From the NCBI GenBank assembly GCA_001643675.2, contig LSRY02000003.1, positions 1,116,001 through 1,180,000 of the forward strand: a stretch of DNA of 64,000 nucleotides, written 5' to 3'. The notes below the pieces were generated by a model that was given only the letters and a program-made list of their open reading frames with translations, had not been told where the DNA came from and searched no databases. Made by a program: the position numbers and the translations under genes. This document shows, one piece after another, positions 1-64,000 of the stretch. Numbering within the stretch: the stretch's first letter is position 1; the number at the start of each line of letters is the position of its first letter. This DNA comes from Monocercomonoides exilis PA203 (taxonomy: Eukaryota > Protista > Preaxostyla).

Positions 1-1236
1 TCTTCGCTCCGCACAAAACGGGGCGGCGAGGGAAAGGGGCGGCAGGTCTGGCGGTCGATGCGGGAGTCGAAGATCTGCCGATGCTGCTGGAAGATCTTGA
101 AGTACGGACACATCCCACGGTCTTTGTCGCACTTGGGCACGGAGCGGAAGAGGATCGTGGAGATCTGAGGGGAGTGGAAGAGGGAAAGAGGGAAAGTGAA
201 AGAAAGAAAGAAAGAAATTAATAAAATAGATTGAGAGAGATAGAGAAAGAGAAAAAAAAATCAAAGAAATGAAAGAAGAAAAGCGGAATGAATTTGAGAT
301 TATAAAATAATGATAATTGAAAAGCGAAAGACATGAAGTGTATTCAATAGAACTACTTTCATTTAGATAAAAACAGAATAAAACATCACTCTCTTTCTAT
401 CTATTTATCTATCTATCTTTCTATCTCACTATCTTTCGCCGGTGGAAAAATTCTTCTCAAAAATTTCAAACTTTAAGAGGTTGAGTCGATGGATAAATCT
501 CTTTGCTTATGATCCTCCAAAAATAATCCACATATCTTCTCTGAGAAGGGATTGCAACACCACCAGTAATTCGATGAGCTCTTCGAATTGCAAAGAAGTT
601 CATGGCCGCTTCAGGCGAATTGAAAAATCCCATTGACAACAAATAGCAGCATATAATAAGCCCTGTTCGACCTTTTCCAGCCTGTAACACAAATATAAAA
701 ATAAAACATCAAGAAACGGAAAAAAAATTCATTTTCAAACTTTGCAGTGAACGGCAACAACATTTCTTTGGTCTGAACGAAGATAATCTTTCATCCACTG
801 AATTACGGGGAAAACCTTATGTAATTCTGGTGCGTGATGATCAGGAAATCCAAAATCTTTAACGGAATTGTGAAACTTCGAATAATCATATTTCAATTGT
901 GAAAGGTTTAAAACGGTATAATGACCAAAATGTCGCTCATCCAGAAAAGAAGACACTTGCGCTAAACTATTTCGATACATGCTTTCAACTCCTTCTGCAG
1001 GAAGGCCCATTGCTATTAAAAACAAGAAACAATATTCCCACGGAAAAAGAAGCATTCATGCAAATAATAATTTATCAAAAAATTGTTCCATCCAAATTAG
1101 TGAAAAAGATTATTTTCGCTAAATGCAAACCAATAACATTTGAGGTGATATATGTAAGATCAAGATTGTATTTCTTATCTATCAAACGGACACGATCGCC
1201 CGATACTTTTGTTCGAATAAAGTTAATGACTGACAT
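1..1236 (-). CDS. PTEN: PTEN-like phosphoinositide 3-phosphatase (spliced, 3' end runs off the window)
   Basis: Exons 1236-1131, 1012-741, 681-472 and 164-<1 join through GT..AG introns in consistent phase. They give MSVINFIRTKVSGDRVRL..YNLDLTYITSNVIAMGLPAEGVESMYRN..FPDHHAP..VHCKAGKGRTG..IPSQRRYVDY, then a C2-like start ISTILFRSVPK..CPYFKI. HCKAGKGR is the PTEN P-loop. Confidence 0.93.
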
Positions 1237-2226
1237 TTTTCTTATGATGAAGCGAAATAGCTAAGTGCATATAACCAAAGATAGTAAATAAAAAATTGTT
1301 TTAAAAAAATTGATGATCTTGGGCTATCAAATAATGGTTAATATTATTGAATCATTAGATATTTAACCATAACTATGAACTGTTTCGTAAAAAATTATAA
1401 ATTCTGGATACAAACAAGTTTTTTCAAATAGTTCAACTTGTTAGACGAAACATCTATGTTGTTCCTGTAATTACTCATTCTTTCGATAAATATAGTTTTT
1501 TTACTGATAAACCATGAAAAACCCGTAACAAGTCTGTCTTTCTCGTAATAACCCTGTCTTTTTTGGTATTCATTTAAATGAAATTGTTGTGGGATAATGA
1601 AAAAAACTTTCAAATCCATCAGTCAGCGAATGAATTTCTATATTTGATTGATTTCATTTGTATATTATGTTGTGAACATTCATTCTCGATGAAAAAATGA
1701 CATAATTTTCGTTTATCAATAGAAAAATTGGTCGAATATTGGAAATATTTTCCATTGTTTTTTGCAAATGTGTGAATGTTTTTTTTGTTGTTTTTTTGAA
1801 ATTCAAAAAATCTCCAGAAACATCATTATATCTCAATGCAACAATAGTTTCCATAAAAGGAAATACTCTTTGACAGATATCATGAGTTATTCTCGTAACA
1901 AATGCTTCTTATCCGTTATAACTGCGACTTATTAGTAATAAGTTCATTATTCAGAAAAGAATCATACTCTTTGTAAAATATCTATAATTGAGTATGATTG
2001 ATCACATTTTTTGGTTAATGCACAATATACGACCGTAAATAAAATTAACATATGTTGAAGCTTTGATGATAACATGTCGTGCACATATGTTTTTTTCTTT
2101 CAACCATTTGCGGAAACTCGAAAAAAAAAAATATTATATTTTTTGCGTAATTATTTTTTGATCAAAAATTTTTTCTTATTTTCAATCAAATTTTCAAAAA
2201 TTTTTGCAATTAGAGATTGATATGCA

Positions 2227-3624
2227 GGCAAATTAAAAGAATATCGGAACTTTCAAATTATGATTATTCTTGTTTCTATTGATTTCTTTTGTGTTTATAA
2301 AGTATTGAAATGTGAAAAAAGTTGTCGGAAAACGTTTAAAAAAACTTTCAATAATTTTTTATTCAAGCTGATCAAATGAAAATTTCTGCTTATTCATCAG
2401 AATAATTAGAAGCATCCTCTCCGTCATCAACGCTATTTGAATCTTCTTCTTTTTCATCATCACGCGGCCCATGCAGTATATCGTCAGCATCAGGAATTTC
2501 TTCATTTTCTGAAAAATCAATTTCTTCATCAGCAATAATGGGTTTTTCTTCTGGAATAAAATGAATCATTTTTTGCAAAATATCAGCAAAACTTGGTTTA
2601 AGATTCCTTTGAACAAGCCACATGGATAAACAATCAGCAATGAATGTTTTCCTTACTCCATGCTTTGGAAAAAACGCTCTTAAATGACTCCATAACCCTT
2701 CAACTGTATTGGTACATGCGCCGGTTTCTGGATCTTTGAAGTTCCTTTTATGACAGACCGTTATATGTTCATAACCAATATCTTTCAGACAATTATAGCT
2801 TTTCCATTCATCACTAATAATTGTTGTGCCTGCTAATATCCTTTCTTGAATAATAGGGATCAATGTTTCTTTTTTCCTGTCTGGCACGATGATAACAAAA
2901 TTTGTTCCAGCTCCTCCTCCTTCCTTCCTCTCAACTCCTCCGAAAATCCACAGCAAATCCTTCTTTCTTCCTCTTCCATATTTCCTTCTCCTCCAAACAG
3001 CCTCATCTATTTCGACGTATTTTCCCGGTCCTCCTAATTTAGGCATCGTTTCGTTCCAAATTTGTGTACACACAACTCTCACAACGCTTGTCCAGTAACC
3101 AATAGTTGGATATGAAACACCCGTCAGCAAATGAATTTGTTTTAATCCAATTCCAATCCAATAGTACAATAGAATCTGCAAAACTATATTTATTGGTAGT
3201 TTCATTTTGGAAAATACGGAATTTTTAAATATTGAGGTTTTTTTTCGGCAAGTTTGACACCAAAGATATTTGTAACCTTCTGTTTCCTCCCTGATTCTCC
3301 TTTTGCTTCTGCATTTAGGGCAATCCTTGGTAGCGAACTCTTGAAAACGTTTGAAAAACCAATTCCACGTTTCTTCTTTATCATGGAAGATCGTATTCAA
3401 TAGAAATACTGTTTGACTATTTTTTTCCTCTTCAGATCTTGCCATTAAACTTTTTTGATCATAAACCATAATTAGAATTTTTTTGACTTTTCCATGTTTT
3501 TTTAAACTTCTTAAAAAGACTTTCCGATAGCTGAAAATTTGCATATTGAATCAATATATAACGTAAATGACTTTCACTATTTTTTCGTGCAAAATTGAGA
3601 GTTCCGATATACTTTCATTTTGCC
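2227..3624 (-). mobile_element. Merlin DNA transposon, family B, apparently intact
   Basis: TIRs GGCAAATTAAAAGAATATCGGAACTTTCAA / GGCAAAATGAAAGTATATCGGAACTCTCAA (rc). Exact 8-bp TSD GATATGCA at 2219-2226 and 3625-3632. The empty site is visible in the second Merlin-A copy near 33973-33980. Confidence 0.95.
2390..3544 (-). CDS. Merlin/ISXO2-like DDE transposase (384 aa)
   Basis: Zn ribbon CPKC..CQTC, HTH region, LGGPGKYVEIDE, WIFGGVER, IISDEWKSY, HITVCH, TNTVEGLWS (D-D-E triad) and an acidic tail. Uninterrupted ORF; the true start may be a downstream Met. Confidence 0.92.
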   Translation of the reverse strand: MQIFSYRKVFLRSLKKHGKVKKILIMVYDQKSLMARSEEEKNSQTVFLLNTIFHDKEETWNWFFKRFQEFATKDCPKCRSKRRIREETEGYKYLWCQTCRKKTSIFKNSVFSKMKLPINIVLQILLYYWIGIGLKQIHLLTGVSYPTIGYWTSVVRVVCTQIWNETMPKLGGPGKYVEIDEAVWRRRKYGRGRKKDLLWIFGGVERKEGGGAGTNFVIIVPDRKKETLIPIIQERILAGTTIISDEWKSYNCLKDIGYEHITVCHKRNFKDPETGACTNTVEGLWSHLRAFFPKHGVRKTFIADCLSMWLVQRNLKPSFADILQKMIHFIPEEKPIIADEEIDFSENEEIPDADDILHGPRDDEKEEDSNSVDDGEDASNYSDE

Positions 3625-3678
3625 GATATGCAAACAAATATTTCTTAACAAATATGATTTAAGCAATGCAACGGTTTT

Positions 3679-4713
3679 TTATTCGGGTTCATATTCAGAA
3701 TGCTCCGCTCCATCGCTAACTTCCATCGAATCCTCAGAAATTTCTTCATTTTGTTCAGCTAAAACTGGCACATCTTCTTCGTCATCATCTTCTTCGTGGT
3801 CTTCCTTTTCTTCTTCAATATATTCATCCACTTTATATTGGCAAATTTCTTTCACAGTTTCAACAAATGTTGATTGTTTTCTTTTTTGAAACACAAAAGA
3901 AGAATTATAATCATCAATGAATTTCTCCTTCAGCCCCGTGCGAGGCAAATCTTTTCGAAATTGGCTCCAAAGTCCCTCAATCATGTTGGTACATATTTCG
4001 CTTTCTGGATCTTTAAAATGATATTCATGGCAGACTGTTTTGTGGCCGTAACCGATTTAACTGAGAGATGAGTACGCTCTCCATTCATCACTGTGAATCA
4101 TAGTTCCAGGTAAGATATTCGCTTGAATGATTGGTAGCAATGTATCTTTTTTCCTATTAGGGACTCTGATAATAAAAAAGCTTCCTTGTTTCCCATCCTG
4201 AGTTCTTTGAACAGCTCCAAAAAGCCAGATCTGCTTCTTCCATCTGCCTTTATGATATTTTCTTCTGTTCAAAATTGCTTCGTCAATTTCCACAATTGTA
4301 TTTTCATCTCCAATTGGCTGAAACGATGATGCTGAGCTCAGTGCCATTGCTGCTGTTGCAAGGGAATGGTAAAAACCAACTGTGTTTCTATGCACACCAA
4401 GAAGTGAAGAAGTTTGCATGATTGAAAGCTTCATCCATTTGAAAAGGAAAATATGCATTAATTTTCCAATTCCTATTTTTTGATTTTCTATTGATAGATT
4501 TGACAGCAGGCTTATTGTTTTATTGCATCTGAAGCACCTCCATTGCCTGGAATTAGGATTTCGTTCATAGAGAACCATTTCCTTGTGACAATTTCTGCAT
4601 TCTATGTATCTTTGATTTAACACTTCATTTCTGAACCATTCCCATGTATCATTTGCGTTATGAAATAATTCTTTGAAGAAGCTAATTTTGAATTTGCGAT
4701 CCTCAATTTGCAT
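3679..4713 (-). pseudogene. Merlin-A transposase with one in-frame TAA (4057-4059)
   Basis: ORFs 4713-4057 and 3984-3679 are in the same frame: CRNC..CFRC, IVEIDE, IHSDEWRAYSSLS*IGYGHKTVCH..TNMIEGLWS. Confidence 0.9.
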
Positions 4714-4941
4714 TCAGAAAAAAATTGCAAAATTAATATTTTGATCAAAAATTTTGATCGATCCCATAATTTGAGTAAAAATTTTATAAATTTCATGGGT
4801 CCAACAAAAAAGTTTCCGCACAAAAAAATTCAAGCAAACCATATAAAACAGTTAATAATATTCTTATAATCATCCACACAGAAAATTGTTAACGGTCGTA
4901 TGTTGTGCACTTACCAAATATTTATATGGAGTTTATAAAAG

Positions 4942-4943
<2 letters not shown>

Positions 4944-5001
<58 letters not shown>
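4944..5001. repeat. Poly-T tract (~58 nt)
   Basis: Seen directly; lies between Merlin-A and the MITE. Confidence 0.9.
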
Positions 5002-5002
<1 letters not shown>

Positions 5003-5366
5003 ATAGGAACAAACAATTTTGGCAAAGGGCTACTTTAAGGGGACCTAAAAAATTTAAAATTAGCTTCATGAAAAGACTAAATGTTTCCAATTGAATTTTC
5101 GTCAACACTCTTTGGTGTTGACAATATGTTTTATTAATCATCTAACTTTTAAAGGGTTCGTTCTCAAAAACAACTGTCCCCTAATTGAATTTATTAATAT
5201 TTTTTAGTGTAATTAATTAATTTTAAAATAATTCGACATTTTTATGTTTTCAAATTTGTTTTTTATTGCCTTATGCAATTGTTTGGGTTGAAAATAACTC
5301 AATTTAAGTATTTAAATGAAGTTTGAAAAAAGTTTCGTAAACATAAGATTTGAAAAAAAAAAAACA

Positions 5367-6671
5367 AGAGATATTGTACATCAGCTATAGATCCATCTCG
5401 ATTAGGTCAATCAATATTATCGATTTATGAATATCTGATGGTTATTATCATCTTGTATAATAAGTTGGATATGCAATTATAATAGGTAGAGATCGATGAT
5501 TATTGCTGATACTCTTAGGGGTTTATCATGATTAGATATTCAGTGATGTTCTATAAAGATGGAGTCATTGATAAGTGTAATCGAGATATATCAATAGCTA
5601 ATATACCATATCTCCAAGGAGGAGAATTAGCTAAAAGATTAACTGAAACGGAGACGAAGTCTCCTAAGCAACTTCGTTGCGAAGTGTTCAAGTTGGTAAA
5701 TTAGTGGTGAAATTGTGTGTTATCGTTGATGAAATACATGAGTTATATGTTGAACGTGTTATGTGTCGAAGGTGTTTGTTGAACGTCGGTGTTATCGTTC
5801 GTGTAATCGTTGGTGAAAGTGTCGAAGTTGGTGAAATAGTGTGAAAATTGATGAAATTGTCGATGAAAAACATGAGTTGAACATGTGATGTTATCGTTGA
5901 TGTGAACGTTGGTGAAAACCGCAAATAAAAATAATTAAGTTTTTTGTTTTATAGTCAATGGGTCGGAAGAAGATATACACAACTGTGGAAGAAGCGAAAG
6001 CGGCTCAACAGAAACAAATTAAACAGTTTCAGAAAAAACGTAAGGAAGAAACTAAGTATTACAACGAACATGTATCTGAAAAACAGAAGAAGTTGATTAA
6101 GTATCTGAGGAGAAAGCTTATCGAAAGTGATGAGTTGTTAGATGAGTTGATGGAAAAAGTTAATGGTTAAGGTGAATGTGTTTATTTTTTGGTTGGAAGA
6201 GTTAATGGTGTTCGCAACGAACGCAGACTTTGTCTCGGTATCAAACAGTAGTCACGATGACATTGTGGTGGATTGCTAACATCAATATTTTTTGAACAAA
6301 TGGCAGTATGGTGGATTGCCACATCGATGTTTTTCACTTGATTTTGGTGTTATTTTGGTGTATTTAGCTTGAAAAAGTTGTCAATCGGTGTCCAGGATAC
6401 CGAATTGTGGCAATATCGAGATGCTTGGGGAAGGGAAATATTGACTAAAATCTCCGTGCTGGAAGCGTAAACAGATAAACCGGTAAACCGGATCTTTTTA
6501 TTTCGTCTGAAAAGAGCTGCCAACATGCCATTTTTGCCAACATGGGCAATTTACCCCTAATTTGGTATGATTTTGAGGGTTTTTATTTATTTTCGATTAT
6601 GTTGTCATCTTGCCACATTGCCACATGGAATCGTTGATGTTACACATTATTTATATTGTTAGTGGCACACA
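5367..6671 (+). repeat. Left TIR of the PrimPol-helicase element
   Basis: Reverse complement of 9406-10709. The differences I saw were one T in a homopolymer near 5940 and a 5-nt block at 5375-5379. Confidence 0.95.
5958..6170 (+). CDS. Small basic helical protein (70 aa) encoded in the left TIR, putative DNA-binding
   Basis: ATG-started MGRKKIYTTVEEAKAAQQKQ.., K/E-rich coiled-coil composition; identical copy in the right TIR. Confidence 0.65.
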   Translation: MGRKKIYTTVEEAKAAQQKQIKQFQKKRKEETKYYNEHVSEKQKKLIKYLRRKLIESDELLDELMEKVNG

Positions 6672-7018
6672 TCAGTTATATCGTCAGTGACACACATCAG
6701 TTGAACCGTCAGTTGTTTCGAACAGTCATCACTCTGCACCGGGTTGATAGTGCAGGTAATGTGAGTGATGCTGTGGTGTGGAAATATTGGGTTAAATCTC
6801 CGAGCTTATCACCTAGACTGGGTGGACCGGGTCAAATATATTCTGGAAATTATGTGGGCAAACAAGCAAACTGAGCAAATTGGGAAAAATACATTTAATG
6901 TGAAAATTAACTGTTTTCCGTCAAAGTTCGACATTAACCTCAACATCATCTTCCCCGTTATTTCACGTTTCAAAAATAAATCTGTTTCAAAAAAATTTGT
7001 TTTTTTTATTTTTATAAA

Positions 7019-9394
7019 ATGACAAACCCCCAAACAGACTCTGACAACGTAATCCAACAACTAATTGATTCAATTTCAACAGAACAGCAAACGCTGGGAG
7101 AACGAATGAAAGATCACCTTGTTAACTTGTTCGACTACAAGAAATACTCTGACAAGAAGCAGGGCCAACGACACACTGGAACAGCTGTCGATATCAGGAA
7201 ATGTGAGGATTTTTGTGTCGTTGATGTTGATATCAACAAATCCCTGCAAACTGAACATAAGAAAACCATTAGGAATTCCATCCTCGAGAAACTCCCCCGA
7301 AATGTCGGACTTGTTCAAACAGTTAATGGTGGTATTCACATTTATTGTGAGCTGTGTGATTATCCCCTCAGATGTTCTTCACAAACGAAAGTGTTCACAA
7401 GTCCAGAGTACGATATCGACATTTTTGCAGGTATTGGAGATGGAAAACAGAGGCTTGTTGTTCAAGCTGACTCTTCATGCAGAGAGATGAAAGATGGCAA
7501 GAGAATCATCACCAAATACATTCCCCTCAACAATTACAGACAGCTCACAGATCTTTCATCACTCGAGAGTGTTCTTGTCGTTTTCGGCATTGACCTCAAA
7601 ACAGAGAATACATCAGCGACAATAGCAGCTGAACCACACAATCTTCTCACACAAGATGGAGTCGTTGATATGTCTCCAACTGTCGCTCTTGCTCTTGTTG
7701 ATGGACTCAAAGATGTTGAAATACATAACTACACAGGTTCTTTGTCACTTGATTCTGAGTTAACTCTTTTACCGTTGTTTGCAGCTCTCAACTCTCTCTT
7801 CAACATTAACGGTTTCGACAACAAATCGATTGATTTTCTTTGCAATCAAATCAGAGAGACAGCTGCTCTGACAGCAAATGCAATCACTCGCTTTGAAGAG
7901 AAACGAAACAGGCATAGAGATAACAAGTCGCATCCATTTGTTCTGCAAAAGATTGTCAAGAGATGGAATCCAACATATTACAACGATGTGAACATTCCAC
8001 TCCTCAGAAAAGAGAATGAGCAAAAGGAAGAACCTCCACGAGAGATTACTGTTCATGAAATAGATCTCAACTCATCGTTCTCGTTCTCTGAAATCAGGGA
8101 TAAAGCTTGTCGAAAACAATATTCCTCACTATCTGAAGTCGCTGAAGATCTCACAAAAGTTCTGAGGTTTGTCGAAGCAAGGATGGAATTCATTGTGAAA
8201 GAGTTTGACATTCACACCTCTTGTTATTCAATTCCATTCAAGACAAAATCAGCAATGTCCGAACTGTTCAAAACAATAAAACTCTGGCATGATGATAAAA
8301 AGACTCTCACAGTTGAGACAGCTTCCGAACAATACTCTCATGTTCTATCGATTGATAGGGTGAAGTTCTTCTCAGATTACACTCGGATATTCTCTCTGTT
8401 CCATGGGTTCAAATACCAAATGGAAAACGAACAAAATGACGAAATCATCAAACCATTCCTCGATTTCACACGAGAAGTTATCGCCAACAACAACGAAGAA
8501 CTCTATCAATACATCCTCTGTTGGATTTCGTCAATTGTTCAAAATCCTGGTAAAAAAGCAGAAACATCACTTGTTCTCAAAGGTTTGCAAGGTATTGGAA
8601 AGAATGTCTGGACAAATGTTCTTGCTGAACCGTTGGCAGGATATTCATGTTCAAATGTCACAGAGATTGCAGAACTGACAGGTCAGTTCAACTCCATCGT
8701 CGAAGGGAAAATGCTGATTGTTCTTAACGAATTGAAGAATGTTGGAGATGATCGAACAGCTAACTTTGATGCGTTGAAGAATATAATCACGGATTCAACA
8801 ATCAGAATCAACGAGAAGAATTAGCCAAGAAGAACAGCTGAGAACGTTGCTAATTTCATATTTGTGACAAATCACACATACCCGGTAAAGATTGAGATTG
8901 GTGACAGGAGTTATATTGTTTGTAATTGAAACTCAAAAAATAAGAACAATCTCACATTCTTCAAGGATTTCACAAGCTCTTTCGACAAAGAATTCTATAG
9001 ACAACTTCTCTTTTATTTCCTCAGCAAAGATCTCTCCAATTTCAACACCAGGTCTATTCCAACAACAGAGGCAAAGGAAGATATCATTGCAGCGTCACTC
9101 TCTGTCATCGATGTGTTCTATCAGGAGCATTGCAATAAACTCAAAGAATGGTGGAGATGTTCTGAAGCACTATGTTTCAGACCAGTTGAATACAAGAATG
9201 ATCGCTCATTCCAACTAGCCATTATAGACAGATGTGAGCACAAGAGAATGGGTGGAAGAGATGGCCGAGTGTGGTGTTATAAACTTAAGCCAGAGTATGA
9301 ACAACTCCTCAGACGACGAGAAAATGAAGATGACATGGACTGTTCTGTGGAAATCAACAAAACATATTCGTTTTTTGGGATCATTAATATATAA
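7019..9394 (+). pseudogene. AEP-type primase-polymerase fused to a D5-like SF3 helicase (~791 codons; in-frame stops TAG 8822-8824 and TGA 8927-8929)
   Basis: N-terminal AEP motifs VVDVD, QTVNGGIHIY, DIDIF. Helicase Walker A LKGLQGIGKN, Walker B LIVLNE, then INEKN*PRRTAENVANFIFVTN (motif C) and GDRS (Arg-finger position). The same frame continues through KDLSNFNTRSIPTTEAKEDII to TAA at 9394. Confidence 0.88.
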
Positions 9395-9405
9395 ACTATA
9401 TAATT

Positions 9406-10709
9406 TGTGTGCCACTAACAATATAAATAATGTGTAACATCAACGATTCCATGTGGCAATGTGGCAAGATGACAACATAATCGAAAATAAATAAAAACCC
9501 TCAAAATCATACCAAATTAGGGGTAAATTGCCCATGTTGGCAAAAATGGCATGTTGGCAGCTCTTTTCAGACGAAATAAAAAGATCCGGTTTACCGGTTT
9601 ATCTGTTTACGCTTCCAGCACGGAGATTTTAGTCAATATTTCCCTTCCCCAAGCATCTCGATATTGCCACAATTCGGTATCCTGGACACCGATTGACAAC
9701 TTTTTCAAGCTAAATACACCAAAATAACACCAAAATCAAGTGAAAAACATCGATGTGGCAATCCACCATACTGCCATTTGTTCAAAAAATATTGATGTTA
9801 GCAATCCACCACAATGTCATCGTGACTACTGTTTGATACCGAGACAAAGTCTGCGTTCGTTGCGAACACCATTAACTCTTCCAACCAAAAAATAAACACA
9901 TTCACCTTAACCATTAACTTTTTCCATCAACTCATCTAACAACTCATCACTTTCGATAAGCTTTCTCCTCAGATACTTAATCAACTTCTTCTGTTTTTCA
10001 GATACATGTTCGTTGTAATACTTAGTTTCTTCCTTACGTTTTTTCTGAAACTGTTTAATTTGTTTCTGTTGAGCCGCTTTCGCTTCTTCCACAGTTGTGT
10101 ATATCTTCTTCCGACCCATTGACTATAAAACAAAAACTTAATTATTTTTATTTGCGGTTTTCACCAACGTTCACATCAACGATAACATCACATGTTCAAC
10201 TCATGTTTTTCATCGACAATTTCATCAATTTTCACACTATTTCACCAACTTCGACACTTTCACCAACGATTACACGAACGATAACACCGACGTTCAACAA
10301 ACACCTTCGACACATAACACGTTCAACATATAACTCATGTATTTCATCAACGATAACACACAATTTCACCACTAATTTACCAACTTGAACACTTCGCAAC
10401 GAAGTTGCTTAGGAGACTTCGTCTCCGTTTCAGTTAATCTTTTAGCTAATTCTCCTCCTTGGAGATATGGTATATTAGCTATTGATATATCTCGATTACA
10501 CTTATCAATGACTCCATCTTTATAGAACATCACTGAATATCTAATCATGATAAACCCCTAAGAGTATCAGCAATAATCATCGATCTCTACCTATTATAAT
10601 TGCATATCCAACTTATTATACAAGATGATAATAACCATCAGATATTCATAAATCGATAATATTGATTGACCTAATCGAGATGGATCTATAGCTGATAAAT
10701 TATATCTCT
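9406..10709 (-). repeat. Right TIR of the PrimPol-helicase element
   Basis: Reverse complement of 5367-6671; begins 11 bp after the helicase stop codon. Confidence 0.95.
9907..10119 (-). CDS. Second, identical copy of the 70-aa TIR-encoded protein
   Basis: Translation identical to 5958-6170. Confidence 0.65.
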   Translation of the reverse strand: MGRKKIYTTVEEAKAAQQKQIKQFQKKRKEETKYYNEHVSEKQKKLIKYLRRKLIESDELLDELMEKVNG

Positions 10710-10824
10710 AAAACCTTCAATCATTTTCAGTTTTGATCAATTGGTTATTATAAACCTAATATATTTATAATATCTCTACATTGCATTTTTAAGCTATTTA
10801 TTTATTGATTTAACAAAAAAATCG

Positions 10825-13550
10825 GGCAAGTTCCAAATATGTGGACCATCATTTTTTAAATTTTTAAACATATAAAACGAAAGAAAATTTCATGTTGATT
10901 AATTAAAAATTTGTTTTTTCAGTCGAAAATGTGTTTTTGAGATTTTTAATTGAATAATTAGATCAACCCCATATTTTTATTTATGTTATGCAGATAACAA
11001 AAATTTCCTGGCAAGCCGGATGCACAACGTGAACGCAAATCAAAATTTTATTGAACTGTTAAAGACATTATTCACTTTTGTTTACTTAAACATTTATCTC
11101 TTTATGCTCAAGAATTCGTTGAAAATACAATCAAATGATGAATTGAAATTTATCTGATTCAATTCAATTTTTTATTCTAGATGTTAAATGTTAGTATTAT
11201 ACACAATATTATTATTTATTTTCCGTTTAATTTTTTTGTTCATGATTTGAAGAAACAACCAATAGAAAATAATTTCATTTCATAACATGACCTTCGTTAA
11301 AATGAACGTTAACAACAATATGAATAACGATTTGTATTAATAGTTCAACATTTTCTTTTTCACATTATATACAAATTTAATTTCATAGAACAAATAAATC
11401 TTTATCGTTTGTAAAAAAGGATCTTGAAATAGAAATATTGGAATTGTTTGAAGTGATGTATTGAATGACAATCGGTTTGAAAGAAATAATTTAAGTTTCA
11501 TAATAACGGTTCATTCTCCACAAATTACTTCATTCTAATTCTCTGTTTCTGTATATCCTTTTTTGCAACGAACAACTAGTTTCAACAAAAGAACAACAAG
11601 AACAGCACACACACAAAACATAAATAATCTCAAATTCATTTTCTTTTTTTCAACTTTCAATTCTTGTCTTTTCTCTGTTCTGTTTGATTCCCCTTCTGTT
11701 CTTTAAAACAACATATTTTTAAATGCGATGAAGTTGTCACACCACCAAACATCAAGGAATATGTAATTTTGACTTTTTCATCGATCTGTGTAACCTTTGC
11801 CTGATAAATACTTGAATATGCTTTCTTTTCCGACATGTATCCTTTTTCATCAAATGCAGATCTCTCAGTTATTTCTTCATCGCATCTTCAAAAATCACGA
11901 TTAGAGATTGATTGAACAAGAACAGATGCTTTCCTTTCTCGATAAGATGCATGCTATATCACTCTGCTTTCATCTCCATCTCCTCCAGCTTTGGGACGAA
12001 CAGCGGTAATTGTTCTTCAGTTGCTACACTCAGAAGAAGGAATTCTTTGACCAGCATTCTTTTGAATCTGATATCATTCGCATTGATCACTTCATTCAAA
12101 TTATTCAAATATACTTGTCCTCCTCTGCTTCAGTTTCCACAGGGAAAACTCATACACCTCAAAATGTTAGCTCCTTCATTGTCATCCAAACTGATACAAT
12201 GCTTTTCTTCTGATGCTTTGAATGATTGTTAATCAATATATCTCATCAAATATCTTTTTTTGAACTTCCATTTTTTTTTCTTTCTCCATTGATTAAGCAT
12301 GTCACATCAAACACCGCATCTTTTTTCCAATGTGATTACGCGCTTGTCTCCTTCAGCTCCAACTTTCCAATTGCTTCATTTCTCCCGTCCAATATTCACA
12401 TTCCTTTCGTTGAAAAATATTCATGTTCAGGCTATTCTCCAGTTCTCTATCCCACCTCTAATTTTTCTCGACACAACTGAATATTTGCTTCCTTCATTCT
12501 CAACTGTGCTTCAATTCTTCTTCACACAGCACTCCCCTCCACATCCTTCTGCATCACACTTCTTCGCTTTCTTTCTCAAATGTTGTCCTCACATTCTTTT
12601 TCAAAGCCTCTTTGCATGCTAATAATGCTGGATTCACAAACTTCGCTATTTCCTTCATCAAACTTCGAAAGCTTTCAACACTGTTCAGTCATTTATTCCC
12701 TTTGATAATTCAAGCTCTTGTTCATTAACCGTTTGATCTCGTTTTTCACTATCACTCATCTTCCATCTCTTTTTCCCTCATTCTCTCTTTCAAAATAAAA
12801 CATCTACTTTTGGTTTTTTCTTCTCCTTTCCAAAAACATTTTTCTATCCAAAAAGTGTCTAAACAAATGCCCTTCACTGATCTAACCACTTTCTATATAC
12901 TCAATCATCATATTTCTGTTCTTCTTTATCATATGTTCATTTTCCGCCCATAATTTTCAACAAAGTTTTTCAAGACTTTATCAATTTGAAACCTTATGTT
13001 TTTCTGCAAATATAATAATCTTTGAGGAGTTGAACAACTTCAGAAGCAAAAATAAATCTTTTCACATTTAAATCATTTTATTCTTAAAATAAAAACCGAT
13101 TTTTATAAGAAAAAATAAAGATACACAAATTGCATACAAATTTAAAACACAATAAAATAAATAAATCAAACATAAAAATAGAAATACTCATTTCATTTAT
13201 TTTCAAATTGAATTGAATCAGATAAATTTCAATTCATCATTTGATTGTATTTTCAACGAATTCTTGAGCATAAAGAGATAAATGTTTAAGTAAACAAAAG
13301 TGAATAATGTCTTTAACAGTTCAATAAAATTTTGATTTGCGTTCACGTTGTGCATCCGGCTTGCCAGGAAATTTTTGTTATCTGCATAACATAAATAAAA
13401 ATATGGGGTTGATCTAATTATTCAATTAAAAATCTCAAAAACACATTTTCGACTGAAAAAACAAATTTTTAATTAATCAACATGAAATTTTCTTTCGTTT
13501 TATATGTTTAAAAATTTAAAAAATGATGGTCCACATATTTGGAACTTGCC
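10825..13550. mobile_element. Non-autonomous Merlin-type element with 346-bp TIRs carrying a host gene fragment (Pack-type)
   Basis: TIRs 10825-11170 and 13205-13550 (GGCAAGTTCCAAATATGTGGACC..) appear identical. Exact 8-bp TSD AAAAATCG at 10817-10824 and 13551-13558. No transposase motifs inside. Confidence 0.92.
11530..12900 (-). pseudogene. Decayed fragment of the surface-protein family inside the Pack element
   Basis: Minus-strand pieces QSIRRKALY, PLFVPKLEEMEMKAE*YSMHLIEKGKHL, ITERSAFDEKGYMSE, ITYSLMFG and CAVLVVLLLKLVVRCKK are colinear with PSLRRNIIC, SFFIPVLGSVEAKEETDRMKLTFKGML, IEHFDFDSNGFLSE, VSVHILFG and the TM-RWRK segment of the 22212-31312 protein. Boundaries approximate. Confidence 0.75.
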
Positions 13551-13912
13551 AAAAATCGGGTACCCTTTAAGTGGCATCTTGCCACAATTTTTTGAAATTT
13601 GTTTTGAAAAGGATTAACACTTACCAACAATTAATAATTTTCGAAAAAAATTTCTAAACAATTGTCAATTAACAAACCTTAATAAAACATTATTTTATTT
13701 CAGTTCTTTTTCACACTTTCACAGAGGTTATAACTTTCACTTCAATTGTGCAACAAGATTGCTCAATTTGTTTGTTAAAGTTTTTGAAGTATTATTTTCA
13801 GTTTTGCATATTTTGTTATAGTCATTTTTGAAAAGAATAAAACTTGATGGAATTCTTGTGAACAAAAGATATAATCTTCAATAGACATATTTCATTATTT
13901 TCCATAATTATT

Positions 13913-14173
13913 CTTGTAATTTGTCAAAATTTTTTTGAAAAGTTCATTTTGTTTAATTTTCTAATGTAACAAAAATTTCATATTTTGATCAAATTTATGT
14001 TCACAATTATGAAACTTCACAAAAACGGTAATGATAACATTCTTTTGGATTTGTTTCCATTTTGGTGAAGTTTCTTGAGTAGGAACAAAAAATTGATGAA
14101 AATATGAAATTTTTATTTTATTTGAAAATTAAATAAAAGGAACTTTTCAAAAAAATTTAGACATTTGTTACAA
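13913..14173. repeat. Degenerate foldback palindrome (centre ~14043)
   Basis: Mirrored arms: TTGTCAAAATTTTTTTGAAAAGTTC / GAACTTTTCAAAAAAATTTAGACA, AAATTTCATATTTTGATCAA / TTGATGAAAATATGAAATTT and GAAACTTCAC / GTGAAGTTTC. Confidence 0.8.
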
Positions 14174-14499
14174 AAATTTTATTCCTTTTTGTTAAGAATA
14201 GTTTGTTTTTACAAAAATAAGAATATTGCGAGTTTTTTAAAATAAAATTGAACCAAGAATATATTCTCCATGAATATGAATAGAAAGTCTTTTGTGTTTC
14301 ATATTAAAAAAAATGAAATCAAAAATTATAAATTTTTTTGTTTTCTGTATTCAGAATCAGTTTCTTTATTTTCATTTTGAAAGTTATTCCTCTCCTTTTT
14401 GTGAAAGTTTCTTTGTAAGAATAAAAAATTAATGCGCGTTATTTCCGTTCAATTTGATGATTCTGATTTTCATCCTTTTTTTCATACATGATCTTCGTC

Positions 14500-16400
14500 A
14501 TTATCATATTCTTTTTCTTCTTTTTCTCCATCGAATACTTCGTCTTCTCCTCTTTTTTTTTCACCTCCTCCTCTTCTCATCTTCTTTTGCTATTTCTGTT
14601 TCTATTTCTATGTCTTTATCTTTATCAAATTCTTATTCTTATTCTTATTCTTTTTCACCAGTCGCACTGCCTCTGCTTTTGCCCTCCGCTCCCTTTTCCT
14701 CCTCACTTCCACGCAGTCCATTCACGTAAACAGCTCCAGTGCCTTTTTTCTGCGGATCCCGCTTCTCCAAGGTTGCACATCTCTTCGTCTCTTTCCACAT
14801 CCCGCAACACCACCACATCCTCCCCGTTCATCATTTCTTCCCCCTGGCTTTTGTTCGGAAGAAGCACCTCCGTCTCCCCACCCCGCAGTTTGTGATGGTC
14901 CCCGTGCACCACCCAAAACACACTTTTCTCTGAAAATTACTCACAGTGCAGCGGCAGCTCCAGCATCCGTCCTGTATTCTTATTCGCAACTCCAATCAAT
15001 TCTCTAACTTGATGTTCAGAATTATCTTCCTCTTCCTAAACCTCATGCTTCACCTCCACTCTTCCGTTTCCACATCCCCCATTCGCTTTTTTATTTCCAT
15101 CATGGATCTCCATCCTTCATCACCACTTTCTTCTCCAGCTCCACCTTCAATTCCTTCGATGCTTTCGGAGCATCCATTCCACACTTTGCTCTTCCTATTC
15201 ACCTCTGCCATCTCCTTGGGTTGCACAAGTCGCTGATCCTGCTGCTTCCTCTGCCGATGCTTCCGCACGTGGAACCCCACAGTCCTTGCCACAACTATCA
15301 CACCCACCGTCCTCACTTCAATATGCAGTGTGATCGTCCACCCATACAGCTCAAACAGGCCCCTCTCACTGCCCACCCCATTCTTTCTCCTTTCCACAGA
15401 TAATTGCTGTTGTTGCGTTGAACTTTTTTCCTTTTCCTGCGACATCCTCCCCTGCCCTTCCCTCTCCCCCTTCCCCGCCTCCCCGCTCCTCCACAGCCAG
15501 CTCCTCGCTCGAATACACCACACGCGCCAGCACCTCCTCCTCTGCCCCGCTTTCCTCAATCACCTCCCGCCCGATCCTCCCGTACCCCCGCCGCTCAGTG
15601 TTCTGCCCTGTGCTCTCAAACCGGTATGTCCTCACCCGCTCGCCCCCGTCTGCCCCCCGCACAATTATCTGGAAGTACAGCCCGCACTGCACCAGCTCCC
15701 GCATCACAAACTCCAGCCGCGCCTGCCCCCCGCTGCTTGTCCAGCTGACGTTCGTCAGCACCGGCCGGAAGTACACACCGCCTGCCCCTCCACTCGCCCC
15801 CTCCACCACACATCACTCCTCAATGATCCACCATGACCTGCTCTCCCCCGCCCGCTCCCCGTTCCTGATGCCCCGCACATCCACCACACCGCCCCCGTGC
15901 TGCCCGATCCCGCCCTTCGACGAGTTCAACACGCTCGTGTTCCACACCCGGCACTCGCACTCCTCCACAAGCACCAGCTGCGACTCCATCCGGCACAGCC
16001 CGCTCCTGCTCCCCGCACCAAACACCCCGCTCACTGCTGTGCTCCCCACCTCCGCACGCTCCCTCCTCTGTTGGATCACCTGCATATCGATCTGTGTCAG
16101 CTTTTCCCAACTCACCACACACTCCTCAACCACCAGCACGCATCCCTCTTTCCTCCTCAATCTCCCATTTCATTTTTGAAATATCATTGAAAACATGAAT
16201 AACTGTGACTCCATCACAACCAACTCTGCTGCTGCTCTGCACTTTTCAACATCTCATGCCTGCTGACAAATTCCCACAGCACCTCACACGCTACGGCACG
16301 TCCAATCTTCTCCGAACCGTTATTCGCTTCTGATACTCAGCCTCTAAACTCCTGCAATTGTTTGAGTTTTGATATGCACATCTTTTGTCCGCTCCATGTC
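14500..16400 (-). pseudogene. Fragmented, GC-rich member of the surface-protein/pseudokinase family
   Basis: Frameshifted pieces LCRMESQLVLVEECECRVWNTSVLNSSKGGI, YFRPVLTNVSWT..LEFVMRELVQCGLYFQI..YRFESTG, a TM-like VGVIVVARTVGF and FWVVHG..CLREW match the C-terminal half of the 22212-31312 protein. Boundaries approximate. Confidence 0.75.
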
Positions 16401-16909
16401 TATGTGAAGAGCGTGCTTTAAAGATTGAAATAAGTTAGAAAAAATGTAAGAAAAAAGAAAAAATAAAAATTATTTACAAACGATAAATACTAAAATTTTG
16501 ACAAGTTTAAAACTTTAATATAAACATTTTTTCAAATTAAAAATACAAACATTTGAAAAAATGGACTATTGACTTAAATAACGTCAGTGACAGACAGTGA
16601 CGTGAGTGCCGTGGTATTTATATTATTAAAAAATGATCACGACATTACCCATCGTTCATTCATTAATTAAAAATAACCGATTAAAAAAAATTTCAATAAT
16701 AATCATAATAACACATTAAATCTTATTTAATATAATAAAAATATTTATCCATTGTTAATAATTTTTATTTTTTTGACAAAAGTGGAATTTGAAAAAATGA
16801 GTGAATAAAAACTTTTTTTTGTCACGTCAAGTCACTCCAAAAATGTTCACGTCAGAAGGCATGTGACGCAGATGTTAAACTGAAAAATATAAATAATGCT
16901 ATTCTTTTT

Positions 16910-17475
16910 CTGGTTATGACTAATGATCAAAAACTTGCTCAAATTTTCACGAGCTTAAGTTTTGAGTGTTTTGAGTATTGTTATTGTTATTTAACCTAAC
17001 TTCTTTATATTTTTGGTTGTATTTTGTATTAAACACCTCGTTTTATTATTATTTTTTCCATTTCCGATATTTTAATTATTCAAAGAATACATTTGCATTT
17101 CCGAAATTTTTTGCTATTAAATTGGAGGAAATATGAAAATTATCTGCAAAAAAAAGTGTTCAAAAAATGAAAGTTTTCAATTTATCATTATCTTGATGAT
17201 TTTTCAAAAAGACTTGTTTCTGTGAATTTTTGTTTCTTTTGTCTAATATTTAATTCTGCAAATTCAAAAAATTTTTGATATTGGTGATGATTTTTGATAT
17301 CAAATTATTTCTATGAAAATTTTCTTTCTGAGAATTTGAATTAAATACAAACAAATGATCACTGTGAATCAATTTCCCTTTTGTTGATAAATTTGCAACA
17401 GATGAATTGTGAATAGATTTTTTTCATTTGAATAAATTCAACTTATTTGAATGAACTGGGTTTTTTTAAATGATG
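16910..17475 (-). repeat. Dispersed AT-rich repeat, degenerate inverted homolog of 21390-22060
   Basis: Reverse-complement blocks CTCGTGAAAATTTGAG, TGATATCAAAAATCATCAC and the TTCAAATAA-type units match blocks in 21390-22060 in mirrored order. Confidence 0.6.
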
Positions 17476-17949
17476 TCATGTTATCCTAAATGGTTAAAGT
17501 GACACTTGAATAAAGTGCGATACACTTAAATAAAAAATGTATGAAAAAGTAATGAAAACTAATTATTATGTTATAGTGTTTTATCTTTTTCTTTATCAAC
17601 AAAAAAATGAAAAATTCTTAAAAACTGAGATTATTCCTTTTTCTTAAACAACATTTGATATATGTTTGAAGAAGATTTTATTTGACAAAAAAAATGAGAA
17701 ACATAGAAAATTAATAATTTATTCTTGTTCATCAATTCTCTTTTTAACTTTTTCACATTTTTTTGACCTCTGTGTAATTAATTATCTTGTATAAAAATTT
17801 GCTTCTATTGAAGTTCATGGAGTGATCTGCAGCCAACAAAGCATATAAATTTGAAGATATCAGTCGAGTCAACAGGTGGAAGATGATTTCATCTTTATTA
17901 CTTTATTGGTTGAATGGATATATTTCATTTTCATAGATAGATTTTTTTG

Positions 17950-20870
17950 AAGGCCACTCTTCATTTATCTCTCTACCTCTTTTTATATTCTCTCCTCCAT
18001 TGCTCTTCTGGCGACATCTCCATCTTTACCATTTCAAATGCCTAATGATCCGTTCTGATGTTATCATTCACAATCTATCTCAGATCATCTGCTTCATTCT
18101 TCACCTTCTTCCATCGAACAGGAAAAATAGCAACAATTACAAGCAGAAGCACAGCAAATATAACACTCACAATCTCAACAATTGGACTGATATGATTTTT
18201 CTTTCTTTCTCCCTTCGACAATCTTTTCAAATGCCTTTGGCTCAGATTCAATTCAATTCTTAAAGATGATTGACTCCGTTCATGAAAGAGAATCAATTTT
18301 TCCAAACTTGATCTTTACAGATTTTTACGTTTCCTCAGATGTATTGTCACAATTGATGCTGGAATGGCTTCATGAATCTCTATTTCACCTGCAAACTCTT
18401 CTGAAAGATGCGGATACACCTGGAGCTTGTGAACCATTCAATCGAAGTAATCAACCTGGAGAGCAAAGTAGCAATGCAGAAGCAAGGAACCAGTATGGTC
18501 AATTGAAAGAGTGCTCCCATTCTGGAGAGATATCACTGAATTCAGATACAGAATGAAGAACGGAGAGGCCCTTTCTTTAGCGATTATAGAAAAATTGCAT
18601 TCCAAATTCAAAGTCCAAAGTGATGAGTTCTCTTGTTAGCCATCTCCGCCTTTCTGGCTTTGAATATTCAGAAGCGCATGACTAGAGCAGGCGATATAGT
18701 TCCTCATGTACGGATAACCCACTGCACTCGGCCGTTGTTGACAAATAATATTAAATGAACGGAAATGCTACAGTCAGAGATCGACAGCCATCTCTTGGAC
18801 GAATTGGCAATGCTCGTGTGTATTATTCTTCACGAGCAATTCTGAAGATCAACCATTGATCCAAACCACTGGTACAGCTTTTATAATGGATTGTTATTCA
18901 GTCCGAACTCTCGCGATCTTGCTTCTCCGTCAAGCACACACACGAAGACACGTGAGTATATTTCAAATCAACCAACACTGAAATGCAACATTTTTCAGTG
19001 TGCAAAGCACACTTCTTGTCTGAGCAGTTCTCCAATTCCAGCAATAAGGACGAAGCTAAAGATGCAAAACAGTACGGATCAAACGATTCTCTCGTTATGT
19101 TTCGATATGATGATTGCTTCAGCCAGAATGTTGAAGCATTTGACGCAACGCTCACTGCACATCCTTCTCCAAGTATTGTGTTTGAAATAGCCAAGAATGA
19201 TCTCAGCATCTGAATCTTCGCATTCAACAGAAACAAACGATTCATCTGACACTTATGAATCATCAAATTCCAAATGATTGCCCTGGATGTTTGAATCCCC
19301 TCCCGAACCATCTGAGGAAAACACAATCAAACTTGCTGTGCTCTCTGCATTTCTGATTTGAACCGTCGACAGCTGGGAGTCTTTGTAGTTGTGAAAGAAA
19401 AGGGCAGACTGTTCATGTGCGTAAAAGGAAATAAGCAGCTACTGCATAGAGAGGTTCACCAGATTGCGGAAGTCCAACAACACAGCAGAATTTATATTAG
19501 AAATGTTCAAGTTCACAAATGAGCATTATTGTCCCCCTCTTGCTACTTCACACGAAGAACTGAGACAAAGGCAAGTTAAAGTGCATCTGTTGATCGACAG
19601 TCTGCCATTCTCCACAAGAATGACAGAGCAGTTCAACCTCGTTTCAGAGCTTCCACTCCAATCTTCTTGAGCAAATGATGAATCTGCAATCGAAAAGTCG
19701 CCATCTGTCAGCAACAGCAAACTGCAATGAGAAGAAGAAAAAGCGCTCCCAAACAAAAACAAAAGAGATTCCACTTTCACTCTCGACGAGCATGCAACAA
19801 GACTGCTCCTCTTGCATCTGATGATAAGGTTCAGCATAATATTCCCTCTTGCACCTTCCGGATCCACAGACTTGATAGAGACATCGCAAGCGCTTGCTTC
19901 CCATACCACCACACCCGTTTGTCGATCAGCAAATTGCTGTAAACAGAAGGAATGATATGAGGCAGCGCAACTTTCAAGGAAATACAAACCCCGCCCATCC
20001 CACCACACTGGCGCGTGTCAGAGGCATTGTCAGCTGATGAAGACGCAAATGTTGTCTCGCTCTGATACACAACAACAAGCAGCAACAGATCATGCTCATC
20101 AGCATAGCCTTGTGCAGTGCATCCCCACATTGCAAACTCTCGGACAAATGGAGCTCTGAAATCGAGCTGGAACAGCTCGATGCCAATTTGAGTTTATTCG
20201 TTTGCGCATTTTTACATATAAGTCTCTTCCAACAAATGCTTTGTTCTCCACGAATGTGGTGTTTTTCAGCAGAAAAGGAAGCAAGCCATCACTTGTGATC
20301 AAAGAGCAATCCAGGAATATAGCGCCTCCTCTTCCAGTTGCAAAGCAGAAACATCCAGAGATAGCTGAAAAACGGCACTCGAAAAATCCTCCTTCGTTCA
20401 ATATCATGATCAGTCCTCCACCGCTCTCGCTTAGGTTGCTTCCACAGTTCTTCATCGATGTGTTTTACAAAGACACACTGCAAGGCTCGCTACCAATGTA
20501 GCTGATAAGGAAGGTTCAGAAGGAATGTTTTGGAAAAGGGAGCGAAGGAACAGCATTTGAGTTATGCTGTTGAACTGTTTCCTTCATTTAATCCCTGTGA
20601 CTCGCCTCTCCACTCAGTCTGCGCTAACGCTGATATAATGCTTTTGCACATCGGTTCAATATTGCTCATCATAGCATTTATCGTGTCAAGGCTGCTTTCA
20701 TGAGATACCATCAAAATGTGACTTTTGCACTTGATAGATTGGAACGAGCAGAATGATATTTCGCATGTTCCAGACAAGCAGAAGACGATGCAACAAGGAA
20801 TGCTTGTGTGAGAAGCTTGTCCAAATAGATAAAGAAAAGCTGTTGAACTTCGTTCATTATTCAATGAAAT
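17950..20870 (-). pseudogene. Fragmented member of the surface-protein family
   Basis: GRGGAIFLDCS..FVENKAFVGRDLYVK, TM IVSVIFAVLLLVIVAIFPVRWKKVKNEADDLR*IVNDNIR..AFEMVKMEMSPEEQWRR, nearly identical to the juxtamembrane motif at 30020-30150. Many stops and frameshifts. Confidence 0.85.
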
Positions 20871-21389
20871 AATGAAGACATGTTTCTTTGTTTTTTTATC
20901 TTTTTCAAAAAAGTTGTATCAATTTCATTTGTTGTCCGGTTATTTTTTCCTGTCTTTTAATGCTTTTGAACCGATCTAAGTGTTAATACCAGTTGTTTGC
21001 ATATACATAGATGCAATCCAATTTGTCATTCAACATAATTTCAATTTTCTTTATTTGCAGATTTGAAAAAATGCTAATCATTTCATAACTCATAAAATTC
21101 TACTTTTCATCAATATTTAACATATGTTAAAACATGTGGATTTCATAATTGGAAAGTTTAACAAACTATGAATGTCATGATGACGTGTTTTGAATCGTTT
21201 ATTAGTGCAAAAGAATTATGACAGTTCAAAAAATATTTTGATCCTTTCGATCTTTGAAAGAATTTGATGAAAACAATAAATATCATTTCCAAAAAAACAT
21301 AGTGAATCTACAAATAATATATGTAAGTTTTTGCAATCAATTTTATAGACATTAAAAATATTTGTTTTGTAAAAATATTTTTCGTTCCT

Positions 21390-22060
21390 CAAATGAACTC
21401 AGTCTATCTTAAATGAACTCAGTTTATTCAAATAAACCCGATCTATTCGAATAAACAAAAGTTCATTTGAATAAACATAGTTTATTTGAATATAAAAAAT
21501 CTATTCAAAATTCATCTAATGAACTTATCTCAAACATTGGTCCATAAAAGTTTCGCCAAACATTTTTCTAATAAAAGAAATATACACAGTAGTTAAAGAA
21601 CAATCTATAAAAAATCAACACCCCGAAAAAATATATGATTTCAAAAATAATCACGCAGATCTTTTCACAATTATAAAAAAATTAAAATATAGTCAGAAAT
21701 AGGAAATAAAAGGTTTTTGAAGGGTTCCTATTATTTTTTTAATCTTAAAGAACTATAGAGAAAAAGAACTTTTTTGTTCCGATTAATTTTTTGGGTGACG
21801 ATAAATCACTGACACGAAAGTTAGTCGAAAACTACATGGATTTAAATAAAAATTGTTTTGTTGTTTTTTCAATGAAAAATAACTGATAAATGTTATAAAT
21901 ATTTTCTTAATATTGCCAAGGGAAAATCAACATGCTTTCTTTTGTGAGGATATTGTAATCTTCAAAATATTTTAAGACAATAACATTGAAGAAAGAACCT
22001 ACTCAGATGACCAAAAAAGACCTCGTAAAAAATGTGAGTGCTTTTTTCATTAACTCACAA
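21390..22060 (+). repeat. Dispersed repeat upstream of the giant surface gene, with ~19-20-nt tandem units at 21390-21510
   Basis: AAATGAACTCAGT(C/T)TAT tandem units and GAAAAAATATATGATTTCAAAAATAATCAC. Related blocks occur at 16910-17475 (rc), 44135-44290, 44615-44645 (rc) and 61625-61865. Confidence 0.6.
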
Positions 22061-22211
22061 ATGTATTGAGTTCTTTATAAATGTCTTAGGATTATTAATT
22101 TTTAACATATTTTTTATTCGAACTTAATATCTGATAATAATATGGGGCGCAGGAATTTTTCATTTCATTATTTTTCCTGCATCCACAATTGTGTCGAGGA
22201 GCTTCCCCAAC

Positions 22212-25200
22212 ATGAAAGCCGCATGCAATATTGTTGCGTTGTTGTTGCTTGCTGCTTACTGCTGTAATGACGAAGGCATTACAGAAAGGCCATATCATCA
22301 AAAATGGAACGGGGAGATGCAGAGAAGCATGATCAACATTGCAGATGAAAATAACAAGGGAAACAATTATTTTTACAATTCATTTACAAAAGTTATAAAA
22401 CCAGCTGACAATCACATTTACAGTATCCAAACGAATCTAAAAATCATCAACACCTCCTTGTGTGTGACCCATCTCAACATCATCCCCCTCGCTGGTTGCC
22501 CACTCCTCACTGCCCAACACCGCTCCACTGCCTCCATCTGTTCCTCCACTTGCACCATCCACCCACCTTCACTCACCAACAGCCACCACCACCACTGCCC
22601 CCTCTTCCTCTCTGCCCATGCCTCCCTCGCCCTCACAAACTTCTCCCTCACCACCCACCAACCTGCCATCTTCTCCTTCCCCCTCTTCTCCACCCCAAAC
22701 AATCTCCTCCCACATGCCCACTCCCCAATCCCTGTCTCCTTCTCCATCTCCCACTCCTCTTTCTCCTCTTTCGTCTCCCTCATCCAGCCCTTCCTTTTTT
22801 CTCCTTCTTCCCTCTCTTCCCCATCCCCTTCTCGTTCTCCATCTCTTTCCCCTTCTCCTTCATCTCCCTCATCCTCATCCTCATCATCTTCTTTTTCTTC
22901 CCCTTCCCCTTCCATTTCTCATTCGATTTCCTCTTCCCCTCTCCATATCCATCACAAATCCCATCCCCACCTCCAAATCCACCTCCATCTCCATCTCTCA
23001 AACACCCTCTTCTCCAACATCTCCTCTCCCCAATCCCCTCTATCTCTTCCATCCCTTCCTTCACACTCACTCAATTCATTCATCTCAACCACTTCTTCCT
23101 CTTCTTCCTCTTCCTCTTCCACCAACACCAACACCAATACAATCCCTTCCTTCTCTCTTCATTCATCCCTCTCCATCCACTCAACCATCTTCAAACACAC
23201 CCACAACCCCATCGATGGAACCATCCTCCCCAACCTCAACAGCCCATCCACTTCTCTCTCTGCCTTCAATGCCTCTTTCCTCCACCAAACACGCTCTTCA
23301 TCAAATGATCCCGTTGAATATATTGGATCCGAAACTCAAAGAGAGAAATTAAGTCGATTGTCCTTTACTGCTTTGAATAGCTACCTCTTTGAGTGGTGTG
23401 AATGGAATGATACAACTGGTGGATCAAGTGATGGAGGAGCGCTTTATGTTAACCGCGCAAATGCAAATCTCACGATTACGTCTTGCTCATTAGCTAAATG
23501 CTCATGTTACGGATATGGTGGAGCGTTATACTGTTACAGTTTGTTAAATCTCAACTTCACCAAATCCAATTTCACAAGTTGCTCGGCTGCTCATGGAGGA
23601 GCAGTGCACACTTATCATTCACAATCAAATTCTGTTTGGACATTCTCAGAAAACAGAGTGGAAAGTTGTTCAATCACAAACTGGTGCGGAACTGGTTGGT
23701 TTTTTGCTATCAGCACCTTATCTTCAAACGGTCAATTTTTGTTTTCTGAATGCAAGTGTATTTCAAACTCAGGTGGTGATTCTGCTGGTTCTCTCACATT
23801 CAATTGGCCTCCTCAAGTGAAGCCAAATCAATTTTTGGTTGATGATTGCCAGTTCATTAATAACAAATTAACTCCTTCTTCGACATATGGAGGTGCCGCG
23901 ATGTGTTTTTATCCTCCGTATTCCTGGATGAATGGAGTAAAATTCATCACATTCTGCTTCTTCGATGGAAATATAGCTGCAAATGGAATGGGGAATGATG
24001 TGTTCTTTTACGGAAGTGATATCACCCAATCTCCATTCCAGCAATGTGGCTCAACAACTCCAACAAAAAGAGTGTGGAATAATGGAACAGCTGATAATAC
24101 CGTGTTCAATGGCTGGCTCCCACTCATCGCCCAGAACAAAATCGTTGCCAACAGCGGAAATGATGTTGATGGTTGCGGAAAAACACGCCAAAGCCCATGC
24201 GCCACCATCGAGTATGCCCTCAACGGCTTCATTTCCCTCCTCCAAGACGCTTCCCTCACACTCCTCTCCTCAACATTTGTTCCCACTCAAACACTCACCT
24301 TCAGCGCGGTTGACACTAAAATCACTGGAAATGGCACAACTGCCACCACTATCGCCTCCAGTGGCATTCCCCAACCATCAAACTCATATTCGCAGTCATC
24401 ACAATCAGCATCATCATTTTCTTCATTTTCTTCATTATCAACATCTTCTTCTTCACCAGATCCATCTGCCTCGTCTGCCCTCTTCCAACAGACCCAGGGC
24501 TCCCTCACGGTCTCTGCCCTCGCCATCGCCCACAACTCCTCAAACCCCATCACCCCCATCCTCTTCCACCTCTCCGATAACTCCCCTTCCCTCAACCTCA
24601 ACACAACCACCATCACTGGAACAACCTCCAATTCAATCACCACACCCCTCTTCTTCCTCACTGCTGGCTCCCTCGCCCTCAACCACACAGCAATCACCCA
24701 ACTCTCCCTCAACAGCCAAAGCATCTTCCACCTCACCTCCCTCACAGCACCCCTCACCCTCAACTCCTCCAACATCACCCACATCACCTCCACAGCCACC
24801 CCCACCAGCTGTGTCATCTCCTCTGCCGCCTCCCCTGCCCTCTCCCTCTCCCTCGCCAACTGCACCATGACCAACATCAATTCAGAACAGTTGAGCCAAC
24901 AAACTGCCACCAATGGCGGGTGCATCTCATTCGCCTCGTCTGCCCCTGCCAACTCGTTTTCGGTGAGTGATTCCACCTTCTCCACCTGCTGTGTGAACGA
25001 GGATACAAGTTCTGGAGGAAGAGGTGGCGCTCTCATGATCGAGTACAAGGATAATTCAGAAGTGTCAGAATCCTCCTTTTCCATAACCAATATTGTGTTT
25101 TCAGCCAACAAAGCGAGCGTCGGAAGAGATATGTATTTTGTGTGTGAATCATTTGTCGCTTCTGTGAAAGAGCCCATGTTCGCCTTCATGGGAAACATCA

Positions 25201-28200
25201 CTCAGAAAGACAACTCGATTGCTGGACATGATAGAACAGAAGCATTTAGCGATTGTGATGTCGATTTATTCATATTCTTCGATGGTTTCTTTGACAGTAC
25301 AATATATGTGGATGGAATATCAGGAGTGGAAGAGGTGTATTGTGGACTGGAGAAGGCGCCATGTTTGAATGTGAATTATGGGATAGAGCGTTTGAAGAGA
25401 ATACAGAACACAAAAGAGGAGATTATTGTTATTACAAATACGTTGATGGCAGGATGTGTGGATGTGAGTGAGATGTGTATAAAGGCAAAAACTGAGACAA
25501 TTGTAGAAATCGAATGCCAAAGGGAAGTGAGTGGATCTGAAGCGTGCGTGGTGGAATCATCATCGCTGACAGAAATGGAATTCATTGAAATTATTGTTCC
25601 ATCGAGTTTTAACAGAACAATCACATCAGTGATTGAATCGAGCACTCAAAATGGGGAGTTGCACATGAAGAACTGTGAGATGAATGTTGTTGGAGGAAAG
25701 GAAAATACAATTGGATATTTCTTGATCAGATCAATGGGAAAGATGGTTGAGCTGGATTCTGTCACGATTTCAGATGTGAAATCAACAGTCTCGCTATTTT
25801 CATTGTCTCTTTCCTCATCAAATGTGAATGAACAGGAATACAAAGTGAAACTATTGAATTGCACAATGGAAAGATTGGAAATTGATGGAGGTGAAGAGGC
25901 AGCCGTGATTGGAGGGAATGTGGAAGTTGGGATGATGATAAATGGAAGCAATATTGAAGGGCATTGTCGGAGAAGAGCAAAGAAGGAGGAGCACTGAAGA
26001 TAGTGTTGAGTGCAGATGGATACATTACAATTGAAAAGAGCTCATTTGTTGGATGTCTTTGTGAGAATATGAGTGAGGGAGGAAAAGGAGGAGGGATATA
26101 TCTGGATTGCAGTTCAAATGAAGAAGGATTTCAGCTTTCATCGATATCGTTTTCTGGATGCTCAGCAACGATAGGGAAGAACATGTTTGTGAAGAGTGGG
26201 AATCTGGTGAACAGCGTGAATACAGAGCGTTTTGCATTTGATTGCACAGGATTCAAGGATGATGGGAATGCATTTGTTGGGGAAGATGGAAAATATGGAG
26301 AAATGGATCTTCGAGTGTTTCTTGTTACTCTGAAGTGGATGGTCGTGTCTGTATCGACTGGTGGACATGACACGTTGGGATGTGGAAGTGAAATATTCCC
26401 GTGTGAATCTATGAAAAGTGGAATTGACCACATTGACAGAAGTGGAACAGAAGGAGAAAGGAAAGTGAAAGTGAAAGATGAAGGAACAATTGAGTATATT
26501 TATTCCTTTACAGATGCTCTTGTGATCGATGGAGAAGCCATTAAACATAAGACTGTTCATTTTAAAGAGAGAATCAATGGAGATTCTGCATCATCATCGT
26601 CATCTGTTATTTCATCAATTCAGCCACTTAGCTTGTTATCTTTGAAGTTACAGATTCCAAATCAATTTACACCAAGTATGAATTCACTGATCTCATCGAG
26701 TGGAGATCTTCAACTCGAAAACTGTTCATTTGACATCCAATCATCAACGGCCATTCAATACTCGTTGATAACCACAACAGGTGGAAGTTGCACATTGAAG
26801 GGATGCAGTTTGACAGGTTGTTCATTTTCCAAATCTCCATTGGTGATGGCTTCTTCTGTTTTATTTGAAAACAGCAACTTTTCAAACATTACGAATACTG
26901 GAAGCGGTGAAGGAGGTCTTACAAGAGTGACATTGCAAGGGAATAAAGATTTAGCGATAAAATCAACAAATGCATCATCTTGCTCACTTTCATCAAGCAA
27001 TGGGAAAGGAGGATTCTTGTATTTGGATTGTGAAAATTGTTTGAATGAAAATCCATTTATTTTTGATACTGGCGTAACATTTGAGAACAACAATGCAACT
27101 TTTGGAAAGAATATGTTCATTTTGGCAAAAGATTTTAACAGTTCTGTTACGAATGAGTCATTTGCCTTCAATTACTCATCAATGAAAGATGATGACAATT
27201 TGTTTGTTGGAAGTGACGATTTTCATCAAGAAAAGGATTTATTCATGTTTCTGATTCCATACAGCTCATTTGAGATATTTATTTCATTGAACGGATTTGA
27301 TGTCACGCGTTGTGGAAGTGAGGAAGAGCCATGCAAAACGATGTGGAAAGGGATGAAAAATATGGAAACGGGAGATGATATGAAAACAATTCAAATATCA
27401 GGATCAACAATTATTCAAGATTCATTCAGCATGTCCAATTATCAGATCAAAAAGGCTTCATCAATGGGAGAAGAGAATGTGAAAGCGATATTGAATTTTG
27501 AAAAGGTAATTGGAGGTCAGCTGGAATATTTCATGGAAAATGATAATCATCTTGAATTTTCCAACATCCAGCTCCAATTAACATCTAGATTTGACAACTC
27601 AGCCAAAACGATTATTTCAAACAAAGATGGAGATCTGGTGATAAGTGAATGTTCCTTCCATTCAGAAGCAGAAGTGAACAATGGTTTTGATTGTGTATTT
27701 GTGGATGCGATTGGAGGAAGCGTGAAAGTGAATGATTTGTCGATTGAATCGTGCAATGTTGGAAACAGTATATTTGTCATTCATGATGCTGGAGTTTCTT
27801 GTTATTTCTTGAATGTTCGAGTAGAATCGTTGAATGAAAGCGGCGGATGTCTTCTTCTGATCAAAGGAACTGAATTAGCAACAAAGATTAATGAAGTGGG
27901 TGAGGAAGATATCAATATTAAGATTGATAATTCATCATTTTCAGGAGTGAAGAGAAGTGACAATGGAGCAAGCATTTTGGAGTCGAAGAGTGATAAAAAG
28001 ATCGATTTGGTTGTGAAGGAGAGCAACATCACAAAAGACAAAGCAGAAATGAGTGAAAAAGGAGGTGCAATATTCTTCACATTGGGTGCATCTGGATCAA
28101 TGAAGATGATTGACTCGACAATTAGCCATTGCAGCTGCAGTCTTAGTTCAGGGAGAGGAGGAGGAGTGTATTTGGCAACAAAGGAACGAGGAGAATTGAA

Positions 28201-31200
28201 TTTCACATTTGTGGGAATGAAATTCAATGAAAATACAGCAAGAGTCGGGAATGATATTTTCATTGAATGCTTCAACATCACATCGCAGATTAATGAAAGC
28301 CAATTCCAGTTTGATCTTCGAGAGAATCATTATTCACGAATTAATGCGATATATGGAATTGATGAATGCCAGTATACAGTTTACACAGATCTGATTGAAT
28401 TTGTAACAATTTATCAGAGCGACACAATCATTGTGAGCAGTGTGAATGGAACGAATGAGAGGAGATGTGGAACAAACACACTTCCATGTTATTCGATTGA
28501 GCATGGCCTGATTCATTTGACTTCGGAGATGATTAGTCAAATACTCGTTATACAAGAGAGTGTGATTGGGGAAGAGATAAATCTGAAGGAAATGAGCTTG
28601 TGTTCAAAGAGCAGAGAAAATTGCATAGTTGAAGTTGAAACAGGAATTGAAAGGACGAGAGAAGCGCTGGTGATAGCAAGTGGAACAGTCTCATTGCTGA
28701 GAGTGAACTTTGTATTTGATTCGAATTTCATTTCTCAACATGAATCACTAATCTCACCAAAAGGTGGTATTCTTGAAATATTGAATTGTTCATTCACAAC
28801 AAAACAATCTAATGAAGAAGGAAATGAATATGCAAGCATTCCATTTCGTATTTTTAATATGGAAAAAGGAGAATTGCAACTTGATGGATGCACAATATCA
28901 AATCTAGTTCTTCATGAATCTGCATTGTATCTTTCTTCTCAACTTCCATCAGTGATTTATTTATTAACGATTTGCCATTCGACAATTTCAAAATCTCTGA
29001 TTGATATAAATGAATGTGGGCAATTAACAATTAAGGATTTCAATACAGAAAATATCTCAGTTGAAGGAGATGAAGAATCACTGATATCATGCTTGTCAAT
29101 GAAAAAGACAATTCAATTAGCAAATTGCACAATGGGTGAAGTCAGTTCAAAGACCACAAAAGGAAAATTGATGAAAGTGGAGAATTGTTTGGATGTGAAA
29201 ATGGACAGCTGCATTTTCGATGGGAGTTCAAAGGAAAGAAACGAGAAGAGTTTGAATGCAGAAGAAGAGATGTGCAGATGGGATGGATCTCTTGTGGATG
29301 CTGTGAAGAGTTCTGTGATGATGAAAGACACAACAATATCGAATTCACAAGAAGGTGGAATAACAATGAGTGGAGGGGAAATGACTGTTAATGATGGAAG
29401 ATTTGAAAACAACAATCCCTCAATTGAAGGATATCCATCACTGAGAAGAAATATCATCTGTTCAGATTCTGGAACATTGAATGTGATGAGTTTGAAAGGA
29501 GGAGATGGATGGGAAAGAAATACATCACTTTGGATGTTGAATGAAGGATGCAGTTTTGGAGGGATTGTTTCAGAGAGTGATTCATCGTTCTTCATTCCAG
29601 TTCTGGGGAGTGTGGAAGCAAAAGAAGAGACAGATAGAATGAAGCTGACATTCAAAGGAATGCTTCTTGTTCCATGCAATTTGTCATTTTCAGTTGTGAA
29701 GAGAAAAGGAGAAGAGAAAGAGATTGAACATTTTGATTTTGACTCAAATGGGTTTTTGTCAGAAATAGAAGTTGAGGGAAGTGTGGCAAAAGATCTGATC
29801 AGCAGTTGTGGAGATGAAATCGAAGTTAGTGTGCACATTTTGTTTGGGAATGCTGAATCTCCATCATCTACAGATTCATTCATTTTGAAGAATTCAACTG
29901 TATCTGATGGAGATGGAAACATTGCGAAAGGAGACAACAAAACAAATTCATTGTGGATTGTGATTGCTATTATTATATTTGTTCTTTTTATTATTCTGAT
30001 AGGATTTGTTGTTGTATCAATTCGATGGAGAAAGGCAAAGAATGAAAACAAAGATTTGAGAGAGATTGTGAATGATAACATCAGAAAAGATCCGAAGGCA
30101 TTTGAAATGGTGACAATGGAGATGTCGCCTGAGGAGCAGTGGAGGAGGGTAGAGAAAGAGGCAGAGAAGAAGAATGAAGAGAGGACAAAGAAGAGAGAAT
30201 ATGAAAAGAAAATGCATCATTCTGAGTCATCTGAATATCTTTTGGCTGAGAGTGGATCAACAGAATACATCCTTGAACAAGATTCTGATAAAATCGGTAA
30301 ATGGGATTTGGAGAAGGAAGAAGAAGAAGAGACACAAAAGCGAATTCCATCACCATCAATCTCATCCACAGATACAGAAACCACATTTGTTCGAGGGGAG
30401 GATCTGTGTCCAACAACCTCATCGATGTCAAACTTGGTGGATGCAATGGCCTGCTCATCTCCTTATGAAAAGTTGATTGTGGATTTGAGGGATTCTCTGT
30501 TCATGCTGCTTCATGGGAGGAATGAGAAGAAAGATCTGGCGATTGGCACTCTGAAGGAGAGAGAGGTGACAGGAGCGCAGATGCTGTTCTGGGTGGCGAA
30601 TGGAGCGTTGCACTCGCTTGAAGATGAGGAAGACGAACTTCCCTCTTTGCGAGACTTGAGTCCGCACATTGTGCTGTTCTCGGAGCACATGGTGATCTGC
30701 ATTGCGCTCCACTCCGACTGCTCCTCGTCATCTGATGATTCGGATTCATCCACAATCTCATCATCAACCACGATTGTGACATCTGCAAGTGTTGTTGATG
30801 ATGATGATGATGAAAGAGATTCTCTGCCCTCATCAGCGTTTGAGGATGATGAGGATAAGTGGAAGGAGTGTTTGAGGTGGAAGGCGCCCGAGCTGGTGAT
30901 GAACAGGAAGATGGGAGCAACAGAGAAGTCGGTGGCATTCTCGATTGGGATGATGCTGTGGGAGTGTGTGACACTCGAGATCCCGTTTGGAGAATACGAA
31001 GGGGAAGTGGCAGGGCAAAAGATTGCTGATGGAGAGAAGCCGGATGAGAGGGGAATTGAAGAGAGCATGATGAAGAATGTGGTGAATGCGTGTCTGTCAG
31101 CAGAGCCATCGAAAAGACCAACACTCACAGAAGTGAAGAAAGAGCTGGTTGGGTTATTTCCTTCTGGGACATTTGTTGTGACGATGACAGATGCGATCAT

Positions 31201-31312
31201 GCTTGAGGAAAGCAGCGAAGAGCAGGACGAAGAAAATGATGATGGAAAAGAATGTGAAAAGGAAGGGAAATTGGATGTGAATGAGATGAAAGACATGTTT
31301 GACAAAGGATGA
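22212..31312 (+). CDS. Giant type-I membrane protein: signal peptide, Pmp/pectin-lyase-like beta-helix repeats, TM helix, C-terminal kinase-like (probably pseudokinase) lobe; single frameshift at the G-run 25959-25961
   Basis: ATG 22212 MKAACNIVALLLLAAYCC; repeated GGA(L/I)Y..F..N.A..G.D and CG....PC.T modules; TM LWIVIAIIIFVLFIILIGFVVVSI; LRDLSPH, LRWKAPE, SVAFSIGMMLWE, PSKRPT. One extra G restores EG-A-LSEKSKEGGAL across ORFs 22191-25997 and 25964-31312 (~3,030 aa). Confidence 0.85.
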
Positions 31313-31771
31313 GAGATGAAAACAAAAGAAATATTAACAAAACATGAATGCTTGATGTCAGAGAAAGAAAATTGTTTCTGCATATTTGACTCAATTTTGA
31401 TTGCAGCTGAAATTCACCTCGTAGATTTTTGAGATATGCTTGATTTAAAGTTGAAGTTTTTGGAGCATGCGAATTTTTTTATTTCTTGTATTTTTAATAT
31501 GTTATAGAAGATTTGTTTCATTGACTTTTGAAAAACAGAAAATTCGAAGAAAATGGGGAAATAGGGTGCATATTTTATCTTGACCTCAAAATTTTATCTC
31601 AACCCTGTTTTTTTGAAACTTATTTTTGCTTTTTTGATCTGTGAAAAGGCTAAAAACAAAAACAAAATAAATAGACTTTCTGATATTTTTGTTTTTCAGA
31701 ATTCTATTAAATAATTTTTTGAAATTATTATGTTCAAAAAAAAATTGAAAATTTTTATAATTTAAGACCCA

Positions 31772-32616
31772 GATCAAAGACTTGCTGGCTGTGAAGCGAA
31801 TATTTCATATCAAACGTTTTAAGCCACAGCATCAGCATTCCGCATTCCTATATTATAATTTTAACTTGTTTTCAACATTTTCAATTTAATTTTTGACCTT
31901 TTTTTCTCATTTCACTGTTTTTGCTTAAAACATGAATTTTTCTATAAACAAGTGTTTGTGCCAAATTTTATTAAAATGAAAAAAATACATGGGTGATTCT
32001 TTTTTTAAAATCACAAATGTTTAATTATCTAATATATCAAAAATTTCATATTTTGCTTTATATTTTGTTAACAAATATCAAAATAAACTTAAATGGAATC
32101 TGTTGCTTGAAAATGCTATTTCATACATTCAAGTGAATTTACGTGAATGTTAACAGAAATTTGAGCAAAACATGAAATATTTGATTTATTCAAAAATTAA
32201 ACATTTGTGAATTTTCAAAAAGAATCACCCAGATAAAGTCTTATTTATCGTTTATTTGCATTAAGCATTGAAATGAAAAGGAACTTTTCAATAATTTGAA
32301 CAGAAAAGCAAGTATATATCATTTTTTGTGTTTCAAATTACCACACACATACAAATAAATTATCGTTTTAACACAAAAAAATCGTTTTATTTTAATAATA
32401 TTTATTTATCATTTCAATAAATTTCAAAACAAATTCATATGCATCCTTAAAATCGTGTTTTTTTGAAAAAATGTGTGAAATGAGAAAAAATGTAAAAAAA
32501 CAAGTTGAGAAAGTTTAAAACAAGTTCAACTTATAAAAAAGAAACGATGTTTATGATATGAAAGCTTAAACCTGCCGAAAAAAAATATTCGCTGGAAAAC
32601 CAGCAAGTCAATGATC
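31772..32616. repeat. ~850-bp degenerate foldback (palindromic) element
   Basis: Mirrored blocks GATCA..GACTTGCTGG..AGCGAATATTT at the ends, GGGTGATTCTTTTT..CACAAATGTTTAATT (31991-32026 vs 32195-32230) and ATTTCATATTTTGCT vs AGCAAAACATGAAAT. The inner blocks mirror around ~32110, so the arms are unequal. Confidence 0.8.
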
Positions 32617-32689
32617 AAAACATAATATTATTACAATCCTCCATCTTTTTGAAAAACAAGAAATATTGGAAAAAAAAATATATAATAAG

Positions 32690-34184
32690 TGTAAGTGCAC
32701 AATATACGACAGTTAACAATTTTCTGTGTGGATGATTATAAGAATATTATTAACTGTTTTATATGGTTTGCTTGAATTTTTTTGTGCGGAAACTTTTTTG
32801 TTGGACCCATGAAATTTATAAAATTTTTACTCAAATTATGGGATCGATCAAAATTTTTGATCAAAATATTAATTTTGCAATTTTTTTCTGAATGCAAATT
32901 GAGGATCGCAAATTCAAAATTAGCTTCTTCAAAGAATTATTTCATAACGCAAATGATACATGGGAATGGTTCAGAAATGAAGTGTTAAATCAAAGATACA
33001 TAGAATGCAGAAATTGTCACAAGGAAATGGTTCTCTATGAACGAAATCCTAATTCCAGGCAATGGAGGTGCTTCAGATGCAATAAAACAATAAGCCTGCT
33101 GTCAAATCTATCAATAGAAAATCAAAAAATAGGAATTGGAAAATTAATGCATATTTTCCTTTTCAAATGGATGAAGCTTTCAATCATGCAAACTTCTTCA
33201 CTTCTTGGTGTGCATAGAAACACAGTTGGTTTTTACCATTCCCTTGCAACAGCAGCAATGGCACTGAGCTCAGCATCATCGTTTCAGCCAATTGGAGATG
33301 AAAATACAATTGTGGAAATTGACGAAGCAATTTTGAACAGAAGAAAATATCATAAAGGCAGATGGAAGAAGCAGATCTGGCTTTTTGGAGCTGTTCAAAG
33401 AACTCAGGATGGGAAACAAGGAAGCTTTTTTATTATCAGAGTCCCTAATAGGAAAAAAGATACATTGCTACCAATCATTCAAGCGAATATCTTACCTGGA
33501 ACTATGATTCACAGTGATGAATGGAGAGCGTACTCATCTCTCAGTTAAATCGGTTACGGCCACAAAACAGTCTGCCATGAATATCATTTTAAAGATCCAG
33601 AAAGCGAAATATGTACCAACATGATTGAGGGACTTTGGAGCCAATTTCGAAAAGATTTGCCTCGCACGGGGCTGAAGGAGAAATTCATTGATGATTATAA
33701 TTCTTCTTTTGTGTTTCAAAAAAGAAAACAATCAACATTTGTTGAAACTGTGAAAGAAATTTGCCAATATAAAGTGGATGAATATATTGAAGAAGAAAAG
33801 GAAGACCACGAAGAAGATGATGACGAAGAAGATGTGCCAGTTTTAGCTGAACAAAATGAAGAAATTTCTGAGGATTCGATGGAAGTTAGCGATGGAGCGG
33901 AGCATTCTGAATATGAACCCGAATAAAAAACCGTTGCATTGCTTAAATCATATTTGTTAAGAAATATTTGTTTGCATATCAATCTCTAATTGCAAAAATT
34001 TTTGAAAATTTGATTGAAAATAAGAAAAAATTTTTGATCAAAAAATAATTACGCAAAAAATATAATATTTTTTTTTCGAGTTTCCGCAAATGGTTGAAAG
34101 AAAAAAACATATGTGCACGACATGTTATCATCATAGCTTCAACATATGTTAATTTTATTTACGGTCGTATATTGTGCATTAACC
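32690..34184 (+). mobile_element. Merlin family A copy 2 (1.5 kb, uninterrupted)
   Basis: TIRs (T)GTAAGTGCACAATATACGAC.. and ..GGTCGTATATTGTGCATTAACC. Near 8-bp TSD ATAATAAG / AAAATAAG (7/8). Encodes the same translations as copy 1. Confidence 0.92.
32892..33926 (+). pseudogene. Merlin-A transposase with the same in-frame TAA (33546-33548)
   Basis: Translation identical to 4713-3679. Confidence 0.9.
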
Positions 34185-35151
34185 AAAATAAGGAAATTAA
34201 AACATTTCAAACATTTCTAGATATTTTTTATTTATCACAAGCTTATGTATCGCTGAAAGCATAACAAAAAAGAAAAAGGTCAAGATAAAGAAAAAAGGTC
34301 AAGATAATATTATAGCCCTAATTAATTTTCAGAAATATTTATCAATTTTCTGTCAGTGTGCGTTGTCTGGGCTCATTGATAGTTATTTGTAAAGGCAAAA
34401 AGGAAAAGATGAAAAATTGATTATCAGTTATTACACTTTACGTACAGTTTGTTGATATAATCTCATGTCATTGAGATTGCTTCATTTAATCTCGTTCAAT
34501 TGATTATCATTCACGAATACTAATAATTTTTGTTTGAATTAGATCAAAACTTTTGAATTTTTGCTAACTTCTAAAAAAATTGTTTATGTTTGAATGTTAT
34601 TCATAAAAAGAGAATACAACCAAATAACCATCTCAAAATCAAAGAAAAATAGTCGCAACAATTATAATCGGCAAGCCATTACAACAAAAGAAATCTAAAA
34701 ATAAAAATAGTGTTTAATTTTTTTAAAGAAAAAAATTTCAGTTTCAATGTTTAAAAAATTATAAAAAAGGCAATTGCATAAACAGAAAAATAAACATATT
34801 GCATTTAACAGAGTAAAGCAACAATAATGGACAATATGAAACAAGCAAGAAAATATATATAAATTCAAATACATATTCCTTTTTTTTAAAAAAAAATAGA
34901 TAAACAAAAGTCTGTGGGAAAATTAGAAGAAATAAAAGAAAAGAAAAGAAAAAAACTAATCAAAATTTAAATGAATTTTGATCTATAAATAAACATTTAT
35001 CATGCAACACTCAAACAAAGAAACTTCTTCTTTTCTGGCTCAAAGTTTTCATATAGGATTATTAAATTCTTTTCAAAAGTTAGAAATTTGTAATGACACT
35101 TATTATCACTTGAGTATTTGTGAAGCTTCTTCAAATATGATTTATCATCGA

Positions 35152-38100
35152 CTAACTTTTTGATTGTATCGAATTCTTTCTCTGACTCTTTTTCCCTTTC
35201 TTTCTTTTCTTTTTTACTTTTTTCTGAGATGTGGTCGTTCCATTTTCAACGCCTAAAGTCGAAGCATTGTCCAATTGGGAATTAAAACATTGTGAAATAA
35301 TATTTGTTTCCGTCAAATTTCCAGCTGAGTTCATCAAAAGGTTATCACTTTGAATATAATCTCCAAGCGAAGAAGCGGAAAACAGTTGCTTCATGACATC
35401 ATCTACAAACGTATTGCATAAATAATCCGACACAGCTGGATCTAATTGTTCAAAAGACGTATGAAAGTTAAATTGAACATTCTCAAATTGATTATTTGAT
35501 GCGTCATTTTCTTTTGCAATCAATTCAGATGGAGATGAATTTGGTACATTTTCTGGAGTATCATTTCTTGTGTAACTTCTCGTTTCATCAAAATTTCCAG
35601 AAAGGATATCTGAATTGGCTAATGATGTACTGTGCATCTGATCATTGAACCGATTAACTTTATCCATTGAAACAAGAATAGGTTGAACAACAATTGTCAA
35701 AACATCTTCTTTTGATGTTTCTTTCAAATGATTCATTGCTAACATTTCCTCATCTTTTGAAATCTTCCCCTTTGATTTCTTCACTTTGTCTTCTTTTGTA
35801 CCACTTACGTTGGCCAGTCGATCTTTTGAATGTCTTCTCTGATGAATTGCAATCGCCACAATTATAGTCACGAAAAGAAGAACCCCAACGACAACAACGA
35901 CAATTATCCACCAATGAAATGGGGCGGCAGAAGCTTTTGCATTATCATTACTCTGATATGAATGATTACCATCTCTTAAAGGAATACTTTCTGTCCTTAC
36001 CACGCAAGTGCCTTTCTGAGACAAATTATCAAAAGTGTCTTCTCTTAATTTCAGCACTGCTTGTACATAGATTGATAAACCTTGATCACTAACAGCAGAT
36101 TCAAGTTGAAATTTTGACGATTCAATCACAAATTCATCTTGGCTCATAAACGTGCATGAAACAAATGGCAACATTTAAACCTGATTTTCTGAAGATGAAT
36201 CAGTCGAGTTCAATAAATAAAGCTCATATGAAACAAGGCAAGGAAGAAGATTTCTTTCAATAAAATTTACAGTCATTTTGTCTCCGTCTTCGCTTCGAGA
36301 AACTGTAGAAATATGTGGTCTGCAAAATAGATACGTTATTTAAGGAAACTCATGAAGCTCGTTCTCATTCGAATTGCATCCTTCGTACAGTTCCAAATCC
36401 GCTATTCCTTTTATTACGCATCCATTGCTCTGAATCCAAAGTTCATCATATTCCCCGTCACTCGTGGCTTCAGGGGTTCTTATTCCAGAGTCTGCTTAAA
36501 TCAAATCATTTGTTAGCTCCCCATTCTCACACATAACATTCCTCTGAACAGAACTGTAGTCTGCAGACTTAATTGTGTTTCCAACAATTGTATCGTTTGT
36601 CAATTGCGTATATCCTCCGACCACAGACAGTGCACCAATGGATGAATTTGCAAAAATCGTTGATTCAATTTCTGAAGTGCAGTTTCTCAGAGTAGCATTT
36701 GATCCATCAAATCTACAGCTAAAATGTTCTTCTTCATTCTCTTCAAAATCCATCTTATTCGCAGAAACAATTGTTATTAACGCTTCAAATCTTGATATCT
36801 TTAATGAGCTGTTTTCGGCATTCAACACTTTTCCATTTTCGGAAGAAATCTTCATATTATGTAACTTTGTATCAGATATTTAACATTTACACCGTTCATA
36901 ACAATAAGTGAGTCAAGGCCATTCACCTTAACATTATTCATGTTGAAGAAACTGATATTTACATTCACAGAAGCCAAAGAATTTTGATTATCTTTAAATA
37001 AAAACGGAGTTACTGAAAATGAAGTTGCAATATTTTCATCCACACATTCAACAAAGTTCATCGACAAATGGCCTCTATCCATTTTCACAAGATGGATCTC
37101 AATGGCTTCGTCTTCTCCAATCGCTGGCCGAATAAATCGGCAGTTGTTAATATTCAGCGCTCCAGACCCGCCTGCGTATATCAGCGCAGAAGGCTCGGCA
37201 TTTGTTCTCATCCCATTCTCTTCAACAGAATCCAACGTCTTCGGGTACATAAACCCCAAATATTGGAATACCACGCTGCTGTAGCACGTAAAAAGGTTGC
37301 TTCCCGGATGGACATCACAATTTATCTCCGCTTCCTCGTTGTTTTCATTCGAATTTCCGATTCCTTCAATTGTAATTATCCTCCCTTCATTCAAAGAAAA
37401 TGCAATCGCTGTTAGTGGCTGTGCATCTTTTATAATCTTGATTGCTCCTCCTCCAGACAGCCAATTTAAAGCTCCAAAAAAACTGCCTTTTGGTGAATCA
37501 AAGCATCCCCCGTCTCCTCTTCCTCCAACTTTAAGATATGTTGTCGTTGTTGAAAGCTGTAAATAACTCGTCGGTGGATCAATATATTCCGTTGTTATAT
37601 CATATCCATTGAATATTATCATCCATTCATTATCTGGACGCTTGAAGCCTGGAAATATCACTTTCAAAAAATGAATATATTCATCTCTTATGTAATCGTG
37701 TGCAATGATTGATAAATAAAATCCAGTATTTTTCTGACGTAATCCAGTTCCTGCAGCACATCCTTCGAAAATCAAACGGTCAACGCCTGTATACATCAAG
37801 TGCGTTCCATTACTTGGGTTATTAATACTCAAATGCAAACCTCCTGAATATCCATGATCGCATTTGCATGATGAAAAGCTTGTTCCATGACTAAATAAAG
37901 GATCGCAGTCAAGACCCATATCAACATAAAGAGCTCCGCAATGACGATCCATCTTCAATTTGCATGAGTTGCATTCTTCGAATGAACAATTACGAATACG
38001 CAAAGTACTTCCCCTTTTTGAAACTTCGCACTGAATATCCATAATACAATCAGCATTTGAAGTGATCTTCTTTAATCTCAAAGAACTCACAGTTGTATAT

Positions 38101-39878
38101 CTTCCATAGTTGCATGGAAAATGAAACGGAGCTGAAGGAAATGCTATCATTTCACTTTCATCAGCGCATTCAACAGTATCAATCGTCAGAAAAGCTGTGC
38201 TGATAGAAACAAAACGGATATTTACAAGATCATTTTTCTTTATAACTGGTCGAATAAAATTGCAATGGTAAATATTCAGAATTGACGAACTACCTCCATC
38301 GCAAATTAATGCAAATGTCTCAGCATTCTTCCCCTTCCTATTTTCTTCAGAAGATTCTAGTGTCTTCGGAAACATTAAATATAAATATCTGAATTCAACA
38401 TCTTGTATGCATGAAAACAGATTACTTCCTGGATGGGCATCACAATTGATCTCTGTCATATCTTTTATTTCCCTGATGTCTGGCCCGTTCACCCCCTCAA
38501 AAATAATGCCTTCACTTTTATCAAATGAAACAGCTTCTGCAATGAGGATATTTGAAGATTTTACAATTTTTATCTGGTACGCATCTTCAACAGGTCTTCC
38601 ATCCAATAATTCTCATGCTTTTCTCAAACTGCTCATCGGGGAGTCAAATGTTTTTCCATCTCCATCTCCTCCAGCTTTCACATATATCATAGTAACTGTG
38701 TCCAAATACATCGAAATAAAATCAATATCGCTTCCATCAGCATCTTTGCCCGCAACAAACCAAGCATAATCTGGCAAAGAATAATTTTCTGCAAAACTAT
38801 ATTTCATCACCTTCGCCATTTCTTTGTGCAAGCCTGTTGGCACCTCAACATATAATCCAGTATTTCTTCTCGATTCTTCCGTTCCTGCTGTGCATCTCTC
38901 AAAAATCAAATTTGCTCCAGAAGGCCATTTAATCTGCGCCGCATCCGCAATGCTTCCTATTTTCAAATAAATGCCTCCAGATTTTCCTTTGCTACACTCA
39001 CATGAAGAAAAGAGCGTTTCCCCGCTATCACGAATTGAAAACGAGAAATCAGCCTGTTCATTTTCAACATAAAGCGCACCGCTATGTGCTTTCCTAGTTC
39101 CTTCGTTTGAATTACATTTTCCAAAGGTACAATTATCTATTGTTATTGCTTGATTTCTGTAATCATAATATGTGCACATCAAAACAGGATCATTACATGA
39201 AGCAATCTTCTTCAAGTTCATTGAAGTTAAACAAAATTCAGTAGCATAATTGAATGAGAACGGTGATGTGGAAAATGAAGTTGTGATATTGCCATCACCA
39301 CATTCAACAAAATTCATCTACAGATGACCTCCATCAATTCTCACGAGATGAATGTTAATAGTTTCGTCTTCTCCAATTGCAGGCCGAATAAATCTACAAT
39401 AAGAAATGTTTAATGTTTCCGAATTAAAAATTCCCTGAATTAGTGAATATGCCCAGTCTTCCATTTCATAATCATTTTCTTCAATTAAATTCAATGTCTT
39501 CGGGAAAATAAACTCCAAATTTCTGAATTCCACACTTCCATAACACTCAAAAAAATCACTTCTCGAATGGACATTACAGTCCATCTTGGAATAATTACAC
39601 TGTTCTTCCGTCTGTGCAATGCCTTCGATTATCAATTTAATTCTTGTTTCAAACCTTATTGATTCAGCGCAAAGTGCTTCTCTCCCACAAATAATGTAAA
39701 TGCAGCATCTATCAATATCAATATATTCGGTAAGTGATTCGTATGCTTCTTTCAAACTCCCAGTTGGTGTTTCAAAACTCGAGCCATTTCCATGACTACC
39801 GCTCTTAACGTATTTTTCCTTCATTTCTTGTTGCGCCAAAGAAAATGCGAATAGAACAAAATACTGATAAAACTTCAT
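35152..39878 (-). pseudogene. Large surface/membrane protein with three internal repeats; nonsense codons and frameshifts
   Basis: Signal peptide MKFYQYFVLFAFSLA; three repeats of Y(V/L)KxGxxGxGxxFxxP..CD(V/A)HPGSNLFxC..FPKTL..CRFIRPAIGEDE; TAG at 39318-39320 where the paralogous repeat has TCG; TGA at 38613-38615; frameshifts near 36850 and 36500; family motif CRFDGS..YSSVQRNVMC; TM WWIIVVVVVGVLLFVTIIVAIAI; basic tail, no kinase lobe. Confidence 0.8.
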
Positions 39879-40222
39879 TGACTCTGTGATTTTCAATTGT
39901 TAATTAATAATAATTTTTATTTAATAATGCAATTGATGATCCAAATCGAATATAATATCAACAAACCTCAAAGAAAGCACACTGCTTTCAAGAAACAAAA
40001 TACATTTTTCATCACTTTTCCAATGTGATAAATAATTCTCTGAACTTCTTTACAAATAAACGGAAAAATATCATTTTTTTTTTTTTTGCAAAATACAACT
40101 GCCCTTTCAATTGAAATTTTTTTAAAATTTTATTCTTCCTTATGACAAACATAACTTTCAATGTTTTTCATTTTTTCATCAAAATCTAAAAAAAATTGGA
40201 AACATACACTTGAAGTTAAAAA

Positions 40223-43200
40223 TCATTGAGGTGATCTTGGTGTTATGGTGGAAGTAGGAGAAACTGGTGGTTGAGATGAAGTGTTTTGGGGAAGCAAACT
40301 GATAAGTGGCGAGCCAAATTCCAGCAAATATGCAGAAATCTTTCCGATCTGTGTTGCCATCACAGAAGGAGGAGGAGACTCCTGACGAAGAAGAACAAGC
40401 AGAGCTCGCTAATAAATGTTAATAAAAAAAAGTGTTATGAGTTTACAAATTAAATGATGAATAAAAAGAAAAAATGAATAAAAATAACATTTTGTGGTTT
40501 CGAAAACATGAGGGAAGAAAAGATTTTTGAAAAATTCAAAAGAAAAGAAAATGTCAAAATATTCTTTCAAAAGAAAAAAATAATACTCTCAAAATAATGA
40601 ATAGCAAGCACAGTAGATCATCATCTATTTTACCTCTATTAATAAATAAATTTTAAAAAAATACTTCTCCAATCTAATCTCTTTCCCTTCATCTCTCATC
40701 CCTCATCCCTTCGCCTCCCCACACCTGCACAATCGCATTCATTTCCTCGCTCGAGAACAGCGCATGCATCGGAGCAGAGGCCGATGCCGTGTCGTCCTCC
40801 AGAAATTCCATCTCCAGCACCCCCGACGCATGCTTCCTGCGGTGCTCCTTCAGCTTCTCCCTCACAAGAGCCACTCTCAACTTCTCTGGGAAAGGGGGCA
40901 GACGCTTCGGCAGACTGAAAGAGCGCATCGCCTCGCGCGACAGCCGCTGCGTCTGCAGCTTCAGCACCTGCACTGCACACCACCGCACAAAGTCCTCTCC
41001 ACCTTCCACAGCAAAATACGATATCCGCTTCTTCTTCTTCTGCGCTGCATTTTCGTCCTCTTTATCTGCCCTTCGCGTCGTCGTGCCCCTGTTCCGCTTA
41101 GTTTCCTCGCCTTTCTCTTTTCCTGCACCCAGCAGCTTCTCATCCACTCCAGACACTCCGCCAACCATCCCGTCGTTCTCTGCGTTCTTCAGCGTTATCC
41201 CCTTCCCAAACACAGTAATCGCCTTCTCCACATTCCCTCCCACCACATCCAGAATGTTCCTCATCTCCTTCTTGATGTCTTCTGCCAATCCCAGCCAGTA
41301 CTTGTCGAACTGCAGCAGCAATAACTCCAGTCTGCACAAGCTAATCAACAGAAACCCTTTCGCCAGCCGCTCTGCCTGAATAACAGTGTATCTGTACTTC
41401 TTCAGCATCGCCACCATGTGCCCCGACCTCTTCACATGCCTCATAAACTCCAACAGCACAACCGACGTGTTTCTCTTCTCCGCGCGCTTCCTCTGCACTG
41501 CATGGACCATCACGCTCTGTGCCAGCTCCTCTGCAACCGAGTCTGTCTGCCTTGACACCATCGCCCTGATTCGCCACTCGCTCTGCTGTGTCAGCTGGTG
41601 CTGCTCCTGCAGGTTGCGGTAGAGCGTCACTGCGCGGTGCTCCTTCAAAGCCGTCTCAAAAACAGACAGACGCGCAAACAGACGCACAATCGAGTCCCAC
41701 TGTCGCAGGCGCTGCGCGCAGCGGTAGACTTCGGGGTTGCGCTTGAGATAGGCTTCGCGCTGTGGAGATGGGGTTGGAAAAAAAGAGAGAAAGAGAAAGA
41801 AAAGAGTTAAATGTAAAAAATGAAATGAAATTGAAGAAGTTAAAAAAAAAACATTTGAAATTCATATGAATTTTAAAATTAACTAATTGATCAAACCTGA
41901 GAGCGTTTTGAGACGGCGTCGAAGTGGATCTTTTTCCATTGCAGTCTTTGGATCATCTCTTCCATCAGCTCTGCTCTTCGTTGCGCACTGTTTTGCTGCC
42001 GCTGCATTCGATCGTTGTACTATGTGAGATTAAACAAACAGAAAAAAAGGATTAATCCAAATGCACAACAAAGAAAGAACAAAACAATGGAATTAAAAAA
42101 TAGAATAACGGTTTGTGATAATAAGGAAACAATAAATTAGCCTGTTGATAGTTACAAAGTACTGTGCTCTTCACTTTATTTCGCTTTAAAAATCTATTTC
42201 TCTGCTTTCCTCCTTCACACACATACACACAACACACACACTCTCTTTCTCTCTCAGCAATTTTTCTAAATATTAAAGCAAAAATCCTTCTTCTTCCTCT
42301 TCTTCTCGCATACATATTCTTTCAGCCTTTGCCTCTTCTCTTCAGCTGTTTCAACGCTCCCGTCCTTCTTGATTCCGCCTGTCTGCAGCCCCAAGCTCTC
42401 CTTTTCCCTCAGCCTCCGCTCTGCTTCTCTTTCGCGCTCCCTCCGCTTCCTCTCTCGCTCCGCCTGCCGCTCTTTCTTCCGCCTCTCCAAATACTCCTCG
42501 ATGTTCTTCGAGTATCGTGCCTGCTCTTCTGGATGGTCCCTCAGGTAGTTTATCGTCTTTCCAATGTTCCCGTCAAACTTGTCCACAAACAGCCGCACGG
42601 CGCCAGAGTTCCGATCTTCCCTCTCATCGCCGTCTTTCTCTCCGCTTTCTTCTTTTTCTCGTTCTCGTTCTCTCTCTCTTTCTCGTTCCCTATCAATTTT
42701 TTGCTCTCCGGTCAATCCATAAACAGACGTATCAATGCGTTGCATGTGGGGATTTGTTGGAGAATATCTCGATGCAGTTGAAGCACGAAGCACTTCAAAA
42801 GTTGCAAAAGAAAATAAAATGAAAAAGTCAAAATAAAAATAATCATTATCTGATAATCATAAATTTTTATATATTTCACATATTACTTTGAATACAAAAA
42901 TGAAAATTTCTCTATTTCTAATTATTAATTTATAATCTGTTGTACCAATTATTTTATTCATGAAAATAGAAATAGTTCTTTTTAAGATTTCAACTTTAGC
43001 ATACAATCAGGTGTTTGCGTTTTCTTTGGAGTGTAAGAAGAGAATGCTCGTCGGTGAAGGTTGCTTGAATGAGAAGGAATGTATCTGCTTCCATTCGTTC
43101 CCATAGGTGAAGTGGAAATCGCTTGATATGGTGAAGTGGATGAGGATGTTGATGAATGAGATGGTGTTCGCGGAGAAAGTGAAGTTGGTTTTTGATCTTT

Positions 43201-43788
43201 ATTTCATTGAATGGAAGAAAACATCAAAATGGAAATTTCATATAAAATTCAATTTTAATCAAAAATTATCTAATGTTGTAATATGTTATTTATTTACCTA
43301 TTAACGTTAACATTTCTTTGGCCATGCTGTCAATTTCTGCCCTTGACACTGCATCCGAATCAGAACGACCAGAAAATGTACCAAAAGTAGTGTTTTGCTG
43401 GGAAGAGAGTTGTATAGTCTGATCCAATGCTGAAAGAGTTTGCAAAATTTGTGATTGCCCGCTGGAAATGAGCTGATCAAAAGGAGTTGAACCCTAAATG
43501 AAGAATATAAATCAAAAAATTAATAGAAGATATGTTTAAAAATTTCAAAATATCTTCTTCATCACACAAGCAACTCTTCTGAATTTCTTGTTTTTGGAGA
43601 TAAAGATACAGTTGATGCTGTATGTCGAATTGGTTTTGAAGAAGGACTCTTTGGACTGTTTCGAAAGTCGCTACTGGTTGATAATTTTTTCTGCAACGAT
43701 TTTTCTAATAATAAATAAATGAAATTCATTTTAAGCGGCAATGGATCAAACCTTGCAAAGGTTCGGGCCTATGTGATTGATAACTCAT
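40223..43788 (-). CDS. Hypothetical coiled-coil protein, 8 exons, 794 aa, possible IQ-like motif
   Basis: join(43788-43752, 43704-43568, 43493-43298, 43196-43005, 42792-42314, 42019-41897, 41759-40725, 40408-40223). All introns are GT..AG, phases are consistent and the total is 2385 nt. S/P-rich N-terminus, E/R coiled coils, VIQAERLAKGFL. Confidence 0.75.
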
Positions 43789-44134
43789 TATTTTCAAATC
43801 TTGTCAAAAAATTATTATAGAAAGGGAAAAATGTAACTAATTCTTAATTTCATGCCTCACTCATAAATGTTTTATTCAGAAAACTCCTTAAAAATAAAAT
43901 TTAAAGCGATTTTCGAAAGAAATTCAAAGAAACCAACAATATTCTAACAACTATGGTCAATTTGATCTTTTTCAAAAAGATAATATTTAAAGAAGCTTAA
44001 TTATATTTTTTGTTTTCAATACTGATCATTTAGATGTTGTTGCGATTTGACAAAACGTATGTTCCTTTGTGACTGATGACAAACAAAATTGGTTTTCTGA
44101 CGGACCGAGTAATAGACACAATGAGAAGAGAAAT

Positions 44135-44290
44135 GTTTAATTCGAATTAAAACAACTTATTCAAATAAACAAAGTTTATTCAGAATAAATTGTTTTTATT
44201 GGAATAAACTGGTGTTATCTGGAATAAACTGTAATTATTCGAATAATAATATTTATTTCAATAAAAATTTCTTATTCCGATACCATCTAA
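44135..44290. repeat. ~20-nt degenerate tandem repeat (TTATT(C/G)(G/A)AATAAAC units)
   Basis: Several units seen; related to 21390-21510. Flanked by a short inverted pair CTGACGGACCGA (44097) / TCGGACCGTCAG (44435). Confidence 0.55.
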
Positions 44291-45122
44291 TATTATTCAC
44301 GTGAGAACCTTAATTATAAAAACAATAATTTTTAATACAAATATTATCAAATATAACAAGAATAAGTGAAGAATAAAAACACATTTTTTGAAAAGGATAT
44401 TGACAAAAAATACATATTTGAAATGAATTGATCATCGGACCGTCAGTGAAGTCAGTGAAATCATTGACTGTCAATGGAGTCGGAATCCATCAGGTAAGAT
44501 ATTTTTATTTTGTTTATGAAACATTGTGAAGTTTGAAATGAAAAAGATAAAATGAATAAATGGGTTATTATTATTGAATTCATAACTTTTTTTGGTGAAT
44601 TGATTGTTTGAAAAATTGGGTGATTTTTTTTGATATGGGGCATAATTTTTTAATTTATGAAAAAAAACATGTTTTGCTCCAAACTTATTCTGCACACATA
44701 TCACAATGTTTATAACATTATTATGCAAAAAAATATTTGAAATGGAATCCATAATAATAATTTATTTTCATTTTTGAAAACAAATGTGTTTTTAAAAGAA
44801 ATATCAGGAGAATATTCATGAAAGGTGTGATTTGAATATTGTTTGCATTATAATATTATTTGAACAGGTATAGAAGTTTCACTGAATTGTCATTGCTTCT
44901 TTTATTGATTTCATATTTACAGGAACTATCTGCGTTTAATTATTGCAACAGAATGTGGAAATTTTGTTTATTCGAACTGAAAATTGGATGAAGACACAAT
45001 TGCGTGAAGATTTGTTGGATTCTCAAAATTTTCAAGAAAAAATTAAAAGAAGAAGAAAAATCACTGTTTGTATGGAAATAGCTTCCTTTCTTTCTTTATC
45101 ATTATCTTTAACATTTTCATCA

Positions 45123-48100
45123 TCAAAATGACTGCGAAATGATCGAATTAAATGCATCTTCTTGTGAAATTGGAACAGATGGAAGCGAAATTGTGAAAAA
45201 GGATGAATCCGAAGCAAAAAGAGGAGTCGGATTCGTTCCTTTCAAAATCATAAGAATGGAGAGAGAAGCAGACGCAGGCGGAGATGGGGCATTATACAGA
45301 AAAGAAATGAGAGAGGTCAACAACGCCATTGCTGCTTCACGTGGAACAGGAGGCAGCTCATCCTGACAAGCACTGTTAACATCCAGAGGAGCAAGAAAAT
45401 ACAGCGACTTCACTGCATATGTCCACTTTCCCGACTGCTTTGACAGAGAAGGAGAAAGAAAGTCCTGGCAGCGCTGAGGGTTATTGGCAAGGAGGAGCAG
45501 CCAAGAGCAAACAGGAGACAGAAAGCAAGCATCGCACAGGAAGGCGAACAGAGGGACGAATAAGATGGCTTTCTTCTGCTTGGCAGGCAGAAGATCGAGA
45601 AGCGATGTGAAGACAAAGAAGAGCTGCTGGAGCAGAATGGAGAGGTGCTGCTGTGACAGAGAGGCGTCTGCTTTGGACAAATACACTGAGACTGACTTCA
45701 GAACAGCCGAAAGTGCGCAGAGGGGCACGCGGAAAAAACACAAGCACAACTGAGTGTCTTCGCAGCGTAAGAGAAAGGACTTCACAATCGACGGAGCGCA
45801 TGCAATGTCTTCAACCCCAGATTGTTCAGCTCCGCAGCAGTCATTGTATTCACTGCGGTAGATGCAGTTGAACTCTTCTGGTTTTGCTTCCGGGAAAGGC
45901 AGGCGTCTCGCTTTTTTGCTTCTCCGCTGAGCAACTAAGTTGTGATGTTCTTGATCAGTTTGAACGACAAGTCTGGCGAGCGGACTAGAATCTGCTCCAA
46001 CTCCATGTTCAACTGCATAAACACAGCATTGTGCACAGAATGAGAGAACGAATAATGCAAATAACTCACACAAAAAATTTCAAGATGTGCAAAAAATTCG
46101 TATCAACATTTTGAACATTCAGAACACGCATAGCCATAGAAGCTGAGGCAGATGAGGATGAAGATGATGAGCTTTTGCCAGCAAGTTTCGTTTTAATCAA
46201 AGATGAAACAGTTGTTGCAGATGAAGCTCCAGTTGAAGATGATCTGGGATTAGTGACTGTTGTTGCTGCTTCCTCCTCTTCAGCATATTGTTCGCATCCA
46301 AACTGCTCAAACAGCCTTCTCACAAACACAAAGAATGTGTTTGAGAAGATCTGCCTGTCTTTCACGATGCTCAGCTGTCTCACCAACACACTCTCATCCA
46401 CACTGCTCATCCCATCTGAAGATGATTTCATTAACGAATGATCTGTCAAGGTGGAATCTGCGAATACATCGTCATTCAAAGTAGAACACATCTTCAGCGG
46501 ATACGGGTGGTGCGGTGGAGGATGCATTGCGAAAAAAGGAAAAGATCCGATTGCTTGCGATACAGTAAGAGGCAGATGGTTTTCTCTTGTCATTTCTATC
46601 AGCTTTGCCTGTGGAATCTGGCTGAGAAGCTGGCGCTGAGGCTCCAGTCGTCCACAGGCTACATCCGCTCGTAGATGAGGATGTATGCCGAGTACGGCTT
46701 GACCGTGTCCGCCTCGCTCAGCAGGCCTAGGCGCTTGTTCTTGAGGATCTCGGGATCGGTCAGCGCGGTGTCGTCCAGGAAGCTCACTCCAAAGGCCTCT
46801 GCTTTTAGTGTCTCGATAGCAGGAGAAGGGAGCAGCCTAACTCTGTCGTCGTTGAACTCGTTCCACTGGTGCGGCGCATCTCTTTCTCGTACAAATGAGA
46901 TGGTGTGTCCAGCATTGGCTGTGCCCGAGTGGTTGATGATTCCCTGCAGACGGTATTTGCAGTAGCTTTCCGGACGCAGCTTGTCTTTTCTTTCGTTGGA
47001 ATGCGACACCTGCAGATTCTTCAGATTCTCTTTGCTTCCAATCTTTTCCAACATGATTTCTGTGTCAGCTTTGGTTAACCGCTTCACACTGCTTAGTTTT
47101 TCTTCCCTCACATGCATCGCCTCCCACGTAAATGGCTCGAGATCCAAGTCCTCCTCAATGGGGAACTCAAACTTGTCGTTGATCTTCGCTCTGTTCCCAG
47201 TCAGCAGCTGGTAGTCAAAACGCCTGAGAAAAATAATGAGTGTATTCGGCAGGTCTCTCAGAACTGTTCGGTTGATCACATCAACCTTATGATACTTGCC
47301 ACACTCTTCGCATTCGTAATCCTCAATCTTCGACCCAACCGCCATCGACGTCAACGATTCCGCCAGGCTCTTCTTCCCTTTCACTTCTCCCTCAAGTGCA
47401 TAGAAGCCATCCGAATGCCACCGCTCGTGCCCGTATCTACAGACATGCAGGTTCATCGTGGTGCCCTTCAAAAAGCGCCTGAAAATGTTTGGAGCTGCCA
47501 CCGCGTCCAGATGCATCTCCGGCTTGTCCACAAGACACATGAAGAACTCGTGGATGTTACAATGCACGCCATTCACCACCTGCTTCCTGTCTTGTTCGAG
47601 ATATTCCTCCAGAAACTGCTCAGCATCAATGAACTCCTTCCTGTTCGAGTTGTCCTGCAGCTCCCAGAAGAGATAGCGTACAGCTCTCCACACAGCGCTG
47701 TTCTGCACTTTCTCCTCCTCTGTCACGCTGCGCAGCCGCATCTCTGCCATCTTCGCCTCCAGCTCGTCTGGTGGGCGTGTGCTTGTTTCTTTGCTCTTCT
47801 TCCACTCACTCAGCACATCTGCTTGTGAAGGTCTTGCCAGCTTCTCCAGGGCGCTTCCTTGAAACTGCTCGCCTTCCCACAGAAGAAGCGTGGAGCGCAG
47901 CTGCGTGTGCATAAACAGCTGTTCAAACAGCGAGTTTATGCAGCACAGCGTGCCTGGATTCACAATCCCCCTGTATTTAACCTCTTCGCTTTTCTCAACC
48001 TTTTTCTCCTTCTTGTGCGACTTTGAAATCTGCTCGGCGGGTGTGAAGTGGAAAGACGTGTACGTGTTCTTGTCGTTCATCGTCTGCGTCTCATTCAAAA

Positions 48101-49800
48101 GATGCAGCAGACGCTCTGTGTTTGCCTCATTCCCGCTGCACAGTGCAGCAATCAGACTCAAAATGGCCTTCCTGCTCTCTTCGTCTGCCACAAAATGGCT
48201 CTGAATGAGTACCACTTCAGAGTTGCTACGTGAATGCGACGAGGTCATCTTCCTCTGCGAATCGCGCTGTGCAATGTTTGAGGGCAAATATGAAGAAGAA
48301 GAAGAAACAGAAGCAGAAGGACTGCGCAGCATCTTCTTCCCAGCCATTCCTGGAGGTGAAGCACCCGTGGAAGCAGCAACAGCATTGAATCCAGCAACCA
48401 GCTTGTCCATCCACAGATAATCAATGAGCATCAGCCCAAAGGACTTCTCCGGCAGCTTCAAGCCAACTTCTGTTTTGATCCATCTTTCCAGTTTCCTCAA
48501 ATTATTTTCTGTTGTCCGGTTGCATGCGCAATGAAGCTGAGAAAGCTCGTTCAGAATGACTCTCAGAGCCACTGAGACAGGCAGAAGAGACAGCTGGCGC
48601 TTCTTTGTGAGATTGTTCAGAGAAGACGATGAAGAGGAAGAGGAAGTGGTGGAGGAAGAAGAAGGTGATGCTCCTGACAATTCATTGATGTCCTTATCAT
48701 CATCATCATCATCACCTCCCACTGACAGACACCTCGGAACATCCATAATCACATCTGCCTGGTATTTTATAACAGCGCCAAGAGACTTAGCCACTCTTGC
48801 TGGTATTATCCCTGGCCACTTCATGTTTTTTTCGTTATTGTTCAGTGCAGAATTCAGCAGCTCAAAGAGTGAAGAGAACAAGACAGCAACGTGGAGCTTC
48901 TGCATTCCCCGAGGCAAACAGGGACTGCCGAGAACGATGGAGGTTGAGGATATGTCCAGGAAGGAGGAGAGGAGAGAGACAAGAAGCGGCTCGTGTGGTG
49001 TGGAAGAAGAGCTGAAAGGTGAAAGAGCGTAAAGAGAATTGAAGAATGAAGAAGAAGAAGAAGGAGAAGATGAAGAAATAGGCAGTGTAACAATAGCATT
49101 TAAAAAAGCAAAAGCAGAAAGTGGCTGAATGACGTCAGCAGTGTCTGCAACAGCGCAGAAGAAGAGAAAGAGAAATGGCTCGAATGCACTTGAAAGCAGA
49201 AGAGGAAGGACAAAAGAAGAGAACGAGCGGATCATCACGATGAGCAAAGCAAACAGCTGCTGAAGGGTTTCTTCGTCGCGTTCAAAGGAAGATGGAAGAG
49301 TTTCAGTAGAAACAGAGTTTGGCTACTGAGAGGAATGTCCGAAGGAGGAAAACAAGGAAGAGGAGGAAGACGATGATAATAATGAGGAGGAGGAGGAGGA
49401 TGAGACAGAATGTGAAGATAAGTCATTTGAAGAGAAGCTGACAAGAACTCTTGCTAAATCCAGATAAGATTCAATGAGTGTTGTTGATGAAACATCTGGC
49501 CTCTTTACCAAAGAATAATCAGGAGCAGATGCAGAAGAAGAGGAAGGAGAAGAAGAAGGAAATAGCAGAAGATCGAAAGTTTCCTCGAAAGGAGTGAGAA
49601 GCACACAGAACAGAGCGAAAAGCGCGCGAAAGAGAGAAAAAGAAGATGGAACTTGTGATGGACAGCGACGACACACTCGCAAAAGAGGCACAGATGATAG
49701 CGATGGCAGAGAACCCGCTTCTTGCACGCATTCTGATGCAGCTGGTGAATCAATACGGCAAAATCTAGATGATCTCCCCGAAGAAGAAGAAGGGTGTGGC
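45123..49800 (-). pseudogene. Ubiquitin-specific protease (peptidase C19, large USP9/24/34-like architecture), fragmented
   Basis: ORF 49247-46659 has Cys box GIVNPGTLCCINSLFEQLF, HCNIHEFF, YECEEC, LPNTLIIFLRRFDY..KINDKFEFP, His box YRLQGIINHSGTANAGHTISF..WNEFNDDRV and SAYILIYER. Flanking coding-like segments are in other frames or stopped, and consensus residues are eroded. Confidence 0.75.
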
Positions 49801-52558
49801 CAGAGAGATAAGTGAAGGGCTATTTCATTTGAGACAGAAAAGAAAAACAGGCTATCTCAAATAGAAAGTGGATCAATGCAATCGATTTCGTCTGCCTCTC
49901 GTTCGTTTGATTCGCCAACTTCTTCAATTCCCAGGCAGCCTTCATCATCTTCTACGCAAATGTCAAATTATTTTTCTCCTTTTTCATCATTTTCAACTTT
50001 GTCTTCGTCTTCTCATTCTTCTTTGCCTTTTTCTGCTTCTTCACCTTCTCCTCCATAATCATTTTGACATTTTTTCTTGTCTTCTCCATTTCTTGCTTCT
50101 TAATTTCTTTTTACTGCTTCAACTCCTTCCTCTTCATCCCCGGCATCACCTTCAGATGGAATATCTCCAACTTCTCAGGATTTTGAGTCTCCACCCCTAG
50201 ACAAAATACACCAATTATTTTTCAAACTCAATCGGCACCTCGTTCGAGTTCCTGGTCCAAATGCCAAGGATTTTCTCATTCATAAGGAGGAGCAAATGCT
50301 CATTCATCATTGGACTCCTCGACTTCATTTGGGATGTCTTATCTTCTTTTCCCACAGACTGGACCACTTCCAATTTCACAGCAGATCCCATCAAATCGAT
50401 ACAATCGACATCTACAAGGATCATCTTCACAGGGTGTGTCTGTTGGGAATGTTATGCCACTGGGTGCGTCTTCTGCGTCATCTGTTTCATCTGCCTCTGT
50501 GGCTGAGCAGATTCCGTCTGTGATGCCCATCGCAAGCGTTGCTGGAAACCCTCCGCTGACAGACTTCACCATACTTCTAACACAAATGACGCAAGCTTTC
50601 CTGCCTCCTCCTTATCCCCCTCAAATAGCACCATTCTTTTCGCCTTCTGAGCTATTCAACCACACAAATCACTCATCACGCTCGACCTCTTCTGCTCTTT
50701 CATCCAATTCCTCCACGCCCTTTTCTTCTTCATAATCATCATATTCCTCCACTGCATCATCTCATCCACAAAATGAAAGCAATTTTCTTTCGAGTTCTCT
50801 GAAAACACCTCATCCAGCTGGATACCAAACTGATATGAACATCCAAAAACCATCAGCTTTCTGTTGTTTGTCTTCATCTGCAGCATCTGAATATTAAAGC
50901 ATTAATAATAATAATAATAACGGCAATGACAACAACATAAGCAGCAAGAAGACTTCATCAACCGAAATGAGCAAAGGAAAGAAAACAGAAGCTGATGGCA
51001 ACGCAAACACTCAAATCATCAGCATAAACACTACACTATCATCTCGTGATGTTTGATCCACTTCACAAGAATCTTCTTCTTCTTCTTCTTCCTTCTAACT
51101 TTCTTTATTGCCTTCTACACAACCTGCCTCAACATTTCATGATGCCCAATCCCTTTACAGTTTCATTTTGAATCGAAGTGAATTGATTAACGTGTCCAAT
51201 TGCTTATATATGATGATATTCAAACATTATTGAAAAAAAGGAAGATAATAAAAAGGTAATACAAATGATTCACAAATCAAAAGTGTGTTTTTTTTTTCAT
51301 TGTATTTATTTTGTGATTAACATTAATTATTTTGTTTTCCATAATATTTTTCTTTAAGAAGCGAAATGATTGGAAACTTTTTTGACTTGCCTCGTGCAAG
51401 CAAAACTCGCAAAGCTGATAAGGTTTTAGAAGCTTTGGAGGCTACTGCGCCGTCTGATCCTGTGGGGTGTTTACTTTATTTTATCTTTCACTACAAAAAA
51501 GGAAAGCCTTTCCAAGAGGCAATCCAGACCCGCTTTGAAGGTTTGCTTTTATATTTTTTTTCCATTAAACAAAAAATTAAATCTATTATGTTATTATAAT
51601 TATAATATTTTCCAATATCTTTTTTAAAAGAAAAAATTACAAGCTCAATTCAAAATATAGGTGAAGTGCGGAAAAGAAGCCCCTCGAACCTTCGTGTTGA
51701 GCTTCTTCGTTGCGTTTCTTCGTCTTTTTCAATTGCGGAATTGAACAAAAACGGCTGGGGCATAACTCCCGGTGAATATTACTATTCACGGGAGAAAAAC
51801 AAAGCCCCAGCACCTACAGCTTTATCAAGCAGTGATAAAGATGTTCTTTCAATTAGAAGTTTTTTTTATTTTTTATTTATATTAATTTTTTTTACATTAA
51901 TTATTTTTATTATTATTTTGTTTATTATTAAAAAAAAAATATGTATTTTTGAATGATATTTATTTTTTTTTAGATGAAAAAGAGTTTCAAACAGCAGAAA
52001 GCTGGCTTTTAAGCCATAGCTCTTGCAGCTGCGAAAACTCGAGAAGGAAAAAAACAAGTTTGATTATTGTTTATATTTTTTTTCAATAAGTTTATTTTAA
52101 ATTATCATAAATTATTGTTTTTGTTGAACTTTCAAACATATATTTAAGCTAACAATATTATAGAAAAACAAAATGCAGAAGTTAAGAAGCGATGTTGTGA
52201 TGTATGTTTTAAAAAAAATAAAAAAGAAGAATTAGAAAAAGAAAATACAGAAAATAAAAAACAAAATGAAATGAAAAAAATAAAAGAAAAAACAAACAAT
52301 AAAAAAAAAGAAACTAAAAAAAAGAATGAAGTGATAATATTAAAAGATGAAAATAAGAAAACACAAAATTATAAAAAAGAAAATGAAAAATTAAAAGAAA
52401 AATTAATAAATAACAATATAAAAAATAAAAAGAGCAAAACAAATATATTTATCGACAATTCAATACTTATAAGCAATAATGAAAATTCAAATTTTATTAA
52501 ACAAAAATTTATCAACACTTCATCATCATTCGTTGACGTGAGTTACGATCGAATCCAT

Positions 52559-52639
52559 TTGAGCACTGGGGGGAGTTCAGTGGCTGCGACAATGAGCACT
52601 GGGGGGAGTTCTGTGGCTGCGACAATGAGCACTGGGAGG
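52559..52639 (+). repeat. 33-nt coding minisatellite (~2.5 copies, (L/M)STGGSSVAAT)
   Basis: Units start at 52559, 52592 and 52625. Confidence 0.9.
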
Positions 52640-52993
52640 AATTTTGGAATGTTAACAAAAGCGAAAATGAACGTTATAATAAATGACTTTTATAATATTG
52701 AAGAAAAGAAAAAAAGAAAAGACAGAAAAGATAAAAAAGAAAATATTGAAAAAAATAAGAAAAATGAAGAATATAAAAATAAAGATAAATTTGAAAAAAG
52801 AGAAAAAAATGAATATTATCTTAAAGAAAAAAATGATACTAAAAAATATACATATATAGAAAATAATAACAATAATACTAATTTTTATTATAATAACCTT
52901 TCAAGTCACAAATTTTCTTTACAAAATTTTTATTCAAATTTAACTTTATGTCATATTGATACTTCTAATTTTTCCCGATTCTATGCTTGTGCT

Positions 52994-53407
52994 GATGGAC
53001 TTGGAGCAGCGAGCGGGTCATTATCAGATGGACTTGGGGCAGCGAGCGGGGCTAGTTCGGAAGGATTTGGGGATGTTTGCAGGGCTAGTTCGGAAGGATT
53101 TGGGGATGTTTGCAGGGCTGGCATGTTTAATGATGGAAGGGAGGAAAGGGCTTGTGCGTTTGAAGCTGGAGTTGAAATGGAAAGAGAATTAGGTGGTGGA
53201 GGAATTGTGATGGAAGGAGAGTTGGATGGAGGAGAAATTGTGATGGAGGAAGAGTTGGATGGAGGAGAAGGTGGAATGGAGGAAGAGTTGGATGGAGGAG
53301 AAGGTGGAATGGAGGAAGAGTTGGATGGAGGAGAAGGTGGAATGGAGGAAAAGTTGGATGGAGGAAGAGCAGTAATGGGGAGAGCGTTGGATAGAGGGAG
53401 TGATGGT
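52994..53407 (+). repeat. 33-nt coding minisatellites (DGLGAASG/EGFGDVCRASS x4; MEEELDGGEGG-type x7)
   Basis: Units start at 52994, 53027, 53060 and 53093, then at 53177 every 33 nt to 53375. Confidence 0.9.
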
Positions 53408-55058
53408 GGGCATGTTGATGGAAATTTAGAAAATAATGTATGTTATTTGAAAAATATGAAAAGAAAAAGAAAGGGCTTTGGAGTTTTTTCTCCAAATGAA
53501 AAAAGATTAATAGAAAAGACAAAAAAAGACTTTTTTTTTGAAATGAAAAAAGATATTAATTTAAAAATGTCTTATTCAACATTCTGCAAAAAAACAAGAA
53601 ATTTTAAAAAATCAAAGAAAAGGACAGATTTATGTGAAATTTGTGAAAGATGAAATTTTTTGGAAAAGAAAAAGAAAGAAATAGAAAGAAAAGGATTGAA
53701 ATTGAGCCAAACTGAAGATGATGAATTGAATTTAATAATTCATCATCGAAAAATGGCCCAACATCAAAGAAACTTCTTTTATGAAAAGAAAGAAAATTTA
53801 AAAAAAAATGAAGTTTTAATTTTAATGGATTTTAAAGAGAATTGGTGTTTACCAATTTCTAATAATGAAACTGGTAAATCATTTTTTAATAAGAAACAAA
53901 TTTCTCATTTGTGTTTTGTTGTTTTTTATGTTGATAATTTCGGAAATCAAAAAAAATGTTGTTTTAATTATTTTTCTGAAATTTTATCTCATGATTATCG
54001 TTTTGTATGTGAATGTTTGAAACAACTTTTACAATTTGATATTTTTTTGAATGTTAATTCTTTTAACTTTTTTTGCGACAATGGGCCGCATTTCCGTAAT
54101 TCTCATATTTTAAATTTATTGCTTTCTGATAATTCTTTTTTGCTTAAAAATAAACATTGTTCACTTTCATTTTTTGCCGAACATCACGGAAAAAATGAAT
54201 GTGATAGTGAGTTTGGTTTTTTAACAAATTTAATAAATCATAAACTTGGAAATAGAGTTTTGAATAATATTTTTGATTTAATTAATTTTTTTTTGTTATA
54301 ATTGTAATTCTTATTTATTTAACACAAATTCTGTTAATTCATCTTTTTTCATTTCTGATTCTTTAAATAGTAACTTTAATTATTCTTCTAATATTTTTTC
54401 ATCTTCTTCTCAAAACCAGGTAAAAAAGAATAACGAAACGAAGCATTATTTTTTAAGGTTTGAATTTATTTAACTTATTTATTTATTTATATATTTATAT
54501 ATATATTTATTTAGTCACAAAGAATTAAAAGAAACAAACTGGAATGAAATGAAAATAAAAGGTATGAGAAATTATTTGTTTTTTAAAAAAGATTCAGGCA
54601 AACTTCTCGTTTCGCCAATCAGCTGTGAAAAGAGCTCAGGTATGTTTGAAATAGAACATAAAATTTTGAAAAAATTGGAAACAAAAAAAAGAAAAATTTT
54701 TGAAAGAAAAGATAATAACAAAAATGATATTTTCAATCTTGAAAAAGGAAAATTCGGAAAAGGTGTGAAGAAAGTTATAGAAAACAGAATGACATTTTTG
54801 AATTTACATAAAGAAAAAGATTTTTTGAATTTTTATGATAATTTCTTTAATAATTTAAATAATTCTTTGGATTCAAATAGCTTGACAAGTGAAACAGGTA
54901 TGTCACAGGTGTGTAATTTAAATTCTGAAAATTCATTTTCTGATTCATTTTCTGATAATTATTCTTTTAACGATTCTATTGATAATTCTTTTTTTAATTA
55001 AAATATTTTTTTAGCAAAATTTTCACTGCATAATTTGAAAAAATAGGTATGAAGGTAT

Positions 55059-55059
<1 letters not shown>

Positions 55060-55118
<59 letters not shown>
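55060..55118. repeat. Poly-T tract (~59 nt)
   Basis: Seen directly, inside a GTATG..TTTTAG intron-like context. Confidence 0.9.
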
Positions 55119-55969
55119 CTTTTTAGACTATTGAAAGTGATTGATAATAATTAATGTAATAAACAAACTATAAAATTATTTTAAATTTGAATTCAATTTT
55201 ATTAATTATTTTATAACTATTAAATTTTTATTATCTTTTTTTAATTTAGCTAACTAATTAATAAATAAAAATTAAAAGTTTAATTAACTTAGAAATAATA
55301 AATATTTGTTAATGCTTATCCAATGAAACCGAATTTTATTCGGTTGAGGACTAGACTGATTCCATCCTGTTTCTTAATTCTTTTTTAATAATTGAGAAAC
55401 TTGAAGGACTTGGGTCCAGAATCAGTTTCCCAGGTAAATAAATGTTTGTTATCGTTTTTTTTAGAAAATAAAAAATTTTAAAACTGTTCAGTGAATTATT
55501 AAATTTTATGTAGAAATTATTGTCGAAATTACGGGTGGAACAAAATTTGGAAAAAGAAAATTTTGCCCCATATAATAAAAAAAGATCAAAAAATCGATAA
55601 AATAAATACTATTGTGGTATTACTGATCAAAAAATTTAATTGATTTTTCTTCAGCATTTAGCTTTCAAATTATTTCATATGTTTGTTTTATTCATGAATA
55701 CAATATGTCATACATTTTTTAAAATTAATAAGTTCTAATTGATCAAGATCGAAAAAAAATGTGAAAAATAAAAATTAAAACTGCAAAAGGAAAATATCAA
55801 GTTTCTCAACTTACTAAACTATCCTAATAAATAAAAAATACTTTGAAAAACACAATTGAAATAGTTTGCTATAAATTTGTTTCGATTAAAAATTATTATA
55901 CTTCAAACTTTTGAAACCAATTTGTTTTCTTGACTTTATCTATTTCTTCGACGGAAATATCATTACAAT

Positions 55970-58900
55970 GTATCAGTCCTTTCTTTTCGATTCAGTTTCT
56001 TCATCAAACGTTGAATGAAATACAATGAAATCGATAATCAATGAATAAAACTTATTCGAACTAGTCTTTTTTCTCTTTATTCTTCTCATCACTTGTCCTT
56101 CCCTCTTCCTTCTCCATTCTTTCCTCATCTTCCTTCCATTTCCACTCTGCCTAATCAAAATTCTCCCTTCGAAAATACCTGTGAAGTTGTTTGCTTCCTC
56201 TCCAGCACTTTCCGTGTCATTATTCTCGTTGTGTTCCTCGATGACTCCAATTGCTTGCTAATCTCCTCTTGAAACAAATTTGCCTTCACACTCAGTTCAT
56301 TGGCTGCTGTGTCAGCGATGAGATGAGCAAAGGAGGAGGAAGAAGAAGAAGAGGTTGATCCATAATTCGAGTAGGAAGAAGAAGAAGAAGAAGAAGAAGA
56401 AGAAATTAAAATAAAAATTAAAAATAAAAAAATGAAGAAGAATGAGAAGTAGAAGAAGAAAATGACTACGATGACGATGATGAAGAAGAAGGATGAAGTG
56501 ATTGATTAGAATGTTTGTCTCTCACAGCACAGTTTTCTTTCTTTTCTCTTTCTCTTTCTTCAATTCTTCCTTCTTCTCTTCCTTCTTCTCTTCCCTCTCT
56601 CTCTCCCTTCCAATGCGTTCTCCACCACCAATTTTATCCTCCTCTCTTTCTCTTCACTCAAAAAATGCCTCTCGCAAAACGCCTTCACATCCTCTTCCAA
56701 ACAGTCCCCTTCAAAAACACTAAAAGAAGCTGGACCGCTCGGAAGCGAAACGCTCACTTTAAAGAGAAGTTCTGCTTTTGCTTCCTCTTCCTCTTCCTCT
56801 TCTTCCTCTTCCTCTTCTTCCTCTTCCTCTTCCTCTTCTTCCTCTTCTTCCTCTTCTTCCTCTTCTTCTTTTTCATCATCATCATCTTCTTATTCTTATT
56901 CTTTTTTTCTTCTTCTTCATCTTCATCTTCTTCTTCTTCTTCTTCTTCTTCTTCTTCTTCTTCTTTTCTTCTTCTTCTTCTTCCTCTTCCTCTTCCTCTT
57001 CCTTTTCTTCTTCTTTATCCTCCCACCAAATCCATCTCTTCTATCAGCTCCATTTACAACAAGTCCAATGAAGAAATCAACTTCTTTTTGTTTTGGAAGA
57101 AGAGAATGACAAAAGATGGAATGCCTTATTTGTTCCCAGAAGATTGGAAAAGATTGGTTGATGGTGTGTTGGCTTGGAAGATAAAGTTTTAATGTTTTCT
57201 TTTTTCTATTTTTTCTTTATTTCTTTTTCTTCTCTCTAACAATCCTATCTGTCTCTTTGTAATTAAGCGGATGAAATGTCAATTCTTTCTCGTTTTCCTT
57301 CGTCTTTTTCGCTTCTTTGGCTGCTAACCATTCAGCTTGCGTGTTTGTATCGTGAAAATACAATCGGAGAATTAGCGGCGAAGGAGAAATTTCTTTTTTA
57401 TTTTGGATTTCCCGCTTCTTTTTTTGCTATTCTTTCTTTTTGTCTTTCTTTTCATCATTTTTATTTTTATTTTTATTTTCTCCTTTAAAATTCCCCGTTT
57501 CGCCTTGTTTTTTCGAATTATTTTTGTCAGCAAAATTAAACCCAACAACAACATCATCATCTTCTTCTTTTCTCAAAGCCAGCATTTTTGCTAATTGCTT
57601 CTTTTCTTCGATTTCTTTCAGTCTTCGCTGAGTGAAAAGAGAAGTTAGCTTCAAAAGAGAAAGTTCATCTTGATAGTCTTCATCTGTATTTTCTTCTTCT
57701 TCTTTTCTTCTTTCTTCTTCTTCTTGTTTTCCTTCCCTTTCTTCCCTTTCCTCCTTTTTCTCCTTCTTTTCCTTTTTTCACTGCCAAATCCTTCCTCTCC
57801 TTATTCTTCCTCTCCTTCTCTTTTTCATTCTCTCTCTTCTCCTTCTTCTTCTTCTTCTTTATCCATTTTATCATTTCTTCTTCGTCTCTGATTCTCTTTC
57901 TTTCTGCCAATTCTTCCGATTTTTCGTTTCGAAACACATTTTTTCTTTTTTCTTCTTCTTTTCTCTTCTTTTCTTCTTCTTTCTTTTCTCTTTTGCCCCA
58001 CAAAATTGCCATTTCGACTATTCTTTTCTGTTTGTCTTCGGTTTAACACTGAAAAACAGCTGGAATTTCATTTGGTTGATTGGAAGAAGAAGAAGAAGAG
58101 GAAGAGGAGGAAGAAGAATAAGTTCCATATATTCCCAACGACGATGATACATGTGAAGGATGAATACCTGAACGAGGTATCTTGAACAGTTTGGATTGAT
58201 TTGCCTGTATCAAATTGGCCGTTGGAAGAGGAGGATTGATTGACGTCACTTGTGGCAGTGGATGATGATTTTGAGAATTTCTTCTATGTTAGCAAATGAA
58301 TCAGGTGAAGAAGAAGAGAAAGAAATGATGAATTGATGAAAAAACTAGAATAAAAGAAAAAATAAGAACAAGATTAAGAAGTTGAAGCAAAAAAGGATGG
58401 TGATGAAGTTGGAAATGAAGAAGAAGTGAATGAAGATCATGTGCTTGCATATGCAAATGTTGAGAAAGTGAATGGTGTTTCGATAATATGCTGCTGAATC
58501 CTTCTTCGATTTTTGATTTCAGGCAGAAAATCTGAGCAAAGCGTGGTTAGAATCGTTACAGGCTTTTTCTTCTCTTTTGTTGTTTTCTTCTTTTCTTTCT
58601 CTCCTCTTTCTTTCTGAGCCTTTCGAACGTCTTTGTCAAATCCATCTACTTCTTCTTCTTCTTCCTTTTCTTCTTCTTTCTCATTATCGATGCATTTATC
58701 TGTCAGACACAATGATCCTTTTTCTTCTTTATCACTCACAAACTCATTTGCACTCCTCTTCTCATCCTTCTCTCTCCTCCCTTCCTTCCTCTCCTTCTCC
58801 CCACCCACCCGAATCCCCTGGCTAGCCACATACGCTGCATAATTCAGAAGGATGCTCTGTGGCTCAAACACATCCCTCGTCGCTGACACGCTGCTGCTTG

Positions 58901-59990
58901 CAAACACACATGAATTTCCCAATTTGCTCTTCCCGATAATCATACAAGAGATACGCAGCGAAACTGAAGAAATAGATGAATGAGAGTGAGAGGAAGAGAT
59001 TTGGCTGGATGCTCAAATGGACTTTAGTGTGAGTGAAGAGAAGTCTGTGGATTGTGGGGAAGGAGTGAGTGGCTTTGGAGGAGTTCCAACAAGAACAGAA
59101 GGGGCAGACAATTGTGTGTGTGGCAATGGAGAAAATAGAGGGGTATTAATTGTGGAGGATGTCGCGATGTTTTGAGTAAACAACTGGGCAGATGAGAGTG
59201 CGCTGTCAAACGAGAAAAATGACTGCTGTTTTTCATCTTCATTTTCTTTACATCCTCCTTCTCTTTCCCTGTCCCTCCTCCTTTTTTCCGTAACTGCATG
59301 TGCAAGTCTTGCGTCGAAAGCATCAATTTCCGATGTGGAAAATTCATCTTTCTCCTTCTTCTTCATATTCGCCTTTGGCTTTTCCCACTGATTCCCTTTC
59401 CATGCTCTGCGCTCAATTTGCAACTGAAATCCACTTTCTTTGCATCTTCCATTTGAACTCGCGCTCCTCTCTTCGTTTCTTGGCTGTGCCATAAAGCGAG
59501 CGGATGAACGCAATGTGCCTTGAAGCTCCTTTTCCATCCAGCTGCCATTTCTCATTCGATGTCCATTCACTCCTTTCATCTCATTCTGTACAGCTTGCGA
59601 ATTGATGCTATTCGAATCGCTGATGCAGAGCTGAATGTTCCTCTTCGGAAGAAGAAAATAGTTCAAAAGCACATTTCGTTATCTCACAGAAGGCTTATAC
59701 AGCGACGAAGATACTGTAGAGAGGAAGAATAGTTATTGAGATTCTTTTTGGAAGGCAAACTCGTGATGCTGATTGAACAGCTTACAAACATCTGAAGGTT
59801 GAATGTGACGCAACACAAAGAGAAAAGAGGAACCAAAATAGAAGGTCAAGAAGGTGAAGAATTTGGAGAAGGTGAAGAAGAAGGAAATGATGAGGAAAAT
59901 GAGAAATAAGGTGAAGAACATGAGATGATGATGAAAATAAATTTTTATGGTGATTGAGTAATCCATTTATATTCCAATAAATTTAGTGAA
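55970..59990 (-). pseudogene. Fragmented low-complexity (E/K/S-rich) coding-like region, product unknown
   Basis: A series of short minus-strand ORFs with coding-like composition (59672-59013, 58943-58437, 58249-58043 and others), broken by stops and frameshifts; no recognisable domain. Confidence 0.4.
56780..57010. repeat. (TCT/TCC)n microsatellite
   Basis: Seen directly; a (GAA)n tract also lies at ~56330-56490. Confidence 0.9.
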
Positions 59991-60093
59991 GAAGTTGATA
60001 CGTTTCATGTGATGTTGGCGATTGATGCAATGCCGTATAAAACAAGTTAACTTCACAAGGTAACAATAATCCAAATCGAAGAATTTCTGGCTG

Positions 60094-61250
60094 TTGTTCT
60101 GTAATTTATCAATAAAGTTGAATTTCTTCCAATCAATTCACTTTCTTTTTGCGATTTCCTCTCCTTTCCCCTCAAAAATAGAAAATATTAATATTTCTCA
60201 ATTTCCATTCTTTTCCATTCCCTTCTTCCATTCAGCTCACAAAATCATCAGAAAATATCAATCCCCTCCTTTTCTTCATCTTTCCCATTCTCTTCCAAAA
60301 TATCTTCTCCTCTCAAAAAATACCCCTCTTCCATTTGAACATTTCTCAAATTTCCTCCTCTCATCCACTTTTGACCTCTTTTCTTTCTTTTCAAAATCCA
60401 TTTCTCCAATTTGTCTCAAATATCTTCCTCACCATCCTCAGCCACTTCTCTACATATTTTCTACATTATCTTCTCCAAATCTCCACCCACTCTTCCCCAC
60501 CCCTTTGCCTCAGAATTTCTTTCATTCAAAAACCCCTCTCGAAATATTAACATTCAAAAAAACACCCAACTTCTACTCCCTGCCACAAAAAATATTCTTC
60601 CATCTCTTCTCTGCCCCATATTCCTCCTGTGCAAGGTGTTGATGAGATAGACATCAAATACTGTTTTGGATGGTTGAGAATATTATTAAAGGAGATGATC
60701 ATGGCCGAAAAGAAAAAACGCCTCTGGACATCCATCACAATGTGTACGGGCTGAAAAGACCCTCCAGCGAGATACACGATGTATTTTGTGAAGATGCATT
60801 CCATGCTGTATTCAACCATTCTGAGACTGAAATAAAGAGATTGAATTTTTGAATGATGATGGCTGTGGAAATGAGTGTGTTTGGCAAAACACAGACGAAG
60901 AGCAGTTTGGTATTTATTTATTTTTCTATATTTGAATATTTATCTGTTGAATGTTTTTGTGTTGTTTTCAGGGCAGGAGGTGGAAATGAATGAAAATGAA
61001 TGAAAGCGGGATATCTCATTATGCAGGGTGACCATCGAGTTGGGAGAGCGGATCCATATGGAAAGTACCCAGGGTGAAGTGACTGGGAAGGAAATTGGAG
61101 ATGATATTTTCTGGTGTAAAAAAGGATTCATTGAATTGAGAAATAAAAATTTGAAAGAAAAGGTAAACATTGCATTTTTCAGGAGAGCAATAAATCGATG
61201 CATTTGATGGAGAAATGACTTCTGGAAAGGACGATTTGCGAAACAAAGAT
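60094..61250 (+). pseudogene. Probable decayed 5' fragment of a surface-protein family member
   Basis: A C/T-rich S/P/H/L segment like 22440-23310, followed by purine-rich coding-like remnants; no unambiguous motif. Confidence 0.35.
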
Positions 61251-62639
61251 GAAACGCTGAAAATTGAATGTTTTTATTTTATATTTATCGATTTCAACTT
61301 ATCTTATTTCATATTTTTTCAATAATATTATTTTCTGTTTTTAACTTAAGACATTGATTTGTATCGTTATTGTGATTATTGTTATCATATTTTTAAAACC
61401 AGAAAACTTATGTTTTGTTCAGTTCTATAAAGTTTCGATTATTTTTTTGAAAAAGTTTTTATTTTTTATAAAATATGAAGCAAAAACAAATTAAAAACAA
61501 ATTGAAATCAACAAATAATAAATGGTAATAATATATTTTACTTTATTTTTATGTAATTTCTAATAAAAATTAACTTATCAATCCCACCCTTAATGAAAAA
61601 ATTATTTGATCAAACGTCGGAATTTTTTATGATATCAAAAAAAATCACCCAATTCATTGTCATTTTCCAAATAGTTAGCTTTCGAATATCAAATGTTTTT
61701 CGATCATTTCAAAAGCCAACAGTTGATGAAAAAGAAAGAAAAAGATATTTTATTATTGGAGTCATTCATTTTCTGTGTTCATTAACAAAAATTTTAAAGA
61801 AAAATTGTTAAATCGAAATTCTTGAACGAAAAAAATATGATTTCAAAAACAATCACCCAAATTTATAAAAATTGATTTATATTACGAAATCCACAAAAAT
61901 AAGTTTTGATCCATATTTTAATACAGATACCAATTATGACGTGGACTTTCAATTACTGGCTGATGTGACAAAAAATAGTTTTGTCTGTAACACGTTTAAT
62001 TTCAATAACAATTATTTAGAAACAAATAGTTCACTATTTGATTTTCGGAAAGTGATTAAAAGGCATAGGTGCAACTGTCTATTTTTTGCAATTCTTGTTT
62101 TTTGATATTTATTTTATGATGCTTGAAATATGAAAATTATTAAAAAACTTTTGTATGGACCGATTTTTCGTAAAACTATTTGTTTATCGTGAAAAAAATT
62201 TTTTTAAAAATGACCCATAAATATGAGTATTTGAATAAAAAATTTGAAATCAAAGGCAAATAAATTCTGAAAAATATCTGGAATGTCTCTTAATACATTG
62301 TACACTTATATTTGTTTGGAAATTTCACAGAAAACACAAAAACGAAATTCTAATTATTTTAATATTATCATTTGATCAAACCCATGTTATAATTTTATTC
62401 ATTTGGAGAACATAAATTCGAAGGCTCCGGTGATACTCGGTGTTAATGTTTGTCTTTTTTGTTTAAACGAGTAATAATTATTTAATGCAAATATTTCTTT
62501 TATGTTCGTCTTAGAATATGCTGATTCTACCTTTTCAATTACCAATTCTATTGTCAAAGAAAATTCCTTGTTTGCAGTATTTTTTATTTCTTAAATAGCA
62601 GTTATGCAATTGATGCACTTATAGTAATTAAGTATAAAT

Positions 62640-64000
62640 TGAAATGTGAAGTCAACATGAATTACAAAGTGACTAAAACGCATATCAAACAATCGGTTTG
62701 TTATTTGCTTTGTTTGAGACATTTTTTATCAACTCTTGTTTTTTATGAAGGACTATTGGAGATCATTGCTTTAGGAAGGAATGCAGGAGTTATGATATTG
62801 GCGAATAAAAGTAAATTGATGGAACTGCTTCATTGATAAGCAAAGTCGGAGATGCGCTATGGTTTGCGTTGGAAGATCGGGAACATATTACCATTGGAGA
62901 TGGTTCATAAACTGGATGAGTTTGTGAGAATGAGAATAATGGTGGAAAAGAGCGAGCTGTTCAAATGAGGGGGTTTTCGGAGACCCAGTGTGACTTTGTA
63001 AAGCGGGTTTGACCGGATGGCGAAGAAATTAATGCTGCAGGTGAAGTATGGAACTCATCAAAATGGTTCAATCAATCGCCATGCGAAGTCGCTGAATATC
63101 CTGGGGAATTGCACGTGATGGATGGTGGGAGTGAGATCGAGAAAGAGGAGGTTGGGGAGCGATGAATGTTGAAAAGACAAAGAATTCTGAGAATGTGGAA
63201 GTGTGGGAGCAGGCATTGCTTGTGCTGAGCAAATTGATATGAAACAAACAGCTGTTTTAGAAAAGAAGGAGTTTGAAAAGATGAGTATTGTTGTTGTGAT
63301 GATTGTCTACTGTGAGTTTGTAACTGAAATAAGCAAGGAAGGAATTGGATCTTTTGTGTCTGATGTGTGGGTTGGGAGCGTGAAAGGCGGAGAGATGCAT
63401 GTGGAGCGTGTGACAGAAAGAGGGATTGAGTTTTGTGGAGGAGAGATATAAAGTGTGGAGGGAGGAAGATCGGAGCTGGAGATTATCACAGTGGAGAATG
63501 TGAAGAAAGATGGAGAAGGTGTGATTTTTGGGGAGAAGGGATTAGAGATGAAAATGAGTGGGATCACGATAGAACGATGCGAGACGGAGACGGTGAACGG
63601 GATTAGTGCGAAGCGAGGGAAGAGATGCAGAGTAATAAACAATTCGATATTTTCAGTGTGCATATGTGAAGATGGGAATGGAGGAGCGTAAAAGTGTGAG
63701 GTGGCAGAATGCGAGGTTGTTGTAGTAGAGAACAGCACATTTGAGGGATGCGAGGCAAGGGGGAGTGAATGAAAAAGAGGAGGGATGTGTGTGAGTGTTG
63801 TTGGGGAGATCAAGGCAGATAACTTTGGAGAGAAATTGTGCGGGTTTGAGCGAAACAATGCATGGAAGGGGAAGAATGTGTATCTGGAATGTGTTTGTCT
63901 AAATGGGAGTGTTAATAATGAGACACTTGTGTTTCAATTTGACGAAATGGTGAAAGATTGCAATCTGTTTGTTGGGAGAGAAAGGATTCACAATTTCATT
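62640..64000 (+). pseudogene. Fragmented surface-protein family member, runs off the window
   Basis: CEDGNGGA*..ENSTFEGC..FERNNAWKGKNVYLEC..NGSVNNETLVFQFDEMVKDCNLFVG matches FENNNATFGKNMFI..NSSVTNESFAFNYSSMKDDDNLFVG in the 22212-31312 protein; multiple stops. Confidence 0.8.

Follow-up and report, generated by a model that had tools for sequence, protein, structure and literature searches.

A pseudogenised copy of a multicopy 5.3-kb element with a predicted Prim-Pol/SF3 helicase in Monocercomonoides exilis, possibly a reduced Polinton-like-virus derivative

What kind of element consists of little more than two long terminal inverted repeats (TIRs) around a single predicted DNA-copying gene? 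Such a locus (5367..10709, 5343 bp) is found in the analysed 64-kb stretch of Monocercomonoides exilis PA203 DNA (hereafter, the window). The preliminary description interpreted it as an integrated satellite or linear-plasmid-like element that borrows an integrase, and proposed it as the best candidate for an undescribed system. The features of the locus are the following:

5361..5366 (no strand): left target-site copy, AAAACA, matching the right copy in 5/6 bases
5367..6671 (+): left TIR, 1305 bp, 5' end AGAGAT
5368..5614 (no strand): imperfect fold-back at the terminus, with 48-nt arms of 77% complementarity
5682..5917 (+): degenerate direct-repeat array
5958..6170 (+): basic 70-aa ORF in the left TIR
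6630..6713 (+): 25-bp tandem repeat, 2.9 copies, across the boundary between left TIR and spacer
6672..7018 (+): unique spacer 5' of the replicase, likely promoter region
7019..9394 (+): Prim-Pol/SF3 helicase pseudogene, 791 codons plus stop
7091..7609 (+): predicted Prim-Pol (AEP) domain, aa 25–197 (structural matches, alignment)
8120..9289 (+): predicted NrS-1/D5-type SF3 helicase region, aa 368–757 (structural match, alignment)
9406..10709 (−): right TIR, 1304 bp, 3' end ATCTCT
9907..10119 (−): identical second copy of the 70-aa ORF, in the right TIR
10710..10715 (no strand): right target-site copy, AAAACC

The two TIRs account for 48.8% of the element, in agreement with the earlier estimate of about half. 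The arm pairs 5367–5949/10127–10709 and 5928–6671/9406–10149 are 99% complementary each (self-BLAST: 1318 nt, 99.3%), and the five differences between the arms comprise four bases in terminal positions 9–13 and one base of a T run. The near-identity of the arms could stem from gene conversion or from a recent insertion. The window has a second TIR pair, which is also perfect. A 10-nt motif taken from the direct-repeat array occurs seven times in the left TIR and spacer, compared with a mean of 0.1 and a maximum of 3 in base shuffles, the motif itself having been chosen from these repeats; its copies are candidate binding or priming sites. The terminal fold-back was dropped as a real structure, since its folding stability did not exceed chance (z = −1.44; 16 of 200 shuffles folded equally well).

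Structure prediction of the 791-codon product, proposed in the preliminary description, yielded a Prim-Pol fold together with an NrS-1/D5-type SF3 helicase fold, and on this model the core ORF is a predicted fusion of the two. The predicted Prim-Pol fold matches pRN1 ORF904 (Z 9.5–9.8) and the NrS-1 Prim-Pol (Z 8.1–8.3), and the predicted helicase region matches NrS-1 6k9c (Z 26.4, rmsd 4.2, 364 aligned residues), the structural alignments to these proteins having 12–22% identity. The DxD, H and D motifs of AEP-SF3 replicases are present in the Prim-Pol half (D69, D71 and D134 in 74/74 aligned rows, H107 in 73/74). The SF3 motifs are likewise retained, with K528 (Walker A), E571, N618 and R630 in all 74 rows, a set that we take to represent Walker A, Walker B, motif C and the arginine finger, although two in-frame stops interrupt this copy: TAG at codon 602 (8822–8824) and TGA at codon 637 (8927–8929). 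Between the end of the frame and the exact right TIR there are 11 bp, as previously noted. The readthrough product described earlier is corrected to a pseudogene: the copy is dead because of its two stops. A non-standard genetic code was rejected, given that the stops are of different kinds and that both positions are read through in host relatives annotated in the ordinary way.

The duplicated small protein of the preliminary description corresponds to the 70-aa ORF carried by each TIR. Its product, possibly DNA-binding, had no Pfam match and only weak PHROG matches (E ≥ 0.007), and one homolog was found (P0119, 89%). P0119 and the helicase P0005 have consecutive accessions and lie on equally long contigs. 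None of 82 other frames of at least 28 aa in 5367–9420 matched Pfam at E ≤ 0.01, the left TIR standing in for the right, which nearly duplicates it. The ORF list and these frames contain no trace of integrase, protein-primed polymerase B (pPolB) or capsid, as had been claimed, nor of a packaging ATPase or protease. The element therefore carries neither the pPolB and rve integrase nor the morphogenetic genes of autonomous Mavericks/Polintons, and its core fits only one long gene.

The ends of the element fit those of Mavericks. According to the literature, Mavericks have (AG)3//(CT)3 ends and a 6-bp target-site duplication (PMC8097293), the duplication ranging over 5–8 bp. The termini found here, 5'-AGAG...CTCT-3', match (AG)3 in 5/6 bases (AGAGAT...ATCTCT), and the 1.3-kb TIRs lie within the 100–1500 bp known for Mavericks/Polintons. 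The single mismatch between the two target-site copies adjoins the left end of the element, and a joint corresponding to the empty site (5341->10710) was detected in three of four sequencing runs. The empty site indicates a duplication of 5–6 bp, as made by a Polinton integrase, 5 or 6 bp at this one locus being within the Maverick range. A Polinton-like origin fits because both the element ends and the target duplication match Mavericks.

The 5.3-kb element is multicopy. The summed contig depth of the core relative to the unique flank was 28x in run X3 and 74x in run X1, values that are not copy counts, and the TIR/core depth ratio was about equal (0.93–1.35) in all four runs, which come from one sample, possibly the source of the window itself. 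Contigs with zero differing letters span the left (6643–6875) and right (9329–9435) inner junctions. A second copy with 13 differences also crosses the left TIR/spacer junction, and the helicase-to-TIR junction recurs in a contig with 39 differences (9275–9540) and in two further joints, so each inner junction of the reduced layout is found in other copies. The preliminary description had named a single copy or an unsupported inverted duplication as grounds for abandoning it; the multicopy depth and the exact contigs over both inner junctions speak against either. The search for other copies which it had proposed thus recovered both junctions, and an intact ORF (below), but no second copy read end to end: among the matches listed, no single contig spans the whole element.

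This last result, as well as the plasmid-like combination of long TIRs with a replicase, would suit a free linear plasmid with occasional integration, or a mis-assembled inverted duplication. Both are highly improbable in the light of the exact-match contigs over the inner junctions and the existing empty site. Most aligned contigs are less than 99% alike, and such widely different, mostly broken copies fit chromosomal fossils. Among the matches listed, no places with many ends were seen, though contigs cannot show ends. Of the earlier interpretation, we retain the integrated, multicopy state, the Polinton-like ends with their duplicated target site, and the candidate helpers represented by the host's six capsid genes, but not the linear-plasmid state.

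Besides the window's own product, nine host proteins were examined, of which one was full length and eight were truncated or gapped. The full-length protein, P0096 (XP_067733425.1), is encoded by an intact 804-aa ORF with 8/8 motif residues, and its C-terminal tail, judged by eye, appears to read into the TIR. P0004, a sister copy (95.6%), breaks off at the residue where the window copy does, and it is therefore likely that a stopped ORF has been copied. This, together with the non-synonymous nature of 17 of the 27 best-supported coding differences of the window copy, and with reports that replicases of Polinton-like viruses (PLVs) often adjoin the TIR as end modules (PMC11296320), would be expected of a passive non-autonomous deletion product, in which the helicase gene is kept only by its adjoining TIR and has no role in spread. 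We consider this unlikely: copies retaining the whole gene and upstream region encode proteins only 86–96% identical to the window's, one copy is intact, and trans-acting proteins mobilise dead siblings under any model.

The relatives of the replicase place it among viral modules. A metagenome scan gave 12 loci, three of them at 40–42% identity. One of these relatives (L004, 42%) has an A32 ATPase close by, from which an HNH gene separates it; the L003/L004 relative is devoid of the Prim-Pol half. No TIRs were found on the short metagenomic contigs (three loci read for repeats, two for genes). A word-limited search with the L004 ATPase returned 64 proteins, none named as the host's, which is not evidence of absence. 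A Trichomonas vaginalis relative, head of a 198-member cluster, shows 41% identity across 98% of the query; the primase gene is present in 91.8% and the D5 gene in 8.6% of TvMav3 copies, and six gene ids gave no match linking the T. vaginalis protein to TvMav3. Scans of viral contigs gave no loci for the window protein, for each of three relatives or for the terminal 27-mer, and a scan with an alignment gave one distant locus (29%). In a FastTree analysis of 47 rows (12 of 58 rows omitted, L003 added), the host and Streblomastix proteins grouped together (SH 95); the backbone is open, and no donor is claimed. By homology, the replicase is assigned to the known Polinton/PLV-type modules, given the relative near a packaging ATPase, the T. 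vaginalis Mavericks with primase and D5 genes, and the six capsid genes of the host (Table S4 of PMC10120064).

Known systems resemble the element in part. It shares with Mavericks/Polintons, TvMav3 included, long TIRs, AG...CT ends and a 5–6 bp duplication, and with TvMav3 the primase/D5 genes. Mavericks, however, are 10–28 kb long, in contrast to 5.3 kb without pPolB, integrase, ATPase or capsid, and the TIRs of TvMav3 are 100–130 bp, compared with 1.3 kb. PLVs with AEP-SF3 replicases, including a Metamonada capsid group, have the same replicase type, whereas the element is without a morphogenetic module, tyrosine recombinase and rve integrase. Transpovirons are likewise small, TIR-bounded, helper-dependent replicons with no capsid genes, but they encode pPolB-SF1 (Tlr1-like) fusions and parasitise mimivirids; here the predicted fold is Prim-Pol plus SF3, in a nuclear genome and with a target duplication. 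The best structural matches for helicase and Prim-Pol, the phage NrS-1 polymerase and plasmid pRN1 ORF904, respectively, belong to prokaryotic replicons. A bioRxiv preprint (10.64898/2026.10.13.758929) proposes independent mobility for a repeat-bounded AEP-only element, EVE_QPMI01_83. As described there, this element and the mobile AEP-SF3 genes described for Bodo saltans virus are also replicases alone and proposed to be independently mobile, a likeness drawn from the descriptions; EVE_QPMI01_83 is one contig and the Bodo saltans virus genes have no flanking repeats, as opposed to a multicopy element whose TIRs measure 1.3 kb and for which an empty site was found. Our literature search, with Repbase and Dfam outside its scope, found no description of this element family. 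The designation as an undescribed system is weakened, as the module is a known Polinton/PLV one, the window copy is a pseudogene, only one of nine other host proteins is full length, and AEP-only mobile modules are already a published proposal.

The preprint bears on a further explanation, namely a long-lived, independent replicase-only lineage, an AEP-SF3 counterpart of transpovirons with no close parent, parasitising the integrase and perhaps the capsid of an unrelated helper. The tight TIR-spacer-gene-TIR layout with no gene remnants in the 82 frames, the similar TIR and core depths, a depth suggestive of tens of copies versus six capsid genes, and the divergent second helicase family of the host (P0074, only 40% identical) all speak for it. 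Because of that second family, the capsid-bearing host elements may not be the parent. On the other hand, no other species showed the 5.3-kb layout, those relatives whose surroundings are visible look virus-like, and eight of nine other host proteins are truncated or gapped; such a lineage is conceivable, but we hold it to be doubtful. With moderate confidence, we favour the explanation that the locus is one dead member of a multicopy 5.3-kb family, which likely arose by reduction from a metamonad Polinton-like virus, kept only the long TIRs and the predicted replicase, and was probably inserted by the integrase of a helper. Against this reading, no parent was found: among the contigs listed, none clearly connects these TIRs or this helicase with other viral genes, and of 12 distinct loose-end places listed, one (X4 9441) fits neither side.

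For such a derivative, the protein of an intact copy would act like NrS-1 polymerase, which primes de novo and whose helicase increases processivity (PMC7102993): the helicase ring would unwind the DNA, and the Prim-Pol would prime de novo within the TIR and extend. The displaced strand could then fold back via the 1.3-kb TIRs, regenerating matching ends, and a helper would supply the rve-type integrase that inserts the AG...CT-ended DNA, duplicating 5–6 bp of the target. Dead copies would ride on proteins from siblings or the parent.

According to the literature, Polinton-like viruses often swap replicases, and self-moving AEP-SF3 modules have been proposed on thin evidence. It is tentatively possible that the element represents a eukaryotic class of replicase-only mobile elements, bounded by TIRs, replicated by a primer-independent Prim-Pol/SF3 protein of their own and integrated by a borrowed Polinton integrase; the rather improbable idea of an independent replicase-only lineage has already been raised in the preprint. 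If true, Polinton-like viruses would have in this class the vehicle for swapping their replicases, and transpovirons would have an AEP-SF3 counterpart. If the copies are only a deletion family, they would be a modest addition to the host's repeats, which are largely unclassified and form 35% of the assembly (PMC8767320). As a family of many copies in a cultured protist, with defined ends, a duplicated target site and one intact ORF, the element makes AEP-SF3 mobility testable.

The family to which the 5.3-kb element belongs is real, multicopy and mostly fossil. Its copy in the window consists of two inverted arms and a core:

5367–10709, whole element, with ends AGAGAT...ATCTCT
7019–9394, replicase frame, a single long frame that fills the core and in which codons 602 and 637 are in-frame stops

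The TIR arms together occupy 48.8% of the element, in agreement with the preliminary description, which had put this share at about half. The arms are 99–99.6% alike (complementary), and their mismatches comprise four clustered terminal bases and one base in a T run; the four substitutions all fall in terminal positions 9–13 (5375–5379 and the mirrored right end). Folding of the terminal fold-back was not significant. Each TIR contains a 70-aa basic ORF, corresponding to the duplicated small protein noticed earlier, and a 10-nt motif occurs seven times across TIR and spacer. None of the 82 additional element frames of at least 28 aa gave a Pfam match, consistent with the reported lack of integrase, pPolB and capsid genes. 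Contig depth of the small ORF (5869–6135 and 9874–10140) is ~1.1–3 times that of the core, being highest in the left arm; this excess suggests that further elements, perhaps including the helper, may carry the gene.

The C-terminal half of the replicase carries DUF5906 and VapE-like domains (Pfam). In a structure model built on a 74-row alignment (mean pLDDT, 85.7), predicted residues 368–757 match the NrS-1 helicase region (Z 26.4), followed by SaPI5, ASFV and vaccinia D5 proteins. When the N-terminal part was folded separately, residues 25–197 matched Prim-Pol domains, with Z 9.5–9.8 for those of archaeal plasmid primase-polymerases and Z 8.3 for that of NrS-1, and most rows below the top matches were other AEPs. 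Residues D69, D71, D134, K528, E571, N618 and R630 are kept in all 74 alignment rows, and H107 in 73. The structure prediction thus supports the earlier assignment to an AEP primase-polymerase/D5-like SF3 gene, the modelled protein joining a Prim-Pol of plasmid/phage type to an SF3 helicase.

The best five of 94 homologs are Monocercomonoides exilis proteins (75–89%, BLASTP), four of them annotated as 'putative Poxvirus D5 protein', which points to this oxymonad as the host. Eight of nine compared host proteins belong to the replicase family of the element (86–96% over aligned columns), while P0074 (599 aa) represents a second Prim-Pol/SF3 family, 40–44% identical. P0074 is a candidate replicase for capsid-bearing elements of the host; M. 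exilis appears in a table row with six capsid genes in one cluster, and a Metamonada capsid group has been described (PMC10120064). An intact ORF does exist elsewhere in the host: P0096 (804 aa), the only full-length protein among the nine, has 8/8 motif residues. The DNA evidence on copies comes from four runs of one sample, all containing the element. In the two deep runs, the summed contig depth of the core, which is not a copy number, was 28x and 74x that of unique flank, contradicting a single-copy element. Together with a TIR depth per arm of 0.93–1.35 relative to the core, these ratios are read as tens of copies, with most TIRs coming from helicase-bearing elements. A passive deletion product is an unlikely reading of the element.

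The layout shared between copies is known from separate junction pieces rather than whole copies. The left TIR–spacer junction is crossed by another contig with 13 differences, and the right one by one other copy in a single piece with 39 differences; two joints also connect the helicase end with a TIR at the right junction. Eight loose-end strings were tested, and, among the matches listed, three match the left inner flank, three lean to the right junction, one is at shuffle level and one matches nothing. Two of the right-leaning strings tie with the left because TIR sequence lies within them, and the third is barely above shuffles. By eye, the tail of P0096 seems to continue into the opening bases of the TIR, with two small indels in between; BLASTP on one frame was not significant. 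The homolog of the small ORF, P0119, has an accession adjacent to that of the helicase P0005.

A contig in three of the four runs joins 5341 to 10710 with 18 differing letters and is a related repeat without the element, i.e., an empty site. The target is present there once, and two copies of it flank the inserted element, AAAACA at its left end and AAAACC at its right, the duplication being either 6 bp with one change or 5 bp plus an extra base. The empty site and the target copies indicate that the element is integrated, and a plasmid or an artefact is very improbable. The element lies within another multicopy repeat (5068–5366, 10710–10824), other copies of which are without it. Vertebrate Mavericks have (AG)3//(CT)3 ends and 6-bp duplications (PMC8097293), and Polintons generally 5–8 bp duplications (10.1101/2023.08.22.554363). 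We infer insertion by an rve-type integrase supplied in trans.

Further features of the window are as follows:

2227–3624, ISXO2-like transposase element (Pfam PF12762; E-value, 1e-19)
2009–4914 and 32691–34188, ISXO2-like element present as two inverted copies with 99.8% identity across 1290 bp
10825–13550, 2.7-kb element flanked by 8-bp duplication AAAAATCG; its 346-bp TIRs are perfect and its ends are GGC...GCC
22128–31312, very long frames of 1289 and 1784 aa, the second with a kinase domain at its end
52148–55001, three neighbouring AT-rich ORFs (501, 215 and 175 aa)

The element at 2227–3624, which we take to be Merlin-type, has GGC...GCC ends and 8-bp duplication GATATGCA, and is nested inside another ISXO2-like element. 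Both inverted copies share a split transposase frame, and that at 32691–34188 is without the nested insertion. The 2.7-kb element has no ORF of at least 130 aa and probably accompanies the ISXO2-like family as a non-autonomous partner. The two long frames likely form a single host gene of an expanded kinase family. Two of the three AT-rich ORFs were scanned with no significant Pfam match; these ORFs are possibly another mobile element.

Beyond the host, the replicase has relatives in T. vaginalis (41%, in a cluster of 198 members), Streblomastix, Tritrichomonas and a large number of metagenomes. The metagenomic locus L004 encodes a 42% relative without the Prim-Pol half; next to this relative lie an HNH gene and the gene of an A32 packaging ATPase. 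L003 (368–6653) and L004 (2–2952) are PLV-like fragments with an SF3 helicase without Prim-Pol, an HNH gene and an A32 ATPase; they also carry a partial, internally repetitive ORF of 1289 aa. The L004 ATPase has at least 64 relatives. PLVs commonly have AEP-SF3 replicases (PMC11296320; 10.64898/2026.06.19.733378; PMC11161782). Among 1705 TvMav3 Mavericks, 91.8% have a primase gene and 8.6% a D5 gene (PMC12289875); no link of the T. vaginalis relative to either gene turned up among the entries listed there.

No description of the element family was found in the literature searched; unclassified repeats make up 35% of the M. exilis assembly (PMC8767320). The proposal of an undescribed system is weakened by a 2026 preprint, which presents an AEP-gene-only, repeat-bounded element and suggests independent movement of such replicases (10.64898/2026.10.13.758929). 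An independent replicase-only lineage is a possible, if less probable, reading. We lean slightly towards a reduced derivative whose intact copies have a working replicase.

In such a derivative, with NrS-1 polymerase as the model (PMC7102993), the protein of an intact copy would by analogy unwind DNA, prime it de novo and extend the primer, the sevenfold 10-nt motif being a candidate site, and matching ends would be regenerated by fold-back through the TIRs. The TIR of the element differs from those of sibling copies in many places despite its near-identical own arms, which fits fold-back; gene conversion or recent insertion would fit too. P0004, a sister copy with 95.6% identity, ends at the residue where the present copy does, so that a stopped ORF was likely copied, either in trans or by segmental duplication. 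The element is neither an autonomous Polinton nor a transpoviron; in its manner of working, it resembles a helper-dependent Polinton derivative.

Follow-up and report, generated by a model that had tools for sequence, protein, structure and literature searches.

Transposons of the Merlin superfamily start with 5'-GG, have terminal inverted repeats (TIRs) of 24-462 bp and produce target-site duplications (TSDs) of 8 or 9 bp, and the genome of Monocercomonoides exilis is reported to contain more than 100 Merlin copies in at least seven families, with TIRs of 23-29 bp and TSDs of 8 bp (PMC8101967). Fragments of host genes enclosed between the ends of TIR elements have been described in animals and plants. 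The animal Pack-TIR set of Tan et al. required an identifiable parental copy and consisted mostly of hAT and TcMariner elements, and gap filling after insertion was proposed for most of the single-copy cases (PMC8277862). Among the matches listed by full-text searches of the openly accessible literature, none reported gene capture by Merlin. The word Merlin does not occur in a 2026 plant review (PMC13317346) or in the body of the article by Tan et al. (PMC8277862), and in the 12 supplementary files of the latter it appears as a column head only.

The DNA analysed here (the window) is a stretch of 64,000 nt from M. exilis PA203, and all positions are window coordinates. An element at 10825-13550 had been interpreted in a sequence-only reading as a Pack-type, Merlin-like element carrying a piece of an expanded receptor family of the host. 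Compared with the seven published M. exilis Merlin families (F1-F7), it shares the GG termini, the 8-bp TSD, a similar terminal motif and homology to a Merlin 5' end. However, its TIRs are perfect over 346 bp and apparently derive from two 5' ends, it has host cargo in the place of a transposase, and its terminus is identical to none of the seven families as published (PMC8101967).

Ends and insertion site of the element

The two TIRs are complementary at 346 of 346 positions and the mismatch first appears at position 347. The element ends with GG and CC, its terminus being GGCAAG, and the 8-mer AAAAATCG is present on both flanks without any difference. The repeats, the ends and the TSD were seen directly and are as the sequence-only reading had given them, and the TIR length falls inside the range reported for the superfamily (PMC8101967). 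The features of the ends and of the related elements are as follows.

10817..10824, plus strand: left target-site duplication AAAAATCG, exact flanking 8-mer
10825..11170, plus strand: left TIR, 346 bp, of which the outer ~230 bp show homology with the 5' end of a Merlin, covering its terminus, its subterminal region and the first codons of its transposase
11008..11157, plus strand: putative transposase-start relic within the TIR, with its mirror image at 13367-13218 (minus strand)
13205..13550, minus strand: right TIR, same sequence as the left
13551..13558, plus strand: right target-site duplication AAAAATCG, exact flanking 8-mer
2227..3624, minus strand: autonomous-type Merlin with DDE_Tnp_IS1595 (E 1e-19) and TSD GATATGCA, its 5' end homologous to the TIR; a relative
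5021..13583, no strand given: host Merlin-like MITE, interrupted, with GGCAA ends, 18/24 TIR identity and exact TSD ACAATTTT

Starting at base 1, the TIR aligns over its outer ~230 bp with the 5' end of the transposase-bearing Merlin at 2227-3624, which was the best of five ends tried. In an anchored comparison of 200 nt this end scored 60 against the TIR, while the other four scored 19-29, with the 3' end of the same Merlin at 19. Real AT-rich windows scored 7.5±13 (maximum 40; 0/152 reached 60), and the score was reached by none of 474 real AT-rich controls starting with GG, the control maxima over all sets being 40, 45 and 49. The score climbs to ~230 bp and then forms a plateau, and the end-to-end DNA match, which is AT-rich and gapped, comprises only 159 of 228 paired letters. 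Position 184 of the TIR (CTG GCA AGC) is in register with the start codon of the 2227-3624 Merlin (ATG GCA AGA, position 180), and the putative transposase relic, compared as protein, gave a match that was not significant (P 0.20-0.45). By this homology between the TIR and a Merlin 5' end, the element consists of two Merlin 5' ends placed head to head.

The first listed copy in all seven published M. exilis Merlin families fits, by eye, the motif GG(C/T)A(A/T)(A/G)N5-8A(C/T)AT (PMC8101967). The terminus of the present element also fits it, with about six chance matches expected per 64 kb. The host MITE does not fit it, nor does one Merlin end within the window. The motif was written after the element had been seen and therefore counts as supporting evidence only. 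The searchable published M. exilis alignments contain neither GGCAAGTT nor a Merlin whose terminus matches (PMC8101967), and a metagenome scan with the transposase of the window returned a single unrelated locus. Within the window there are 57 GG..CC pairs with identical 8-bp flanks, and only three of them have a TIR identity of at least 15/24, i.e., the 2227-3624 Merlin, the 5021-13583 element and the element studied here, all starting with GGCAA.

Elements of the hAT and P superfamilies have 8-bp TSDs and CA/TA-type termini, and MULEs have TSDs of 9-11 bp and MULE-related ends, long TIRs and G-rich termini being typical of them. The sequence-only reading had named hAT and MULE as superfamilies to which the TIRs might belong instead. 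With the terminus GGCAAG the element resembles neither hAT nor P. An ordinary Pack-MULE with a 9-bp TSD (AAAAATCGG) could be suspected from the long TIRs and G-rich termini, and such a TSD is formally possible because a G follows the right 8-mer. However, the two ends would then differ by one base, the symmetric reading giving 8 bp. The TIR, moreover, shows homology with a Merlin end, and two GGCAA-ended neighbours have 8-bp TSDs, so that we consider a MULE very improbable. Judged by its termini, TSD and end homology, the element is very probably a non-autonomous Merlin derivative with a dead cargo, in agreement with the Merlin-like nature that had been claimed for it.

The insertion point lies 25 bp inside the right end of the host MITE, whose TSD is found at 5013-5020 and 13584-13591 and whose length is 486 bp when its two inserts are subtracted. 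Sequencing contigs were available from four runs (X1-X4) of one sample, which may be the source of the window itself. An empty site was observed in X1, where four contigs run from the target 8-mer along the right flank and, continued leftwards, agree with the left flank in 16 of 19 letters (compared by eye). By this alignment the four contigs represent paralogues of the host MITE that lack the insertion, which indicates that the 2726-bp unit is an insertion and not resident DNA bracketed by chance. A reading of the right flank as a Kolobok end (TTAA) was abandoned in view of the host MITE, which has an 8-bp TSD of its own.

The host MITE has received two separate long-TIR insertions and has kept both ends and the exact TSD, so that movement of the whole as a composite of 8.6 kb is conceivable in principle. 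The other insertion, at 5367-10709, has TIRs of 1318 bp (99.3% identical), AGAGAT ends and the flanks AAAACA and AAAACC, and encodes a 614-aa ORF with a C-terminal match to DUF5906/VapE (D5-like helicase). The depth of its outer arm is more than 100x single copy, and it resembles a reduced Polinton-like or transpoviron-like element. Palindromic MITEs of ~240 bp are located at 13922-14163, with a depth up to ~1000x single copy, and at 31991-32230, with GGGTGATTCTTTTT ends that by eye resemble insertions in published Merlin copies. A second Merlin family is represented by copies at 2013-4915 and ~32690-34184, in opposite orientation and 99.8% identical over 1290 bp; both have the same in-frame stop in the transposase, and the former contains the nested 2227-3624 Merlin. 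The Merlin transposases of the window (2390-3550 and 4057-4713) have CxxC...CxxC motifs at the N-terminal side; described Merlins are said to be without the IS1595 zinc-finger domain (PMC8101967).

The receptor-kinase cargo

Tyrosine-kinase-like genes form the largest family among the genes of M. exilis (PMC6759080) and overlap unclassified repeats (PMC8767320). The window contains a giant receptor/TKL-kinase gene at 22-31 kb, whose ORF at 25958-31312 matches a database protein without any difference and carries a C-terminal kinase-like domain. Relatives of this ORF above the threshold numbered 583 proteins, and M. exilis was named for 119 of the best 120, the remaining one being that of the window itself. 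The gene (22128-31312) comprises two long ORFs in different frames that overlap at 25958-25997 (a frameshift or small intron), and its database protein begins only at 26069. Decayed pseudogenes of the family are also present at 15495-20506 (minus strand) and 63314-63994 (plus strand), the latter with 61-73% identity to MONOS_1034, the subfamily nearest the cargo. At 35152-39899 (minus strand) there is a distant kinase-less member with a beta-helix-like ectodomain and a transmembrane (TM) segment, showing ~24% identity to the others. Altogether, with the other pseudogenes included, sequence of the receptor/kinase family makes up 13,216 of the 64,000 bases (21%), and an element could therefore acquire some of it without any special connection. 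The interior of the element and the neighbouring gene are listed below.

11171..11522, no strand given: AT-rich interior stretch, matched neither by the family profiles nor by the Merlins of the window
11523..12129, minus strand: cargo piece C, spanning the membrane-proximal domain, the transmembrane helix and some cytoplasmic residues, identified by profile and MONOS_1034
12135..12395, minus strand: cargo piece B, ectodomain, corresponding to P0125 1681-1768, 25/88 identical
12696..13061, minus strand: cargo piece A, matching the beginning of a repeat module situated earlier in the ectodomain (~P0001 426-545), identified by profile
22212..31312, plus strand: neighbouring giant receptor/TKL-kinase gene, of the same family as the cargo and not its donor

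The element had been described as having no transposase inside, and this was confirmed: no Pfam family was found in any of the six read-through frames of the interior, and its comparison with the two Merlin transposases of the window gave no match above background. Its AT-rich parts did not match the Merlins of the window, and the interior yielded no trace of either the body or the 3' end of a Merlin.

The sequence-only reading depended on significant similarity between the interior and the receptor family, and such similarity is present. The frameshift-aware family profile score of the interior was 80 against 18.8±2.5 for shuffles (maximum 27.9, n=40), and its best HMM domains gave 27.1 and 22.7 bits, whereas 300 shuffles did not exceed 5.0. 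The profile recognized three collinear pieces in three frames. When 120 family proteins were compared with the interior by tBLASTn, 19 matched (best E 8e-7), and an unbiased HMMER search with a 76-residue open stretch against 1.84 billion proteins gave one match, P0124 (MONOS_1034), at E 4.5e-4. Two word-based protein searches with cargo pieces yielded 43 and 259 candidates, none of which passed; as the HMMER search did find a relative, these empty results reflect low sensitivity. Matches of the cargo in the ESM Atlas, all below 0.9 and including weak DDE_Tnp_4 clusters, were treated as noise.

Piece C is identical to MONOS_1034 (P0125 1999-2160) at 68 of 163 positions over 12129-11644, with two frameshifts and two stops and a score of 128 (shuffle maximum 26.5, n=30); the TM helix follows at ~11640-11540. 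Piece B scored 30.5 (shuffle maximum 21.5; 0/30 reached the score) and is separated from piece C by a gap of ~230 missing codons, and the two pieces together contain four frameshifts and four stops in 251 aligned columns. Piece A, detected by one of four profiles, is heavily decayed and uncertain in its limits (score 33.3; shuffle maximum 22.9, 0/60). The stretch between pieces A and B was not significant alone, 12 of 100 shuffles reaching its score, and the family profiles detected no kinase part or N-terminus. On these profile and alignment scores the interior is a collinear, internally deleted and frameshifted piece of the giant receptor/TKL-kinase family. The membrane-proximal domain and TM helix that had been recognized before are both there, but the cargo reaches further upstream, to pieces B and A. 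The label Pack-type is apt in that a family fragment is enclosed by the ends of one Merlin-derived, non-autonomous element with a TSD.

The cargo had been called homologous to the giant gene at 22-31 kb. This is correct for the family, but the particular gene is a weak relative: it ranks 114th among the best 120 of the 583 proteins, with 44 of 173 positions identical (25%), and a direct tBLASTx comparison gave E 0.003. At this rank and identity the neighbouring gene is not the donor. The nearest family member among the matches listed is MONOS_1034, at 42% identity. The search for a donor with tBLASTn, which had been suggested before, did find the family but no donor locus, and no long DNA match of at least 80% to the cargo was found in X1.

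Copy number and origin

The interior is represented in X1 by one 2094-bp contig with zero differences and a depth of 92.2. The junction contigs, each overlapping the TIR by 30 letters only, have depths of 93.2 and 86.2, and the TIR contig is exactly 346 bp long with a depth of 163. In X2 the interior contigs have depths of 31.5-37.4, and X3 and X4 are shallow. At 80% likeness, X1 contained nothing long on the interior, with small rises in a few bins only. No amplification of the cargo to several loci was seen, the interior having single-copy depth in this one run, and the element appears to be a single dead copy. Among the matches listed, diverged relatives of the outer TIR in X1 were identical at 54 of 64 and 50 of 57 positions, with depths of 158.5 and 200.7.

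Our best explanation of the nature and origin of the element, to which we assign a probability of roughly 0.6 as a whole, involves an old capture and a recent replacement of one end. Long ago, a Merlin would have acquired host DNA in place of the gene for its transposase, template switching in the course of gap repair being the probable route, and the captured cargo would then have decayed. More recently, the 3' end could have been swapped for an inverted copy of the 5' end, creating the perfect 346-bp repeats. Mariner MITEs whose 3' end has been exchanged for the 5' end (PMC4161770) and the TIR extension in Galileo (PMC3573991) are precedents for such a step. Transposase supplied in trans by a Merlin elsewhere would finally have excised the unit, likely as a whole, and pasted it into the neighbouring MITE, causing the 8-bp duplication and leaving the copy number unchanged. 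The order of the events (capture, decay, end replacement, move) is more tentative, and we would not quite give it even odds. The divergence of the TIR arms is below 0.9% (95% bound), in contrast to a badly decayed cargo without a near copy, and the cargo likely died long before the last move of the element. If a live gene had been captured as the arms formed, a near-identical donor would be left, and gap filling after insertion meets the same problem; none is seen, which argues for an old capture followed by decay.

Cut-and-move of a dead pseudogene, or continuing homogenisation of the arms, would account for the observations nearly as well as old capture and end replacement. On the former, two identical 5' ends, e.g., from sister chromatids or from a local hop and a deletion, recently came to bracket an already dead pseudogene, and the segment was cut and moved, not copied. 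The perfect TIRs, the decayed cargo and the missing donor would thereby be explained in one step, the interior is without a Merlin remnant, a related model exists for Pack-CACTA (PMC13317346) and a similarly decayed family pseudogene lies nearby at 17921-19314 (five frameshifts and eight stops in ~455 codons). However, the loss of the donor segment must be tolerated, and we regard this course of events as unlikely. That the element is an old long-TIR element, belonging to a family with different interiors and with arms homogenised by repeated conversion, could be suggested by the diverged TIR relatives in X1, which stand at ~2x single-copy depth with nothing long matching the interior, and by the nearly identical arms of the neighbouring long-TIR element. 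These relative contigs are only 116-204 bp long, however, and could equally be the 5' ends of two ordinary Merlin copies, which makes repeated conversion, in our opinion, quite unlikely.

The sequence-only reading had further proposed that transduplication from live family genes helps to spread or shuffle the receptor family. The cargo is indeed a family fragment and apparently moved together with the element. However, a broken, single-copy fragment that has no close donor, no long match of 80% or more in X1 and no detected kinase part or N-terminus, and that lies in a window rich in family DNA beside a gene that did not donate it, hardly suits this role, and we give the proposal very little credence.

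Comparison with other gene-capturing elements

Like the single-copy Pack-TIRs of animals, the present element holds a host gene fragment between the ends of a TIR element and is single copy, and capture by gap filling is plausible in both; however, it is without a close parent and its unit appears to have moved after the capture (PMC8277862). It works like a Pack-TIR, but it lacks the parental copy that Tan et al. asked of young Pack-TIRs and is not multicopy. With the Pack-MULEs and Pack-CACTAs of plants it shares the non-autonomous TIR form and the rearranged host pieces (PMC13317346, PMC8903248, PMC6379663), and it differs from them in superfamily and kingdom, in not being amplified and, presumably, in lacking expression and function. 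Long TIRs resulting from duplication of one end are also shared with mariner MITEs (PMC4161770) and Galileo (PMC3573991), in which element DNA is located between the arms, whereas in M. exilis pieces of a host gene are.

The expansion of the receptor-kinase family is not explained by one dead copy. With the present element, the range of Pack-type capture of genes comes to include the Merlin (IS1595-related) superfamily as well as a metamonad protist. That a unit having 5' ends on both sides is apparently movable by Merlin transposase bears on the recognition of the ends, and perfect arms around a far older cargo provide a clean case for the origin of long TIRs. It is rather doubtful that M. 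exilis has a family of Pack-Merlins, in which two identical 5' ends enclose varied host DNA and are moved by Merlin transposases; if true, no Merlin family before the Pack-Merlins would have been seen to capture genes, and through them parts of the giant receptor-kinase genes would change their place in a protist genome.
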